A stretch of 64,000 nucleotides of DNA from a virus. The position numbers and the translations under genes were made by a program. Shown here one piece after another: positions 1-64,000 of the stretch (its first letter is position 1; each line of letters begins with the position of its first letter). A model generated the notes under the pieces. It worked only from the letters and a program-made list of their open reading frames with translations. It did not search any database and was not told where the DNA came from. Location: the IMG/VR virus record IMGVR_UViG_3300046535_001151, positions 12,272 to 76,271 of that record; one strand, written 5' to 3'.

Positions 1-261
1 GATCGTGTGGTTCTGCCCGGCATCGAACTCGGTGGCGGCGTCAGCCGGATCCAGCGGCTGGGGGGTGACGCTAGTCGAGGTCCCGGCAGCCGTGAATCGC
101 TGGAACACCCACAACATGGGATTGTCCGCGACGGTGCCTTCCGAGCCGACCACCACGTCGTAGATCTTCCCTCGACGGGGACGAGTCGCATCGGCAGCAA
201 CAGACCCTACTGAGAGAGTCGTTGAGCCCGTGCGTTGCATTCTCACAGCGTATGCGGCCAT
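1..261 (-). CDS. Putative virion structural protein (partial, runs off window)
   Basis: Own translation MAAYAVRMQRTGSTTLSVG...PQPLDPADAATEFD; GGAG SD upstream; not in ORF track. Confidence 0.7.
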   Translation of the reverse strand, partial: MAAYAVRMQRTGSTTLSVGSVAADATRPRRGKIYDVVVGSEGTVADNPMLWVFQRFTAAGTSTSVTPQPLDPADAATEFDAGQNHTI

Positions 262-270
262 CAACGTCTC

Positions 271-582
271 CTAATATGGTATACCCAGGATGTGGAGGAC
301 TCCGGAGGTGCCGATCACCCAGAGGTCCGAGAGTTTCACGGGGCCATCGGGGAACGGGCCGATGTACAGCGGTTCCATCGAGGCCGTCTGCGCGAACAGC
401 TTGAACCCGTAGACCGAGGTCGTCAGGCTGCTCGAGGAGCCGATGAAGCAGTCGGTCTCGGTGGTCAGGATGATCTGCCGGTAGGCTTCATCGACTGGAC
501 CGCCCCGCTGGCTCGGACTCAGCACCGAGGACAGTTGCTGGGCCGCGGCCGTGATCGTCAGGTTGAAGGATCGCGCAGCCAT
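271..582 (-). CDS. Small beta-rich virion protein
   Basis: 103 aa, abuts neighbours in structural operon; resembles 56877-57212. Confidence 0.65.
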   Translation of the reverse strand: MAARSFNLTITAAAQQLSSVLSPSQRGGPVDEAYRQIILTTETDCFIGSSSSLTTSVYGFKLFAQTASMEPLYIGPFPDGPVKLSDLWVIGTSGVLHILGIPY

Positions 583-873
583 TTACTTCTGATCGATCGT
601 GCCGGGGTTGCGATCCGTGAGATCCGGCGGCGGCGGAGGATTGTCACTCGGTTCCCACCGGGCCGGCGTTGTGGGCAGGCCACTGACGGGATTCGGGGTT
701 TCCTTGTCGGGAGGCACCTCCACGATCTGTTCCTTCGTCCAGAAGTCGATCAGGCCCGAGGTGCCGCCTGTGTCGATCAGCGGATCGCCGCCACGGTCGG
801 TGACCAAGTCGCCACCGAGGTCCTGTGTCGGGACCGGAGGATTCTGCCAGAGAGGGTTGAAGCTACCAGCCAT
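583..873 (-). CDS. Hypothetical Pro/Asp-rich protein
   Basis: 96 aa, GAGGTG SD, operon-packed. Confidence 0.6.
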   Translation of the reverse strand: MAGSFNPLWQNPPVPTQDLGGDLVTDRGGDPLIDTGGTSGLIDFWTKEQIVEVPPDKETPNPVSGLPTTPARWEPSDNPPPPPDLTDRNPGTIDQK

Positions 874-881
874 GAAGCACC

Positions 882-1823
882 TCAGATGTAATCGGCCACG
901 GTGGCGTCGGTTTGGCGCAGCAGGGACGCGGTCGGGGCAATCGCACCGATACGGCGGGCCCAGTTGACCACGCTGAGCTGCTGCGGATATTCATTGTCGT
1001 CGATCAACGTCAGTCGCTGCTTGGCCGCTTCCCACTGCTGCGAGAGGAGCTGGGCGGCGGCGAGACTGAAGGCCGGATTCTTCAGGTCGGTGGTGCCCGG
1101 CCACTGGGCCGCTTGGTAGCGAATGTAGGTCTTGAACACATCCGCCCGACGAGCAAACACTCCCGGGAGGACATCGGTATCGTTCAGGACCTGTGCCCCC
1201 TTCACGTAGAGGTAGGGGTAGGTTCTGACGGAGGTCGGAGCGGGCCAGTACTCATACTGCACCTGACCCACCGTCGCGGTGGCCGTGGAGTATGCACGCG
1301 CTACGAGGTAGCGTGGCCCTGTGTCACTGATCAGGTGACCAGGATCGGAGGTCGCGATGTCATCCTGGGTCAGCCAGAACGGAATGACTCTCTGGTAGTA
1401 GCGATCGAAGACCACGAGGAACATCCGGAAGTCGGCCGGCATGGTCGCATAACAGTCTTGGATGGTGGCTGAAGCAGCCCCTGAGTCCTCCGTGTAGACC
1501 TCAGACAGGACCGCGTTGCTCGCGTCCGTCACCGTGTCGATGGTGTAGACCGGCAGGCGCGTCACCCGGATCTGTCGCCCCGCATCCGTGGAGAGGAAGC
1601 CTGCCGTGGAGGTGATCGCTTTCGACCCTTGGGTGAAGGTCGTGGTCACGGTTCGTGCGGCCTGAATACTGATCGTGCCTTCGCCACGCAGGAAGGCCCA
1701 GTCCCAGTGATCACACACCTGGGTGAAGGCTTCCTGCGCCCATGATCGAACAAGGAGCGGAGGCACCGCTGGGAGTTCCAGATGTGCCCGCCGCCAGATG
1801 TCCGCGAAGGTCTCAGCCGCCAT
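882..1823 (-). CDS. Head-to-tail adaptor-like protein
   Basis: N-terminal helices ending in WDWAFL, then MPADF and YWPAP motifs typical of adaptor/connector proteins; follows capsid genes. Confidence 0.6.
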   Translation of the reverse strand: MAAETFADIWRRAHLELPAVPPLLVRSWAQEAFTQVCDHWDWAFLRGEGTISIQAARTVTTTFTQGSKAITSTAGFLSTDAGRQIRVTRLPVYTIDTVTDASNAVLSEVYTEDSGAASATIQDCYATMPADFRMFLVVFDRYYQRVIPFWLTQDDIATSDPGHLISDTGPRYLVARAYSTATATVGQVQYEYWPAPTSVRTYPYLYVKGAQVLNDTDVLPGVFARRADVFKTYIRYQAAQWPGTTDLKNPAFSLAAAQLLSQQWEAAKQRLTLIDDNEYPQQLSVVNWARRIGAIAPTASLLRQTDATVADYI

Positions 1824-2135
1824 TTACTTGCCGATGACTTCGATCCGGCCCGTGAACGCCGAGAGATCCGTCGCGTTGGTGACTTCGGTCGCGGTGGCCG
1901 ACAGCCAGATGATCTTCTTGGTCGTCGAGTTCCAGAAGCCGGTGTAGAGATTCGTGCCGTTCCAGATGACCAGCCCAAGGACCGCGGCAATCATGCCGAG
2001 TTGGCACTGTTCTGGAGTCAGCGAATCGCCCCCCGTCGCATAGGACGAGGGGCCGGTGTAGCCGAGGATCCGACGCTCGTAGGCGCCGGACTTGTCGAAT
2101 CCACCTTTGGTGACGTTACGGTCGAGCGTTGCCAT
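1824..2135 (-). CDS. Putative head decoration protein
   Basis: SYATGGD and EVTNATDLS...RIEVIG motifs; position downstream of MCP. Confidence 0.55.
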   Translation of the reverse strand: MATLDRNVTKGGFDKSGAYERRILGYTGPSSYATGGDSLTPEQCQLGMIAAVLGLVIWNGTNLYTGFWNSTTKKIIWLSATATEVTNATDLSAFTGRIEVIGK

Positions 2136-2146
2136 TCACGCCCTCC

Positions 2147-2701
2147 TTAGGTGGTTTGCGGGACGTCGAGGTCGACCACGCCCACGGTGTTCGTGGCATC
2201 GTAGACACCCGCCGAGACGCCCAGCGGTGGATAGGTCGGTGCCGAGGCAGCCGCGAGGCAGTCGGCCTTGGCGTTGGTCGCCGACGGAATGACGAACAGG
2301 CCCGCCACGGTGGGGGCTGCGGTCACCGCGTCGATGAACTTCACCGTGGCCGGTCCACCGGTCTGGATGCACCCGTAGTTGCCCGAGGTGATCGCGTTCT
2401 GGAACACGCCTGCGATACGGCCTCGGCCGAGGGTGGTGACGGTTGTGGTCACCACGTAGCCGGTTTTGTCCGACCACCACGCCACGGCTCCCACGAAGGG
2501 GGCGACCGTCATGGTGGAGTCGGTCTTGACGATCTGGTAGGTCTTCGATCGACCAGATTCCGCGCCCGGTGCGGAGCGGGTGGGCTGGATGACGGTGAAC
2601 CGCATGCCCAGCTGACCCGGGTAGGCGAGGGTCGGGGTGTTTTCTTGTTCGGGATCACCAGACTGTAGAAAGACTGGCTGCATCCCCCAATTGTTCGGCA
2701 T
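2147..2701 (-). CDS. Putative capsid cement/decoration protein
   Basis: Directly after MCP; beta-rich with GNYGCIQTGG motif. Confidence 0.6.
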   Translation of the reverse strand: MPNNWGMQPVFLQSGDPEQENTPTLAYPGQLGMRFTVIQPTRSAPGAESGRSKTYQIVKTDSTMTVAPFVGAVAWWSDKTGYVVTTTVTTLGRGRIAGVFQNAITSGNYGCIQTGGPATVKFIDAVTAAPTVAGLFVIPSATNAKADCLAAASAPTYPPLGVSAGVYDATNTVGVVDLDVPQTT

Positions 2702-2749
2702 CAGAGACTCCTCTAAGTTTGAACCAGTGGAGCGTAGGCTCCAGTCTGA

Positions 2750-3823
2750 TTACGCAGTAATCCCGTGCATGACACGGCTCAGGCGTAGTGCTTTCACCAG
2801 TGGCCCGTTGCCGCCGAAGAGAATCTGACCCGACACCTGGTTGTCGTCGCGAGCGCCTTTGAAGCCGGTGAAGCCGAACGCGAACTTCGCCGACTGCGCG
2901 ATGTAGAGGCGGATGTAGGCGTCGTCACCCTGAGGACCGAAGTTCAGCCACCAGAAGGTCTCGCCAGCGGTCGCGAGGTAGTTGCCGAGATCCGCGTCGT
3001 TGGTGCCGTCCTGCCCCGGGCAGTAGTCGGACATCATGATCGTGGCGCGATCGAACTTCATCCCGGGCCACGCGATTTCCGGCTGCATCGTGTCGATGAC
3101 CTGATGGGGGAGGAAGTTCTCGCTGATGAACCCCATGGCTCGACGAGTGGTCAGACCAACCCCGGGGGCCTCGTTGCCGATGCAGGCCGAGAGGTAGGAG
3201 TGACGCAGGATGCGGTAGGAGATCGACCCCAGGTAGGGGCTGGCGGCGATGTTCGGGGTGGCGATCTGACCCAGCGGAGGCGTCAGGGCTGGCGACACGT
3301 CGGTGCGGGTCTGTCCACCGTAGGAGGGGAACAGGTTGCCGGCCCATGAGGCATTCACCCCGTCGTTCAGGGCTTCCTCGAGGCCGTTCAACTCGAGCGA
3401 GCGGTTGTCACCCACGAGGGCTTGACCGTGGTGGAAGGCCGCGATTTCGAGGATCGCACTCATGGTCAAGCTGGCCTGCGCCATGTCCGTGCGGATCACG
3501 CTGAAGGCTGCCCTCGGGCCCGCCATCTCGACTTCGAGATCTTCCAGGAACTCCGTGACGTTCACCTCGTAGTACCTCGGGGTGAACAGCATGCCCGTGC
3601 GGGTCTGCCGACGGGTGACGTCGAACGAGGCGCCCTTGCCGTAGGCCCCGCCCTTCATCGGCTTGTACATGAAGTTTTCCTGAATCGTCGGGCCGACCCA
3701 CTTCCGGGTGAAGCGAGCCTTGCACATCGCGATCAGGGGACCGGCCTTGAAATAGCCGTCGACCACGCCGGGCGCAATTTCCTTGGTAACGACGGTGTTG
3801 ACATCATCGAGCTGAATCGCCAT
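2750..3823 (-). CDS. Major capsid protein (HK97 fold)
   Basis: 357 aa downstream of scaffold; LNGLEEAL and YGGQTRT motifs; strong AGGAG SD. Confidence 0.85.
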   Translation of the reverse strand: MAIQLDDVNTVVTKEIAPGVVDGYFKAGPLIAMCKARFTRKWVGPTIQENFMYKPMKGGAYGKGASFDVTRRQTRTGMLFTPRYYEVNVTEFLEDLEVEMAGPRAAFSVIRTDMAQASLTMSAILEIAAFHHGQALVGDNRSLELNGLEEALNDGVNASWAGNLFPSYGGQTRTDVSPALTPPLGQIATPNIAASPYLGSISYRILRHSYLSACIGNEAPGVGLTTRRAMGFISENFLPHQVIDTMQPEIAWPGMKFDRATIMMSDYCPGQDGTNDADLGNYLATAGETFWWLNFGPQGDDAYIRLYIAQSAKFAFGFTGFKGARDDNQVSGQILFGGNGPLVKALRLSRVMHGITA

Positions 3824-3853
3824 TGAGACTCCTGTATGCCAACACCACGGTCA

Positions 3854-4615
3854 CTAGCCGCGAGCCGACTGCAGCCGATCGTACTCGGCTACAGCAGTGT
3901 CGACGGTGTGATCGGTCGGCTTGCGATCGGGTTGTTCAAGAATGTCGAGGACCGAGGGCGAGGAGTTTTTCAGGGGGAAGGGCTGATCCCCACCCGACCG
4001 CTTCCGCTCCTCCACGAGCTTGGCCTCGACGAGTTTGTTGATACGCAGATCTTCCTGTTCCTGGGCCTTCTTCTGCAGCGGTTCGGCAAACTTCTGCTGA
4101 TAGGCGTCGAGAATCGGGAGGCGTGACTTCTGGGCGAAGACCACGAGGTCGTTCAGATCGAGGACATCACCAAAGGTCTGGAAATGCTTCAGGCTGAGCG
4201 CATTCGTGGTGTTGAAGTAGGTCGCCGCCGCCCGCTCGCGTTCCTCGATCTTCTTGTCGAAGTCGGCATCGGTCATCCCAGCGGGTTTGTCATCCCGAAC
4301 GACAGTCGGAGGCTGTCCCTTGAGCCGCGCCACTTCAGCGGCCAGCGCGTCGTAGCCTTCTGCCTTCGGTTTGATCGTTTCGAACCAGGTGTTGAGACGG
4401 TCGAAGTCGGAGGTCAGGGTTTCCTCCTTCACCCGGAGGTCGTCCATCATCTTGCTGTAGTCGGCCCGGGCGAGCACACCGTCTCCCACAGCGGTGAGAG
4501 CGTCGGCAGCCTCCGGGGCGGTAAACGCAGATCGAGCAGACTCCCTCAAGTTTTCTGGCAACTTGGCGAGGACTCCCTCAATAAATGCTTTGCCGCTGTC
4601 GAGTGCTTTAGCCAT
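3854..4615 (-). CDS. Capsid scaffolding protein
   Basis: Charged helical/coiled-coil protein immediately upstream of MCP. Confidence 0.7.
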   Translation of the reverse strand: MAKALDSGKAFIEGVLAKLPENLRESARSAFTAPEAADALTAVGDGVLARADYSKMMDDLRVKEETLTSDFDRLNTWFETIKPKAEGYDALAAEVARLKGQPPTVVRDDKPAGMTDADFDKKIEERERAAATYFNTTNALSLKHFQTFGDVLDLNDLVVFAQKSRLPILDAYQQKFAEPLQKKAQEQEDLRINKLVEAKLVEERKRSGGDQPFPLKNSSPSVLDILEQPDRKPTDHTVDTAVAEYDRLQSARG

Positions 4616-4627
4616 GAGAACCTTCTC

Positions 4628-5023
4628 TTATACGGCGCCAGCTCCGGCGATACCTCGGTCCATGCCACCTCCGGGGAAACCCGGGCCAGTGGCGGTTGGA
4701 CTCACAGGGCCAGATCCTGCCTGCATAAGTTTTGCGAGGACAGCCGCGAGGCCATCCTTCAACTGGGCCCAGTCCGCTGCCAGATCGGGAGTGGCTTGGG
4801 CATAACTGTCGAACATCTGCGCGATCGTCTGGGCCGACTGCATGATCCCGGTCAGCATCTCCGGAGGCATTTGATTGCTCGGGACGGCTGGAGGGGTCAG
4901 GGCGGCGAGACTGAACGGAGTGGCAGATCCTGTGGGACCGGCGCCGTTGGCCTGAGGGGATGGCGGAGGTCCGTCCAAGGCGGAGGAACTCTGCGGCATC
5001 GGCGGGGCCATCGAGGGACCCAT
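4628..5023 (-). CDS. Pro/Gly-rich head-associated hypothetical protein
   Basis: 131 aa, TGATG-coupled, between portal and scaffold. Confidence 0.65.
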   Translation of the reverse strand: MGPSMAPPMPQSSSALDGPPPSPQANGAGPTGSATPFSLAALTPPAVPSNQMPPEMLTGIMQSAQTIAQMFDSYAQATPDLAADWAQLKDGLAAVLAKLMQAGSGPVSPTATGPGFPGGGMDRGIAGAGAV

Positions 5024-5232
5024 CAGCGTTTGCCTCCGTGAATCGTGCGGGACATGATCCCCACGGCTCGCTTCACCTTCTTGTGATGCTTCCGCACGCC
5101 AGCCATGCGCTTGGGATCGGCTTGGATCTCGGCAGCGCGGCCCATCGTGCGGTGATCATCCTCGGCTTGGTAGTCGTGCTCGTGCATCGGACCGGCGCCG
5201 ATGGAGGAACAGGAGGCTATTTTCGATCCCAT
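5023..5232 (-). CDS. Small basic hypothetical protein
   Basis: 69 aa, AEDDHRT...RAAEIQADPKRM; TGATG-coupled on both sides. Confidence 0.7.
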   Translation of the reverse strand: MGSKIASCSSIGAGPMHEHDYQAEDDHRTMGRAAEIQADPKRMAGVRKHHKKVKRAVGIMSRTIHGGKR

Positions 5233-5405
5233 CAGCGTTTCCCTGTCGACGCCCGGGCGGGGAGATTCTTCCGCTTGGTCGCCGCGAAATCGTGGAGTTG
5301 GGTGTGGGACATCTTGAGCAGCCCCTTGTTCTTCGACTGGAGCTTCTCGGGATCGTGTTCGGCAATCGCCATCGCGGCCTGTTGAGCCTTGGAGACAGCA
5401 GGCAT
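5232..5405 (-). CDS. DUF3008-like small basic protein
   Basis: Own translation MPAVSKAQQAAMAIAEH...MSHTQLHDFAATKRKNLP (57 aa, below ORF-track cutoff); matches the DUF3008 pattern. Confidence 0.75.
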   Translation of the reverse strand: MPAVSKAQQAAMAIAEHDPEKLQSKNKGLLKMSHTQLHDFAATKRKNLPARASTGKR

Positions 5406-5638
5406 CAGCGGGTCACCTTCCGCTTCGGGAGACGAGGATCCACCCGGCCACGGTTCGGCAGGTTGATGTCCTTGGCGGCGGGAGATTTTCTCGTGGGGAT
5501 CTTCGAGGCGATCAGCTGTTTGCCGCTGTCGATCGCGTTCTGGGTGACCTCGCCGACCTTCGCGATGCCTTGGCCGATCCGCATGAAGGGATCGCTCAGG
5601 GCGAGGTTTAGACCGAGGTCAGTCATGTCGTTGGGCAT
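5405..5638 (-). CDS. Small basic hypothetical protein
   Basis: MPNDMTDLG...RLPKRKVTR; ATG overlaps the previous TGA. Confidence 0.6.
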   Translation of the reverse strand: MPNDMTDLGLNLALSDPFMRIGQGIAKVGEVTQNAIDSGKQLIASKIPTRKSPAAKDINLPNRGRVDPRLPKRKVTR

Positions 5639-5796
5639 CAGCGGCCGTGAACCTTCCGCAACCGAGGATTCCGCTTCTTCGCCACAGACGAGGCATGCCG
5701 GGAGGAATTGGCGAGGATGGCTCCGGCGCGATCCTTCGACACCCCTTCCTTGGCGGCGATCTTCGCTTGGACGGCTTTGAAACCGGGATGATCCAT
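5638..5796 (-). CDS. Small basic phage protein
   Basis: Own translation MDHPGFKAVQAKIAAKEGVSKDRAGAILANSSRHASSVAKKRNPRLRKVHGR (52 aa). Confidence 0.7.
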   Translation of the reverse strand: MDHPGFKAVQAKIAAKEGVSKDRAGAILANSSRHASSVAKKRNPRLRKVHGR

Positions 5797-5907
5797 AATT
5801 CCAGCCCCTGTACGCACAAACAGCCCAGAGACCGGTAGGGGTCGTCTGGGCCGGAGGCGGTGGCACCGCGATGGTCTGCGGGCGCGTCTGTGGGCTACTG
5901 AGCGGCT

Positions 5908-5936
5908 AGTGTGCGGGAGGAGGCTGAGGTTGTCAA
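5908..5936 (-). promoter_or_regulatory. Sigma70-type promoter for head genes
   Basis: Minus strand TTGACA-N17-CACACT in intergenic gap. Confidence 0.6.
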
Positions 5937-5940
5937 GCGG

Positions 5941-6138
5941 TTAGGGAGTCAACTTGATCTGCGGAGCATCGAACTGGGCGATCTTGGCCTCTCCGTTGTG
6001 GAAGTGGAGGGTGATCGGGCCGGTGTAGCGGCGATCATGGAGGGCTTGGAGGAGGGTCGAGAAGTCAGACTCCACCGAGCGCGGTGGCGCGAGGAGTTGG
6101 TCGAGCCGATCGATCAGGACGAGGAGGGGCGGAGTCAT
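5941..6138 (-). CDS. Small hypothetical protein
   Basis: 65 aa, YTGPITLHFHNG motif; overlaps portal stop. Confidence 0.6.
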   Translation of the reverse strand: MTPPLLVLIDRLDQLLAPPRSVESDFSTLLQALHDRRYTGPITLHFHNGEAKIAQFDAPQIKLTP

Positions 6139-8261
6139 TTCTTGGAGGTGGAGATGGTCTGCCGGCCACCGGGTTTGTCACCCTTGGTTTCACTGTGGGC
6201 GGGAGCCTCGTTGGTCGCCTTCCGGCCCTGTGCATTCGCCACCATACCGATACCCAACATCTGCTGAGCCTGTAACCGTTCGGTGATGGTGGTGGGGATG
6301 CGGATCTCCAGGATCTGCCCTGACGGATCCAGCAGGTACTGTTTCCCGCTGGTCGGGTCTACATAGGGCGAGGGCATCTGGCCTTGGAGCAACTGTTGCT
6401 GGGCCTGCATCTGCATCGCCATGACGATCTGGGGATCCACCGGTCTGAGCGGTGGTAACGGGATCGCGGGAGGCGCTCCCACATTCGGGGTTTCCATCAC
6501 CTCGTGGAAGGTCCAGAAATCCACGTAGCCCATGGTGGCCTGCTGCATGGTCTGCATCTTCCGCTCGGTGGCGTGCATGGCGAGGATCGAGTTCGGAGCC
6601 GCCACGAAGATGAACTGCTTCGTCATGAACTGGGCACGCTGATCGGCGGTGGTCAGATCGACGTCCAGTTCAGGGACGTAGCCGGGCTGACCGGGTTTCA
6701 TGGCCGGGACGAGCTTGCCCGGGTCGAAGTCGAAGTCCTCCAGCACCACACCGGCATCGCCGAGGATCATCCTCCGTTTGGTCTGATCGAGGTACTGGAA
6801 GTAGTTGACCTTGGTCATCTCCGCCAGATCGCGCATGAAGGCTTCGACCTGACGGGCCTCCTGGCGGATCTCGGGGGTCAGGGCTTCGTAGTACTTTTCG
6901 ATGGTGTCAGCAGAAGGCAGCTGACGCAGTTGCAGCAACGCTGCCAGATTCGCCGTGCCGCTCAGGTCATTGTGTTTGGTGGTGAGTTTGTCCCACAGTT
7001 CACTACAGAGTTGGAGGGCTTGAGCCGAGGGGCCTTCCTGACGCTTGTAGGCATCGCCGAAGGAGGGATTCACCTTGATCCGCTTACCGGGACGGCGGGG
7101 ATCCAGCCCTCGCATGGTCGATTCGCTGACCGCGTTCCGGTTGTAGATGACATCCGGGTCGATCCACTGCTGGATCCCTAATCTCAGGTCGTTCACGGTG
7201 TCGTTGATCGCATCCTGCACCGGGAGGAGGTCGTTGAACAGAGGAATCCCGAGGAGTTGCCACGGGACGGACCACAACCGTAGTCTGCAGACCGGGAACA
7301 TCCCATGACCATACGTATTGGGGCCGTCATACAGGATGATCTCGTCGGTACTGACCACCAGTCGGCCACGGGGGTACATCGGGGCGTTCGGCTGGACGGT
7401 GTAGGCCCAGGCAGCGCCCGGAGTGCCCATGACGATCGAACGGTTGGTCAGGTTGCGGGTGCGGTCGTGGAAGTAGGTCCGGTAGAGACACACAGACCCT
7501 GCTCGAGCCTGACGCGAGTGTGTTCCAGCCTGTCCGAGGGCATCTAAAGGGTCCGCTGGAGTAAGTAAGCGTGACGCAGCCGTACGGAACTTCCCCATCA
7601 CTCGTCCCAAAGCCGTATCAGTGGCTGGGCGGAAGTAGGGGGCCTTGGTCGGATACATACCCCTGAGGGCGTTGACCGTGTGTTCCTCTCTGAGGGTCAC
7701 GCCTTCCCAGAGTTGGAGGCTTCGGGACTGGGAGGGGCGGATCGGCAGGGTGTCTCGGGGGTCACGGGCTGAGAGGGCATTCGCTCCACCGAAGGGAGCA
7801 TGCGGATCCCAGTCCACCACCAGATCACCGGTTCCAGCAGCCAGACCGTATTTGATGCAGTCGCCCAACTCCAAGTCAGCGAGGGTCGTGACCCATTCCG
7901 CCACGGCATATTTGTTCAGGAGATCCGCCTGCACCTCGTAGGCCGGGTTCATGGTCTTCCAGCCGAAAACAGGCCGAATATCGGTCAGGGCTGAGACATG
8001 GGCTTGGACGGCCTTGCGGGATTCGTTGATCACGACCTGTGGGAGATACTTCAGCCGTTGACGCTCTGGCGACAACTGCTCCCCGACGATGTAGGACAGA
8101 CTGCGGGAGATCTGGTCGTAGGAGGGGTCTGCCCGGTTGATCCGGTCTCCGTCCTGCACCGCTTCCTTGATCCACCCGAGGACTCGGGGATCACCTCGTA
8201 GGAGGGATTCGGCGGTGGTCGGGGGTAGATCGAGGATGCCGGAGCTACTGAATTCGGCCAT
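6135..8261 (-). CDS. Portal protein (P22-like)
   Basis: 708 aa between TerL and scaffold; Gln/Pro-rich C-terminus; WSVPW..LG..LLPVQDAIN segment. Confidence 0.85.
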   Translation of the reverse strand: MAEFSSSGILDLPPTTAESLLRGDPRVLGWIKEAVQDGDRINRADPSYDQISRSLSYIVGEQLSPERQRLKYLPQVVINESRKAVQAHVSALTDIRPVFGWKTMNPAYEVQADLLNKYAVAEWVTTLADLELGDCIKYGLAAGTGDLVVDWDPHAPFGGANALSARDPRDTLPIRPSQSRSLQLWEGVTLREEHTVNALRGMYPTKAPYFRPATDTALGRVMGKFRTAASRLLTPADPLDALGQAGTHSRQARAGSVCLYRTYFHDRTRNLTNRSIVMGTPGAAWAYTVQPNAPMYPRGRLVVSTDEIILYDGPNTYGHGMFPVCRLRLWSVPWQLLGIPLFNDLLPVQDAINDTVNDLRLGIQQWIDPDVIYNRNAVSESTMRGLDPRRPGKRIKVNPSFGDAYKRQEGPSAQALQLCSELWDKLTTKHNDLSGTANLAALLQLRQLPSADTIEKYYEALTPEIRQEARQVEAFMRDLAEMTKVNYFQYLDQTKRRMILGDAGVVLEDFDFDPGKLVPAMKPGQPGYVPELDVDLTTADQRAQFMTKQFIFVAAPNSILAMHATERKMQTMQQATMGYVDFWTFHEVMETPNVGAPPAIPLPPLRPVDPQIVMAMQMQAQQQLLQGQMPSPYVDPTSGKQYLLDPSGQILEIRIPTTITERLQAQQMLGIGMVANAQGRKATNEAPAHSETKGDKPGGRQTISTSKK

Positions 8262-8768
8262 TTACGGTTTCAAGTGATCGAGTGCCGAGGTGTTGGAGTC
8301 GTTCACGCCCGGACCATACGAGTGCTTCGGCTCTGCCTCACCACCGAGCACCTTCGTTGCTCCACGGAGACCCCATTTCCGCTTGGCCTCGGCAGAAGGC
8401 TTCTCCTGGGCGACGTCCCCGAAGGTGTTGTCGAGCCGATTGCCTCGGGTTTGGGAGTAGTTTCTGAAGACGACCTGCTGGCCTTCACCGTTTCGGGCGA
8501 GATCCTCAGATTCCTTCTCGACCTGACGGAGCTTTCTCAGGGAATCGATCTCGACCAGCTCGTTTCGACCATCCCGGCAGGTAAATTTGGGGATCTGGCT
8601 CTGTTCCGAATCCGACCGGCAGTCGAACTGAGCCTGCGGAACCCAGTCCATCGGCCGGCCACAGTCGGGACAGACTGGCGGAGTTGCCTGACCGCCCTCC
8701 TGTACTGATCGGTACTGATCAATGACGGCCACTCGGCAATTCCCGCAAAAATAGTCGTGGTTGGGCAT
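8262..8768 (-). CDS. FmdB-like zinc-ribbon protein
   Basis: MPNHDYFCGNC...CPDCG. Confidence 0.75.
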   Translation of the reverse strand: MPNHDYFCGNCRVAVIDQYRSVQEGGQATPPVCPDCGRPMDWVPQAQFDCRSDSEQSQIPKFTCRDGRNELVEIDSLRKLRQVEKESEDLARNGEGQQVVFRNYSQTRGNRLDNTFGDVAQEKPSAEAKRKWGLRGATKVLGGEAEPKHSYGPGVNDSNTSALDHLKP

Positions 8769-9305
8769 CTAGGACGACCAGATGTCCTGACAAATTTTGT
8801 CAACGATCTGTTTCACGAGGGATTCCACCGAAATTCCCCGTTTGGTGGCGCGGTGGGCCAGTTCTTCCCATTGGCCGGGGGTGAAATCTACGTCAATCGT
8901 GCCGATGGTCAGGTGGGCAAGGCGTGTGGCCGCGGTGACGAGGTGCTGAGGGGTGTCGGTGGATCCAAACCCGAGGGCGCGGGCCACCTCGGCGCGATCC
9001 GCTCCGGTCAGGGTCAGGGCGTGCTCGTCGACCGGGATGTATTCCTGCTGGTAGACGTCGGTCGGGAGGACCGCGAGGACGGTGGATCCCCGGCTGATGA
9101 CCCAGTTGCCGGGATGGCCGAGGGAATTCATCCCGTTGGCAAGGACGAACCGGCCTTCCGACTCGAGCTGGGTGGCGGTCAGGGGTTCCACCTGAATCCG
9201 GGGGCGGACCTGCTTCTTCAGCGGGACCGTCTTAGGCGGAGGAGCGGTCGCTGCCGAAGTAGAGGGCGTCTGGGGCGTCATCGTCGATCCCTTCTCGGGC
9301 ATCAT
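8769..9305 (-). CDS. Hypothetical protein with C-terminal ribbon-helix-helix-like segment
   Basis: VDFTPGQWEELAHRATKRGISVESLVKQIV. Confidence 0.55.
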   Translation of the reverse strand: MMPEKGSTMTPQTPSTSAATAPPPKTVPLKKQVRPRIQVEPLTATQLESEGRFVLANGMNSLGHPGNWVISRGSTVLAVLPTDVYQQEYIPVDEHALTLTGADRAEVARALGFGSTDTPQHLVTAATRLAHLTIGTIDVDFTPGQWEELAHRATKRGISVESLVKQIVDKICQDIWSS

Positions 9306-11496
9306 CCACTCCTAAGTTCTGATCCTCGGCTGTCGATGCAGAGTTTCGGAAGTCTCGCTTCGGTCCACCAGTGGCTTGGAGGTGGGCCACCATGGCGTCT
9401 CGCCTCCGCCTGCGTTCGGCCACCGGTTCGGCTTCACCACCCGCGGCTTGATGAGCCACATAGTAACCGATCGCACTGGAAAAGATGGCGTCATCGTGCT
9501 GACCCCGGGCGTGCTCGGCATCCTCCAAGGCTCCTTCGGTCACAAAGTGGTGTAACTCCCCCCGAGTGACGGTGGAGTTGAGTCTGAAGTCGGCGACTCC
9601 AGACAGGGGGTCTCGGGTGGTCACGGCATCGTGGAACTTCTCGATCAGGAGCGGTCGAGTGCGAGCAGACGTGAGCCACCCTATTCGGCGAGTAAACCTC
9701 GACGAGGCGTCGGCGGCATCGACGACCTCCCAGATGTAGAAATTGGAGTAGCCCAGATGTAACTGGAGCAGGTTTTGTACGACGGCTCCATGCTTTTCGA
9801 GTTCGATCGCGGCGAGGGCTTCGAGGCCATCTTCGTCGGTGTAGAACCTCCCGATCGCATCGGCGATGAACGCGATCTGGGCGGGCCGAATCGTATTCGA
9901 CACATATTGGGCCACATCCTCGGCGGGTTCTTCGATCGTGGGTTCTCGCACCACGGTGATCACGGTGTAGTCCTGACCGATCCCGTCGCCAGCATCCACC
10001 GCCATGTAGTACCGACGTCGGCCTCGGGCGCGAGGGTATTCGAAGATCGTCAACACCGAGGCTCTCAGGGATGGAAGTTCCTGGAGTTCTGGACCGCTGA
10101 TCCGTCTGAAGCCATAGCCCGGGGGAACCGGATACTGCTCTGCTTCTCGGACTGGCATTCGCGTGCTGAGCGGGGCAGCGGGACGTGTGTCGGCGTGGAG
10201 AGCTGCGGCTTTCGGGTCGTCCAGATCGGCATGGCGGAGTTCGGCGATCTCTCTGCTCGGTTCCACCGCCCAGACATCGCGGATCGGTCGGGCGGACTGA
10301 TCGATCGCTTGGAGTTCGTCGAGGGTGAACACACTTCTCCCGGCGTACTGGAAGGATTCCTCGGGGTTGGAGGGGAATTCCTTCAGGAAGGTGTGGAGAT
10401 TGCCCTTCTTGAGGTAGTAGGCCCGAGTCGTCTCATACCAGTAGAGCTGATCGCGGGTGAGATCGAGCTTCCGTCCAATCCATCTGGGGCAGTCCCGATC
10501 GAGTTGGGCAGCAACTTTGAGGGTCTCTGCCGAAGGACTCCAGTCAGTCGGCGCTGGCGAGGAGTATTTGCTCGCCTCCACACACCACGGGATGAACTGG
10601 TTGACGAACCGACCTTCTCCATCCTCCGCCGCGAGCCACTGTTGATGCCACCAGTCACCCGCGAGTTCAGCGGTGGATTCAAAGAGGACCAGCACATCGG
10701 GGTTGATCGGAATGCCGGGGAGGAGGGAGGAGTCGAGCTGCTCGGGGTTGTCCCAGGTGGCTAACTCAGAGATGTGCACCACCGAGTTGGTACGGCCTCT
10801 CTCGATATTGCCCTTCTTCCCACCGACTTCCTGTAGGGCTCCACGGGTCGTCTTGCCCCAGGCGGTTTTGATCGACGAGTAGTTGGTGAGATGGAGTTCT
10901 CGACCGGCACTGTAGGGCACGGCCCGTTCGGGTTTGAGGAACCACGGGAGGTGGTCGTAGATCCGCTCGACCATCCGAAACAAATAGCGGGCCTGTTCCT
11001 CGGTGTCGGACCCGGCAATGGCGCGGATGTACGGCTGCTGGAAGATCCGCTGGCTCACCAAGGCCATTCCCCACGTGGAGATCCCGAGCTGACGGGCCTT
11101 GAGAATGTTCAGTAAGAGTCCATCGCGGGACTTCGTACGATACCGCTGCATCTCCAAGGTGGCCAGCCGGTCGAGGACAAATTGCTGCGATTCCCAGAAG
11201 GGATACAGGGGCCGAATCCCGTGGCCCTCCTCGTCGATCACCACAAAGGTCTGGAGGTAGAAGGGGGTGTCGTAGGTCGCCCGGAGCTTGGCGGTCGCGG
11301 CGAATTGCTCCTCCTCCTCGGTGAGGGATCGCATCGGTTCTCCGGCGCCATCGCGACTCGCGACGATCTGAGCCGTCAAGGCTCGTGCGTCATCGACGCT
11401 GTAGGTGGGGAATCGTCCCGAGGGAAAGAGCGACCCGAAACGAGGATCCCGAAGGATTTGTTCGTCTCGGGCCGCGATGAGGCGGGGATGGTACAG
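9232..11496 (-). CDS. terL: Terminase large subunit (probable CTG start)
   Basis: ILKARQLGIST (Walker A), VHISE (Walker B), FESTA coupling motif, AVDAGDG..D and HDD nuclease motifs. Confidence 0.92.
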   Translation of the reverse strand: MYHPRLIAARDEQILRDPRFGSLFPSGRFPTYSVDDARALTAQIVASRDGAGEPMRSLTEEEEQFAATAKLRATYDTPFYLQTFVVIDEEGHGIRPLYPFWESQQFVLDRLATLEMQRYRTKSRDGLLLNILKARQLGISTWGMALVSQRIFQQPYIRAIAGSDTEEQARYLFRMVERIYDHLPWFLKPERAVPYSAGRELHLTNYSSIKTAWGKTTRGALQEVGGKKGNIERGRTNSVVHISELATWDNPEQLDSSLLPGIPINPDVLVLFESTAELAGDWWHQQWLAAEDGEGRFVNQFIPWCVEASKYSSPAPTDWSPSAETLKVAAQLDRDCPRWIGRKLDLTRDQLYWYETTRAYYLKKGNLHTFLKEFPSNPEESFQYAGRSVFTLDELQAIDQSARPIRDVWAVEPSREIAELRHADLDDPKAAALHADTRPAAPLSTRMPVREAEQYPVPPGYGFRRISGPELQELPSLRASVLTIFEYPRARGRRRYYMAVDAGDGIGQDYTVITVVREPTIEEPAEDVAQYVSNTIRPAQIAFIADAIGRFYTDEDGLEALAAIELEKHGAVVQNLLQLHLGYSNFYIWEVVDAADASSRFTRRIGWLTSARTRPLLIEKFHDAVTTRDPLSGVADFRLNSTVTRGELHHFVTEGALEDAEHARGQHDDAIFSSAIGYYVAHQAAGGEAEPVAERRRRRDAMVAHLQATGGPKRDFRNSASTAEDQNLGVDDAREGIDDDAPDALYFGSDRSSA

Positions 11497-11504
11497 AGAG
11501 GCTC

Positions 11505-11681
11505 CTACTGAGGGGGAATGCTATCGACCGCGGCCTTGATCGTGTCGAGACCCGAGGCAATCGTGTCGAGATCCGCCTGCGTAGCGACCGCAGGTCCACG
11601 GGCAGCAATCGCCGTGGCGAGCGTGGTGATCGCGGTGGATAGGTCAGCGAGTTTGGTCGTGATGTCAGCGACAGTAGCCAT
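11505..11681 (-). CDS. Small coiled-coil protein
   Basis: MATVADITTKL; AGGAGG SD. Confidence 0.65.
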   Translation of the reverse strand: MATVADITTKLADLSTAITTLATAIAARGPAVATQADLDTIASGLDTIKAAVDSIPPQ

Positions 11682-11719
11682 GAAATCTCTCCTCCTGAAA
11701 ATGATGAATCCGAAAAAAG

Positions 11720-12058
11720 TCATGCACCAACCACATCGAGGGCGAGTTCAAGGGCCATCACCGTGGCGAGGATCGCGGGGTTGTCTTGATCCGCGGCGGG
11801 GAGATCCTGATAGACCGTGGTCAGGGCTATTCGGGCAATCGCAGGCCACTTGGATCCACTCGCGTCAGCAGCGATGGCTTTCTGGGCCGTGTCCAAGGCG
11901 ATCGACACCGCGGGTGGCACGTTCGGCAGCGCGTTGACCTCGGCTTGGAGCGTGGTGAGAAGCGCGGCGATCTGCGAGGGGGTCAGGTGGACCCGGCAGG
12001 CCGTCCCGAAGAGGAGCGAGACACTGAGCACCGCCGCACACAGTCGGGATCGGATCAT
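11720..12058 (-). CDS. Putative lipoprotein, spanin-like
   Basis: Signal peptide ending in lipobox-like LLFGTA-C; lysis context. Confidence 0.45.
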   Translation of the reverse strand: MIRSRLCAAVLSVSLLFGTACRVHLTPSQIAALLTTLQAEVNALPNVPPAVSIALDTAQKAIAADASGSKWPAIARIALTTVYQDLPAADQDNPAILATVMALELALDVVGA

Positions 12059-12059
12059 C

Positions 12060-12410
12060 TTAGGCCCCTCTGAACATGGGAAATTTCTGATCGAGTTTGG
12101 CGAGGAGTTCGCCGGTGTTTTGGAGCGCACAGATCACCGCGGTGGCCGAGGCGATCACGAGGATCTCGCGGATCTTGATGTGATCGAGAACCTGGAGGTT
12201 GATCACCGTGCCGGCGATCCCGAGGCCCGAGGTGGCCAGTAGCGATTGGATGAAGGCCCGCCCCGAGCGGATCAGGATCGAGGCGATCGGGGTGATCGTC
12301 TGGTAGATGATGTTCGGTTCGTGCTCGCGGGTTTCGATGATCCCGGTGATGGGCTGATCGTCTCGGCGCACACCGGTCACGACAATGGACGGTTCAGTCG
12401 TCGAGGCCAT
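12060..12410 (-). CDS. Putative holin
   Basis: Hydrophobic segments; RSGRAFIQSLLA and ALQNTGELL resemble holin patterns. Confidence 0.55.
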   Translation of the reverse strand: MASTTEPSIVVTGVRRDDQPITGIIETREHEPNIIYQTITPIASILIRSGRAFIQSLLATSGLGIAGTVINLQVLDHIKIREILVIASATAVICALQNTGELLAKLDQKFPMFRGA

Positions 12411-12613
12411 CAGGTGTCCTTCACCGGAAACGAGTCACCACACTGGTGGCAGTGGGCCGTGCCGTCCCGATGGAGGGTGATTCTATGCGACTCGGTAGTG
12501 TTTGCACAGGTGCAGGTCGGGCAGATCAAGGTCAGGGCCACGGCGTGACGATGCGCGTCGTCGAGGAAGGGGAAGACCGTGCGAATCGCCTCGTGAAATT
12601 GATCGGGCATCAC
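12410..12613 (-). CDS. Zinc-finger small protein
   Basis: CPTC...CHQCG. Confidence 0.6.
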   Translation of the reverse strand: MMPDQFHEAIRTVFPFLDDAHRHAVALTLICPTCTCANTTESHRITLHRDGTAHCHQCGDSFPVKDT

Positions 12614-13713
12614 GGTTTCACGAAGACTTGACAGTTCATCCCCATCGCATCGCAGAAGCGGAACGTCGGCGGCACGCTGTTATCCTGTTGGAAGATTCCC
12701 GGCAGCGTCGTCCACACCGGCGGCGGCGGGGTATCTCCCACCTGCACCGTGACCACCAGCAGGGACGTAGCCTGCTCATTCGCCTGAATCCCCGGCCTCC
12801 CGCCGTTGCTGTCCTGTTGCCAGATCGCCGCCACCTTATGCGTCCCCGGCCCGAGAATCGCCGGATCGAACGGCGAGGGCAGGATCAGCGTCCGGTTGGC
12901 GGGCGCCGTGCCTTCGTTAATCAGGATGCCTTCGCTGTCATGGTGCAGGTCCATGTCGTAGCGCGTCATGCCGATGCCATCCGGCAGGTCGGGATCCACG
13001 ATGTAGCCAAAGAGCTTCGGCGTGGTGCCCGTAATCGCGGTCGTAATCGGCGCCAGAATCGGGATGATGTAATCGTATTGCGTGGCCGTCCCGCCAATCT
13101 TGCCTTCGGGCATATCGTGCAGCGACGACGGGTTGTTGTTCGTGCCGATGTAGGGTCCACCCTGAGCTAAGAACTCCTCCGGCGCCGACGGGTCCACCAT
13201 CGAGAAGAACGGCAGGATCAGGATGTTATCCGTGAAGTCGCCGTTTTTGAAGTAGGTCCGCGCAATGGCCTGGACGGCAAACCAGCCCTTCTTCGGCACG
13301 GTATGCCCCGACACCCCGTCATTCCACGAGAGGCTGAAATCCACGGTGAAGTGTCCGGTGATGCTGACCACCCCAGTCGGATCGCCGACCAGCGGCAGGG
13401 GCCGGTCAAAGACCACGTTGTTAATCAGCGGTCCCCGCACCGGCACATAATCCGTGATCGCGCCTTCGACCTGAAACAGCGTGATACTGAAGGGCACCGT
13501 AAAACTGGCGCCCATCTCCCCATACACCGGGCTCGTGATGTCCAGATGTGTATGCGCCAGCGAGGGCGAGTGCATCTGGGGCACCGTCGTGGGGTCTGGA
13601 TTGCTGTTCCCCGGCCGCCAGTGGGCTTGCGCCGAGATAGTGGGCCACTTCGACGGGTCTGCGTATTCCGTCACCGTCGGATCATAGGGATAGGCGTGAA
13701 TCTTGATGGACAC
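12610..13713 (-). CDS. Hypothetical beta-rich protein
   Basis: GTG start overlapping upstream TAG; 367 aa; HTHLD motif. Confidence 0.6.
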   Translation of the reverse strand: MSIKIHAYPYDPTVTEYADPSKWPTISAQAHWRPGNSNPDPTTVPQMHSPSLAHTHLDITSPVYGEMGASFTVPFSITLFQVEGAITDYVPVRGPLINNVVFDRPLPLVGDPTGVVSITGHFTVDFSLSWNDGVSGHTVPKKGWFAVQAIARTYFKNGDFTDNILILPFFSMVDPSAPEEFLAQGGPYIGTNNNPSSLHDMPEGKIGGTATQYDYIIPILAPITTAITGTTPKLFGYIVDPDLPDGIGMTRYDMDLHHDSEGILINEGTAPANRTLILPSPFDPAILGPGTHKVAAIWQQDSNGGRPGIQANEQATSLLVVTVQVGDTPPPPVWTTLPGIFQQDNSVPPTFRFCDAMGMNCQVFVKP

Positions 13714-14870
13714 TAGGTTCTCCTGAATCGGGTTAGCCCCTGCGAGGGGCCGGATTGATCGGCTTGCCAGCCGGCGCATGCCGTGGGCTGACTCCGCTGC
13801 GTCTGCACTTGTGTCACCCAGCACTGCGGTTCGATGATCTTGCCGTAGCTACGGGTTTCGAGATCGTCGCTGTGGTGACAGATTGCGGGGGCGTCTAACG
13901 GGGCGTAGGTCCAGTGACAGCCGCCATCGCCCTGTTCTTCGCCGCGCATGAACAACTCGATCTGGGTTTGTGCGGGTACCCACGCGGCAGCTTGGAAGAA
14001 GGCCACGGCACAGGATCGCTGAATCGGCTGGAGAGGACGAGACAAGATCCCGCTGTCGGAGTGGAAGGTGGATCCGGCTCCTTCGAGTTGTCCTACCGCG
14101 GCGGCATCGGCGAAGTTCCCCGGGTCCGTGTCGCGCTTCCCGTCGATGGCGACTTCAGCCGCCCCCATGATCTCGTCAGAGACGACTGGGACATGGGCGA
14201 TCTGTCGGACGTCGAGTTCATCTTTCAGGTGCCTCGGCCAGTCGGCTGATCGGGGAGGGTGGATCGTGACCCAGTCGCCTGCGTAGGATCCATCACCGGC
14301 TCCTGTGGCGATCATGCGGCCGGGACCTTTGATCCGCTGGTAGATCGCATACGCCCGTGCATCGCCACCATTCAGGTTGCTGTGCTGACTCGGTTCGTTG
14401 GCGACTTCTCCGAAGGCGTTTGGCTCATCGAGAATCTCAGCGGCCCGATCGATATGGGCATCCAGCTCCGCGTCGGACATGATGTCGGCACTGTCGGCGC
14501 AGAACACAAACGAGAAGCGGCAGCTCCAGCGGGAGAAGAGGTAGCGAGCGAAGGGTTTGAGTTCGGTGTAGTACGTCTCACCCCAGTCTTGTGGATGGAG
14601 ACGAGCGAAGGAGTTCACCATCCCGAGGACCCGCATCGTGTTGGGGCCGGGATTCAGCGAGAGATAGTCGGCCATGGTGGGATCGATCGCGGCGGGACCG
14701 CCCATCAGCCAGAGCTGGTAGAGGAGGAAGTTGGTCATGCCGCGGTAGGGCCAGATCGCGTTCTGCTCGTCCTTGAAGACGAGGCCGTCAATGTGGATCC
14801 GGCCGGTCTGTCCAGCCCCGGATCCGCCACCGCTGCCGCCGAGGATCACATGGGCGAGCGCGGGTCTCAT
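13713..14870 (-). CDS. Clan GH-A (GH5-like) glycoside hydrolase-like protein
   Basis: NTMRVLG, GEVANEP (acid/base) and PVVSDEIMG (nucleophile) motifs; ATG at 14870. Confidence 0.6.
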   Translation of the reverse strand: MRPALAHVILGGSGGGSGAGQTGRIHIDGLVFKDEQNAIWPYRGMTNFLLYQLWLMGGPAAIDPTMADYLSLNPGPNTMRVLGMVNSFARLHPQDWGETYYTELKPFARYLFSRWSCRFSFVFCADSADIMSDAELDAHIDRAAEILDEPNAFGEVANEPSQHSNLNGGDARAYAIYQRIKGPGRMIATGAGDGSYAGDWVTIHPPRSADWPRHLKDELDVRQIAHVPVVSDEIMGAAEVAIDGKRDTDPGNFADAAAVGQLEGAGSTFHSDSGILSRPLQPIQRSCAVAFFQAAAWVPAQTQIELFMRGEEQGDGGCHWTYAPLDAPAICHHSDDLETRSYGKIIEPQCWVTQVQTQRSQPTACAGWQADQSGPSQGLTRFRRT

Positions 14871-15151
14871 AGCATCGTCAGTCCGGCGCCGGGAATGATC
14901 GTGCCCGGGCAGTTGGGCCGGTCGGGCACCATCAGCAGGTTGCCGTTCACGATCGAGTAGATCGTAAAGCCGCTCACCTGATCGGGCGGGACGGCTTCGA
15001 GTCTCACCGGGGTCTCGGTGAAGAAGGTGGCGAGAATGGTCGCGGATCCGCGTGGGTAGTGCACACAGACCTTCCCGGGGATCCGGTTCCCGTCGCTGTT
15101 GATCGCGGGAAACAGTTGATCCTGGAGAATGATGTCGACGTGATCGATCAT
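14867..15151 (-). CDS. Hypothetical protein
   Basis: 94 aa, ATGA-coupled. Confidence 0.55.
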   Translation of the reverse strand: MIDHVDIILQDQLFPAINSDGNRIPGKVCVHYPRGSATILATFFTETPVRLEAVPPDQVSGFTIYSIVNGNLLMVPDRPNCPGTIIPGAGLTML

Positions 15152-15543
15152 GCAACAGCTCCTTCTGGCACAGTTTGGATCGTGAGTCGGACGTCTTCGT
15201 GACTCGCCAGCGCCTGTGCGATCATGCCTTGGACCTTGGTGAGGGCGATCCGGGATTCACTCAGGCTGTCCACGAGGACTCCACGCCCGACGAGGATACA
15301 CCCATCGGTATCCAAGTCGGTATTGCCGGCGTGGATGCGGATCCCTGATCGGCCTTCGACATTCTCCACGAGCGGGAGGAGACGACCGAATCGTGTGGAG
15401 GGGGTGATCACCACCGGATACGTGCCGAGGGGGATCATGCGGGAGGATTTTTCAAGGGTGAAACAGATCCAGACGCCGTCGATTAGGAGATCGCCCAGGA
15501 CGACCCCGTCCGCCGGCACTTGACGGGTGAGCGTCATTCTCAC
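15148..15543 (-). CDS. DUF5675 family protein (putative endolysin)
   Basis: CFTLE...IPLGTY...RSGIRIHAGN..DTDGCILVG signature. Confidence 0.85.
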   Translation of the reverse strand: MRMTLTRQVPADGVVLGDLLIDGVWICFTLEKSSRMIPLGTYPVVITPSTRFGRLLPLVENVEGRSGIRIHAGNTDLDTDGCILVGRGVLVDSLSESRIALTKVQGMIAQALASHEDVRLTIQTVPEGAVA

Positions 15544-15824
15544 CTGTTACCCTCACCACTTCTGTTTCCAGTTTGGAAGTCGATTCGATTCTGTGTCGCT
15601 TCGACCCGACCGATCATTCTGGCCAACCGTTCCCCCACCACCACCTGGGTTTCTTCGTAGCGATCGAGCCGGTCGGCGTGCTGGCTGAGGATCGAGGTAT
15701 GCCCTTGCACCAACTGTTGGAGGGTGCCGAGGCGAAGGCCAATCCCGATGGCGGCGGTCAGGATACTCACGGCAATGGCCAGACTTCCCAACAGATCACT
15801 CGTGACTTGGAGTCCGAACAGCAT
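15540..15824 (-). CDS. Single-TM coiled-coil protein (holin/antiholin-like)
   Basis: N-terminal hydrophobic helix then coiled coil; precedes DUF5675. Confidence 0.5.
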   Translation of the reverse strand: MLFGLQVTSDLLGSLAIAVSILTAAIGIGLRLGTLQQLVQGHTSILSQHADRLDRYEETQVVVGERLARMIGRVEATQNRIDFQTGNRSGEGNR

Positions 15825-16560
15825 CAGGGGGATCCTCCGGGGGCAATTCGATCGGGGTACGGAGGATCCCGCTCAGGGCATCGTGCAGCCGATCGAGGGT
15901 ACCGCCGGGTCTCCCACCACTCGCGGTGGCGATGACATTCGTTTGGACGTTGGTGTTGACGTTGACACTGCCACCCTTCTGCAGGAAGCCCAGAAGGCCG
16001 AGGACGACCTTCTGATGATCGAGGCTGGAGGCGATCACGACGGACCCGGATCCTTTGCAGGTGCCACAGTCCTTCGCGTCGATCTCACCCGAGCCTTCAC
16101 AACTTGCACAGGGCTGGGTCGTGGTCTGGCATTTGTCGAGGATGTCTTTGACGATGGCGGGGACTTGATCGGCGATCTCGCTGATGGCCTGCACATGGGC
16201 TCGAGCGAGATGTCCCCGCTTGTAGGCATCGAACAGCTGGCCGATCGTGCAGTCCGCTTCCACACAGAGTTCCACGAGCGGAAGGGATTTCAGTGTGGAG
16301 GTCGCGAGTTTGTTGACGAGGCGCTGTTCGAACGGCTGGAGCTTCGGGTTCGATTCGATCACCGCGATCAACTGGGCTCGTCCACCGACGGTGTCTTCAA
16401 AGGTGGCGAGCGCGTCTTGTACAGGTGAGGGAGGGAAATCTTCGGGATCGATCACCGCGAGGGACTGTGGTTCGGACTGTTGTGGGCGTCGATGGCCTCG
16501 TCCCCCGGTCAGCCCGGGACCGTGCATATTGCCGCGGGGGGTCTGCATCAGGACTTTCAT
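15796..16560 (-). CDS. Putative terminase small subunit with DnaJ-type zinc finger
   Basis: CASCEGSG and CGTCKGSG repeats; VNVNTNVQ C-terminal strand; near start of late operon. Confidence 0.45.
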   Translation of the reverse strand: MKVLMQTPRGNMHGPGLTGGRGHRRPQQSEPQSLAVIDPEDFPPSPVQDALATFEDTVGGRAQLIAVIESNPKLQPFEQRLVNKLATSTLKSLPLVELCVEADCTIGQLFDAYKRGHLARAHVQAISEIADQVPAIVKDILDKCQTTTQPCASCEGSGEIDAKDCGTCKGSGSVVIASSLDHQKVVLGLLGFLQKGGSVNVNTNVQTNVIATASGGRPGGTLDRLHDALSGILRTPIELPPEDPPDAVRTPSHE

Positions 16561-16877
16561 TGAACCCGCAGACCGCCAGTGCCTAACTTTTCATCGAGGA
16601 AATCCACGATCTCCTGCTCCGTCGGAATATGGCCGGTTTGTTCGTAGACCTTCTGGGTGAAGGCAGCAATGGCCACCTGTTCAGCATCTCTGGAGTAGGT
16701 GATATTGGTGACTTCTTTCACGGCCACATCATCCAGTGGTTCCTCAGGCATCGGGATGAGATACGGCGCGAGCTTCTCCAGCAGCAGGGTTTGTTTGCGC
16801 TGTGACTCCGCAAGGGATTCCACCGCACGAATGAATCTGCGTTGACTGAACAGGCTGGCGAACCGCGGCAGTTTCAC
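16557..16877 (-). CDS. Hypothetical protein
   Basis: GTG start overlapping upstream TGA; AGGAGG SD. Confidence 0.6.
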   Translation of the reverse strand: MKLPRFASLFSQRRFIRAVESLAESQRKQTLLLEKLAPYLIPMPEEPLDDVAVKEVTNITYSRDAEQVAIAAFTQKVYEQTGHIPTEQEIVDFLDEKLGTGGLRVQ

Positions 16878-17056
16878 TCCAACCCTCCTTTGGCTACATG
16901 AAACTGCACCACACACGCCGCACAGTGACACCGTCCTCGCCCAATCCAGGTGATCTTCTTCTCCTGAATCAACAACAGCACCTCTTCCTCACAGAAGATA
17001 CACCGTTTATGGATCAGTTCATCGCCGCCGAGGAGGGTTTCGACCAGTGTGGTCAT
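16874..17056 (-). CDS. Small zinc-finger protein
   Basis: MTTLVETLL...CIFC...CAAC; TATACT -10-like box just upstream. Confidence 0.5.
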   Translation of the reverse strand: MTTLVETLLGGDELIHKRCIFCEEEVLLLIQEKKITWIGRGRCHCAACVVQFHVAKGGLE

Positions 17057-17253
17057 GGAGAATCTCTGCCGGAGAGTATAGAGGGAAGTGGGGAAATGTG
17101 GATCACAGGGGGGTGCACACAAAAATATATCGTGCAACAACTTGAAAAAATTATCGGTGAAGTCAGTGCACGGACAGCCACCCCCCACCCTACCCTCCCG
17201 GACAATGACCCGCCTATCGTCGACGGCCGCGGGACAGTCGAGCGGGACTAGAC

Positions 17254-17308
17254 AGCTGTCGACACTCGACCTCGAGCTAGTGAGCTGTCGACACTGCCGG
17301 CTCGAGCT
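17254..17308. repeat. Direct repeat AGCTGTCGACACT-N4/5-CTCGAGCT x2
   Basis: Copies at 17254-17278 and 17283-17308. Confidence 0.8.
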
Positions 17309-17348
17309 GTAGATCTGTTGGTGGTCGACCGATAGTCTAATTGACAGG

Positions 17349-17377
17349 TTGACAGGTTGACAGGATGTATGTATAGT
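17349..17377 (+). promoter_or_regulatory. Strong sigma70-type early promoter
   Basis: TTGACA-N17-TATAGT inside (TTGACAGG)x3 at 17341-17364. Confidence 0.85.
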
Positions 17378-17395
17378 TGGATTGGAGGTAGGGAG

Positions 17396-17617
17396 ATGAG
17401 ACGAGCTAAGTTTGACGGCGGCCGTTATCACGTGGTCATTGTTGACGAACAAGATCTAAACGCGGTCGAGCCCGAGTCTGCACTGATCGAAAAGGACGAT
17501 TTGGAGTTGTGTAAGAACATCCTGGCGGAATATCTCAGTGATACTGCCGGCATTGTTCGGGCGTTTATCGAGGATTCGACCACAGGTAAACACGTCTATA
17601 CCTGGATTAGGAACTAA
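17396..17617 (+). CDS. Early hypothetical protein
   Basis: GGAGG SD, ATG at 17396. Confidence 0.65.
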   Translation: MRRAKFDGGRYHVVIVDEQDLNAVEPESALIEKDDLELCKNILAEYLSDTAGIVRAFIEDSTTGKHVYTWIRN

Positions 17618-17630
17618 CTACTCCCAGTGA

Positions 17631-17664
17631 TGACAATTTTTGTCACGACTGACACTTTTTGTCA
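17631..17664. promoter_or_regulatory. Tandem palindromic operator-like sites TGACA-N5-TGTCA
   Basis: 17631-17645 and 17650-17664. Confidence 0.65.
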
Positions 17665-17677
17665 CTTACCTGTCAGG

Positions 17678-17706
17678 TTGACAGGCGCCCGCGACTCTGC
17701 TACATT
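17678..17706 (+). promoter_or_regulatory. Sigma70-type early promoter
   Basis: TTGACA-N17-TACATT with extended -10 TG. Confidence 0.8.
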
Positions 17707-17762
17707 CAGTTTGCCCACAGTCGCTAGCATTCAGCTAGCACGGTTGGGCGGAGGTGATGCAC

Positions 17763-18845
17763 ATGGAACTTTTTCACGCCAATCAACAGTGGTCGACCCG
17801 TCCCGCAGATCAGGAATTCCCCACCGTTCAGGCGTTGTTCGATGCCACCAAGGCGTACGCGGATACCGCAAGGGAACGTCCAAACGTATCGGTTAACTCC
17901 CTCAGAGTTGAGGCGATCGACGGTGATGTTCAGCTTGTCGGCCGCGGCGGAGTGCCCGCACGGTTGACCCACTGGTCATTCGGTCAGCTCGCCGCACGGG
18001 TTGAGGCGCCCGCCAGCTACTTGCGCGATCTCCCTGCCACCCTCGCGGCACAGAACCTCAATCACGGGCTAGCCCGGAGGGTTGCCTCCGATCAGGATGC
18101 GACCGCGAACCTACTGTTTCACACCAACGGGTCGCTGCTACTGCGGGCGATTACCTCGGACAAGTACTCACGCGTCTGGAACTATGAGGTAGCCGAGCGC
18201 TTGCTCGAGCTGCAGGCGAGTGGATGGACTCCGGCAACTCCGGACGTGCGGTCGATGGGTGAGGGCGATCGGGTTCCGCTGTACGCCAGTGACCACGATA
18301 TGTTCGCATTTCTGATGCATCCTGATCGTGAGGTCAGGGAGATCGGGAACCCGTCAGGACTCAAACGCGGATTGATCGCGGGTAACTCCGAGGTCGGAGG
18401 CGGGTCACTGTGGCTGTTGAGGTTTCTGTACCGTGAAATGTGCGGGAATCACATTATCTGGGGGGCGGAAGATGTCAGCGAGATCCGGGCCCGGCATGTG
18501 GGCAACGTCCGGGACACCTTCGCGAAGTGGCAGATCGACATCCGGCGATATCTGGACGAGTCGCCGCTTGCCCAGGAAGCGAAGATCGCTGAGGCACAGA
18601 CCCGCAAGATCGCCGGCACGAAGGAGCAGCTGTTAGACGCCTTGTTCGGTAAACGGTCACTGGGACTCAGTCGCAAGGCGTTAGAGGCGTCATTCGACGC
18701 GGTCGTACCGGATCAGGATGGTGACCCGTTGACGGTCTGGGGGTACGCCCAAGGCGTCACGCGATACAGTCAGACCCTCGATTACACCGATGAACGAGTC
18801 AAGATCGATCGGGCCGCGGGCAAACTGTTAGAGATGGCATTCTAG
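17763..18845 (+). CDS. DUF932-like family protein
   Basis: THWSFGQLA, LYASDHDMFAF, NSEVG, FLYREMCGNH, H-V-G motifs. Confidence 0.75.
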   Translation: MELFHANQQWSTRPADQEFPTVQALFDATKAYADTARERPNVSVNSLRVEAIDGDVQLVGRGGVPARLTHWSFGQLAARVEAPASYLRDLPATLAAQNLNHGLARRVASDQDATANLLFHTNGSLLLRAITSDKYSRVWNYEVAERLLELQASGWTPATPDVRSMGEGDRVPLYASDHDMFAFLMHPDREVREIGNPSGLKRGLIAGNSEVGGGSLWLLRFLYREMCGNHIIWGAEDVSEIRARHVGNVRDTFAKWQIDIRRYLDESPLAQEAKIAEAQTRKIAGTKEQLLDALFGKRSLGLSRKALEASFDAVVPDQDGDPLTVWGYAQGVTRYSQTLDYTDERVKIDRAAGKLLEMAF

Positions 18846-18906
18846 GTTCGTACCTTGCGTGAGATCCGGAACTAGTACGCCCGGATCTCAGCGGAGGGTA
18901 CGAGCT

Positions 18907-19674
18907 ATGCGTCGTGGTGGTGGTGGTTTACCCAAGTCTGTAATTGTCTATCGCGGGCCTAGTCGATTCGACGGGGCGCCGATCGTGGCGATCGTCACGG
19001 GGCTACGTCGACCGTCGAATAATCCCAAAACCGGCAGAATGGCGCAGCTGTGGATCCTACGATCGGATATGTCCCCACTCGAAGCGATCGACAAGCGGGC
19101 GGATTATTCGGTGTGCGCGGATTGTCGGCTACGGGGGACCGGATCCAAGGATCGATCGTGCTATGTCAGTATGAAAAACGCCCCACTCGCAGTGTATCGG
19201 GCGTTTAAACGGGGGATGTATCCTACGGTCGACCCTTCCATAGTGGCCGAGTACCTCCGATCGGCCGATCTGTCGATACGGTTCGGGGCGTACGGGGAAC
19301 CGACAGCGCTACCGCGGTGGATCCTGGACGATCTGGCGGAGGGTACCACCTACACCGGATATACCCATCAGTGGAATTCGTCAGGGATAGCGGCCTACCG
19401 TCATTTACTGATGGCTAGCGTGGATTCGACGTCGGAAGCTGTACAGGCCGCTAGTCTCGGGTGGCGTACGTTCAGAACACGTACGGCTGAGAGTCCCCTG
19501 CTACCCCGAGAGATTGCGTGCCCGGCGTCTGATGAAATGGGACACCGGACTACGTGTGCGGAGTGTGCACTGTGCGACGGGGCGAGAGCGGGCGATCGGC
19601 GGAAACAGATCGCGATCGTGGTGCATGGATCGGGGAAAACTCACTATATGCAATTGATACGGAAGGGGTTGTAA
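18907..19674 (+). CDS. Cys-rich phage protein (Gp88-like, putative Fe-S enzyme)
   Basis: NPKTG, CADC..SCYV, RFGAYGEP, GYTHQW, CPA, CAECALC. Confidence 0.65.
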   Translation: MRRGGGGLPKSVIVYRGPSRFDGAPIVAIVTGLRRPSNNPKTGRMAQLWILRSDMSPLEAIDKRADYSVCADCRLRGTGSKDRSCYVSMKNAPLAVYRAFKRGMYPTVDPSIVAEYLRSADLSIRFGAYGEPTALPRWILDDLAEGTTYTGYTHQWNSSGIAAYRHLLMASVDSTSEAVQAASLGWRTFRTRTAESPLLPREIACPASDEMGHRTTCAECALCDGARAGDRRKQIAIVVHGSGKTHYMQLIRKGL

Positions 19675-19913
19675 TGCCGATCATCTGGACGGGTGACGAA
19701 CGCACGCAGGCCGATCAGGATCGATCAGTACTGATCAGTACTAAGAGACGGATCTCTCCCTCTGTGCAGTCCGGTGGAGGGACGGATCCGGCCTGGCGAG
19801 CGGATCAGGACAGGCGGAAGGAGGATCGACGGGTGCAGAGGTGGATCGAACTGGGGATCGGGGTGGGGATCTTGTTGGGTCTGGTGGTGTGGGAGACGTG
19901 GATCCATAGCTGA
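19674..19913 (+). CDS. Small membrane protein
   Basis: C-terminal TM IELGIGVGILLGLVVW; TAATG-coupled. Confidence 0.55.
   Translation: MPIIWTGDERTQADQDRSVLISTKRRISPSVQSGGGTDPAWRADQDRRKEDRRVQRWIELGIGVGILLGLVVWETWIHS
19723..19742. repeat. (GATCAGTACT)x2 self-complementary tandem
   Basis: Read directly from sequence. Confidence 0.85.
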
Positions 19914-19927
19914 GGGAGGGTAGGGGT

Positions 19928-20401
19928 ATGTGCTGTTGTCAACAACCGACGATCAACGGGGAAATGGGCTATCAGTGGGGCGTACGCGATGCACCAACGG
20001 TACGCGCCGTCAATCCACCAGACACAATCGAGAACATCCTGTACGACGAACCGGGCCGCTGTGGCGGGCAGGACAGCCATTGTCACCACTATCGGGTCGT
20101 GGGTGTGTCGACGGGCGCACGGTTCCCGCGGTTACTGGTACGGCATGGCGGAGGGGATGAATCGATCCGGCTGTCGAATGGCGGGGCGGTGCTTCGGGCG
20201 CTGAGTATGCTGGATTCAAACGGTCGGTACTGGCTCCTCAATGCGCTCTATCACGCGCAGGCAGACGCACGGCACGCGGGGCGTGAGGCGGTGGATGCGC
20301 TCTGGCGCCGGGCCGCGGCAGAGAAGCGGATCACGGTCAGGAAACAGCGCGGGCGAGAGGCTTTTACGGTTCACATTGAGGAGGCGGGGGCGAAAGTTTA
20401 G
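19928..20401 (+). CDS. Hypothetical protein
   Basis: 157 aa; DEPGRCGGQDSHCHH, LLVRHGGG. Confidence 0.7.
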   Translation: MCCCQQPTINGEMGYQWGVRDAPTVRAVNPPDTIENILYDEPGRCGGQDSHCHHYRVVGVSTGARFPRLLVRHGGGDESIRLSNGGAVLRALSMLDSNGRYWLLNALYHAQADARHAGREAVDALWRRAAAEKRITVRKQRGREAFTVHIEEAGAKV

Positions 20402-20434
20402 TAACGAAGGGGTATAAGGGTGGGGGGTAAAATG

Positions 20435-20629
20435 ACTGGCCTAACGGTAACTTACTGATTCTATTGGCTTAGAATCGGCCAATCGTTAGGCCAGTTAGGC
20501 CAGTTTACTGACCCAATGTGACAAAAGTAAGAACGTAAGGCCAGTAAGGCCAGTCGTGAATTGGCCTATTATTAAACCTATAAGTACTACTATATATAGG
20601 GGGTTACGTCTAAGGCCAGTAAGGCCAGT
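20435..20629. other. Putative replication origin (iterons plus AT-rich core)
   Basis: T(T/A)AGGCCAG at 20486, 20495, 20536, 20545, 20611, 20620; inverted copy at 20435; AT-rich tract ~20567-20598; adjacent to helicase gene. Confidence 0.7.
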
Positions 20630-20636
20630 CTCCCCC

Positions 20637-21641
20637 TTAGGAAGGGGTCGGTCGGGAGTACTGACCTCGGCCGGTACGGACCACTCGCCCATCTAACAGC
20701 AGGTCGTGGAGTTTGGTCTTAGCGCGGGATACTTCGACCTGACACACACGCTGGATCAGCTCGAGCAGAACCGCGTAAGCCATGCTCTCGGGCTGCTTCG
20801 GTACGACCTGGATCACGCCGTAGAGGGGATCGTCGGCAAGGATACTGAGGGATTCGGGATGGTACATGTCAAACAGGCCGGTCTCAGGGTTCTGGACGAG
20901 GTCGAAGGTACCCGCTTTCGCATGCGTAGGCAGCCATCCGAACGTGTGGTGAGGGTTGCCGGTATCCTCGGGGCCGAGCAGGTACATGGTGGTATCCGAA
21001 TACCCGACGAGGGCGCCAGAGCCACTCACACGCTCATGAGGGCGGAGATAGCGGTCCTTGGGGTCGGTACGCTGCTTCGACATGTGCCCGACCGCGAGAC
21101 AGGTCAGCTCGTGGGCATCGAGCACCTGAGTCATGGAGCCAATCCCTGCGACGACTTCGTTGTAGTCGTTCAGTTTGTTGGTGATGAACACAGTAGCGAC
21201 GTCGATCACGAGGAAGGCACCAGGGGGGAGTTTCAGCTTGTCGAGCGCGTATTTGAGGAGGGTGATCCGGGTAGCCGGCGAGGTCCGCATGTCGGCCCAG
21301 TTGAGGCGGGAATCGTCTCGGAGGCTGTAGAACTTGGGGATGAGCCCGACCTTCTCAAACCACGCGCCCTGATTGAGGGCCCATTTGTGGTCAGTGGTGA
21401 TGACCCCTACGGCATTCGGCGCGTTGGTCGACTGGCCACAGATGCTACGACCTTCGAGCAGCCGCGGCACCCACGACGCGTAGAGGCTGGTCTTGCCGGT
21501 CTTGGGCGGGCCTACAAAGAGACAGAAGGACCCGAACGGGATAATCCCGGGGATCGGGTCCGGATACGGTTGTGGGGCAGCCTCGTCAGCTTGTGGGGCT
21601 ATTTGACGGGAGTCAGGACTTGGTGGTAGATTCTCTGGCAT
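20637..21641 (-). CDS. AAA_25/RepA-like SF4 helicase with C-terminal wHTH
   Basis: GPPKTGKT Walker A, LVID Walker B, HMSK and GSGAL motifs. Confidence 0.8.
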   Translation of the reverse strand: MPENLPPSPDSRQIAPQADEAAPQPYPDPIPGIIPFGSFCLFVGPPKTGKTSLYASWVPRLLEGRSICGQSTNAPNAVGVITTDHKWALNQGAWFEKVGLIPKFYSLRDDSRLNWADMRTSPATRITLLKYALDKLKLPPGAFLVIDVATVFITNKLNDYNEVVAGIGSMTQVLDAHELTCLAVGHMSKQRTDPKDRYLRPHERVSGSGALVGYSDTTMYLLGPEDTGNPHHTFGWLPTHAKAGTFDLVQNPETGLFDMYHPESLSILADDPLYGVIQVVPKQPESMAYAVLLELIQRVCQVEVSRAKTKLHDLLLDGRVVRTGRGQYSRPTPS

Positions 21642-21769
21642 GTGATCTCCCTACGAGGTCGACGGCTTCATCTCCCGCCGCCCTCTGTCGTTCCCTTCAG
21701 CTCAAGCCGCCAGTCAGCGCCCGATCAGGACACCCCCCCGGTCGGGCGTTCGACTGTACGGAAGCCGAG

Positions 21770-21778
21770 ACTCTACCA
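21770..21778 (-). promoter_or_regulatory. Extended -10 promoter for helicase gene
   Basis: Minus strand TGG-TAGAGT, same -10 as the neighbouring promoters. Confidence 0.45.
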
Positions 21779-21806
21779 CAAAATATACCCACAACCAAAC
21801 TGCCAC

Positions 21807-21835
21807 TTGACAACCTGTCAGATACGCAGTAGAGT
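21807..21835 (+). promoter_or_regulatory. Sigma70-type promoter
   Basis: TTGACA-N17-TAGAGT; TGACA-ACC-TGTCA palindrome overlaps the -35. Confidence 0.8.
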
Positions 21836-21850
21836 CATAGAGTCCTAACC

Positions 21851-22198
21851 ATGAAAGTCACCGCCCAGCACAATCTCGAGAGCAAAACCGCCCTGCAGAA
21901 GGCTGCGGAACTCTCGCCCCACGAGATCCGGATCCGCATCCAACCCGGGGTGTATCAGAAGGATAACGGCAATTACCTCAGCTGGCGGGATGTGAGTTGG
22001 ACGGTGATCGTGGAGTCCGAGCGGGAGGCCCAGAGATTCAGGTCTGCCCTCGCGGCCTTCTTCGTCAGACTCGACCGGGTCGGGCTCGATGTGGTCCGTA
22101 TGGAACTCGAGGCCACGAACCGGGGCCTCACGTCGAGTCAAGTCGAGGAGCTGCTGAAGGATAAGGATGAGTCTGAGATCGTCAGCTTGACAGATTAG
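21851..22198 (+). CDS. Hypothetical protein
   Basis: 115 aa directly after promoter. Confidence 0.6.
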   Translation: MKVTAQHNLESKTALQKAAELSPHEIRIRIQPGVYQKDNGNYLSWRDVSWTVIVESEREAQRFRSALAAFFVRLDRVGLDVVRMELEATNRGLTSSQVEELLKDKDESEIVSLTD

Positions 22199-22215
22199 CA
22201 GTTGTCCTGTAGAGT
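22187..22215 (+). promoter_or_regulatory. Sigma70-type promoter for recombination/replication operon
   Basis: TTGACA-N17-TAGAGT. Confidence 0.75.
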
Positions 22216-22242
22216 CTGAGTAGTTGTGGTGGTGGAGGTGGT

Positions 22243-23640
22243 ATGCAGACGTTGTGGTTGACCGACAGAACACGATACTCAACCGGCACCGGCCGCTGTG
22301 CCCAGGAACGCTACCTCACCAACCATTTCGGTCCCACCGGTTACGGGATCGTCCCCCGATCAGACTCGCTGCCACTGGCCACCGGCATCTACGTGCACAA
22401 GGCCCTCGAGACCCTGTTCCAGCACCTCGCGGAGACCGATACCTTCCCACCGCTGAGCCTGATTCGATCAGCCATCCAGAAGGCGAGTGACGACTACGAA
22501 GCCAAGATCGAAGGATCCGGCTATCGCGGTCTGCTGGCGTCCGAGTCCTCGAGTCGAATCGTGCAGGAACAGAAACTCCTCCTGGCTGGACTGATCTATG
22601 CCCTCTGTCGCCAGCTCCTGCCGTGGCTGTGGAGGAACTACCGGGTGTTGGAGGCGGAGACCGAGTCGATCGTGGTGCTCGACTGCACATGCGGACTGGG
22701 GTCGACCACGGTCGAATCCCTGAATGCGGCCGAGCATGCCAGCCGCGACTGTCTCGGCATCGGTCAGATGCTGCGGCAGGATGTGATCGCCGAGCACCGT
22801 GAGACCAAACGCCTCGCCTACTTCGAAGCCAAGACCACGGGACAGGCGGGAGAATCGTGGGCGCCAGCCTGGGAGACCAAGCCTCAGTTAGGCATCGGGA
22901 CCTTTGGTATCGAAGCCCGATACGGTAAGTCCGTATCAGAGTTCTACATCATCGGGCTCTACAAAGGTCGACGGCAGAAGGTGGAGGATCCCTTCGAAGG
23001 CACCTGGTATCGACAGGATTCACCCTTCTGCTACGGGTTCTGTCGACCGGGGAATCCACCGTTAGCTCCTGACGATTGGCTACCCGCGTATGAGTGGGTG
23101 AATGCTGATGGTGAGACCAAGCGAGCCGGCAGGACCTATCAGAAGCGGAGCATTGCTGACCTGATCAACTCCGACTGGCCCACATGGTTGGAACGAGCGG
23201 ATCAGGCGATGACTCCGGGCGAGTTCTGGATCAACTTCCTGCCGCCGTCGGTGGTGGAGAAGCAGGTCTTTCTGGTCGGACCCCTGATCCCTCAGCAGGC
23301 GCAGATCGAAACCCTCAAGCATGCGATCGTGGGCGAGGAGCGGAAGTGGCAGGACATCCTGTGGAAGCTGTACGAATATCAGATCGATCATCCTTGGGAG
23401 AGTCCCGAGTTCCAGGCCAAGCTGAATAGCCTTGTGCCGCCGAGTTTTGAGTGTCGACGGTTCGGGCTGAGACATGAGTGTGCCTTCGTCCCGATCTGTT
23501 TTAAGCAGGCGGGCTGGGAAGATCCTCTCGGTGGTGGGAAGTTTGTCCCCAGACGTCCACACCATGAGCCCGAGCTGCAGGCCGCGATCGAACGGGGGCT
23601 GCTGCCCGAGCAGGCTGAGGAAAGTGAGGAAGAGGAATGA
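22243..23640 (+). CDS. PD-(D/E)XK exonuclease, Cas4/AddB-like
   Basis: N-terminal C, G..VHKALE, D...EAKT and C-terminal C..C...C Fe-S staple pattern. Confidence 0.75.
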   Translation: MQTLWLTDRTRYSTGTGRCAQERYLTNHFGPTGYGIVPRSDSLPLATGIYVHKALETLFQHLAETDTFPPLSLIRSAIQKASDDYEAKIEGSGYRGLLASESSSRIVQEQKLLLAGLIYALCRQLLPWLWRNYRVLEAETESIVVLDCTCGLGSTTVESLNAAEHASRDCLGIGQMLRQDVIAEHRETKRLAYFEAKTTGQAGESWAPAWETKPQLGIGTFGIEARYGKSVSEFYIIGLYKGRRQKVEDPFEGTWYRQDSPFCYGFCRPGNPPLAPDDWLPAYEWVNADGETKRAGRTYQKRSIADLINSDWPTWLERADQAMTPGEFWINFLPPSVVEKQVFLVGPLIPQQAQIETLKHAIVGEERKWQDILWKLYEYQIDHPWESPEFQAKLNSLVPPSFECRRFGLRHECAFVPICFKQAGWEDPLGGGKFVPRRPHHEPELQAAIERGLLPEQAEESEEEE

Positions 23641-24137
23641 GCCCAGTAGAAGGTTCTCGCTTCGGTACCAACCGTCCAGCCCCTGCCGCCATCCTCTGGC
23701 ACTGTCCCGCCTGTGGACAGGAGCAGAGTGGCCCGGTGGAACTCGGCTGTGCCAGCTGTGGAAATGGACAACCTGGGAGGCATAGCGGGGAGACGACGCC
23801 AGCGGGGAAGCGGCCCATTGAGGACGCGAGTGGACACAGTAGTTCTATCCTCGATCAAGCCTTCACTGCGTGGCACAAGGAACAACCGGCTGTCGAGAAG
23901 AAGATCTTTGTTGAGCGGTGGACGGCCTTCAAAGCGGGATGGGAGATCGCGATGGGTCAGTTACAGACGGCTCAATCGTCTTCTCCACTGACCGGCACGA
24001 TCCAATCCCGCACCATTCGTGCCGCCTTGGAGTTCTTCCGCGAACAGATTCTCACCGCCCAGCCTGAAGAGGTCACGACCGGGGAGTGGCTGAGTGCAGA
24101 AGCTGTGACAGAGATGTTAAGGGAGTACCCAGTATGA
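23637..24137 (+). CDS. Zinc-ribbon hypothetical protein
   Basis: WHCPACG...GCASCG. Confidence 0.65.
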   Translation: MSPVEGSRFGTNRPAPAAILWHCPACGQEQSGPVELGCASCGNGQPGRHSGETTPAGKRPIEDASGHSSSILDQAFTAWHKEQPAVEKKIFVERWTAFKAGWEIAMGQLQTAQSSSPLTGTIQSRTIRAALEFFREQILTAQPEEVTTGEWLSAEAVTEMLREYPV

Positions 24138-24364
24138 TCGACGACTATCTCGACCCCGAAGGAGCCGTATCCTTCCCCCGTCGGTACAATCCGTGGCACG
24201 AACTGGACATGCTGAACCACGCACACGTTCCTACTGAACATCCAGGGATCGTGATGCTGGGCGAACTACGACAGGGCGAGCGCTCTGCCAACCATCGGGA
24301 CTGCCTCGGCCCGAGTCTGACGCAACTCTTCGAGGAGGAAGGAGATCGTCATGGACGGGACTGA
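24134..24364 (+). CDS. Hypothetical protein
   Basis: ATGA-coupled. Confidence 0.5.
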   Translation: MIDDYLDPEGAVSFPRRYNPWHELDMLNHAHVPTEHPGIVMLGELRQGERSANHRDCLGPSLTQLFEEEGDRHGRD

Positions 24365-24581
24365 GTTGGCGAAGCATATCTTTGACACGGGCGTGAGCAT
24401 GAACCGCGTCCTCGCACAGGCCGTGGCGGATGGTGGAGGTGGGCTACTCCCACACATCTATCTGCTGGAGGGCTGCCTCAGCTACGCCGCCCTCGGCGTG
24501 TTCTCGACGCGAGCGAAGGCCGAGGCCGTGCAGCGGAATCTCGACTTCCCCACGACCATTCGGGAAGAGGTGGTGTACTAA
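24351..24581 (+). CDS. Hypothetical protein
   Basis: LGVFSTRAKAE motif; strong SD. Confidence 0.6.
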   Translation: MDGTELAKHIFDTGVSMNRVLAQAVADGGGGLLPHIYLLEGCLSYAALGVFSTRAKAEAVQRNLDFPTTIREEVVY

Positions 24582-25387
24582 TGGAGAATGGACTGAGCCC
24601 CGTCGGAAAGATCCCCACGCCCTCGCCAGTCGAGCCCAAACCGGATGGTCCGGTGCTTAGCCCGATTGCAGGCGTTCCGGGAGCTGGGACCGGCGGGGCT
24701 CCTCGCCCTCCAACCGGGGAGGAGATCAAGCAGCAGGCAGCCAAGGAGCGGGAGGAGCAGATCAAGGCGGCTCAGGAGGATGCTCGACTGGGCGTCAGAC
24801 GGTCTGCCACGATCGGCAAGCTGGTCCTCGCGCTATCGAAGGCGCAGGGCCAGATCAAGCCGGCGCTGCGGAAGTCGGACAATCCCTTCTTCAAGTCGAA
24901 GTTTGCCGACCTCGCCGCGACGTGGGATGCCTGTCGGGCTGCACTGGCGGAGAACGAGATCGCGGTGATCCAGCCGGTGAAGACCTCGGGGACCGTCGTG
25001 GTGGTGACCACCCTGCTGGCTCACAGCTCAGACGAGTGGGTGGAGGAATCTCTCACCATGCTGGCGGCACAGAACACCCCGCAGGCCATCGGGAGCACGA
25101 TCACCTACGCTCGCCGATACGGCCTCGCAGCGATGGTGGGGGTGGCACCGGAGGACGATGACGGACAGGCAGCCTCCACCGATCTCCCACCGAGTGTGAA
25201 GCAGGACACCGGAGTCAGGAGCAACCTGCAGCGGTCAGCGGGATCTGGTGTCAGCGATGAGATCCAGACGCCACAGGCCGCGGTCGTCAGTCGGCCGATC
25301 GCCTCACCTCGTCCCATGGTCAGTGCAGTCGGGAATCCACCCCCACCACCCGGACCCAAACCGCCTGAACGGGCACCAGGATCGTAG
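24581..25387 (+). CDS. erf: ERF family single-strand annealing protein
   Basis: NPFFKSKFADL and QAIGSTITYARRYGL...EDDDG signature. Confidence 0.92.
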   Translation: MENGLSPVGKIPTPSPVEPKPDGPVLSPIAGVPGAGTGGAPRPPTGEEIKQQAAKEREEQIKAAQEDARLGVRRSATIGKLVLALSKAQGQIKPALRKSDNPFFKSKFADLAATWDACRAALAENEIAVIQPVKTSGTVVVVTTLLAHSSDEWVEESLTMLAAQNTPQAIGSTITYARRYGLAAMVGVAPEDDDGQAASTDLPPSVKQDTGVRSNLQRSAGSGVSDEIQTPQAAVVSRPIASPRPMVSAVGNPPPPPGPKPPERAPGS

Positions 25388-25415
25388 ATCAGTACTGATC
25401 AGTACTGATCAGTAC
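25387..25415. repeat. (GATCAGTACT)x2.9 self-complementary tandem
   Basis: Begins at the erf stop codon. Confidence 0.9.
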
Positions 25416-25457
25416 AGTAGAGAGTCGTCAACCTCGTGAAGTGTAGGAGTTCAAGTT

Positions 25458-26093
25458 ATGAGTGGCAAGAGTCTGAGTGAATTGGAACTGAAAGAAGAAA
25501 CCCTCCCGGCACAGGCGTTCGACGATCTCCCGGACTTCGGGGCCTTCACCCCACCGCCCCAGCCCGGCCCGTATCGGTTCACCCTGCCGGCCGATCTGTC
25601 GAAGACGTGGGATGTCTACGAGACCGCCAAGGGGCAGCGGGTGAGACTCGTGTTGGATCGTGACGCTCCGCTGACGATCGTCGCCAGCCCGGGCAACAAG
25701 GCGAACGGCGACAGCTTCCAGACCCGCCTGTCGAATCAGGAGCGGAAGCGCGGCAACGTGGAGGCGTCCGATCTCGACTACCTCCTCCGAGCCTTCGGGG
25801 TGAAGACCCGTCCAGCGGGGAACAAGGCCACGGTCGAAGTGGTCTCGGGATTCGCGGGGAAGACCTTCGGGGCAGACATCACCTATTCCTTCGGCTGCAA
25901 CGACACCAAGAATATTCGGGTGGTTGGGGCGGATGGGAAGCTCGAGGAGGTTCAGGGTCGTCTGGGCTGCGGGAAGAAGTACTACCAGAAGGATCTCTCC
26001 AAGGATGCCCAGGGGAACTATCCCGATCAGGTGCAGTGTGCCTGTGGGGCGGTGCTGCGGGTGTTCGCCAATCTGGACAACATTCGGGCCTAG
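25458..26093 (+). CDS. Putative single-stranded DNA-binding protein
   Basis: PPPQPGPYRF N-terminal motif like DUF669-type OB-fold SSBs; follows ERF; four C-terminal Cys. Confidence 0.5.
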   Translation: MSGKSLSELELKEETLPAQAFDDLPDFGAFTPPPQPGPYRFTLPADLSKTWDVYETAKGQRVRLVLDRDAPLTIVASPGNKANGDSFQTRLSNQERKRGNVEASDLDYLLRAFGVKTRPAGNKATVEVVSGFAGKTFGADITYSFGCNDTKNIRVVGADGKLEEVQGRLGCGKKYYQKDLSKDAQGNYPDQVQCACGAVLRVFANLDNIRA

Positions 26094-26120
26094 TACTAGA
26101 TCAGTACTGATCAGTACTGA
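26092..26120. repeat. AGTACTA-(GATCAGTACT)x2-GA self-complementary tandem
   Basis: Begins at the stop codon of the SSB-like gene. Confidence 0.9.
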
Positions 26121-26172
26121 ACAGCCGTGTGGTCCCGAGCGGTGGGTCGGGGCACCCTTGAAGGAGTTGTGT

Positions 26173-26403
26173 ATGCCGCGAGCACAGGTTCATCCGATGG
26201 TTGAAGCGTTGAAGTACTTCGAGGAGGCCCCCCTCCACGACGTCGATACCGCCATCGCGTTAGTCAAGGAGATCGGTCGACGTCGTCACGCAGGAGAATC
26301 CATCCTCACCGTCAATGGGCCGAAGGTGGATCCCCCACAGCGGAAGCGGAGACTCGCCACCCCGCCCGAGAACACCGCGACCCAGCCAGGTGGTGAAGGG
26401 TAG
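26173..26403 (+). CDS. Hypothetical protein
   Basis: AAGGAG SD, ATG at 26173. Confidence 0.6.
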   Translation: MPRAQVHPMVEALKYFEEAPLHDVDTAIALVKEIGRRRHAGESILTVNGPKVDPPQRKRRLATPPENTATQPGGEG

Positions 26404-27560
26404 TGGATCGAGTCCCCTTCATGCTCGTCGGCGACGGTCCAGCCGATCCTACGGGTCTCGGCCGCATCGCTCGGGACCTTGCGGGTCTGATCGTGGCGAG
26501 CGATCTCCCGGTGGAGTTTGTCCAGATTGGAGGGTCTGTCCCTCCACCATGGACCGCGTGGCGACACTTCCCCCTTGATCGATCAGATGACTGGGGAGCC
26601 GCCTGCACCGCGAGATACTGGCAGGATCTCTTCGGGACCCAACCGGGGATCCTCTTCACCGTCTGGGATCCAGGGAGGTTGGTGGACTACGCCAACCTCG
26701 ATCTACCCGTGCAGAAGTGGGCCTATACGGCCATCGACGCGACGAATAGGAATGGCGTGATCAATGGTCCCGCAGCAGCAGCCCTGAGCCGGTTCGATCG
26801 GGTGCTGGCGTACGGGCGGTGGGGGGCGGAGGTCCTGAAGGCGACCTACGGGAAGGAGATCTCCTACCTCCCACATGGGATCACACCAGAGGTGTTTGCC
26901 ATTCCTCCGAGCGTGGAAGAGTACAAGTGGGTTGCGGCCACTCTCGGGCCCCATGTGGGTACCGCCGACGTCCTCGGAATGGTCGCAGCCAATCAGCCCC
27001 GGAAGGACTTCTCGATCTTCTTCGAGACCCTCGCCCTGTTGCGCCACCGCGGTCGGCATGTCTACGGCTGGCTCCATACCGATACCCCCGTGAAGGCATG
27101 GGCGGTGGCGCAGCTCGTGGAGGACTGCGGGCTGCAGCAGCGGATCACCCTGACCCTGGATCAGTTTACCGACCGGCAGCTGGCCCTCCTGTATCAGCGG
27201 TGTGGCTGCACGATGCTGACGAGCCTTGGAGAGGGATTCGGCTATCCGATCGTGGAGAGCCTCGCCAGCGGAACCCCAGTGGTGAGTGGTGAATGTGCGG
27301 GAGGCCGTGAGCTACTCCCCAAGGCTGCGTGGAAGGTGCCCGTGCGTTTACAACGCACCGAGAGCGTATACGCTCTCAAACGGCCAGTGTTCCTCGTGGA
27401 GGACTGGGCCAACGCGGTGGAACGGGCGATGGGGTGGAAGGCAACGGTGGGTGCAGAGGTGGCGGGTGCATACTGCAGGGGTACGGTAGCCCATCTTGAC
27501 TGGGCTGCACTGTGGCCACGATGGCGCGGATGGATCCGTCAAGGGTTGGAGGGCCGATGA
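26403..27560 (+). CDS. Glycosyltransferase family 4 (GT-B)
   Basis: PTGLGR, PHGI, NQPRKD, GEGFGYPIVESLASGTPVV. Confidence 0.9.
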   Translation: MDRVPFMLVGDGPADPTGLGRIARDLAGLIVASDLPVEFVQIGGSVPPPWTAWRHFPLDRSDDWGAACTARYWQDLFGTQPGILFTVWDPGRLVDYANLDLPVQKWAYTAIDATNRNGVINGPAAAALSRFDRVLAYGRWGAEVLKATYGKEISYLPHGITPEVFAIPPSVEEYKWVAATLGPHVGTADVLGMVAANQPRKDFSIFFETLALLRHRGRHVYGWLHTDTPVKAWAVAQLVEDCGLQQRITLTLDQFTDRQLALLYQRCGCTMLTSLGEGFGYPIVESLASGTPVVSGECAGGRELLPKAAWKVPVRLQRTESVYALKRPVFLVEDWANAVERAMGWKATVGAEVAGAYCRGTVAHLDWAALWPRWRGWIRQGLEGR

Positions 27561-27832
27561 CCACGCCGTCTCGTATCAGCGGGAAAGCCATCCTGATCAA
27601 CTTCGACGAACTGAGCGGGGAACAGGCCCTGCTGGCAGAGATCACGATCGACTGTCCGCACTGCGGCACGCACAGCCTGCGGATCGCGGGTCACCACCTC
27701 CGCACCCTGCAGCGGCTACTGGCGGAGTGGATTGAAGACTTTCCTGATCTCACCGGGAATGAATCCGGGATCGAGGTCATCAACCGCATGAAGTACGGGG
27801 GAATCCCTCCGACCGATCCGAGGATGAACTAA
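27557..27832 (+). CDS. Zinc-binding hypothetical protein
   Basis: CPHCG...HH. Confidence 0.6.
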   Translation: MTTPSRISGKAILINFDELSGEQALLAEITIDCPHCGTHSLRIAGHHLRTLQRLLAEWIEDFPDLTGNESGIEVINRMKYGGIPPTDPRMN

Positions 27833-28179
27833 TGGGCCAAGAGAGTCGTTTGAATCCGTTCGCCAAGGAACACCGGGATCTCACGATCACCCCCGGACAG
27901 GTCCACGATGCCTTCAACCGGGTACTCCACGAAGGGGATCTGATCTTCCTCCAGGTGGCCGTGCCGCCGATCTTCCGGGTGCACCGGATCACGAAGCCGC
28001 TCGATCCCAACGCGCCGGCAGGACTGTTGGAGATTACGGTCTCCAGCACGCTGAAGTTTGCTGCGCCACAGGGGCAGGTCAATCAGGAGTTCGTGCGGGT
28101 GATCGAAGCCAGCGAGGCCCAGCCACCCACCGCCAAGCCGAGCCTGGAGATTGTCCGGCCAGAGGAGCCGATCCTATGA
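27832..28179 (+). CDS. Hypothetical protein
   Basis: TAATG-coupled, 115 aa. Confidence 0.6.
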   Translation: MGQESRLNPFAKEHRDLTITPGQVHDAFNRVLHEGDLIFLQVAVPPIFRVHRITKPLDPNAPAGLLEITVSSTLKFAAPQGQVNQEFVRVIEASEAQPPTAKPSLEIVRPEEPIL

Positions 28180-29006
28180 GCCTGACCTTGGCGATTGTCA
28201 CGGCCTCGACCAATCTCGAGCGGGCCGCACCCTGTCTCAAATCATGGCGGAAGGATGACGAGGTGCCGCTGATCATCGTGCTCCAGACCGATCAGGACGA
28301 CTGGCGCACCGTGGTTACCGCCACCCATGTCGTGAGTCGAGACTACCTCGGCACGGTTCCAGCGTTCAGGCTGGGGGTGGACTATGCCCTCCGCGAGACC
28401 GATGCCGACATCATCGCCTGTCTCCATGATGACGTGGAGCTGCTCCAGCCGGACTGGATCCAGCGGACCATTCGCCACTTTGAACTGACCGAGAACTGTG
28501 GGCTGCTCGGGTTCGGTGGGGCGATTGGCCTCGGGGCGGATGACATCTACAAGAAGCCCTACGATCCCATGCAGCTGGCGAGGATTGGGTTCCGATCGAA
28601 TCTGGTCGATGCCGAGGTGCACGGACTGCGAAGTCTGTTGGCTGAACCTGTAGCTTGTTTAGACGGATTCAGTCAGGTCGGGCGGAGGGCCTTCTTCGAA
28701 GGAGACGCCAGTCCGCACACGCCCTCGTCACAGGACTACGAACGGCCGTGGAGCTATCTGGAGGATCACGGGATTGTCCACCACCTCTACGACGGTCTGC
28801 TCGGGGCCCTCGCCGCTCGCCAAGGCTGGGAAGCGTGGTATCTGCCTATCAGGTGTCGACATCTCGGTGGACAGACGGCCGTGGGCGAGCGTGGCTACAG
28901 TGAGTGGGCCAAGCAGCAGATTCCCGAGGGCGATCACGGCTTCTGGCAGCAGAGTCACAAGATCGGGTACGAACTCTTCCGCGATCAGCTTCCGCTGAGG
29001 GTGTGA
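28176..29006 (+). CDS. Glycosyltransferase family 2-like (GT-A)
   Basis: IIACLHDDV, VACLDG, HHLYD, CRHLGG. Confidence 0.8.
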   Translation: MSLTLAIVTASTNLERAAPCLKSWRKDDEVPLIIVLQTDQDDWRTVVTATHVVSRDYLGTVPAFRLGVDYALRETDADIIACLHDDVELLQPDWIQRTIRHFELTENCGLLGFGGAIGLGADDIYKKPYDPMQLARIGFRSNLVDAEVHGLRSLLAEPVACLDGFSQVGRRAFFEGDASPHTPSSQDYERPWSYLEDHGIVHHLYDGLLGALAARQGWEAWYLPIRCRHLGGQTAVGERGYSEWAKQQIPEGDHGFWQQSHKIGYELFRDQLPLRV

Positions 29007-29269
29007 TGGCGCATATCAAACAGCGACGAGAAGCTCTGGAGGCCCAGCCTGATCCTGATCGCGTCCTCGGCAAGATCGCCCGGGTGTTCCCGTTGAAGGG
29101 CTTCGGGTTTCTCAAGGATGAAAACGGCGAGGAGTACTTCTTCCACCGGTCGGAGGTGCTCAGCGGTGGGCCGTTCGATGATCTCCAGGAGGGCTGGCGG
29201 GTCCAGTTCGTGAAGGGTCAGGGGCCGAAGGGGCTGAGAGCGAGTGAAGTTACAGTGCAGCGTCCCTAG
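29006..29269 (+). CDS. Cold-shock domain protein
   Basis: KGFGFL (RNP1), YFFHRS (RNP2), GPKGLRA. Confidence 0.9.
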   Translation: MAHIKQRREALEAQPDPDRVLGKIARVFPLKGFGFLKDENGEEYFFHRSEVLSGGPFDDLQEGWRVQFVKGQGPKGLRASEVTVQRP

Positions 29270-29331
29270 TACGTACGTCTAAGGCCGTCTAGGCCGAAGA
29301 CGGACGGGGTGGAGGTTGTGGTGGTGAACAT

Positions 29332-30150
29332 ATGTTGAGTGTCACATTTCCGGGGCGTGCGGGAGACCTGTTATGGTCGTTGCCCACCGTCCGAGCCCTC
29401 GCCGAGATCCACGGGCCCGTCTCGCTGAGAATCGCCGGCGAGTTCGCCAGCATGCTGCCCCTGCTGCAGCAACAGCCCTACCTCAAAGTCGTGGTGGCGG
29501 ATCATGCCTGGAGTCTCACACCTCCCAATGAGTGGCAACCTCCTACTGTAGAAGAGGGGGAGATTCATCTGGGCTACCGCGGCTGGCCGGATCAACCCCT
29601 CGCGCAGTACATCTACGGGATTCTCAAGTACCACTATCCGCATCTGGCGGTGGCAGGACTGGACCTAGACACCCCGTGGATCACCCTGCCCCCACTGCCG
29701 ACTCGCTGGGGAACCTCTGCGACTCCTGTGGGGTTTACTGAGGCGTGGTTCGAACTGAAGGTCGGCCTGCTCCACATTCTCGATCGCGAATTCGAGTGGA
29801 CGAAGGAGCGGGAGGAATCGGGACAGCCCTATACCGCCCTGATGCAAATGGCAGCACCCGGAGGTCGCTGGGAGAAACTCGGGTGGCCAGCCTACTCATG
29901 GTTGGAATCGGCGGAATTCATCACCGCGAGTAGCTTGTTCGTGGGGGACTGTTCAGCCCTCCATGTGCTCGCGGTGGCCTGTGGGACTCCGGTGATCGTA
30001 GTGGAACCGATGGAGGCACGCTGGAATGACATCTTCTATCCAGTCGGGAAGGTGGGGCGCGTACACCTGGTTACCGGCAACGACGGACTCCCCACATTCG
30101 ACGCTCGGCATGTCGCAGACACGATTCGAGGGGCGCTTAATGGGCGATGA
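29332..30150 (+). CDS. Glycosyltransferase family 9-like (heptosyltransferase fold)
   Basis: GDLLWSLPTVRAL and FVGDCSALHVLAVACGTP. Confidence 0.75.
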   Translation: MLSVTFPGRAGDLLWSLPTVRALAEIHGPVSLRIAGEFASMLPLLQQQPYLKVVVADHAWSLTPPNEWQPPTVEEGEIHLGYRGWPDQPLAQYIYGILKYHYPHLAVAGLDLDTPWITLPPLPTRWGTSATPVGFTEAWFELKVGLLHILDREFEWTKEREESGQPYTALMQMAAPGGRWEKLGWPAYSWLESAEFITASSLFVGDCSALHVLAVACGTPVIVVEPMEARWNDIFYPVGKVGRVHLVTGNDGLPTFDARHVADTIRGALNGR

Positions 30151-30835
30151 AGTCGTCACCACTCCGTATGGGAAATTCTTCGTCGACCCCGAGGACTGCA
30201 TCGGTGGCACCCTGAAAGCTGGCACCATCTGGGACGGGCCAGGATTCCTCCAAGTCGTCCTCAAGGACTACACGACAGTCGGCACGACTGTCATTGACAT
30301 CGGCGCCAACTTCGGCAGCTTCACCGTCTACTGTGCCTCCAAAGGCTACAAGGTGATCGCGGTCGAACCCATGCCGGAGACCCTGAGATACCTCCGTGCC
30401 ACCTTGGACCTGAACCAGGATTCGTGTGCGGACAAGGTGATCCTCCTGCCGTTCGCGGCCTATGACAAGCGGTGCTTCCTGACCAATCACGACTTCGTGG
30501 ATCACAACTTCGGCAGTCCGAGCCTCGTGCCCATGCAGGAGGGAGACAAGCTGTTCGCCGAGGCCGTCCCGCTCGACGACTACCGCATGCTGTTCGGCTC
30601 GGTCGGGTTGATCAAGGTGGATGCTCAGGGCTGTGATGCCGTGGCCATCTTCGGCCTCGAGAAGACGATCCGCAAGCAGCACCCCACCATCGTGTTTGAG
30701 TGGGAAGAGGAGATGGCCAAACCACATGGCTACAACCTGAACAATCTCATCGCCACGCTGGAGGTCTGGGGCTACCAAGTCATCCAGTGGCCGAGCCACC
30801 GGTCGAACTATCTCGCGGTCTGGGGGACACGGTGA
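30140..30835 (+). CDS. FkbM family methyltransferase
   Basis: IDIGANFG, IAVEP, LIKVDAQG. Confidence 0.9.
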   Translation: MGDEVVTTPYGKFFVDPEDCIGGTLKAGTIWDGPGFLQVVLKDYTTVGTTVIDIGANFGSFTVYCASKGYKVIAVEPMPETLRYLRATLDLNQDSCADKVILLPFAAYDKRCFLTNHDFVDHNFGSPSLVPMQEGDKLFAEAVPLDDYRMLFGSVGLIKVDAQGCDAVAIFGLEKTIRKQHPTIVFEWEEEMAKPHGYNLNNLIATLEVWGYQVIQWPSHRSNYLAVWGTR

Positions 30836-31224
30836 GACTGAAGAACTACGGAGCCGGCGAGGTGAGTGATCGACTGTCCATTCTCGCCCTGAAGCGGCTG
30901 TTCGGGACTGAGGCTGGCAAGGATGTCAAACACTTCGAGGCCGAGCACGCGGTCCTGTTGAGTGAGATTCGTACCCGCACCCTGAATGGCAAGTGGTTCG
31001 ATGCCTACACCCAGCTCGCGGCGGTGAATGCGGCTCTGTGGCATGCGGAGGATGATCTCCGATCACTCCGTACCGAGGATCCGCCGGTGAATCTCATCGG
31101 GTGGCAGGCCGCGGGAGAATTGGCCTTCCGTATTCAGGGACTGAACGACCGCCGAGCGGAGTTGGTTCGCCTGATCAACCATGATGCCGGAGACGCGATT
31201 GGAGAAGAGAAGATCAATGGCTAA
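30832..31224 (+). CDS. DUF6165/DUF4254-like helical protein (GT-associated)
   Basis: GEVSDRLSILALK, VNAALWHAEDDLR, NDRRAELVRLIN. Confidence 0.7.
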   Translation: MRLKNYGAGEVSDRLSILALKRLFGTEAGKDVKHFEAEHAVLLSEIRTRTLNGKWFDAYTQLAAVNAALWHAEDDLRSLRTEDPPVNLIGWQAAGELAFRIQGLNDRRAELVRLINHDAGDAIGEEKING

Positions 31225-32164
31225 CCCCCTCCATGTGCTGCTGGTCACCTCGTGGGGTCAGCTCCAATGCGGCATTCAGGCGCATAGCAAGCAGCTGATC
31301 CACTACGTGAAACAGGCCGATCCCGACATCGTGATCACCCCATCCGCCGACTCCCTCGATCCGGTCGAATGTGGAAAGCAGCCTCCACCGGTCGATGTAA
31401 TCCATCTGAACTGGCACCGGGCCCTCCACTCCCGCTGGAGTCCGGCGTGGATCCGTCAGTACCAACAGCTTGGGGTGAAGTTCGTGGTGACCTGGCACGA
31501 TACGATGGGCCACGAACCCCCCGACCAGCTGTCGAAGGAGGTCCACGACGTCGCGGATGCCTTCATCGTCCACGAACCGGTCATCGGGCTGGAGCAGGCG
31601 ATCTACTGGCGACAGGCGGTCCCGGAGATGAATGGCTACCAAGCAGACCGTACTGGGATCTATGGGCGTCCCTTCGTGGGCTCGGTGGGGTTCGACTTCG
31701 GCTGGAAGAATTACGATCGCCTCTGTGAGATTGCCTATGCTGTGGGCTGGGGAGTCGCCCTGTGTGTGCCGGAGATGTCGAAGGATCGAGAGGCCGATCT
31801 CCGTCAGCGCAATCCATGGCTCGTCGTGCGGAGGAACGAAGGACTGCAAGAGGTCCTCGCCCTCCTCCATGTCTGCCAAGCGACCGCCTTCCTCTACGTG
31901 AATGGCAACTCAGGCACCTCGGCCGCGATCCGCATCGGGATTGGGGCGAGGAAGCCGGTGATCGCCATGGCTGGCCAGCGGCAGTTCAGGGATCTCCACG
32001 ATGAGATGGCCATTCGCTGGTCCACGAGCATGGAGCACGCACAAGATCTCCTCGTGGGTCTGCGCTGTGGTGACTGGGATGGACGCACGGTCGAACTCGC
32101 GAATCGTGACAGCTGGAGACACGCGGGACGGAAGCACGCGGAGTTGTATCGGAGCCTGGTATGA
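31217..32164 (+). CDS. Divergent GT-B glycosyltransferase
   Basis: CGIQAHS, DVIHLNWH, GFDFGWKNY, SAAIRIGIGARKPVI, DSW. Confidence 0.7.
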   Translation: MANPLHVLLVTSWGQLQCGIQAHSKQLIHYVKQADPDIVITPSADSLDPVECGKQPPPVDVIHLNWHRALHSRWSPAWIRQYQQLGVKFVVTWHDTMGHEPPDQLSKEVHDVADAFIVHEPVIGLEQAIYWRQAVPEMNGYQADRTGIYGRPFVGSVGFDFGWKNYDRLCEIAYAVGWGVALCVPEMSKDREADLRQRNPWLVVRRNEGLQEVLALLHVCQATAFLYVNGNSGTSAAIRIGIGARKPVIAMAGQRQFRDLHDEMAIRWSTSMEHAQDLLVGLRCGDWDGRTVELANRDSWRHAGRKHAELYRSLV

Positions 32165-32382
32165 CCCCCGACTGGGTGATCGCCCTCCAAGCCCGCTATC
32201 CCCGGAACCCCGCTACCGTGCGGGCCAGTGCTCGGCGCCGGCAGCGACGACTCTACAACCGCCGACGGGCTAAACAGGTCTGTCCCAAATGCGGGGTGAA
32301 GACGCAGAAGTTTGTCTACTGTCTCCACCACCGTACATTACATGCCGAGATGGATCGACGTCGACGAGCACTGGAGAATTGA
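32161..32382 (+). CDS. Basic zinc-finger protein
   Basis: CPKCG...CLHH. Confidence 0.6.
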   Translation: MTPDWVIALQARYPRNPATVRASARRRQRRLYNRRRAKQVCPKCGVKTQKFVYCLHHRTLHAEMDRRRRALEN

Positions 32383-32384
32383 GT

Positions 32385-32708
32385 ATGCCGAGGACCCCCG
32401 CCCCGCTCACCGTGGAACAGCTCAGGCTGAGAGGCCGCTATTCGTGGTGGAACCTCACCGATCCTGACGGCAACGTCGTCGCTGAGTTTCGTGAGGAAGC
32501 GGACGCCCGCGCCTTCGTGGCGCTGCCCGCGCTGATTGAGGCGAGTAGAACGCTGCTTAAATACTGTTCGCGTCGTGACGGTAGCATCGCCTCTCACGAG
32601 GACTGCGTGATGACGTTTGTCGAGGATGGTTCCACGCTCAGCGAGTGCATCGAAAAGGCTCAAGCCGCCCTCGCGCAGGCGGACGGCCCCTCGCAGGAGC
32701 AGGGATGA
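32385..32708 (+). CDS. Hypothetical protein
   Basis: ADARAFVALPAL and AQAALAQA, phage early-gene pattern. Confidence 0.6.
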   Translation: MPRTPAPLTVEQLRLRGRYSWWNLTDPDGNVVAEFREEADARAFVALPALIEASRTLLKYCSRRDGSIASHEDCVMTFVEDGSTLSECIEKAQAALAQADGPSQEQG

Positions 32709-32932
32709 CTGAGCAACATTTACAGGAATGTCTTGAGCGGCTGGACGACGCGAAACGTCTGATCGAGGCAATCCGCGTGGACTTGCGTGGCGCTCAGGAA
32801 TTTCGTGATGCCGTCTTCGATCTGCTAGAAGACACGCCATTTCATTCTAGGGCAGAAGGTTACGACGGACTCTATGACCGTGTGCGTGCAGCAATCAATG
32901 CGGCCCCTGACGGCCCCGAGGAGGCGCGATGA
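32705..32932 (+). CDS. Hypothetical protein
   Basis: ATGA-coupled. Confidence 0.55.
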   Translation: MTEQHLQECLERLDDAKRLIEAIRVDLRGAQEFRDAVFDLLEDTPFHSRAEGYDGLYDRVRAAINAAPDGPEEAR

Positions 32933-33144
32933 GCCTCGTAGCAGATCGCTACTCCTGGGAAGTGGACGAGTGGCGCGAGAAGGCCCACGATGCTTACGCC
33001 AAGCTCGACAGGTGTGAGAAAGAGCGGGAGTTTCACACCAGAAAACTGGAGCAGACCGTGGCATGGCTCACCGTTCAACTTCGTGAGAAGGATGAAATGA
33101 TCGCGGCGTTGAAGGCGGCGGGCGCTGAGAGGACCGACCCATGA
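32929..33144 (+). CDS. Coiled-coil hypothetical protein
   Basis: ATGA-coupled; GAGGAGG SD. Confidence 0.6.
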   Translation: MSLVADRYSWEVDEWREKAHDAYAKLDRCEKEREFHTRKLEQTVAWLTVQLREKDEMIAALKAAGAERTDP

Positions 33145-33229
33145 TCGCAGGCGCTTTTCTCGCAGGGTTTATTGTTGGGGCGTTGTTCTGTTCGTGCCTC
33201 GTGTTCTGGCGGTATTGAGGAGGTCGCTG

Positions 33230-33466
33230 ATGTCTGAGTCCCGCCCCCCACAACGGATTCTGCGTCACCCAGCCACGGTGCGTCTGTTCCAATCGGCCGC
33301 GCAACGATTTCTGGCCTTGCAGGCGCGGCACCGGGAATCGTGCGATCTGCTGTGGGCGGGGACGTTGGCGAGCCAGTTCACAGCGGCGGAACTCTCACTG
33401 CTTAGTGACTACCTATGCCCACGAGACCATCACTTACTCCATGCTATAAAGAAGGCAGGCCGATGA
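33230..33466 (+). CDS. Hypothetical protein
   Basis: GAGGAGG SD. Confidence 0.55.
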   Translation: MSESRPPQRILRHPATVRLFQSAAQRFLALQARHRESCDLLWAGTLASQFTAAELSLLSDYLCPRDHHLLHAIKKAGR

Positions 33467-33660
33467 CCGCGTCCCGCCCCCCTGACGACAAACGGAAGTC
33501 GAAGAAGCCACGCTATCGCCTCCATTGGAACTCTAGCGGCGAGCCACGGCGAGAATTGAAGTGGGCCATCTATGACTGGCGCTTGATCTGTCCAGTGGCC
33601 TACTCGGAGACTCGCGTAGGCGGTCGTAGGTTGTGTGCGTTTCTCAATGCGGAGGCGTGA
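33463..33660 (+). CDS. Hypothetical protein (MTASRPPDD start)
   Basis: ATGA-coupled; repeat-encoded N-terminus. Confidence 0.55.
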   Translation: MTASRPPDDKRKSKKPRYRLHWNSSGEPRRELKWAIYDWRLICPVAYSETRVGGRRLCAFLNAEA

Positions 33661-33929
33661 TGGAAATCGTTGACCCACGGATAGATCCGGCGCTCGTTCC
33701 ATCCGGTTCGCGTGCCGTGGTGATTGCAGAGCACCAGAGCGAATACCGCGACTTGCCATCGGTGCGGACGCCTGACGGCCAAGTGATTACGCGCTGGACA
33801 CTGAGCGACGAGGAGCGAGCGGCTATCGTGCGTGGCGAGGACATCTTCGTGACGCTGCTCTCGCGCGGCATGATCAACCCGTTGTTTGTCACCGTCGGGC
33901 CTGTGAATTGGGCCGAGGTAAACCGATGA
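33660..33929 (+). CDS. Hypothetical phage protein
   Basis: AEHQSEYRDLP...TRWTLSDEER. Confidence 0.65.
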   Translation: MEIVDPRIDPALVPSGSRAVVIAEHQSEYRDLPSVRTPDGQVITRWTLSDEERAAIVRGEDIFVTLLSRGMINPLFVTVGPVNWAEVNR

Positions 33930-34588
33930 CCGCCGCGTCCCGCCCCCCTGACGACACCCCGCCGCAAGTATTTGTGCAGCCTTCGTGGTATCTGGAGTGT
34001 CGGCTGCACGGCCACGATGCTGATTACGTCAACGTGCGCGAAGGTGGTGGCGCGGCCACTCAATGCCGGATCTTTCGATGTCGAGAGTGCGACTGTTCAG
34101 AAACGGTAGAACCGACAACGGCGCTGCATCCCGTCGCCCCTGACGACACCCCGCCGCACGAGGGGGATCCAGTTGAGTTGGATTATCAGCTTCTCTTGCG
34201 GCTAAAACTCGCCGAGGCCGAAGTCACCCGGCTCCGCGAGAGCGACAAAGTTGTGCCGCCGACCTGCACTTGTTGGCTAGGCAAGCGCGATGCGACTTTC
34301 GGCAGTTCCGAAGAACGGTATTATTGCCGGGTTCACGGTGATGACACCCCGCATTGGCAACCGATTGAGACGGCTCCGAGGGAACGTTATGTCCTACTCA
34401 CGGAAGTCACCGAGCCAAGCGCGTCAGACCTGCATCAGCATCCAGACTCCCAGCCAATAGCGCGGACCACGGTTGGCCGACTGGCGCATTGGGACGGTGA
34501 GTGGCGATGGGAACGCTATGGCATCGGCAACATCTCGACTCGGCGGTTGACCCATTGGATGCCTTTACCGGAGCCGCCACATGAATAA
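33926..34588 (+). CDS. Mosaic protein with C-terminal DUF551-like domain
   Basis: WQPIETAP...THWMPLPEPP. Confidence 0.75.
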   Translation: MTAASRPPDDTPPQVFVQPSWYLECRLHGHDADYVNVREGGGAATQCRIFRCRECDCSETVEPTTALHPVAPDDTPPHEGDPVELDYQLLLRLKLAEAEVTRLRESDKVVPPTCTCWLGKRDATFGSSEERYYCRVHGDDTPHWQPIETAPRERYVLLTEVTEPSASDLHQHPDSQPIARTTVGRLAHWDGEWRWERYGIGNISTRRLTHWMPLPEPPHE

Positions 34589-34940
34589 GCCTGACCAGCC
34601 CGTCGCCCCTGACGACACCCCCACACGCCTCCTGACGATGAATTTAGATGAGGCGCTTGCAATGGCAGAAACCATCGAGGAGTTACGCGCCGAAGTCTCC
34701 CGTCTCCGCGAGGAAATGGCCCCTCTCTACAACACGGAGCAGTGGTTGAGGTGGTGTGACATCAGAGTCCTCGAACGCGCTGAAGCGGCCGAGGCCGACG
34801 TCTCCCGTCTCCAGCAGGAGAACGCCCTCCTGAAACGGAGTCTGTCGATGCTGACGAAACAACTAGAACAGAAGGAAGCTGAATGGGAAGCCCAGCGGGA
34901 CGATGAACGCTACCGAGATCGTACATCTGATCATGAGTAA
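34581..34940 (+). CDS. Coiled-coil hypothetical protein
   Basis: AEVSRL repeats. Confidence 0.6.
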   Translation: MNKPDQPVAPDDTPTRLLTMNLDEALAMAETIEELRAEVSRLREEMAPLYNTEQWLRWCDIRVLERAEAAEADVSRLQQENALLKRSLSMLTKQLEQKEAEWEAQRDDERYRDRTSDHE

Positions 34941-35841
34941 CCCCCTCCGTGTCTGTCTCATCGGCAACCTCTCCGACCGTCGCTGTGGCTTCCAGAACGT
35001 GACCCAGCAGATGATCACCGCGCTGGAGCGGACGCCAGCAGTGGACCTGACGGTCTGGGACGGCACCTACTCGGCGATCTACGCCCGTCAGCAGGAAGGG
35101 GAGACCGGCTTCTTCCCCCTCGACATCCTCGACGGTCGCTACGACGTGGTACATCTCATCTGGAACGCCATGACCATGAACCACTACACCGGAGCCCGCT
35201 GGCAGTTGCTGCTCGATCAGGGCATCGTGACCTCGTGGTGGGACGGTGGACCCTCCGATGCCTCCTGCCCATTCATCGACTTCCAGCAGGTGCGGTGGAG
35301 TGACTACCCCCGTGAGGGCTATACCCATCTCGACTACCCCGTGCCCGATTGGATCGATCACCTCCCTCCTCCGGATCCCACCTTCACCGTGGGGGCGAGT
35401 AGTGTGCGTGGAGACGGCATCGCCGAGATCCAGTACATCTGTGAATCCAAAGGCTGGGCACTGAATCTCCCGACCCCCGGGGCGTGGCTGAGTGTCGAGG
35501 ACGAAGTCCGTCGCCTCGCTCGGTCCACCGTGAATGTCTGTTGGTACAAGACCCCGCCGCTCTGGCTGAACCGAGCCTCGGCCCCCTCCATGCTGCTGGC
35601 CTCGCACCGGCCGCTGCTCATTAACAAGGATCTGCTCGTGGCCCACCTCTGGGACGATCCGGAGATTTACCACGAAGCCATCACGACCCGTGGAGAGGAA
35701 GGGTTGGAGTCCGCCCTCATGAAGATCTATCGTGCCGATCCGTTGTCGATTCCCCGGGCAGCCATCGATCGGATGTCCTGGAGTCGCGCCACCCAAACCT
35801 TTGTGTCTGTCTGGAGTGCTGCCCATGCTGCTCGCGCCTGA
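34933..35841 (+). CDS. Divergent GT-B glycosyltransferase-like protein (paralog of 31217-32164)
   Basis: CGFQN, DVVHLIWN, SAPSMLLASHRPLLI, MSW. Confidence 0.55.
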   Translation: MSNPLRVCLIGNLSDRRCGFQNVTQQMITALERTPAVDLTVWDGTYSAIYARQQEGETGFFPLDILDGRYDVVHLIWNAMTMNHYTGARWQLLLDQGIVTSWWDGGPSDASCPFIDFQQVRWSDYPREGYTHLDYPVPDWIDHLPPPDPTFTVGASSVRGDGIAEIQYICESKGWALNLPTPGAWLSVEDEVRRLARSTVNVCWYKTPPLWLNRASAPSMLLASHRPLLINKDLLVAHLWDDPEIYHEAITTRGEEGLESALMKIYRADPLSIPRAAIDRMSWSRATQTFVSVWSAAHAARA

Positions 35842-37072
35842 GAATCTGACCTGCCGCACCACCTGTCGCGCCTGTGGCGGCCCCCTCGATCCGCTCCTCG
35901 ACCTCGGCACCCCAGCCCTGAGCGGCTTCGTCAAACCCGAGGACCCGGATCCGCCCTCCGCTCCCCTCGCCGCGGTGATCTGTCAAACCTGCGATCTGGT
36001 GCAGCTCTCGGTGAGTGTCAACCCACAACTCCTCTATGGTGAGCAGTATTGGTATCACTCGGGCATCAACGAGATCATGGTGGAGGAGTTGAACTCGATC
36101 GCCAAGGAGGTCTGCTGGCGGGTACCACTCACCAGAACGACCAGAGTCCTCGACATCGGCGCGAACGATGGCACCCTGCTCCAGCAGTATGCGGTCCTCC
36201 GCGGGGATCAGTGTCCGACTCGTATGGCGGTCGAACCCGCGGCGAGTCTGATCCATGGACTGGCCGACAAGGCTCATACGGTGATTCACGGCTACTTCCC
36301 GCAGGGCACCTACGCCTTTCCCTCCGCGTCGATCCAGGCCATCACCTCGATCGCCTGCTTCTACGACATCGAGGATCCACGAGCAGCGGTCAGAGAGATC
36401 GACCGGCTCCTCACTGGAGTAGGCGTGTGGATTCTCCAGCTGCAGGATCTCCTCCAGATGGTCAAGGCCACCGCGTGGGACAACTTCTGCTTCGAGCACC
36501 TGACCTACTACTCCCTCCATACCTTCGAACTCCTGCTGCGGGGGACTGACCTCCATGTCATCGCGGTCGAGCCGAGGAAGATCAACGGTGGGAGTATTCG
36601 GATCGTGGTGGCCCGGAGGAGTCAGGCACCGGAGGAATCGGTTGATCGGTGGCGGCAGGCGGAACTCGGGCTGACTAGACGGAGGCTGAGTGTGTTTGCG
36701 TGGGAAGCCAAGGAACACTGCCAGCGCCTCGCCGACACCGTCCAACACTACGTCTTCGACCAAGGCATCCCGATCGACCTCTATGCCTGCTCGACCAAGG
36801 CCAACACCCTCCTGCAGTGGGCCAAGATTGGCCGGCGCCAGATCCGTTTTGGTGTGGAGCGGAGTCCGTTCAAGGTGGGACTGGTCACGGGCTGCACACG
36901 GATCCCGATCATCAGCGAGGAGACGTGGAGAGCGGATCCAGCCCCGATTGTACTTTTGGGAGCATGGCAATTCAGAGATGCCGTGATCAAGCGCGAAGCC
37001 GCGTATCTGGAATCTGGTGGGACCTTCCTCGTCCCGCTGCCCTCGGTGGAGGTGATCCGTGGCCGCTCCTGA
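35825..37072 (+). CDS. NDP-sugar C-methyltransferase (Methyltransf_13/14 architecture)
   Basis: CRACG..LLDLG, CQTCDLVQL, LDIGANDGTLL, EHLTYYS, NGGSIR, STKANTLL, LGAWQF. Confidence 0.9.
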   Translation: MLLAPENLTCRTTCRACGGPLDPLLDLGTPALSGFVKPEDPDPPSAPLAAVICQTCDLVQLSVSVNPQLLYGEQYWYHSGINEIMVEELNSIAKEVCWRVPLTRTTRVLDIGANDGTLLQQYAVLRGDQCPTRMAVEPAASLIHGLADKAHTVIHGYFPQGTYAFPSASIQAITSIACFYDIEDPRAAVREIDRLLTGVGVWILQLQDLLQMVKATAWDNFCFEHLTYYSLHTFELLLRGTDLHVIAVEPRKINGGSIRIVVARRSQAPEESVDRWRQAELGLTRRRLSVFAWEAKEHCQRLADTVQHYVFDQGIPIDLYACSTKANTLLQWAKIGRRQIRFGVERSPFKVGLVTGCTRIPIISEETWRADPAPIVLLGAWQFRDAVIKREAAYLESGGTFLVPLPSVEVIRGRS

Positions 37073-37208
37073 GATCCCCCAACCGATCTGCCCCTTCTGC
37101 GGCTGTGATGACGAGCGGGTCGAAGCCCTCGTCACTACCAAGCGATCCATCGCCATGGCCTGTGGGAACTGTAGCAAGACCTGGTCGATTCCCAAGGAGG
37201 GAGCATGA
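37059..37208 (+). CDS. Small zinc-ribbon protein
   Basis: Own translation ...ICPFCG...ACGNCSKTW; GGAGGTG SD. Confidence 0.6.
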   Translation: MAAPEIPQPICPFCGCDDERVEALVTTKRSIAMACGNCSKTWSIPKEGA

Positions 37209-37384
37209 CCCAGGCCCAGATCCGTATCGGTGTCCTGCTGTTCCTCACCGGCGCTGCGGGCTTCTGCCTGATCGTGGGCCTGACCAATATTCCCCACTGG
37301 AACCGCTGGGGGACAGCGGGGATCGTGTTCTACGTGCTGGCGTATGTGTATAGTCAGGTGACCAAGTCGAGGGGGTTGATGTGA
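37205..37384 (+). CDS. Small two-TM membrane protein
   Basis: Own translation MTQAQIRIGVLLFLTG...GIVFYVLAYVY; coupled on both sides. Confidence 0.6.
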   Translation: MTQAQIRIGVLLFLTGAAGFCLIVGLTNIPHWNRWGTAGIVFYVLAYVYSQVTKSRGLM

Positions 37385-38226
37385 TTCCGATTGTGATGCC
37401 GGTACTGGGAGCCCCTGAACTCACTGAAGCAGCCATCGCAGACTGTCTCGCACAGAGCATCCCCACGAGGCTGCTCATAGTGAATCAAGGGGTCCCCACT
37501 CCGTTCCGGTCGAGGCTGGAGCAGATCGCGGAGGAATACGCCGACCGGATCCTCCTCTGGCATCACGATCCCCCACTGCCCAGTCTGTCGGCGACGTGGA
37601 ACCGAGCACTGAGGTTCTGTTGGGAGTCTGGAGCCGACAGGGCGTTAGTCATCAACAACGATGTGCGGCTGTCGGATCTCACCGTCGGGATGCTCAGCAT
37701 GAACATGGATCGCGCAGACGCCCTGTTCATCACCGCTGTCGGTGTGACTGGAGAACAGTTCGCCGCGTGGCCGGAGAGTGATGCCATGTCCTTCTGGACA
37801 CGAGAGACGACCAGTGGGATTCCCCCGAATAGCAAGGGAGGACCCGACTTCTCCTGCTACCTGATCTCCAAAGAGGCGCACGAGAAGTACCCCTTCGACG
37901 AAGCCTTCATCCCGGCCTTCTGTGAAGACCTCGACACCCACCGGCGCTATATGCTCGGCGGTGACGGCCATCGGATCTTCTCGATCAACCTCCCCTTCCA
38001 CCACATCGGTGGCGGATCGCAGACCCTGAAGTCGATGAGTCCCGAGGCTCGGGCCAAGCATGAAGCCCGAATTGGGATCTCCCGTGCTCACTACAAGGCC
38101 AAATGGGGTGGGGATGTGAACCAGGAACGCTACACGATCCCGTTTGATCCACAGAGTGATCAGGACGGGGTGACCACTCCTGAACTCCAGAAGGCTATTC
38201 AGGCTGCCGAGGCTGTCGGTGTATAA
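37381..38226 (+). CDS. Glycosyltransferase family 2
   Basis: IVMPV, SATWN, VINNDV, FDEAFIPAFCEDLD, HIGGGS. Confidence 0.85.
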   Translation: MIPIVMPVLGAPELTEAAIADCLAQSIPTRLLIVNQGVPTPFRSRLEQIAEEYADRILLWHHDPPLPSLSATWNRALRFCWESGADRALVINNDVRLSDLTVGMLSMNMDRADALFITAVGVTGEQFAAWPESDAMSFWTRETTSGIPPNSKGGPDFSCYLISKEAHEKYPFDEAFIPAFCEDLDTHRRYMLGGDGHRIFSINLPFHHIGGGSQTLKSMSPEARAKHEARIGISRAHYKAKWGGDVNQERYTIPFDPQSDQDGVTTPELQKAIQAAEAVGV

Positions 38227-38674
38227 CTTCACCGGCAAAATCTTCGATGCCGAGCAGGTCGCCTACCTCCTCAGCCGCCTGAGCGTGTTCGATCTCTCCG
38301 CCCCGGGAGGGTCGTTCATGCCGGAGAGTGATCGCGTCAAGGCACGGTTCTATCCCTTCCTCAAGGATTCCTTCAAGGGGGTCTGGGCCTATGCCACCCT
38401 CGTGGTACTGGAGCCCTCCGCGCAGATCGTGGCGCACAAGGACGAGTGGACGGGAGCGTTGACCCGCTACCATATTCCTCTACAACTCAATGAATGGTGT
38501 TGGGTCTATACCGAAGCTGACTGGCGGCGTGACGTAGGATTCAACGGCTGGCAGCAACTTGAACTCGGCTATGTCTATAAGATGAACCCCGGTCTGCCCC
38601 ACGGGGCGGTGAACTGGGGAACCACGCGGCGAATCCACCTCCTGATCGACACCCCGAATGTTACTGAAGCCTAG
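38219..38674 (+). CDS. AspH-like 2OG-Fe(II) hydroxylase
   Basis: LEP...IVAHKD (HxD), RYHIPL, PHGAVNWG..RRIHLLID. Confidence 0.85.
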   Translation: MYNFTGKIFDAEQVAYLLSRLSVFDLSAPGGSFMPESDRVKARFYPFLKDSFKGVWAYATLVVLEPSAQIVAHKDEWTGALTRYHIPLQLNEWCWVYTEADWRRDVGFNGWQQLELGYVYKMNPGLPHGAVNWGTTRRIHLLIDTPNVTEA

Positions 38675-41666
38675 CGCCTGCGCCGGCTGTGTCCTCGCCG
38701 ACAGCGGGAAGGGCTATGCCCCGGCAGACGGACCCGACACCTCTCCACTCCTGCTGGTGGGAGAAGCCCTCGGCGCGACTGAAGCGGCAGTGGGGAAGCC
38801 GTTCGTCGGTGATGCCGGATCCATGCTCGCTCGCCTGTTCAAGATGCTCGGCTGGGAGCGAGAGCACCTCCGGATAGACAACAGTATTCGTTGCCGCCCA
38901 CCTAATGATTGGTTGGAAGGGGCTCCGTGGCAGTATGCCGCCCTCGATGCCTGTGCCCCCTACCTGAACGACAGCCTCGCGAGTCCGTATCTGAAGGTGG
39001 TCGTCCCAATGGGCACCACAGCCATCAAACGGGTCATGCGGATCAGCGGGAAGAAGATCGGCCCGAACAACTTCCATGGCACGGTGACGAGAGATCCGCT
39101 CGACCGCTTCTGGATCGTCCCGACCTTCCACCCCTCCTACCTCCAGCGTGGGGCTCACAATCTGATAGGTACAGTCCTCTGGGATCTGCAGCAGGCATTC
39201 AAGGCGATCACAGACAACCCTCCACCCGATCCCGCGTCCATCGTCTGCGATCCTCCGCTCGAGTGGTTCACCGCTTGGGTCGATCTGGTCATCGCCGCTC
39301 GCCAGCAGGATCCTGCCGCCTATCCGATCTCCTCCGACATCGAGACCCCGGACAAGGCTGGTGGGCAGGATGAAGGGGAGATCTCCTCCGACGATCGCAG
39401 CTTCACGATCCTCCGGTGGAATGTGAGCTGTCACCAGGATGAAGGGATCACGGTTCCGTTCCAAGGTCCGTACATCGACGAGTTGATCCGTCTCCATCAG
39501 TCTCCCGGCCCGATCTGGGGCTGGAACTTCACCGGCTACGACTTCGAGAGAGCCGTCGCAGCAGGCGTGATGAAGGCGGAGGACTTCCACAAGGTCCTCG
39601 ATCTGATGTGGGTAGCCCACCAGCTCCAGTCAGACGTCCCGAGAGGGTTAGGTTTCTGGGCGCCGTTCTATTCCAGCTTCGGCCCATGGAAACACCTCGC
39701 GGATTCAGAGCCTGCTCGCTACGCTGCCATCGACGGCTTCCAGACCCACCGAGTCGGATTCGGCCTGCTGCGCGATCATCAAAAGTTGGGTACCTGGCCC
39801 ACCGTGGCTCGGCATGTCCACCAGCTCCACCACCTCGTCCTGAAGCCAGCCCAGATCATCGGCGTGAAAGTCGACCGTGAGCGGCTGACCCTCTTTAAGT
39901 CCACTTTATCGGACAAAGCGACCACCCTGTTGAACAAGCTCCAAGAGTCCTATCCCGACGGCCTCCGTAACCTGACCCCCAAGCAGGGTCTCGTGTCTCG
40001 TCCCAAGGAGAATGTCCTCCATGTCAAAGCCTCAGCCTTCACACGCAAAGGGAAGAAGCGGAAGGGGAAGGACGTCACCGACCTCAAACTCGATCTCTAT
40101 CGGCAAGCCGTCGTGGTCGAGCGTGAACTTGTCCGAGAAGTTCGCTGCTGCGAAAGCTGCGGTGGTGTGGGCGTGCATACGAAGCATCGATGCAAAGATC
40201 GATCGCTTGTCCCGGCAACGGTCCTCCGCCTTGAGACGGTTACTCGCTATTTCTGGTCGGAGCCGTTCAACCCGGACAGCTGGCAACAGGTCCTGAACTA
40301 CATCAAGTTCAAGAAGCATCAGCCCGGGAAGGCCAAGAAGACCAAGAAGGATTCGACCGACCGAGAAACCCTGGACAGGCTGTCACGAACCGGCGATCCC
40401 CTCTACCTCACCCTGCTGGACTACCGCGCCGTGATCAAAGTGAAGGGCACCTATGTCGAAGGCACCGAACGGAGAATGGATGATGAGGGACGAATCCATC
40501 CCGAACCTACGTTCAAGCCGTCCACCTCAAGGCTGTCCTATGTCAACCCTAACATTACGAATGTCATTACCCGGGTCCGTGAGGGACGTGAGAATCTGGC
40601 CGCAGGCTTCCGTCGGTGTCTTGTGGCTAGTCCGGGATGTCGACTGTTGGAAGTGGACTTTGGGGGAAGCGAACAGGTGGATGTTGGGTGGTACTCCCGT
40701 GACCCGAATCACATCCGTCTGGCTCGGTTGGGGATCCATGCCGGTCTCGCCAGCCACGTCCTGAAGCGGCCCTACGACCCAAGCTGGAGTCCGGAGGTCC
40801 TCGGGGCCTACTTCAAGGAGATCAAGCAGGCCGAGGATGAGAAGACCCAGGCGGTCTATGAACGATCCAAACGGTTCGTCCACGGCTTCAGCTACGGCCT
40901 GACGATCCCCGGCATGGTCCTTCAATTCCCGGAGACCTTCCCGAACCACAAGGTGGCGGAGGAATACGCTGATATCTTCCGGTCGATGGCCCCGAAGATT
41001 CCCGCGTGGCAGCGACAGGTCAGGGAGCGGGCCTTCAAGCAGCATTATCTCGGTGGACCGGGCGATCATCCCTTCGGGTACAAACATTGGTTCTGGTCGG
41101 TCTTCACCTACAAGAAGATCACCGCGGGGCAGTACTGGGCGATCGTCCAGAAGATGAAGCGGAAGGGGATCGAAGAAGGCGATTCTCCGGTGGCGGTGAT
41201 CAACGGGCAGTACTTCCGGATCAACCTTGGTGAGGATGCCAAACGGTGTGTGGCGTTCTACCCCCAGTCCACTACCGCGGGGAAGCTCAAGGAAGCGATG
41301 CTGCGGTTATTCGATCCTGAACAGCCTGCGTACATCGGAGATGTCTACTTCGGCAAGACCCCCCTCCGCGCTCCAATCCACGATTCCCTGCTGCTCGAGA
41401 TTCCCACCAAGGTGTTCGATCTCACCGCGAGTATCGTCGTGCAGGAGATGCAGCGACCGCTGACCATGATGCCGTGTCCAGAGGAATGGCAGCTCGGACC
41501 CTACCTCTCGACTGGGGTCTCGGTGAAGGTCGGGACCGATGGGGGTGACTGGGCGAGTCTCTCTACGATTGCGGTGACCGAACTTGGAGTGGGCAGTGAT
41601 GTGCTGACCACTGCCGCGGTGGGGGATGAAGAGGAAGTCGCTGACCTTGGTCGGGAGGTGGCTTAG
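38658..41666 (+). CDS. polA: DNA polymerase family A with N-terminal family-4 uracil-DNA glycosylase domain
   Basis: UDG: CxxC, VGEALG, PFVG, NSIRCRPP, HPS; exonuclease: DIET, WN...YD, YAAID; polymerase: RLSYVNPN, motif A DFGGSE, motif B K..HG..YG, motif C HD. Confidence 0.92.
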   Translation: MLLKPSACAGCVLADSGKGYAPADGPDTSPLLLVGEALGATEAAVGKPFVGDAGSMLARLFKMLGWEREHLRIDNSIRCRPPNDWLEGAPWQYAALDACAPYLNDSLASPYLKVVVPMGTTAIKRVMRISGKKIGPNNFHGTVTRDPLDRFWIVPTFHPSYLQRGAHNLIGTVLWDLQQAFKAITDNPPPDPASIVCDPPLEWFTAWVDLVIAARQQDPAAYPISSDIETPDKAGGQDEGEISSDDRSFTILRWNVSCHQDEGITVPFQGPYIDELIRLHQSPGPIWGWNFTGYDFERAVAAGVMKAEDFHKVLDLMWVAHQLQSDVPRGLGFWAPFYSSFGPWKHLADSEPARYAAIDGFQTHRVGFGLLRDHQKLGTWPTVARHVHQLHHLVLKPAQIIGVKVDRERLTLFKSTLSDKATTLLNKLQESYPDGLRNLTPKQGLVSRPKENVLHVKASAFTRKGKKRKGKDVTDLKLDLYRQAVVVERELVREVRCCESCGGVGVHTKHRCKDRSLVPATVLRLETVTRYFWSEPFNPDSWQQVLNYIKFKKHQPGKAKKTKKDSTDRETLDRLSRTGDPLYLTLLDYRAVIKVKGTYVEGTERRMDDEGRIHPEPTFKPSTSRLSYVNPNITNVITRVREGRENLAAGFRRCLVASPGCRLLEVDFGGSEQVDVGWYSRDPNHIRLARLGIHAGLASHVLKRPYDPSWSPEVLGAYFKEIKQAEDEKTQAVYERSKRFVHGFSYGLTIPGMVLQFPETFPNHKVAEEYADIFRSMAPKIPAWQRQVRERAFKQHYLGGPGDHPFGYKHWFWSVFTYKKITAGQYWAIVQKMKRKGIEEGDSPVAVINGQYFRINLGEDAKRCVAFYPQSTTAGKLKEAMLRLFDPEQPAYIGDVYFGKTPLRAPIHDSLLLEIPTKVFDLTASIVVQEMQRPLTMMPCPEEWQLGPYLSTGVSVKVGTDGGDWASLSTIAVTELGVGSDVLTTAAVGDEEEVADLGREVA

Positions 41667-43999
41667 GGAACCGAGGCTTGAACAGTCGTCGGCTTCGGTG
41701 GAGGACCGACAGGCTGCGCCGGTTCCTCACTTCGACCAGGAAATACGAGTCGTCCTAGATCCGCCAGCGCCATCCCCGGCTCCGGTCCCGTCAGCGCCTT
41801 GATCAACCACTGGGTTCGCTGTGGGGTATAGGCTGCCCACTGTGTGAGATCGGCGATTCTCGGTCCCTTCAAGATGGATCGGGTGACCGCGCCAACCTTG
41901 GTAATCGGGTGTCCTGGCACAAGCAGCCCGTAGGCAATATCGCGTGTCGCTGTAGCCGCACTCGGAGCAGTCGCAATCGTCGATCCCTCAAAGGCTTGCT
42001 TCTGTGCCGCAGCACCTACCTCAAACGCCTTCTTCTCGGTTGCCGCTGCGAGTTCTTTCTGTTGGAGCGACTGGAATGCCTCGCCGATTTGTTTCAGATT
42101 CCCCCAGACCGTCTGCCCTGCAGGATCCCCATACATGGTCTTGATAAACTCCTGCCCATTACCCGATCCTTCCATCTTCTGCATCTCTGCAATCATCTTC
42201 TCCGGGCCGAGCCGCACGAGTTTCTCATGGGTCCAGGATGCCCGCAGTGCATTCCACGCGGCCTCCCCCTGTTGGGCACCCGCCTCGGCTCCCTGCTTCG
42301 GGACATCGACTGTGAGATTCTTCAGGAGCCTTGCCTGCGTTGGGTGCTGCCAGTCAATCTTCCGTATCACGACCTCGGGATCATCAAGGATGGCCTTGTG
42401 GAGCTTCGGCGTGACACCCTTCTCGTAGAGCTTCGCGACCTGTGCATAGTCCGAGGTGGCTTGGTTGTAGGGTTCGTGAGCTGCCATGAGATCCCGTAGG
42501 GTGACTCTGAACCCCTTGGTAATCTGCTGCACCTGTTTCTTGGCCGGTGAGTCCCAGTTCACTGCCTCGTCGAGGAGCCGCTTCATCTTGTGGGCATCGT
42601 CGAACTCAATATGAGGATTCTCGGTAATCTTCTGATAAATGTCAGAGAGGACACCGGGGAGCGGATGATCGGGTCCGGTGGACTGCGCAAGGAGATCCTT
42701 GAGTTCAGCCGGTGTGAGCGCACCCGATGTGCTCTTCCGCGTGGCCAAGTCTGACTTGATCCCACTTTCGGCTACAGGTTCCGACGCCTGTGCCACGGTC
42801 TCGAGTGCGGCCGGTTCGTGGCTCGCCATCGGCGTGATCTGATTGGAGAGTTCTTCTGCCCGCTTGACGAGAGGAGCGGTAGGCAGCCGCGGGCCAGACT
42901 GTGCGGTCGCTAGTACGTTCTTCCCCAGTTGATCCTTGACATCCTTCGCCGGACCCTGTGCTACGCCCTCGACCATCTGTCCCGCACGACTTGGGGTAAC
43001 AGGAGACTGTGTCGCCGCCAACCGAGATCTCGCAGCCGTAGTATCCGACGCGGCGACGTCGATAGCCTTGTTGAGTTCCCCTCGCATGTTACTGTGTGCA
43101 GCAAAGAGACCCTCTCGGACCTTGTTGCCAATACCAGAGGCCGCAATGCGTCGACCGAAGGCTTGTCCAACCCCAGTTATCAGTTGTCCCGTCGCGTCGT
43201 AGTACATCTGCCGACGTCCAGCGGATTGAATAGTTGGCCAGTCTCGGGCTCCAGAGGCTGCGGTCTGTGTCGCTCCTCCCACATAGGCCCCGACGAGCGG
43301 CACCGCAGCGGTATAGGCGCGACTGATGAGGGCGGGGAGTTCCAGTTCAGGGGCCACCATCGTGGCGGCGGCTGCTCCTACCATCCCGCCCAGCATCTCG
43401 TGATCGGGTGACGGCGTGAGGGCGGTGGAGGCGTCCTGCTGAGCAGCAGCGGTTCGGGGATCAGTCGCCGATGCTGGATGGGCAAACTTGGAGACGAGAT
43501 CCGTGATCTTGCTGGTTAGGGAACTTGAGGGCGGTCGGGTCGTCGAGGAGGGCGTCGAGGGTGGCGCGATCGACGAAGGCGTATGGGACGGTGCTGGCGG
43601 TGGTGGAGCAGTCGTCGTTCCACCTTGGTAGGTTTTCAGTTTCCCCAGTACACCCGGAATGTAATTGTTCGCGGTCGACGCAGGAGGCGTAGTTGCCCGT
43701 CCCTCGCCAGCGTTGTAGGCCGCGAGCGTCTTGGACACATCTCCCTTGTACTGATCCATGAGGAAGCGGAGATGCTGCACGCCCCCACGAATGTTCTGTC
43801 CGGCGTTAGACGGATCCACCCCGTAATGCTTCGCGGTGTTCGGCATCAACTGCATGACGCCGAGTTCGCCCGAGGTGCCTACTTTCGTCGGATCGAAACT
43901 GGATTCCTGATCAGCGACCGCGAGGGCGAGGGCGGGATCGACACCCTGCCGTGTCGCTTCCTGACGAATGGCGTCTTGGACGGAGGGATCCTGCGGCAT
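41663..43999 (-). CDS. Internal virion/ejection protein with lytic transglycosylase (SLT) domain
   Basis: QESS, GVMQLMP, NIRGG and LAAYNAG at the N-terminus. Confidence 0.85.
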   Translation of the reverse strand: MPQDPSVQDAIRQEATRQGVDPALALAVADQESSFDPTKVGTSGELGVMQLMPNTAKHYGVDPSNAGQNIRGGVQHLRFLMDQYKGDVSKTLAAYNAGEGRATTPPASTANNYIPGVLGKLKTYQGGTTTAPPPPAPSHTPSSIAPPSTPSSTTRPPSSSLTSKITDLVSKFAHPASATDPRTAAAQQDASTALTPSPDHEMLGGMVGAAAATMVAPELELPALISRAYTAAVPLVGAYVGGATQTAASGARDWPTIQSAGRRQMYYDATGQLITGVGQAFGRRIAASGIGNKVREGLFAAHSNMRGELNKAIDVAASDTTAARSRLAATQSPVTPSRAGQMVEGVAQGPAKDVKDQLGKNVLATAQSGPRLPTAPLVKRAEELSNQITPMASHEPAALETVAQASEPVAESGIKSDLATRKSTSGALTPAELKDLLAQSTGPDHPLPGVLSDIYQKITENPHIEFDDAHKMKRLLDEAVNWDSPAKKQVQQITKGFRVTLRDLMAAHEPYNQATSDYAQVAKLYEKGVTPKLHKAILDDPEVVIRKIDWQHPTQARLLKNLTVDVPKQGAEAGAQQGEAAWNALRASWTHEKLVRLGPEKMIAEMQKMEGSGNGQEFIKTMYGDPAGQTVWGNLKQIGEAFQSLQQKELAAATEKKAFEVGAAAQKQAFEGSTIATAPSAATATRDIAYGLLVPGHPITKVGAVTRSILKGPRIADLTQWAAYTPQRTQWLIKALTGPEPGMALADLGRLVFPGRSEEPAQPVGPPPKPTTVQASVP

Positions 44000-44002
44000 A
44001 CG

Positions 44003-46042
44003 CTACTGCAGGGGCTTGATCTTGTAGCCGCCCTGTGGACCGAGCGTGGGATCCCAGTACGCCTCACCGGGGCCTGCGGTCTCCACCGTCTTGGCTCCAG
44101 CAGGCGTTGAGGTAGCGGGGGATGTCCGAGCGGGAGGTGGAGTGGCCCCGTGTGAGGAGGCAGGACTCACCCCGGTCGCGGTCTGTTGAATATCCCGGAG
44201 GAAGGCGGCATTCGCATCCCGCAGCCCGACCAGCTTCTGGTACATCTGGGCCGGCGAGTCGAACCCACCCTCATCGCCTTCCTTGAGTTGGGACAGCGCC
44301 GAGACCCGATCCGCATTCAGCCCGGGCACGTTGTGGGCGAACATGATCTGCCGACCCGAGGGCAATCGAGGGGTGTGCTGACGGCGATCCGCATAGATCC
44401 GCTGCGACCGGCTGGCCCCACCCAAGTTGGACGAGGCCGACTGCTGGAGACCCGCGAGGTCTGGGAGTTGAGCCGCGGCCAGCGCAATCGGATTCCCTTC
44501 GGTTCCGGATCGATACTTCTCGACCAGCTTCATCGTGCCTTCGAGCGAGGTGTCGTTCTTGAACGGCTCGAGAGCGGCGAGGGCAGCGGTGATGTTGTCG
44601 TTCATCGACTCGGTACGGGAGATCGCGGTCTGCACCGAGGCTGGCACAGGCTTCCCGGTTTCTCGCGACTGCCCTGCCATCTCAGGAGGCGCCCCAGCCA
44701 GGGTACGTGCACGGAGTCCAGCCGGCTTGGTCGGTGTAGCCGTGGGAGCCGTGGGAGCCGCTGTCGGTGCTGCGGTCGTGATCGGCGCTGCTCCACCGCT
44801 GCTCGGCGCTGCTCCTGCGGGTGCGGGTGGTGGAGTCGCAGGGGCTCCAGCCTGAGCCGGTGGAGGGGTGGCGCCGGGAGCCGTGGGGGCTGCTCCTTCA
44901 TCTGGGAGTGGAGCCGCGGTACCCTGCAGCAACTGTTCACCCAGCGTCAGGACCTGATCCACCGTGCCATTCGGCAACATCCCCCGAGCCGCACTGAGAG
45001 CTTGGTTATTCGTAAGCTGGCCCTTCTGCTGGGCAACCAACGCGAGCGTGTGCTGCTGCTGCCCCTGACTCAGCCGACCAAACGGCTTGTGGTAGGTGGC
45101 CTGTGCCACCGACTCGTTACTGACCCCGTAGGTCTGATTCGCGGTCGCCGACTTCGGACGGAATCCCGGGATCGGCTGACCGTTCGCATCCTCATACTGG
45201 TTGGTGAACTTGTTGAAGCTCCCGAAGCGCAGCTCCACATTCCCGTCAGGAGTGGTCACCTCGCCCTGAATTGACTGGTAGGGGGCGGCAGCAGATCCAC
45301 GATACTGGCGTTGGAGGAGGGCCAAGGCTTCCGGCCGGCTCATCCCCGCGGCGACCATGCCCGCGACCTTCCCCTCGACATCCCCCGACTGCACCGCGAT
45401 CGCATGCTTCTTGGCAGCCTCTTCAGCGGTGTCAAAAATCTGACGTGGATGGCTCCCTGTGACAAAGCTCGGACTGGGCGGTCCCTGCAACCCGGGAGGC
45501 GCCACCGCCGGCTGTGAACGCGGAAAGACCCCCGACTGTCCACTCACCACCGGCGGTGATCCCGGCACAGTCTGGGTCCCTGTGGTCACCGGAGGCGGTC
45601 CACCCTGCACAGGAGACGTCGCAGACTGAGCCGAGGGCGCTGGAGGAGGCAGCGCCGTCACCGTGGCCTGCGGGGTGCCGATCGGTCCTTCGACCTTCCC
45701 GGGCAGGCTCCGCTCGATCGGGAGTTCAGGACTACGAGGTCCGGGTGTGGAGGAGGTCTCCTGCACCGGCGTCGAGATATATTGCTGCAGCTGCTGGTAG
45801 AGCGGACTCTTCTGCCGCTCGCCCATCCAGCCCCTCAGCCCACCGGCCTTCTTCCCCGGCAGCGCGGATTCGAACAGGCCACTGAGGGCCATCGACTGGA
45901 CATGGGGGTCGGAGGAGTTCAGGAGGGCTTCGTAGATCTTCCCTTCCTTGTCCCGAGACTGGATGTCATCCTGCCGGTTCCGTTCCTCGACATACCGCTG
46001 CCGACCCACGAAGCCCGGGACGAGTTCGTCGAGGAAGCTCAT
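44003..46042 (-). CDS. Internal virion/ejection protein
   Basis: Large Pro/Ala/Gln-rich protein between pilot-like and SLT genes. Confidence 0.6.
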   Translation of the reverse strand: MSFLDELVPGFVGRQRYVEERNRQDDIQSRDKEGKIYEALLNSSDPHVQSMALSGLFESALPGKKAGGLRGWMGERQKSPLYQQLQQYISTPVQETSSTPGPRSPELPIERSLPGKVEGPIGTPQATVTALPPPAPSAQSATSPVQGGPPPVTTGTQTVPGSPPVVSGQSGVFPRSQPAVAPPGLQGPPSPSFVTGSHPRQIFDTAEEAAKKHAIAVQSGDVEGKVAGMVAAGMSRPEALALLQRQYRGSAAAPYQSIQGEVTTPDGNVELRFGSFNKFTNQYEDANGQPIPGFRPKSATANQTYGVSNESVAQATYHKPFGRLSQGQQQHTLALVAQQKGQLTNNQALSAARGMLPNGTVDQVLTLGEQLLQGTAAPLPDEGAAPTAPGATPPPAQAGAPATPPPAPAGAAPSSGGAAPITTAAPTAAPTAPTATPTKPAGLRARTLAGAPPEMAGQSRETGKPVPASVQTAISRTESMNDNITAALAALEPFKNDTSLEGTMKLVEKYRSGTEGNPIALAAAQLPDLAGLQQSASSNLGGASRSQRIYADRRQHTPRLPSGRQIMFAHNVPGLNADRVSALSQLKEGDEGGFDSPAQMYQKLVGLRDANAAFLRDIQQTATGVSPASSHGATPPPARTSPATSTPAGAKTVETAGPGEAYWDPTLGPQGGYKIKPLQ

Positions 46043-46743
46043 CAGCCTTCCATGGGGTTGGGGTTGGCGTATTGGGGGTAGCCTGAACCGACCGGGACAT
46101 ACCCGCCGCTGTTCCATGTCCCATTGGGAGAGGCAGAAGGTTTGTTCCGGTTCCCGATCCCATTGAGAATATCGAACAGCATCGACCCGACCGCCTGCCC
46201 GTTGCCCGATCCCTGCTGCGAGATGAACCGCTGCTGCTGGAGCCGTTCGCCCATGATCCCGCCGTAGGTCCCCGCCGCGCCACTCAACCCAGCGAATCCA
46301 TGCCCCCGCTCAGCCTCACCCAGATCCCCGAGTGCTGCCGCCGCCATCGGTTGGACACCCATGGTCAGGTGGGCCACATCGCCAGCCCGAGACCGTGAGA
46401 GATTCGCCTTGGCGAGATCCCTGACCGCCCCTTGCACCCCCGACCGTTCCAGACTCCGGCCGGCGCCAGCATACTGATCGTTGATGGCCTTCCTCGGTCC
46501 CGCCGTGGCCTCGGCCATCTGGGAGCGATTCCCCCGGAGCAGGGTGTCGTAGTAGCTCCCGGCATGCTGGACCAGCGGAGTGCCAATGTCGAAGGCTTGA
46601 TTGGCCCGCTTCTCCTGTGAGGCCGCGATCCCCTCGGAGTTGGCGGTGGCGGCATTCAGGGCGCCTTGGGCCTTGTGCTGCTGGTAGGCATTGACGCCCA
46701 TCCCCACCGCCGAGACAATCGCCGGAATCGCAATCGCCGGCAT
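46042..46743 (-). CDS. DNA ejection/pilot protein
   Basis: Hydrophobic Gly/Ala N-terminus followed by Ala/Gln-rich helices. Confidence 0.6.
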   Translation of the reverse strand: MPAIAIPAIVSAVGMGVNAYQQHKAQGALNAATANSEGIAASQEKRANQAFDIGTPLVQHAGSYYDTLLRGNRSQMAEATAGPRKAINDQYAGAGRSLERSGVQGAVRDLAKANLSRSRAGDVAHLTMGVQPMAAAALGDLGEAERGHGFAGLSGAAGTYGGIMGERLQQQRFISQQGSGNGQAVGSMLFDILNGIGNRNKPSASPNGTWNSGGYVPVGSGYPQYANPNPMEG

Positions 46744-47144
46744 CAGCGAGACTCCGGCACCGGAAACACCCACGTCTGCCCCGGCACAGGCGTGCCCCCG
46801 ATGTGCTCGAGCAGCTGATCAATCTGTGGATCCACCGACTGGGTCAGGACATTCCGCACCCCGGCCTGCTGAAGGTGCTGCACCATCGCCGTGAACAGCA
46901 ACCGGCTCACGCCGCCCTTGCCCCGGTGATCGGGATGTTCCCACAAGCCTTCGACATGGTCGGTGAGCATCCGGGCCCAGCAGCCGATGATCTCCCCGTC
47001 CTGTTCCACCACGAGGACCCAGGTGAGGATCGGGGCGGTGATGTCGGCGAGATAGGCCAGTTCGGTGCCACGGAGCTTGGCCCATTCCGCTTGGGGGAGT
47101 TCGCGGGCGGTCAGCGCGGTGGCGACCTCGGGCATGGGGGCCAT
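46743..47144 (-). CDS. GNAT-like acetyltransferase
   Basis: VVEQDGEIIG, HVEGLWEHPDHRGKG. Confidence 0.7.
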   Translation of the reverse strand: MAPMPEVATALTARELPQAEWAKLRGTELAYLADITAPILTWVLVVEQDGEIIGCWARMLTDHVEGLWEHPDHRGKGGVSRLLFTAMVQHLQQAGVRNVLTQSVDPQIDQLLEHIGGTPVPGQTWVFPVPESR

Positions 47145-47145
47145 T

Positions 47146-47787
47146 CTAGCAGGGAAGAGCCGGGTCGGTGGCAATATGATACCGGTCTGGGGTCACGAAG
47201 CCGTCATCGACCCACTGCGGGGTGTTGTTCCCGCCCGGACCCGCATCCCCTAGCACTTTGAAAATGTGTCCATCGGGATAGCAGACCCGTGAGATCGAGT
47301 AGGTTTCCCCACCGCAGGTATAGATGTTGTCGCCACTGCCCTTCAGCAGGAGCCCGAGGGGGAAGGGGGTGCCGTTGATCACCTCCGCATTGAGCGCCCA
47401 CGCCACCCGCTGGACGAACTTGAAGATGGTTCCGGCACTGGTCGTATCCACCGGAGTCGCCGCCTGTACCACGAGGACCGTGTCGGCGTAGTGATCGGGA
47501 ATCGTCATCGATCCAGGCGGCGGTGGGAGCTGGCCTCCACCAGGGGTGACCGTGGTGGACTTCTTCGCTGCGGCCAGTTCGACCCGTCGGATATTCACGT
47601 TGTTCGTGGCGACTCCAGCCTGTACCTGCTGGAGGGCGGACTGGAGCTGGGTGATGGTCGTGGCCTGATCCGCGATCGTGGCGTTGTTGGTGTCGAAGAG
47701 ATCGGTGTGGCGGTGGAGCTGATCCCAGATCGCCCGGAGATTCTCGGGGCTGGGTTCGGTGTTGTAGTAGCGGCCCTTCTTCGCCAC
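47146..47787 (-). CDS. Virion protein with coiled coil and globular C-terminal domain
   Basis: Follows nozzle gene; heptad region, Pro/Gly linker. Confidence 0.6.
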   Translation of the reverse strand: MAKKGRYYNTEPSPENLRAIWDQLHRHTDLFDTNNATIADQATTITQLQSALQQVQAGVATNNVNIRRVELAAAKKSTTVTPGGGQLPPPPGSMTIPDHYADTVLVVQAATPVDTTSAGTIFKFVQRVAWALNAEVINGTPFPLGLLLKGSGDNIYTCGGETYSISRVCYPDGHIFKVLGDAGPGGNNTPQWVDDGFVTPDRYHIATDPALPC

Positions 47788-50700
47788 TAGGCACTCCCAC
47801 CATCACGAGCGGCGGCGACATCGGCGTTGGTCATCCCACGGGTGGGATCGAGATCATCATTCCCCCACGGATGCGTGATGACATCCTGTTCCGATCCCCA
47901 GGGCTGCATGCGGACGACGGATTCCTCCCGGTAGAGCCGGAAGGGCGCGGAGGCTGCGAAGTAGTACTTCCGCTTCACACCCTTGACCGGCAGGAAGGAG
48001 ATGTAGCGATCCAGCTTGGCCCCATCGGTCGAGGGGATCACATAGTTGTGCGATTCCACCGCGCCGTCTCCATCCTGACTCCGCTGAATGGAAAGCGTCA
48101 GGGTCACCTCGGTCGTCGAGACGAGCGTGATGTTCGCGTCGATCCACTGCTTGTAGCCGGGAACCCCGTCATCACCTTCTTGGGTCTGCCACACGGTGAG
48201 CGAGTAAGGCTCAGCGTCGAAGATACTGAGAATCGTATAGGGACGAGAGGGGTTCCCGTCGGTGGGATAGATCCGCAGTACACGACCGAGACGCTGGGTG
48301 GCCAGCGCATGATGGATGACTTGGCGCCCGGTGGTGTTGACGGAGAAGGTCTCCACAACTGTGCCGTCGAGATCGACCGTGACCGTTTTGTTCTGCCCAA
48401 AGGTATCCACCTCAAACAGGAACGCCTTGAACCATTTGTCTGCGAGTGTGCCGTGGACCGAGTAGCCCTGATTCCAGTTCGACTGCTCTGACGGCTCAGG
48501 GACGAGGAACCACTTGTGCCGGTAGAGCAGACCGATGTTCAGATCGGTGGCTTCGAAGTGGAACACATGCCCACGGCCCGCGAGGAAGGTCAGATGGATC
48601 CACTGACGGCCCACGGTGGTGACGGACCAGTACTGGAGACCGGTATATGGGTTGGTCAGGACGGATCCATCCACCGTGACCTTGACCCGCTTCTCCGCCC
48701 CGCCCGTGTCACAGTAGAGATCGAGCCCTGTGTAGTACTGATCCCCATCCGCCTCGTAGTGAATATCCCACGCCGCGATCCTCGGGGGTTCGTTGACCTT
48801 GATCCAGTCGGCCTGATAGAGGATCCACGCGATACAGTCATCGGTCGGGCGGATGCGGACCTTCCGTGCCTGCTGCCCGAGCCACGAGAAACTCAGCTTG
48901 TGCCGACCGTTGGCATTGACCAGCAGGGTGGCTACGGTGGTGACGAGTCCGTTGTAATCCTTCTCGATGATGATGGTCCGATCGATCCCACCGGTGTCAC
49001 AGTCGAACGTCACCCCGGTCAGGTAGAACTCATCGGGATGCCCGAGGTCGTCCCACTGGGTCATCCGGTTGAGGGTCTGATCGGGTTCGGGGATGTAGCT
49101 GATCCCCATGAAATAGAGCACCGGCCGACCTGTGCTCGATGACCACGAGATCGTAGTCGCCACGTTTCGTGCTCGCTGTGGAACAGTCCCGAAGCTGTCG
49201 AAGGTATAGCGCAGCCGTCCAGTCCCGGCATCGAAGGTCTGGGTCCCGTTGACCACGGTCTCATTGTTCAAGAGGGTGGTCAGGCTGAGAGTCGCGCCTT
49301 GGGGATCCGCATCCACGATCAGATCGCCGAGGAGCTTATCCTCTCGGGGACGATCCATGTCCCAGTCTTTAGTACGGATCGTACAGGTGATCGCCACTCC
49401 GTCGTCACTGAAGGCGGCAGGATCGTAGAGATAGGACTTGCCGGTCGTCAGCCCACCCACGAACAGTAGGGCTACTGGCGTGTCCTCATCCGGGAGGAGG
49501 TAGGTGGTCTGCTTCCCAAAGCTCCACGGCGTCCAGAACTTGAACAGGATCGCGTAGACGACCGTGTAGCGGTTGCCGTCCGTGCCTTGGTAGTGGAGGA
49601 ACAACTGATCCAAGTAGCAGGACAGGCGAATCGCGGTGGGCACCGTGAAGTCGATCGGTTGATACCCGTTCCACACCGTGCCACGGAACAGCGGCTGAAT
49701 ATCCAGTGAGATGATCTCTTCCACCCCGCCGCCGGTGTTGAAGATGCCGTCCTTCGCCACCCCGTAGATCCCCCCGAGACCGATCGCCCATGCCCAGCGA
49801 GAGACGATCCCTCTCCGGCAGGCGGTGGTGGTGGCGGTGACCTCGATGTCTCCAGTCAGGTTCGGGTAGATCGCGTAGAGGCGTTCACGGCTGAAGGTCA
49901 GTGGCTGCGGCCCATACATCAGGCCGGCCATCAACTCCTCGGAGGGGGAACACACCTCGAGATTGGATTCGGCTGGCCAGTGATCAGGCTCACCGGGAAT
50001 ACACCAGTAGAGATGACCGGGTCGGTTGGGATCACCCAGACCGAACAGCAGACCCTGAGCAGGTCCGAAGAGCACCGGGACTGGTTGGGCAAGGATGGTG
50101 TTGCCGTTCACATCCTGAGTCGGCACCGCTTCAAAATGATCGAGGTTGACGGTGCCTGCTGTGGAGACCTCATCATCCGAGAAGAGATCGAGATACGCCC
50201 CTCCGTCACTCGCGTTCACATCGACGAAGAACCAATCATCCACATTGGTCCCACCACGTCGGTAGATCCGCTGGCGAATCGCGGCATCTCCGTAGGCCGC
50301 AGGCTGGACGATGATCCCTCGGCGGATCGCATCGATGAACAGCGTCAGGTCGGTCTGCTCGTCGGTCGGATTCCCCTCCGCTCCTGTGCGCGGATCGTAG
50401 TTGGTGTAGCGGTAGTCGTAGGAGTTGACGCCCGGATCCATCGTGTCAGGACCCGCCCCACCAGTGAGCTTCCAGTCCTGCAGGGTGATCGAGGTCACCC
50501 CGGTGACATGATCCAGCACCGCGTAGAAGAGGATCAGCCCGGTGATGGTCGACCAGTCACAGCCGGGCGTGGTGCCGAACCGGCGGAAGTCACTCCTCCG
50601 CAGTGAATAGCCCACCGAGCCAAACTCGCGGACCTCATTGGAGATCGCCGCAGCCCGGAGGCTGATCGAGCGGAGATATTCGGCGGTGACGAAGGCATCG

Positions 50701-51827
50701 GTAGCCCGGCGAATCTGTCCCGCCTTCCCCTGTCCCACCGCGGCGAACCCACCAGGAATGTTCTGGGCGTTGGTGAGATTGGTCAGGGCGACCTGTCCAG
50801 CGAGGGTCAACTCGGCGTCAAGGGTAGCTTCGTCAGTGGACTGATAGGGATTCACGACTCGAGCGAAGGCATCCGGCACGAACGCCTTCATGTAGAAATC
50901 GGAGTTCAACCCACCGGAGTTCACCCCCGGCAGGACTTGTGGCGAGAAGTTGTTGCTGCAGACCAGATACAGCCGGACTTCCTTCACGAATTCGGGATTC
51001 ACCAGCTGGAGCTTGAGGTGCATCGCGTCTTCGTCATCGGCATCCTTGACCGTGCCAGTGCCGTTGGCCTTCAGTTTGGTGAGATCGAGGCTCTTGGCCA
51101 GCCCCCAGAAGGAGTACCAGCCGTCATTCGGAGTGGTCGCGGCCAGTCCGGGCGTGAGGAGGAACACCGAGTCGTCCACCATCGTTGGGACCCCGGTATG
51201 GACGGGCGCATTCCCCACGAGAGGATCTGGGAAGGTGTAGCCGGCGTTGGGTGTCCATGCTGTGGCATTGGTCGAGTCCACATGATCCACCCGGGCGATC
51301 TGGGTGAAGTATTCCGTGTCGAGAGACATCGTGGGGATCGTGGCCGGCGCCGGCAACCCAATCGGCACATCGAGGCCATCGACCCGCACCTTCCGCATCC
51401 GAGATCGATCCGCTACGAACATCCACGGAGCCCCAGAGAGCGGTGGACGATGCGGGAGGAGGACCAGTGGATCGCCCGAATAGCCCGTGTCGATGATCGC
51501 CACCGCACCCGACTGGCCGATGCGGAGATCCTGATCCGTCCCCCACAGGCGGGTGTAGGTGCTGTTCAGCGGATCACTGAGTCGTCGAACCGAGTGATGC
51601 TTGGTGCCACCAGTCGCGTAGGAGGAAAGTCCATATCTCGTAGTCGCCCCCCGATCCATCGTGTGGGTCAGGTTGGTGTGCAGTGCGAACTGACCAACCG
51701 GGATCTGGTCGGCTTGGTCTTTCATGTTCACGCCGCCCAATCCAAAAGGGTAGATCGCCGTCTGGAACGGAGACTGGTAGGGAGAGGTGGTAACCGGCAG
51801 CGCGTTCTGTGAGGCTTGCTCGGGCAT
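47787..51827 (-). CDS. Tail nozzle / tubular protein B-like
   Basis: ~1350 aa beta-rich; LGGVN start, LYWCIPGEPDHWP; follows adaptors. Confidence 0.65.
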   Translation of the reverse strand: MPEQASQNALPVTTSPYQSPFQTAIYPFGLGGVNMKDQADQIPVGQFALHTNLTHTMDRGATTRYGLSSYATGGTKHHSVRRLSDPLNSTYTRLWGTDQDLRIGQSGAVAIIDTGYSGDPLVLLPHRPPLSGAPWMFVADRSRMRKVRVDGLDVPIGLPAPATIPTMSLDTEYFTQIARVDHVDSTNATAWTPNAGYTFPDPLVGNAPVHTGVPTMVDDSVFLLTPGLAATTPNDGWYSFWGLAKSLDLTKLKANGTGTVKDADDEDAMHLKLQLVNPEFVKEVRLYLVCSNNFSPQVLPGVNSGGLNSDFYMKAFVPDAFARVVNPYQSTDEATLDAELTLAGQVALTNLTNAQNIPGGFAAVGQGKAGQIRRATDAFVTAEYLRSISLRAAAISNEVREFGSVGYSLRRSDFRRFGTTPGCDWSTITGLILFYAVLDHVTGVTSITLQDWKLTGGAGPDTMDPGVNSYDYRYTNYDPRTGAEGNPTDEQTDLTLFIDAIRRGIIVQPAAYGDAAIRQRIYRRGGTNVDDWFFVDVNASDGGAYLDLFSDDEVSTAGTVNLDHFEAVPTQDVNGNTILAQPVPVLFGPAQGLLFGLGDPNRPGHLYWCIPGEPDHWPAESNLEVCSPSEELMAGLMYGPQPLTFSRERLYAIYPNLTGDIEVTATTTACRRGIVSRWAWAIGLGGIYGVAKDGIFNTGGGVEEIISLDIQPLFRGTVWNGYQPIDFTVPTAIRLSCYLDQLFLHYQGTDGNRYTVVYAILFKFWTPWSFGKQTTYLLPDEDTPVALLFVGGLTTGKSYLYDPAAFSDDGVAITCTIRTKDWDMDRPREDKLLGDLIVDADPQGATLSLTTLLNNETVVNGTQTFDAGTGRLRYTFDSFGTVPQRARNVATTISWSSSTGRPVLYFMGISYIPEPDQTLNRMTQWDDLGHPDEFYLTGVTFDCDTGGIDRTIIIEKDYNGLVTTVATLLVNANGRHKLSFSWLGQQARKVRIRPTDDCIAWILYQADWIKVNEPPRIAAWDIHYEADGDQYYTGLDLYCDTGGAEKRVKVTVDGSVLTNPYTGLQYWSVTTVGRQWIHLTFLAGRGHVFHFEATDLNIGLLYRHKWFLVPEPSEQSNWNQGYSVHGTLADKWFKAFLFEVDTFGQNKTVTVDLDGTVVETFSVNTTGRQVIHHALATQRLGRVLRIYPTDGNPSRPYTILSIFDAEPYSLTVWQTQEGDDGVPGYKQWIDANITLVSTTEVTLTLSIQRSQDGDGAVESHNYVIPSTDGAKLDRYISFLPVKGVKRKYYFAASAPFRLYREESVVRMQPWGSEQDVITHPWGNDDLDPTRGMTNADVAAARDGGSA

Positions 51828-52465
51828 CAGCTCCAGCCTTCCAGCAGTTGGCGGCACGCCTGCACACAGAGATCATACCGTTGTTCACAATACTGGCTGC
51901 GACCCGGATCCTTCCCTCGGCCATCCTTGGAGAGCAGATCGGCGAGGACACCGTACTTGACGCCATGCCTGACCTCGTCAGGAACGGTGAGCAGGGTGCC
52001 TTCCCCTCCACATTCGTCACCGATCGGCACATACAGCAGTTCGATGGTTCCGTTCACATCCGGCTCGGGCGCGATGATGACCTGCAGATGATCGGCTTCC
52101 GTCTCGATGTAGACGAGCGGAGTGGACTGGGTGGATTCCCAGGTGGTGATGATTTGATCGGCTTCGAAGGTGGTCGAGCGGACCAGTTCCTGCACGACTC
52201 CGTCATCCCCTCGCCACACCAGATCGACCGAGTGGAGCCAGTCAGCAGGCAGCGCGACTCGGGAGGTGCCAGCGGTCACGGTGAGATTCGCGATCCCGAC
52301 CTGCAGCAGGGTGTCGAAGAGGAGCCGATCCTGCCGTTGGTTCAGCAGGCTGAGGACCTCCTCCTTCCGCCACAGACCCGAGGGCCACGAGATGCCACCG
52401 TCTGGAGGCTCGACCAGTGCCAACTGAATCTGACTGAGCAGAGCCTGATCGGTGATCTCAGACAT
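51827..52465 (-). CDS. Head-tail adaptor/ring protein
   Basis: WRKEEVLSLLN, LPADW, IAPEPD. Confidence 0.65.
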   Translation of the reverse strand: MSEITDQALLSQIQLALVEPPDGGISWPSGLWRKEEVLSLLNQRQDRLLFDTLLQVGIANLTVTAGTSRVALPADWLHSVDLVWRGDDGVVQELVRSTTFEADQIITTWESTQSTPLVYIETEADHLQVIIAPEPDVNGTIELLYVPIGDECGGEGTLLTVPDEVRHGVKYGVLADLLSKDGRGKDPGRSQYCEQRYDLCVQACRQLLEGWS

Positions 52466-53174
52466 TCCCACCAGCCTGACCTACTACAAGTGTAGTAGCG
52501 CCCCGCAATGGCTTCAGGTCTCGTCGATCGAGGCCCATGATCCTTCTGTAGACCTGCGAGGTTTTGATCTGCCCGTTCAACTCCGCGGCCTCTGAGAGGA
52601 AGGTCTGGAACAGGGGCATCGTCGATTGGAAGGCCGGACCACCCTTCTTGAACACGAGCGTGTGCTGGGCCATGCCGAGGAGGGTGGTCAGGAGTTCTTC
52701 ACCGGCATCCACGGTGTCAGAATCCTCGACGAGGCTCGGGGTGTCGGCCACGCCGTCCACGGTGAGGGTGTTCCCCCCTGCTGCGTCTGCTGGCCAGATG
52801 TAGAAGAGTTCCAGTGAGATCGGCGTCCACACGGTCGGTCTGGTCGGAACATCCCCTCCAGAGGTGGTGGTCTCAGACCGCCATGTGGGTCGAGCGTTGT
52901 TCAGGTCCATCCGGTTGCCCGGACTCATCGGGAGGTTGTTGAAGGTCATCCGCGTGCGGTAGAGCATGTCCGCGCTGAGGACGTAGTCATACTGCCCCGC
53001 CACGGTGGTGATCGTCTCGCGACGTTTCCAGTAGCCGGTGAGGAGATTCCACGTCTGACAGGTCTCGTTGAAGGCATCGGAGACCTCGTCGTCGGTCCAG
53101 AACCGTTTCAGCTCCAGCCGATCTTTCAGCCGCTGGCGAATCTCCGACCAGGTGAAGGTGGTGTAGCCAGCCAT
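52458..53174 (-). CDS. Head-tail adaptor/ring protein
   Basis: FWTDDEVSDAFNE, AGQYDYVL, IWPA. Confidence 0.65.
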   Translation of the reverse strand: MAGYTTFTWSEIRQRLKDRLELKRFWTDDEVSDAFNETCQTWNLLTGYWKRRETITTVAGQYDYVLSADMLYRTRMTFNNLPMSPGNRMDLNNARPTWRSETTTSGGDVPTRPTVWTPISLELFYIWPADAAGGNTLTVDGVADTPSLVEDSDTVDAGEELLTTLLGMAQHTLVFKKGGPAFQSTMPLFQTFLSEAAELNGQIKTSQVYRRIMGLDRRDLKPLRGATTLVVGQAGGNV

Positions 53175-53510
53175 CTACGGGACGATCGTCACAATAAGGC
53201 CGTCCTTGATCGTGAGAGTACTCGCGCCGGTCGCGGTTCCGGACACTCCGGGCGATCCATCACTCGACTTGAACGTGCTCGCCTGCAGGGTTACGGTCCC
53301 ACCAGTTGGAGGAGCGATGGTGAGATCAGGAGTATTCCCAGCTGTCAGGGTGGCGAAGGTTTTGTAGGCGGTGCCATCCACGTCATACGCCTGCAGGAGG
53401 GTGGTTTCGGCATTCGTGGGCTTCGTGCGAATGGCCGTGAAGACCTGCTGCACCGTCCAGGTGTTGAGGCGATCCAGCAGTCGGAGTACCTGTGCGGACA
53501 AGGTCGACAT
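53175..53510 (-). CDS. Short tail fibre/spike protein
   Basis: Thr-rich; ends with TLTIKDGLIVTI. Confidence 0.55.
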   Translation of the reverse strand: MSTLSAQVLRLLDRLNTWTVQQVFTAIRTKPTNAETTLLQAYDVDGTAYKTFATLTAGNTPDLTIAPPTGGTVTLQASTFKSSDGSPGVSGTATGASTLTIKDGLIVTIVP

Positions 53511-53537
53511 CAGCCCTCCTGTAGGCCAGTAGTATAG

Positions 53538-55667
53538 CTAGAGTTGGTCGGCACAGCCATTGGGACCTGCGACCGGGAGGAGACCGAGACCGGCGGGACA
53601 GCCGTTGGGTCCCGGAATAGGTGGCGTGCTACCCACTCGCATCACCCAGATCGGACACGACTCTGATGCCCCAAACCGGGCCGTCGGGGCAATCGTGATC
53701 TGGGGGAGAAAAGCCGCATTGGTATCTACACCGGGGGCGTATCGAGCGAACTCATAGTTTGGGATGAGACTTCCCGTACTGGAGATCGTGGATCCGTCAC
53801 TCGCCTTGATGTTGCGGTATTCGCTGAAGCCGCTTCCCGTAAACGCCGAGATAAAGAAGAACGCCTGCTGAATCCACGCCCAGTAGGAGTTCGGATCATC
53901 AAGGGCATGACAGAGTCGGTCGAGGATGTGGCTCACCGCGACTGAACTCACCAAGGCCCCAGCTGGTGTGTACACGTTAATCAAGGCGTCGTGGTTGTTC
54001 TTGACGAAGGGCACTACGATATTCCCATCCGCGAGGACGAGGATGTCGCAGGCCCCCCCGGAGATGTTCGGTCGGGTTTTGTAGCCTGCTGGAGCAGCAA
54101 CGAGATCCGAGAGAGCCACGTTGTTGACGAGATCCCACCGATGAATGTCATTGTCGGTGGCTGAGCCGACGGTGTAGTAGAGGATCGTGTTATCCCGCGA
54201 GACTGCCATCCCGAAGAAGGTCGATCCGGTAATGGCCACATCCCAGATCGTCGCACCAGGAAGACCCGTGGTGGGACTGATGGTAGTGACCTTGGCGACG
54301 GTGGCACTGAACGCTTGGCCGACGTAGAAGAGACCGACCTGATCACTGGTGATGATGAAGCCGTTATTGGGAAGTGGCGGGACCGCAATCTTGCTATAGA
54401 GCAGATTCAAGCTCGCGTCATACATGAACAGGTATTCGTGACTGTCGGTCGCGTCGTTCGATCCACTGATGAGGAGCGTCCCATCTGTGAGAATGTTCGA
54501 GTTGTTCGCGACAGGGAAGTCGTTGACGAACTTGATCGGCTGTCCCGTGAGCGGATCAAGGATCGCCAACGGTAAGCCGAACTCCCCATCAATATCGTCA
54601 GGAATCGCCAACGACCCCGCAGGGATCGTTGAAATATCTGGTGCGCGGAGGCCCGTATAGAGCAGCACCGCTGGCGTGACGGCCGTCCCCCCGTGGGAAT
54701 GCACCAAGAAGTAGTAAGTATGACCGGAGAATACCGGCACCTGGATCGGCGCGTTGAAGTTGCTGCCATTGACGAAGACGATATAGGCGATGTTCGCGTT
54801 TGCATTGGCGAGGCCATCGTAGACAAAGGTTTCGGGGATGTAGCCGGTGTTGAACGTACCGTAGTTGCACAAGCCAATGACGGTGTCGGTCGCAATCGCG
54901 GTGTACTTGAACCACACATCGTGGGTGGTGGTGTCACGGACGTTCTCCACGAAGGCGCAGGGAAGGTCTACGAGGTCGACCGCCGTGGCTGGAGTCAGGT
55001 TGGGGATGCCACTGACGAGGGTAGGGCCAGCGTAGGTCGAGGCTGATCCGACCAGCGTCCAATCCCGCCCATTCCCAGAGACGTCAGCGAGATCAGCGGG
55101 GCCGGTCAGGGGTGTATCGCAGAACGGGGTTGCGTGGACCGCTGTCGCGGAGCACATTTCCGCTTTGATCTCGGTCGCCGTGAGCTTCGCCTGGAAGGAT
55201 CGGTAATACGTGAAGGCGATCCCGGAGCCAACGCCAGCCGCGTCGAACCCGAGTCGCTCAGCCGCAAACGTCACCGCACTCAAATCGACAGCCGTGGCTG
55301 CCTGAAAGGAGTTCCCATTCATGAAGTAGGTAGCGACGTGCGTGGCGCCATCGTAGGTGACGGCGACGTGCGAGTAGATGGTGGCGACCTGCGTTGCGTT
55401 ATTCGTCACGCTGCTAGCGGGAACGTTGTTCTGCGTCTTGAGGGAGAAGTTGTCGCTGAGGGCGGCGGTCGCAGCTGCGTTGGAGCCAATCCGCGCATAC
55501 CCGACGGCATAGGTATCGTCCCCCAACACCCACGCCGTACGATTGACGCTGTTGTAGGGCGTGGTGAGCACTGCCCAGAACATCACCGTGAAGTCGCTGC
55601 CAGTATTGAGGAAGCTCCCCGTTGTCCGAGCCAGCCCGCTGCTACTGGCCGTGAAGCCAATCGCCAT
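53538..55667 (-). CDS. Tail protein with LamG-like and beta-propeller-like domains
   Basis: FTVMFW, SHVAVTYD...YFMNG, DVSGNGR; repeated beta blades. Confidence 0.7.
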   Translation of the reverse strand: MAIGFTASSSGLARTTGSFLNTGSDFTVMFWAVLTTPYNSVNRTAWVLGDDTYAVGYARIGSNAAATAALSDNFSLKTQNNVPASSVTNNATQVATIYSHVAVTYDGATHVATYFMNGNSFQAATAVDLSAVTFAAERLGFDAAGVGSGIAFTYYRSFQAKLTATEIKAEMCSATAVHATPFCDTPLTGPADLADVSGNGRDWTLVGSASTYAGPTLVSGIPNLTPATAVDLVDLPCAFVENVRDTTTHDVWFKYTAIATDTVIGLCNYGTFNTGYIPETFVYDGLANANANIAYIVFVNGSNFNAPIQVPVFSGHTYYFLVHSHGGTAVTPAVLLYTGLRAPDISTIPAGSLAIPDDIDGEFGLPLAILDPLTGQPIKFVNDFPVANNSNILTDGTLLISGSNDATDSHEYLFMYDASLNLLYSKIAVPPLPNNGFIITSDQVGLFYVGQAFSATVAKVTTISPTTGLPGATIWDVAITGSTFFGMAVSRDNTILYYTVGSATDNDIHRWDLVNNVALSDLVAAPAGYKTRPNISGGACDILVLADGNIVVPFVKNNHDALINVYTPAGALVSSVAVSHILDRLCHALDDPNSYWAWIQQAFFFISAFTGSGFSEYRNIKASDGSTISSTGSLIPNYEFARYAPGVDTNAAFLPQITIAPTARFGASESCPIWVMRVGSTPPIPGPNGCPAGLGLLPVAGPNGCADQL

Positions 55668-56063
55668 CTACGCCACAACCGGCAACTGCCGCACGTTCAG
55701 CACGATCGTCCTCGATCCCACTTTGCCTGACCCCCACGTCCACCGGAAGAAGGCATAGTGATGCTCGTAGGGCACGGTGTTGATCAGCGTGGTATCCGCC
55801 GCTTGGATCGACCAGACCAGCGCCCCGAGCGCACTGACCGTCACGTTGTTGGTGTTCTTCACATTCTGGGCCTGACGGATGTAGGTGATCGTCCCATCGT
55901 CGTTGATCACATACAAACTCAAGGTCAGCGTCGTCAGAGATGCCGCTGGGAGTGCGACCGGTGGATCGCTGTCATCCACCACGGTGGCTCTGTAGGTCGG
56001 GGTGGTGAGTTCATCGACCTCGTAGACCGGATCGGGAATCGGTGGCGGGAGTATGTCAGTCAT
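55668..56063 (-). CDS. BppU-like tail/baseplate domain protein
   Basis: LVWSIQAADT...FRWTW pattern. Confidence 0.5.
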   Translation of the reverse strand: MTDILPPPIPDPVYEVDELTTPTYRATVVDDSDPPVALPAASLTTLTLSLYVINDDGTITYIRQAQNVKNTNNVTVSALGALVWSIQAADTTLINTVPYEHHYAFFRWTWGSGKVGSRTIVLNVRQLPVVA

Positions 56064-56635
56064 CAGCAGACGTCCTCAGCTGACAGGGTGGAGATCGTCA
56101 GCGATTCATCGATCAGGGTGGACGAGAGGGTCGAGTCGTCGATCAACGTGGAGGTGAGCAGCGATTCATCCACGAACTGAATACAGCCCACCCCGTCGAG
56201 GATCACGAGCGGTGGGGTGACGTAGACCTCTCCACCTTCTGGAACCCTCCGCTTCCGCTGAATGAAGGCAGGAAACGAGGGTCGCCAGCCACCACGGATC
56301 GGGATGTTCGCCTGCTCCCCGTAGTTGGGATCCGCATAGAACTGACGCTGGGTCACCGAGAGCTTCGATCGCTTCAGGGTGTCGGGGAAGTGGGGCAGCC
56401 AGCGGACATCCACGCCGTCCGGTCCTAACCACAAGGCGAAGGACTGCTGCAGATCAGGCGTCTGCCGGCGACGGATCCGCATCCGGTCTGGGTAGGTCGG
56501 GTGCCATGTGAGTTCAGTCGGTGGTGGTGGAATCGGAATCGGGATGAAGTTGCTGACCGTGGAGAAGGTCTGCCGACTCACCTGTGATCGCTTGTGGACC
56601 GGATCGGGATAGACCGGCAGCCAGTCTAGCGCCAC
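56063..56635 (-). CDS. Hypothetical protein with WxPx[YF]P repeats
   Basis: WLPVYPD, WHPTYPD, WLPHFPD, WRPSFPA. Confidence 0.6.
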   Translation of the reverse strand: MALDWLPVYPDPVHKRSQVSRQTFSTVSNFIPIPIPPPPTELTWHPTYPDRMRIRRRQTPDLQQSFALWLGPDGVDVRWLPHFPDTLKRSKLSVTQRQFYADPNYGEQANIPIRGGWRPSFPAFIQRKRRVPEGGEVYVTPPLVILDGVGCIQFVDESLLTSTLIDDSTLSSTLIDESLTISTLSAEDVC

Positions 56636-56877
56636 AGCCCCCTCACACGGAGGAAGGCTTGATGCACCCGCCAGCCGAGCCACTGCTTCAGCCGACGATA
56701 CCGGGCGGGGAAGGTCCGCGATTCCAGATAGGCAATCCGGCCGGTCAAGTGGCGAATTTCCATCTCCAGCAGGCTGAGATGAATCTCGATCGGTTCAGGG
56801 ACGGACATCCCGAGGAGGAGGTCCCCGAGGACCATCCCGGATCCAACCCGCAGGGGGGCGTTGCCTTGATCGAACAC
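56626..56877 (-). CDS. Hypothetical protein
   Basis: Coupled to neighbours. Confidence 0.5.
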   Translation of the reverse strand: MFDQGNAPLRVGSGMVLGDLLLGMSVPEPIEIHLSLLEMEIRHLTGRIAYLESRTFPARYRRLKQWLGWRVHQAFLRVRGLWR

Positions 56878-57212
56878 TACGTCACCAGAATCGTGACGAC
56901 GACACCTTCATTCGCGAAGTCCGCGTCCACCCAGAAATCCCGCAGTTGGATCCCGCCCGGCGACATGGTCAGGGCCGCGGAGAAGGTCGGGATGAAGTTG
57001 GTCGTCGGCACCGCGAGGAAGGCGTAGACATCCGTGGAGGCCGCTTTGCTGACGTTCGCGTTGCCAATGTAGATTTTCCCGAGGTTGCCGGGAAGGGCCT
57101 GGATGAGGACCCCGTGACAGCCTTGGGATCGATCAGGATCCGGCTCGATCGACGTCACGCGGACGGGACTCCCGGGGATCGGGACGAGGAGTTTTCGATA
57201 GGCGCGGATCAT
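56877..57212 (-). CDS. Small beta-rich virion protein
   Basis: IQALPGNLGKIYIG, LRDFWVD. Confidence 0.65.
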   Translation of the reverse strand: MIRAYRKLLVPIPGSPVRVTSIEPDPDRSQGCHGVLIQALPGNLGKIYIGNANVSKAASTDVYAFLAVPTTNFIPTFSAALTMSPGGIQLRDFWVDADFANEGVVVTILVT

Positions 57213-57216
57213 CGAG

Positions 57217-57381
57217 TTACCACGGGTTCCATCCTCCAATACTCGGGACGCTCGTCACGCCCATCGATTCCTTCGTGCCGAGATGAATGACCTCATCCGT
57301 GCCCCCTCCACCAACGGGCGGTGGGATGAAGACGAAGGCGTAGAAGGCGAAGTAGCCACCGCCGAAGGGATAGCCACCCAT
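57217..57381 (-). CDS. Small Gly/aromatic-rich protein
   Basis: Own translation MGGYPFGGGYFAFYAF...GGWNPW (54 aa); TGATG-coupled. Confidence 0.5.
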   Translation of the reverse strand: MGGYPFGGGYFAFYAFVFIPPPVGGGGTDEVIHLGTKESMGVTSVPSIGGWNPW

Positions 57382-57941
57382 CAGGCCAGCACTCCCGTCA
57401 GTTGGGCACAGCGATCTTCGACAATCTTGATGTAGTCGTAGTGGCCCGGTTGCATCGACAGCCGGTCAGGCGCCCACGCCGAGGGGAGATCCTCAATCGG
57501 CAGATCCAGCCGGGTCTGCGGGTAGGCCAGCCACGTCATGATCCGCTCGGTCTCACGCCGGTAGACCTGATCCTCCCCGTAGACCGCTCGGTACTGATTC
57601 AGTACCTGAATAGTCCGCTTCGGGAAGATCGACCCCCACCCGAGAAGGGCGATCCGACTCTGGGCATACGACTTCAGGTGGGCTGGCTTCATCGCACAGG
57701 TGATCTGGTTCGGCACAGCGGCAACGAGGAGCTGTGGAATCGGGGCGAGGCAGTCGTCATCCTGATAGTAGAGATACTCGTACTTGGCCTTGGCGAACAG
57801 TTCCTGCTTCCGGTGGGGGCTGTCACAGTTGGTCAGGAACAGGTACTCACCGAATCCCACCGCCATAACCCGGTCTACGATCACCTGTGGATAGACGGGA
57901 TCCTTCGTGATGAAGCAGGCGGAGATGTAGTGGGGATTCAC
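57381..57941 (-). CDS. Small GT-A fold glycosyltransferase
   Basis: AKYEYLYYQDDD DxD motif; GTGA-coupled. Confidence 0.65.
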   Translation of the reverse strand: MNPHYISACFITKDPVYPQVIVDRVMAVGFGEYLFLTNCDSPHRKQELFAKAKYEYLYYQDDDCLAPIPQLLVAAVPNQITCAMKPAHLKSYAQSRIALLGWGSIFPKRTIQVLNQYRAVYGEDQVYRRETERIMTWLAYPQTRLDLPIEDLPSAWAPDRLSMQPGHYDYIKIVEDRCAQLTGVLA

Positions 57942-58762
57942 GGGGCCGGATAGGGTCTGAGCGTTGGCCATGTTTTGCTGGATAGGAAGTGAAAATACGC
58001 GATCTCCCGCCCGAAGCATCCCCGCCACGGAGCATAGTTCGTCAACGCCGGATGTGGATCCTCGAAGCACTCGATCAACGCCCCGTCCGGTGCCAGCGTG
58101 AGGTTGGGGGTCGGTTGGTGCTGCACGAGCCTATCATAGCTGTGGACGGCGAAGTATGGCGGGTGGCCGAAGCGAATCTTCCCCACGTCGGCGAGGAGCC
58201 GGATGATCCGGTCGAAGTAGATCTCGTCGAACCCCACCATCGGGACCCCGTTCACCTGGAACATCTCCTGCCAGTGGGGGACGAACCGGTAGAGGCCGTT
58301 GATCCACGGGATGTTCTTGTACAGGCACCACAGGCTGTTCACATGGTGGTTGTCGTCGGACCAGAGGTCGTACTGGGTGAGGGTCTCGTCGGGGAGGAAG
58401 TGATCGAGGCGCCCGTAGAGCACGTCCCAGTTGGTAATGCTCCAGTAATCGCAGTCGGTCAGCAGGTCCGCGAACAGCTCCCCGAAGGCCGGGTAGTAAT
58501 CACTCAGGAGCTTCACCGGCAAGAAGTCGGCATCCAGGAAGTTGCCCGAGTCCACACCCGTGATGGCTTTGACCCGCGCATCGAACTGCGCGAACGTCAT
58601 CGGCACGATCTCGACATTCGGGCTCTTGGAGGTATAGCCGTGCGGGGTGAGGATCTTCCACGACCAGCCGTAGGGCGCGAGGCTGCCGATATGCTCGAGA
58701 TACTGCTCCGTCCACGGGAAGGGCGGGCCAAACTGGGGCAGGAGAAAGGTCTTTCTCAGCAT
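57938..58762 (-). CDS. DUF6625 family protein (GT-like)
   Basis: KLLSDYYPAFGELF, DYWSITNWDVLYG, GFDE, YFHF. Confidence 0.75.
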   Translation of the reverse strand: MLRKTFLLPQFGPPFPWTEQYLEHIGSLAPYGWSWKILTPHGYTSKSPNVEIVPMTFAQFDARVKAITGVDSGNFLDADFLPVKLLSDYYPAFGELFADLLTDCDYWSITNWDVLYGRLDHFLPDETLTQYDLWSDDNHHVNSLWCLYKNIPWINGLYRFVPHWQEMFQVNGVPMVGFDEIYFDRIIRLLADVGKIRFGHPPYFAVHSYDRLVQHQPTPNLTLAPDGALIECFEDPHPALTNYAPWRGCFGREIAYFHFLSSKTWPTLRPYPAP

Positions 58763-59802
58763 GCGACCTTCCGGTAGCGCACCCGCAGGCTCTGCGCCCG
58801 CTTCACGCCGTCCTCCTCGACCTGCCAGTTCAGCAGATCCGCACTGACCTTCCGGAAGCCACCGACGATCCCTTCGAAGCCACGGTCCTTCGCCCAGCGG
58901 TGGGAGTCCACGTCGAAATGTTCGAAGGTCTGGAGGTTCCAGTGGGAGAGGTGGCTGGGGGATCCATAGGCATTCCGGCTACCCGCGTTGGGGACGTAGT
59001 GCTCCATGACCCCGTTCGGTACGAGGACTCGGTAGATCTCGTTGATCACGGCGACTCGACGATCCGCTGGGAGGTGTTCAAGGAAGTCTTCGGAGAAGAC
59101 GTAGTCCACGGTGGCGTCATACAGCGGAAGGGGTTCTGCCACAAGGTCACATCGGCGGAAGTCAGAGCCCGCCAGTGCCTGCCGATCCACGTTGATCCAT
59201 CCCGGCCAGATGCGATCCCCACAGCCCAGATGTAGCCGACCAAAGCCGGACAACCACTCACTCCGTCCCTCCACGGCTTGGAAGTGCATCGGGTTGACCC
59301 GCATCTGACTCTCGTAGCACATGAGGGCGCGGAGCTTCTGCTGATACTCGTCCCGGTTCCATTCGATCTCGGTGGTACCGACGGGGTGGAGATCCACGTC
59401 GCGATACTGACTGAGCTTCTCGTAGGTGGCGTAGCAGCGGAGCTTGTCCACCCCGAAGACGGACGCCGCTATGCGTGTGACGAGATCGTGCTGGGGATGA
59501 CCACCCTCCAAGGCTGGAACGTACACGGCCTCGACATCCCGCGACAGCGTGAGGATGGCCGACCGGAGATTGTCAGCGGTGAGGGTATCGTCCTGTAGAC
59601 CGAATCGCAGCGTCGCACAGCCGAGGATCGCATGCGCCTTCTCGGTCTCGGCTGCCCGTTCCTCTGCTGAACAGCCGGTTTCCCCACGAGCAGGCTGGAC
59701 CTGTGAATCCGTCACCACCACCACGGTCGGATGTTCACGGATACAGGTGATGGCGGCGAACAGGGCCGAGTCGTCGTCGTGTGGGCTGAGGAGGTAGTTC
59801 AT
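58756..59802 (-). CDS. PIG-L/LmbE de-N-acetylase fused to class I SAM methyltransferase
   Basis: SPHDDD, HPQH, YESQ; LHLGCG, WINVD, FLEHL, EIYRVLVPNG. Confidence 0.85.
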   Translation of the reverse strand: MNYLLSPHDDDSALFAAITCIREHPTVVVVTDSQVQPARGETGCSAEERAAETEKAHAILGCATLRFGLQDDTLTADNLRSAILTLSRDVEAVYVPALEGGHPQHDLVTRIAASVFGVDKLRCYATYEKLSQYRDVDLHPVGTTEIEWNRDEYQQKLRALMCYESQMRVNPMHFQAVEGRSEWLSGFGRLHLGCGDRIWPGWINVDRQALAGSDFRRCDLVAEPLPLYDATVDYVFSEDFLEHLPADRRVAVINEIYRVLVPNGVMEHYVPNAGSRNAYGSPSHLSHWNLQTFEHFDVDSHRWAKDRGFEGIVGGFRKVSADLLNWQVEEDGVKRAQSLRVRYRKVAC

Positions 59803-60689
59803 AGACGGAGGAAGAGGACTTCTTCGTTATCCGCGGTCTCGGCCATCTTCTTCCACTGATTCGCGTTCCGCTGCCAGCGCGGATTCCCTAATCCATCCCC
59901 CGCGAGCACCGCCATGAACAGCACGGCTTCTTTGAAGTGGGGGTTGATCGCGAGACACTGCAGCAGGGCATCGCGGGCATCGTCCGGCATCCGCAGCTCC
60001 CAGTAGGCCCGGGACATGGTCAGGAACGCTTCAGCCTTCTCCGCCAAGAATCGTGACTGCTGGACGTAGCGGCCGAGCATGACGAGGGCTTTGTCGTACT
60101 GACCCCGGTAGAAGTACTCCCGCCCGAGGTAGAACCGCTCACGAATGCAGTCCGGCCGAGTGGCCACTTCGTGTTCAAGGATCCGGAGGGTGCGGAGGGG
60201 ATCCTGCTGGTGAGCCGGTGAGTAGCCGAAGGTGATCGTGACGTTCCCGACATCCTCGCCCATGACCGAGAGGTGGTTGTGAATCGCGCCTTCCCACCAG
60301 ACATTCGGCGAGCGGAGGAACAGGCGAGGGAACCAGAAGGAGGAGGTCGGTCCGTACTCGGCGGTCATCTTCACGTTCACGGCCATGAACGCTCGAGCGC
60401 AGGCGTCACGGACGGTACTGAAGGGGCAGGTCAGGTATTCGTCGGCATCGATCGAGAGGATCCAGTCACCGGTCGCCTTGCTCAGCGCGTGGTTCCTCGC
60501 GTTGGCGAAGTGATCCTCCCAGACGTAGTCGGTGAAGATGTTGTCGGTGTACTGCTTGGCGACCTCGATGGTGCGATCGGTGGATCCGGTATCGCAGATG
60601 ATGATCTCGTCGGCCTCTTTGACGGATTCCAAGCAGCGAGCGAGGACGGCTTCTTCGTTCTTGCAAATCAACACAACCGAAACGCGCAT
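59799..60689 (-). CDS. GT2 glycosyltransferase with C-terminal TPR
   Basis: CKNEE, DTGSTDRT, FANARN, SIDADE; FYLGREYF TPR helices. Confidence 0.9.
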   Translation of the reverse strand: MRVSVVLICKNEEAVLARCLESVKEADEIIICDTGSTDRTIEVAKQYTDNIFTDYVWEDHFANARNHALSKATGDWILSIDADEYLTCPFSTVRDACARAFMAVNVKMTAEYGPTSSFWFPRLFLRSPNVWWEGAIHNHLSVMGEDVGNVTITFGYSPAHQQDPLRTLRILEHEVATRPDCIRERFYLGREYFYRGQYDKALVMLGRYVQQSRFLAEKAEAFLTMSRAYWELRMPDDARDALLQCLAINPHFKEAVLFMAVLAGDGLGNPRWQRNANQWKKMAETADNEEVLFLRL

Positions 60690-60693
60690 GCGC

Positions 60694-62829
<2,136 letters not shown>

Positions 62830-62830
62830 G

Positions 62831-63646
62831 TTAGTTGGGGATCAGAAAGAACGTTTTGCCCGTGGTGACGGTGGGCACATGGAAGAACGTCCGATTGCTG
62901 GGCGTCCAATACAGATCCCAGCGCGTCGGCGGATCATAGAGCCGCCAGATTTCCTCGTCCGTGAGGAGGCGATTCCACTGCTGGACACTTTCCCATTGAC
63001 AATCGGCGTTCGACCCACTACCAGAGGGATTGTTGCCGAAGGATTCCGTGACCGAGCTGAAATCTGGGGCCGCATTTCCACCCGCTCCACCAGTCCCAGT
63101 CAGCACTCCGTTCAGCCAGCCGTCTTCATAGGCAGACGTGGCACCACCCAATGGGTTATACCCGCGCACGACAATATCCCAGCGCAGGCCCGCTGTGAGC
63201 GGATTGGTGCCCGCATTCGCAATATTGACGGACTTCAGCCAATTCCCATCGAAGGACACGTTTCCGCTGGTGTCAATAAACACGGAATTGAGGCGCCCCG
63301 GATCGTCCATCCACGCCGTAAACCCTCCAGGCCACGTCACCGGGGTCATCACAAACCGCATCGTGCAGAAGCCTACGGCATTGATGTTCCCCAGGCCACT
63401 CGGTGGGAGGCTGAATCCTGATCCGCCCGTCACGCGGAGCGTCGAGCCCCCCACTGGATGCGGCTGGAGCGTTGGGCTGGAGGTCGTGGTGGCCACAAGA
63501 CCAAGCGGGGCCGCGTCCTGCAGGAAGCTGTTGGCGTTCGGCTCAATCCACGATTGCAGCCCCACCGACAGCGAGGAACTGTAATTGATACGAATCGGGC
63601 CAACGGGGCGCGATCCGCCTGATCGGCTGGGGAGTCTCAAGAACAC
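62831..63646 (-). CDS. LamG/concanavalin-like virion protein
   Basis: [19 protein letters not shown]. Confidence 0.7.
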
Positions 63647-63647
63647 G

Positions 63648-64000
63648 TTAGACGCCCTGCCACTGCACGCCCTGAATGTCGATGGCGTGGTTCCCGCCCG
63701 TCGCGTTCAGGTTCGCATCCGTGTTGTGGGCGACGAAGAACACCACTTTCTGCGGCAGGATGCCCCCAAAGAGCGCGGCCACGGATTCGTTGCTGAAGTA
63801 GTAGGTGCGGTTGCTCGTCGAATCAATCAGCATCGCCTTGAGAATCTTCACCGCGCCGGTCTGCACGTTCACGGAGGTGAAGGTTTTCGCCGCATCCCCC
63901 GCGCCGGTAATCACGTCGGGATAGGCATTCGCTTGCGCGTCCCACGCGGCCACATAGATATTGATCTGCGTGCTGACCGTCGGCGTGGTGCCCGTCGTAA
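63648..64000 (-). CDS. Virion protein (partial, starts beyond window)
   Basis: Open frame to the window edge; SVAALFGGILP. Confidence 0.65.
   Translation of the reverse strand, partial: TTGTTPTVSTQINIYVAAWDAQANAYPDVITGAGDAAKTFTSVNVQTGAVKILKAMLIDSTSNRTYYFSNESVAALFGGILPQKVVFFVAHNTDANLNATGGNHAIDIQGVQWQGV

Follow-up and report, generated by a model that had tools for sequence, protein, structure and literature searches.

The window analysed here was a 64,000-nucleotide stretch of a virus genome (IMG/VR record IMGVR_UViG_3300046535_001151, positions 12,272 to 76,271). An open frame at 38658..41666 on the plus strand, which also carries every domain and motif described below, encoded a protein of 1002 amino acids (P0001) that fused a uracil-DNA glycosylase (UDG), a 3'-5' exonuclease and a family A DNA polymerase (PolA). 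Pfam matches were obtained to PF03167 (2.2e-22, aa 24-168) and PF00476 (2e-25), the latter scoring 90 bits against a curated cut-off of 34.3. P0001 was the sole recognisable DNA polymerase in the 76,271-bp record, with one PolA match genome-wide, and no PolB was found in the genome, the record of which is rated 100% complete. The AF2 model of P0001, predicted with a 38-sequence alignment as input, was confident along the whole chain (pLDDT 90.2, pTM 0.87), and Foldseek matched it to Klenow and KlenTaq (E ~1e-20, TM up to 0.79). The start of the gene was overlapped by an ORF for an AspH-like 2OG-oxygenase (38219..38674, plus strand; Pfam PF05118, 4.2e-08), the last gene of a glycan-type cluster (26403-38674) that forms the context of the polymerase and lies outside the feature itself.

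The UDG domain (aa 24-168, 38727..39161) was aligned by phmmer to T. maritima TM0511 and other family-4 UDGs, and family-4 UDGs in the PDB matched it at 1e-18. It retained GEALG (E36), N75 and H158 of HPSY, together with four Cys residues (C8, C11, C79 and C99) matching the Fe-S ligands; E36, E42, N75 and H158 were either invariant across the family or conserved to at least 90%. The fusion of UDG to PolA was found in nearly all listed homologues. The exonuclease domain (39240..39857), aligned by hhalign to the exonuclease region of E. coli Klenow, possessed an intact DxE (D227, E229), D295 and YxxxD (Y355, D359), and these five columns were invariant in 132 sequences. An insertion in the thumb (aa 485-534, 40110..40259) formed a long beta-hairpin in the model (DSSP strands 485-498 and 521-534) and had no E. 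coli PolA counterpart in the hhalign alignment. The columns of C498, C501 and C512 were at least 90% conserved, H510 was shared by close relatives, and the hairpin resembles a zinc ribbon. Inteins, which are usual in essential enzymes, were located inside the polymerase gene of several relatives.

Register of the active-site motifs

The stretch 40656-40898 extends from the motif A Asp through the last Gly of motif B, and motif C falls outside it. The reported strings EVDFGGSEQV (D667, 40656-40658), YERSKRFVHGFSYG (Y734-G747, 40857-40898) and IHDS (H908-S910, 41379-41387) were all present. An MAFFT L-INS-i alignment of P0001 with E. coli Klenow, T7 gp5, N4 gp39 and SPO1 exon 2, and hhalign comparisons of a 38-sequence family profile with E. 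coli PolA (probability 99.95, E 1.6e-37) and with T7 gp5, gave the same register relative to E. coli PolA and T7 gp5. R754/R518 was replaced by Y734 and F762/Y526 by H742, K758/K522 and Y766/Y530 corresponded to K738 and Y746, D705, E710 and D882 to D667, E672 and D909, and HDE to H908-D909-S910. The two methods thus reproduced the substitutions R754Y and F762H, which a sequence-only reading had proposed by eye, and its match of motif A DYSQIELR to DFGGSEQV also held. A shifted register placing R736 or R739 at position 754 (B1) was rejected because the two methods agreed, and it was also opposed by the Arg-B1 members of the clade, which align in the Y734 column. R736 was further rejected as B1 because it was unconserved, being Pro in many members.

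The strand and turn of motif A (aa 661-674, LLEVDFGGSEQV, 40638..40679) contained the metal-ligand Asp (D667) and the steric-gate Glu (E672). The usual Ile before this Glu (E. coli I709) was replaced by S671, a substitution limited to this phage's own subclade, as the 709 column was Ile in 174 and Ser in 22 sequences. The O helix and motif B (aa 728-747, 40839..40898; helix 728-745 in the model) carried Y734 (B1), K738 (K758), R739 (K+1), H742 (position 762, B3) and Y746 (Y766). Some 20 residues specific to the family (aa 706-727, 40773..40838) were inserted directly before the O helix, where E. coli, T7 and SPO1 were gapped in the MAFFT alignment; the insertion included a helix (712-723) in the model and ended in K723. 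The motif C hairpin (aa 903-916, APIHDSLLLEIP, 41364..41405; strands 903-907 and 910-916) held H908, the second metal-ligand Asp (D909) and S910 in the place of E883. H694, the equivalent of E. coli H734, was kept.

Of the residues that define family A, the motif A Asp, the motif C Asp and the O-helix Lys and Tyr were present and were conserved in 194-207 of 207 clade members, but Y734 stood for the O-helix Arg and S910 for the motif C Glu. Y734 and S910 were treated as a variant within family A because all the other defining features were found. H742 lies outside the recognised 762 types, which are Phe, Tyr and Leu.

The variant residues across the clade

Conservation was assessed in 207 full polymerase domains of metagenomic relatives; as these are the nearest matches, the frequencies apply to this clade rather than to UDG-PolAs at large. 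B3 was His in 186 of the 207 domains, followed by Tyr (15) and Leu (4), with Asn and Thr also found, and none of the 207 had Phe. Tyr likewise occupied B1 in 186 members, and Arg in 20. H742 and Y734 are therefore not chance substitutions in one sequence. The catalytic columns were nearly invariant (D667, 206/207; E672, 205/207; K738 and D909, 207/207), as was the Lys at K723 (205/207). The residue following the motif C Asp was Ser in 184, Glu in 13, Asp in 6 and Ala in 4, and the glycine of the TGR motif departed as well (T-x-R), Gly being present in only 32 of the 207. The K+1 residue was basic in 180 of 186 Tyr-B1 members and in 16 of 20 Arg-B1 members, an association giving p = 0.009 in Fisher's test without correction for phylogeny. 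The alternatives at B3 were scattered on the tree, with about 13 parsimony changes on an approximate FastTree topology, and a separate Asn-B3 sublineage exists. His at B3 was also seen in more distant relatives (26-30% identity) and in GenBank record MW202489. As judged from these alignments, the combination of His and Tyr is the mark of a large clade, not of a single genome.

The clade is essentially metagenome-only, consisting of sequences from metagenomes and MAG contigs; the MAG links within it were to Acidobacteriota and Gemmatimonadales. A tblastn search of 50,697 phage records detected no isolate polymerase above 27% identity, and the terminase was at most 23% identical to that of any isolate, the best match being a Tunturiibacter phage. 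No description of a His-762 PolA was found in the literature, although subscription journals were thinly covered and the absence is unproven.

Comparison with known polymerases

UDG-PolA fusions of tailed phages form a class in which an N-terminal family-4 UDG, a 3'-5' exonuclease and a family A polymerase are joined in one chain, the UDG domain being packed between the other two (Czernecki et al. 2023, NAR, PMC10201439). Phe, Tyr and Leu were the only B3 residues listed in that study, which found the remaining residues of the catalytic motifs to be strictly conserved. P0001 joins these three domains in the same order, but its clade is distinguished by a B3 His, a B1 Tyr and T-x-R in place of TGR. 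As the clade is essentially metagenome-only, it would form no cluster in that data set.

N4 gp39, the N4-like PolA of cluster #17, shares with P0001 the layout and an insertion directly before the O helix, and the two are 23% identical over 283 aa. Motif B of N4 is the canonical R..K..F (RQDSKAPTFALTYQ), in contrast to Y..K..H in P0001, and the UDG catalytic residues lost in N4 are retained in P0001 (E36, N75, H158 and the four Cys). P0001 therefore departs from cluster #17 in both of its traits, Phe at B3 and the lost UDG residues. SPO1 gp31, like its counterparts in SP-10 and SP-15, also has a UDG-like N-terminus fused to PolA, although no significant pairwise similarity was detected between P0001 and SPO1 exon 1. 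Its motif B is again R..K..F (RTASKKIQFGIVYQ), and SPO1, which has a dUMP hydroxymethylase gene, substitutes hmU for T. P0001 shows neither feature of SPO1-like hmU-phage polymerases, as its motif B differs and its genome lacks a gene of the thymidylate-synthase family. The sequence-only reading had counted the change of HDE to HDS in motif C among the alterations of the pocket. The alignment of S910 with E883 stood, but the change is unremarkable because SPO1 has HDS and N4 has HDA, the latter also without the Glu.

Motif B was locally closest to that of T7 gp5 (KTFIYGFLYG in T7, KRFVHGFSYG in P0001). The ring at B3 is polar both in the Tyr526-type T7 enzyme and in P0001, and within the P0001 clade His and Tyr replace one another; T7, however, retains Arg518 at B1 and lacks a UDG domain. 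Virioplankton PolAs have been sorted into Phe, Tyr and Leu '762 types', among which His is absent (Nasko 2018; Keown 2022), in agreement with the premise of the sequence-only reading that phage PolAs usually have F, Y or L there. Since sequences lacking F, L or Y at this position were discarded in Keown 2022, the P0001 clade would be filtered out by design.

Proposed function of the rewired O helix

The reading we prefer, with a probability of roughly 70%, is that P0001 is a working phage replicase of an undescribed UDG-PolA subfamily, that His742 provides a Tyr-like polar contact to the sugar, that the lost Arg754 is covered by R739 and/or K723, and that the variant is a trait of the lineage. 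The single chain, joining an apparently active family-4 UDG, a proofreading exonuclease and a family A polymerase, would serve as the replicative enzyme. In this clade, whose O helix is rewired, the two metal-ligand Asp residues and the Glu of the steric gate have been kept, as have H694 and the Lys and Tyr of the O helix. His742 would take the role of T7 Tyr526, its ring packing on the sugar of the incoming dNTP and possibly donating a hydrogen bond. If His742 is indeed Tyr-like, the enzyme would be expected to behave as a 'Tyr762-type', fast and poor in rejecting ddNTPs, unlike a 'Phe762-type'. The contact of Arg754 with the gamma-phosphate may be replaced by the clade-specific basic R739 (K+1) and/or by K723, which sits on the inserted helix directly before the O helix. 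We infer both the Tyr-like behaviour and this compensation from sequence. The range of alternatives to His at B3, which comprises Tyr, Leu, Asn and Thr in scattered positions and excludes Phe, fits a polar Tyr-like role.

More tentatively, and at somewhat less than even odds, P0001 may represent an as yet undescribed major subfamily of PolA, which could extend the 19 published clusters by one and in which the contact with the incoming nucleotide has been rebuilt from His at B3, Tyr at B1, a basic K+1 residue and an invariant Lys on an inserted helix. Such enzymes would have a measurably distinct nucleotide selectivity and would be invisible to 762-based virome surveys, since the filters discard them.

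The rewired O helix could also alter sugar or triphosphate selectivity for a purpose other than modification, such as tolerance of rNTPs or damaged nucleotides, operation at low dNTP pools, or a second editing mode in which polymerisation is coupled to the fused UDG. B1, B3, the TGR glycine and E883 all leave the canon together clade-wide, and the UDG domain appears catalytically intact and is almost always fused to the polymerase. This explanation overlaps in part with the preferred one, and the retention of E672 and Y746 argues for normal rNTP exclusion; we consider it unlikely.

The sequence-only reading had instead regarded the changes in the pocket, among them Y734, H742, S671 and S910, as an adaptation to modified nucleotides or to modified or glycosylated templates produced by the adjacent cluster of oxygenase and glycosyltransferase genes. 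This was attractive in that UDG-PolA fusions occur in SPO1, SP-10 and SP-15, phages with modified uracil derivatives (Czernecki 2023). P0001 has kept the catalytic residues of its UDG, the cluster of glycosyltransferases, methyltransferases and the AspH-like oxygenase runs into the polymerase start, and S671 at the I709/I614 position is specific to the phage's own subclade. The distribution of the motif nevertheless proved independent of the cluster. Related IMG/VR loci, found with a 12-sequence alignment, showed His (6), Tyr (5) or Asn (1) at B3 when the cluster was upstream of polA (n=12), and His (9) or Asn (1) when it was not (n=10). Three complete Y..KR..H relatives with terminal repeats had no homologue of the cluster's C-methyltransferase or GT2 genome-wide, although the same search matched two control genomes (E 1e-88 to 1e-99); close homologs lacking these two cluster markers thus carry the same motif B, an outcome that the sequence-only reading itself had named as refuting its proposal. 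No homologue of the AspH-like ORF was found at E < 1e-5 in 39 related loci. The recognisable enzymes of the cluster are NDP-sugar types (an NDP-hexose C-methyltransferase, FkbM and GT1/GT2), as in glycan synthesis. The complete genome contained no thymidylate-synthase family member (PF00303, the dUMP/dCMP hydroxymethylase fold; the control matched in 10 genomes) and no PurZ/AdSS homologue, leaving the link to modification without support from these genes. About 40 further ORFs were scanned against PHROGs and Pfam; many stayed unassigned, and no nucleotide-metabolism gene was identified. A search for Tet_JBP (PF12851) carries no information, as its control matched nowhere. Moreover, in the established structural picture of PolA, residue 762 is stacked against the sugar of the incoming dNTP, away from the base edge where C5 modifications sit, and HDS is common to unrelated UDG-PolAs. 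Because about half of the ORFs in the genome had no family match, a nucleotide-modifying enzyme could be hidden among them, and clade-wide modification by unrecognised genes is possible; an adaptation of the pocket to modified nucleotides or templates is nonetheless quite unlikely. On sequence grounds, the H742/Y734 variant is a lineage trait, apparently uncoupled from the neighbouring glycan cluster and from modified dNTPs.

A degenerate or inactive polymerase domain, with another enzyme replicating the phage, is very improbable. In its favour are the loss of R754 and E883, the latter a member of the classical carboxylate triad, and the finding that every one of the 19 published PolA clusters strictly conserves its crucial catalytic residues (Czernecki 2023). 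Against it, D667, E672, K738, Y746 and D909 hardly vary even among relatives as distant as about 30% identity, and there are R-type and Y-type members that differ at B1 while the remaining motif is unchanged. E883 is likewise absent from the polymerases of N4 and SPO1, which are functional enzymes, the complete genome has no second polymerase, and the inteins in several relatives are typical of essential enzymes.

These results remove one argument for regarding the glycan cluster as a DNA-hypermodification pathway. Position 762 is the best-studied specificity switch of family A, governing ddNTP discrimination, speed and fidelity, and doubles as an ecological and phylogenetic marker of phage life style. 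A large natural His clade would add a fourth natural '762 type' and exposes a blind spot in surveys retaining only F, L or Y sequences. The O-helix Arg, reported as conserved in published classifications, would be dispensable in at least one structural context, and the enzymes of the clade are natural candidates for an unusual selectivity toward sugar or triphosphate, which would be of interest to biotechnology.

Register of the polymerase motifs

P0001, the UDG, 3'-5' exonuclease and PolA fusion, was encoded in a single open frame of 1002 aa (38658-41666, plus strand) in a virus record of 76,271 bp with a completeness rating of 100%. Positions are those of the window, which spans bases 12272-76271 of that record. 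As the genome gave one PolA match and no PolB was found in the search for it, P0001 was the only recognisable DNA polymerase of this phage. The UDG portion aligned with family-4 UDGs of known structure (T. maritima TM0511, 1e-18) and retained the catalytic residues and Fe-S cysteines; the polymerase portion aligned with Taq and Klenow. An AlphaFold2 model built from 38 family sequences was confident (pLDDT 90.2, pTM 0.87), placed the O helix at residues 728-745, and matched Klenow, KlenTaq and Pol theta in Foldseek (E approximately 1e-20, target TM of 0.79 or lower). P0001 belongs to family A and to the UDG-PolA architectural class. The thumb carried a long, Cys-rich beta-hairpin insertion (aa 485-534, 40110-40259) with conserved C498, C501 and C512 (CxxC...HRC), which looks like a zinc ribbon and lies in roughly the same place as the T7 thioredoxin-binding loop and the phiKMV thumb extension.

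The motif strings quoted in the sequence-only reading were all present in the plus-strand translation: motif A DFGGSEQV starting at D667 (40656-40658), motif B YERSKRFVHGFSYG from Y734 to G747 (40857-40898), and motif C IHDS with H908-S910 at 41379-41387. The register from a MAFFT L-INS-i alignment of 47 family members with E. coli Klenow, T7 gp5, N4 gp39 and SPO1 gp31 exon 2 was the same as that from hhalign, in which the family profile was compared with E. coli PolA (probability 99.95, E 1.6e-37) and with T7 gp5. In this register, D705, E710, H734, K758 and Y766 of E. coli Pol I were retained as D667, E672, H694, K738 and Y746, while R754 was replaced by Y734, F762 by H742, and H881-D882-E883 by H908-D909-S910. 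The by-eye assignment (R754Y, F762H, HDE to HDS) was thus correct as stated, the formal alignment placing His rather than a canonical residue at 762. The HDS of motif C, also regarded as a change, was indeed present but is not unusual, since SPO1 has the same HDS and N4 has HDA. His at 762 and Tyr at 754 are unusual. The expectation of Phe, Tyr or Leu at 762 in phage PolA agrees with the 19 published PolA clusters, in which only these three residues occur and crucial catalytic residues are strictly conserved (Czernecki et al. 2023, PMC10201439). Keown et al. 2022 filtered out sequences with any residue other than F, L or Y at 762, so that this clade is left out of such surveys by construction. 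Our full-text literature searches found no description of a PolA with His at 762.

Distribution of the pocket residues

The homologues of P0001 obtained by word-indexed search numbered more than 430; nearly all were UDG-PolA fusions of about 1000 aa, and many came from contigs of 67-73 kb. With a threshold of E < 1e-30, an exhaustive HMMER search gave 686 clusters at 50% identity. Residues were counted in 207 complete polymerase domains from the search hits. Position 754 was occupied by Tyr in 186, Arg in 20 and Phe in one, and position 762 by His in 186, Tyr in 15, Leu in four, and Asn and Thr in one each, but never by Phe. Lys758 was invariant and followed by Arg (182), His (11) or Lys (4), and Tyr766 was kept in 194. 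Motif C was HDS in 182, HDE in 13, HDD in six and HDA in four. The motif A Asp and the steric-gate Glu were found in 206 and 205 members, respectively. In a 132-sequence alignment, exonuclease residues D227, E229, D295, Y355 and D359 and UDG residue H158 were invariant, and UDG residues E36, E42 and N75 were at least 90% conserved. These alignments showed that every residue required for two-metal catalysis, for exclusion of rNTPs and for proofreading is strongly conserved, in an enzyme that is the sole recognisable polymerase of a phage whose genome is complete. The TGR motif appeared as T-x-R (Gly in only 32/207). Directly before the O helix, the family had some 20 extra residues, the last of which was K723, kept in 205/207. 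Ser at the I709 position marked the subclade of P0001 itself (22/207).

His at 762 extended to relatives at mere 26-30% identity and to the GenBank uncultured-phage record MW202489 (YEKMKRVVHLSNYL, RETNKKLTHGRNYK, REVAKRVVHLTAYR, RQTFKSFAHGTNYL). In a tree built with FastTree, with E. coli and N4 at the root and of approximate topology, basal members carried Arg-Leu and Arg-His at 754-762 and most of the tree Tyr-His; Tyr at 762 appeared in about eight separate places, with approximately 13 parsimony changes at 762 and 12 at 754. As judged from these sequences, the His762/Tyr754 pocket is a trait of the clade, not a peculiarity of one phage.

A small sublineage with Asn at 762 (L022, L031, P0174, P0227) also had an altered motif A, ..IEAV becoming ..(A/M/E)EP(T/C), and is a second coordinated pocket variant within the clade. 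Two basal members, P0229 and P0265, had DYKSFH as motif A, with His in place of the steric-gate Glu (E710 position) and Leu at 762. Seven homologues (P0052, P0076, P0087, P0092, P0109, P0111 and P0118; 1250-1360 aa) contained intein (PF14890), HNH (PF13392) or LAGLIDADG (PF03161) domains, indicating that the polymerase gene is a recurrent target of selfish elements. No polymerase relative above 27% identity was detected among isolated phages (tblastn, 50,697 phage records); relatives occurred on two MAG contigs, of Acidobacteria and Gemmatimonadales.

P0001 was neither N4-like nor SPO1-like. N4-like enzymes (cluster #17) have Phe at 762 and a degenerate UDG, in contrast to the His and the kept UDG catalytic residues of P0001, and identity to N4 gp39 was 23% over 283 aa. 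SPO1 differs in motif B (R..K..F against Y..KR..H), its exon 1 showed no significant similarity to P0001, and the P0001 phage had no hydroxymethylase gene.

Relation to the upstream gene cluster

The gene cluster noted beside polA was real. It comprised a GT1 gene (26403-27560), a GT2-like gene (28176-29006), an FkbM methyltransferase gene (30026-30835), a complete NDP-hexose C-methyltransferase gene (35732-37072, plus strand; PF08421, PF13489 and PF08484; 1.5e-26), a weakly matching GT2 gene (37381-38226) and an AspH-like oxygenase ORF (38219-38674, plus strand), the last without a homologue among 39 related loci. The recognisable enzymes are of nucleotide-sugar and glycan type. The longest ORF at the C-methyltransferase locus was a minus-strand frame of 526 aa (35717-37297) with no family match; the real gene there is the plus-strand ORF, and in this genome of 61% GC the longer frame can mislead gene callers that go by ORF length.

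The sequence-only reading had tied the pocket changes to this cluster as an adaptation to modified nucleotides or templates. The cluster was common to about a third of related phages, in the same position. Among the 39 related IMG/VR loci, compared with 10-kb flanks, 12 had cluster homologues upstream of polA, with His (6), Tyr (5) or Asn (1) at 762, and 10 with enough upstream sequence lacked the cluster, with His in nine and Asn in one. C-methyltransferase and GT2 homologues were absent genome-wide from three complete terminal-repeat genomes with the Y..KR..H motif, while the same searches matched two cluster-bearing genomes at E 1e-88 to 1e-99. As the same motif occurs with and without the cluster, the pocket variant is decoupled from it; a lack of modification genes in close homologues was among the outcomes that the sequence-only reading had itself named as counting against its proposal. 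One cluster-less relative had RecD-like helicase, integrase and MT-A70 methyltransferase genes upstream of polA. Directly upstream of polA, at the site of the glycan cluster in the P0001 phage, a relative with a complete 70-kb genome bounded by terminal repeats had genes for a tyrosine integrase and an adenine methyltransferase of the MT-A70 type (L012:7397-9992); no PF00589 integrase was found in the P0001 phage genome.

No gene of the thymidylate-synthase family, whose fold the dUMP/dCMP hydroxymethylases share, was present in the P0001 phage genome (the control was positive in 10 genomes), nor was a PurZ/AdSS homologue. About 40 further ORFs were scanned, and none matched an enzyme of nucleotide metabolism. 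In ternary complexes of T7, Taq and Klenow, residue 762 lies against the deoxyribose rather than against the C5 edge of the base. The proposed link of the pocket to DNA modification was not supported.

Probable function of the altered pocket

The gamma-phosphate contact of Arg754 would be taken over by R739, K723 or both. The residue following Lys758 was basic in 180/186 members with Tyr754 versus 16/20 with Arg754 (Fisher p = 0.009, members being counted as independent of phylogeny), an association that gives only a hint of compensation by R739. Some members of the clade have Tyr or Asn in place of this His, but none has Phe, and the nearest counterpart of the local motif KRFVHGFSYG is KTFIYGFLYG of T7; His742 therefore probably contacts the sugar face as a polar ring, much as Tyr would. 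P0001 would then be expected to resemble T7 and to discriminate only weakly against ddNTPs.
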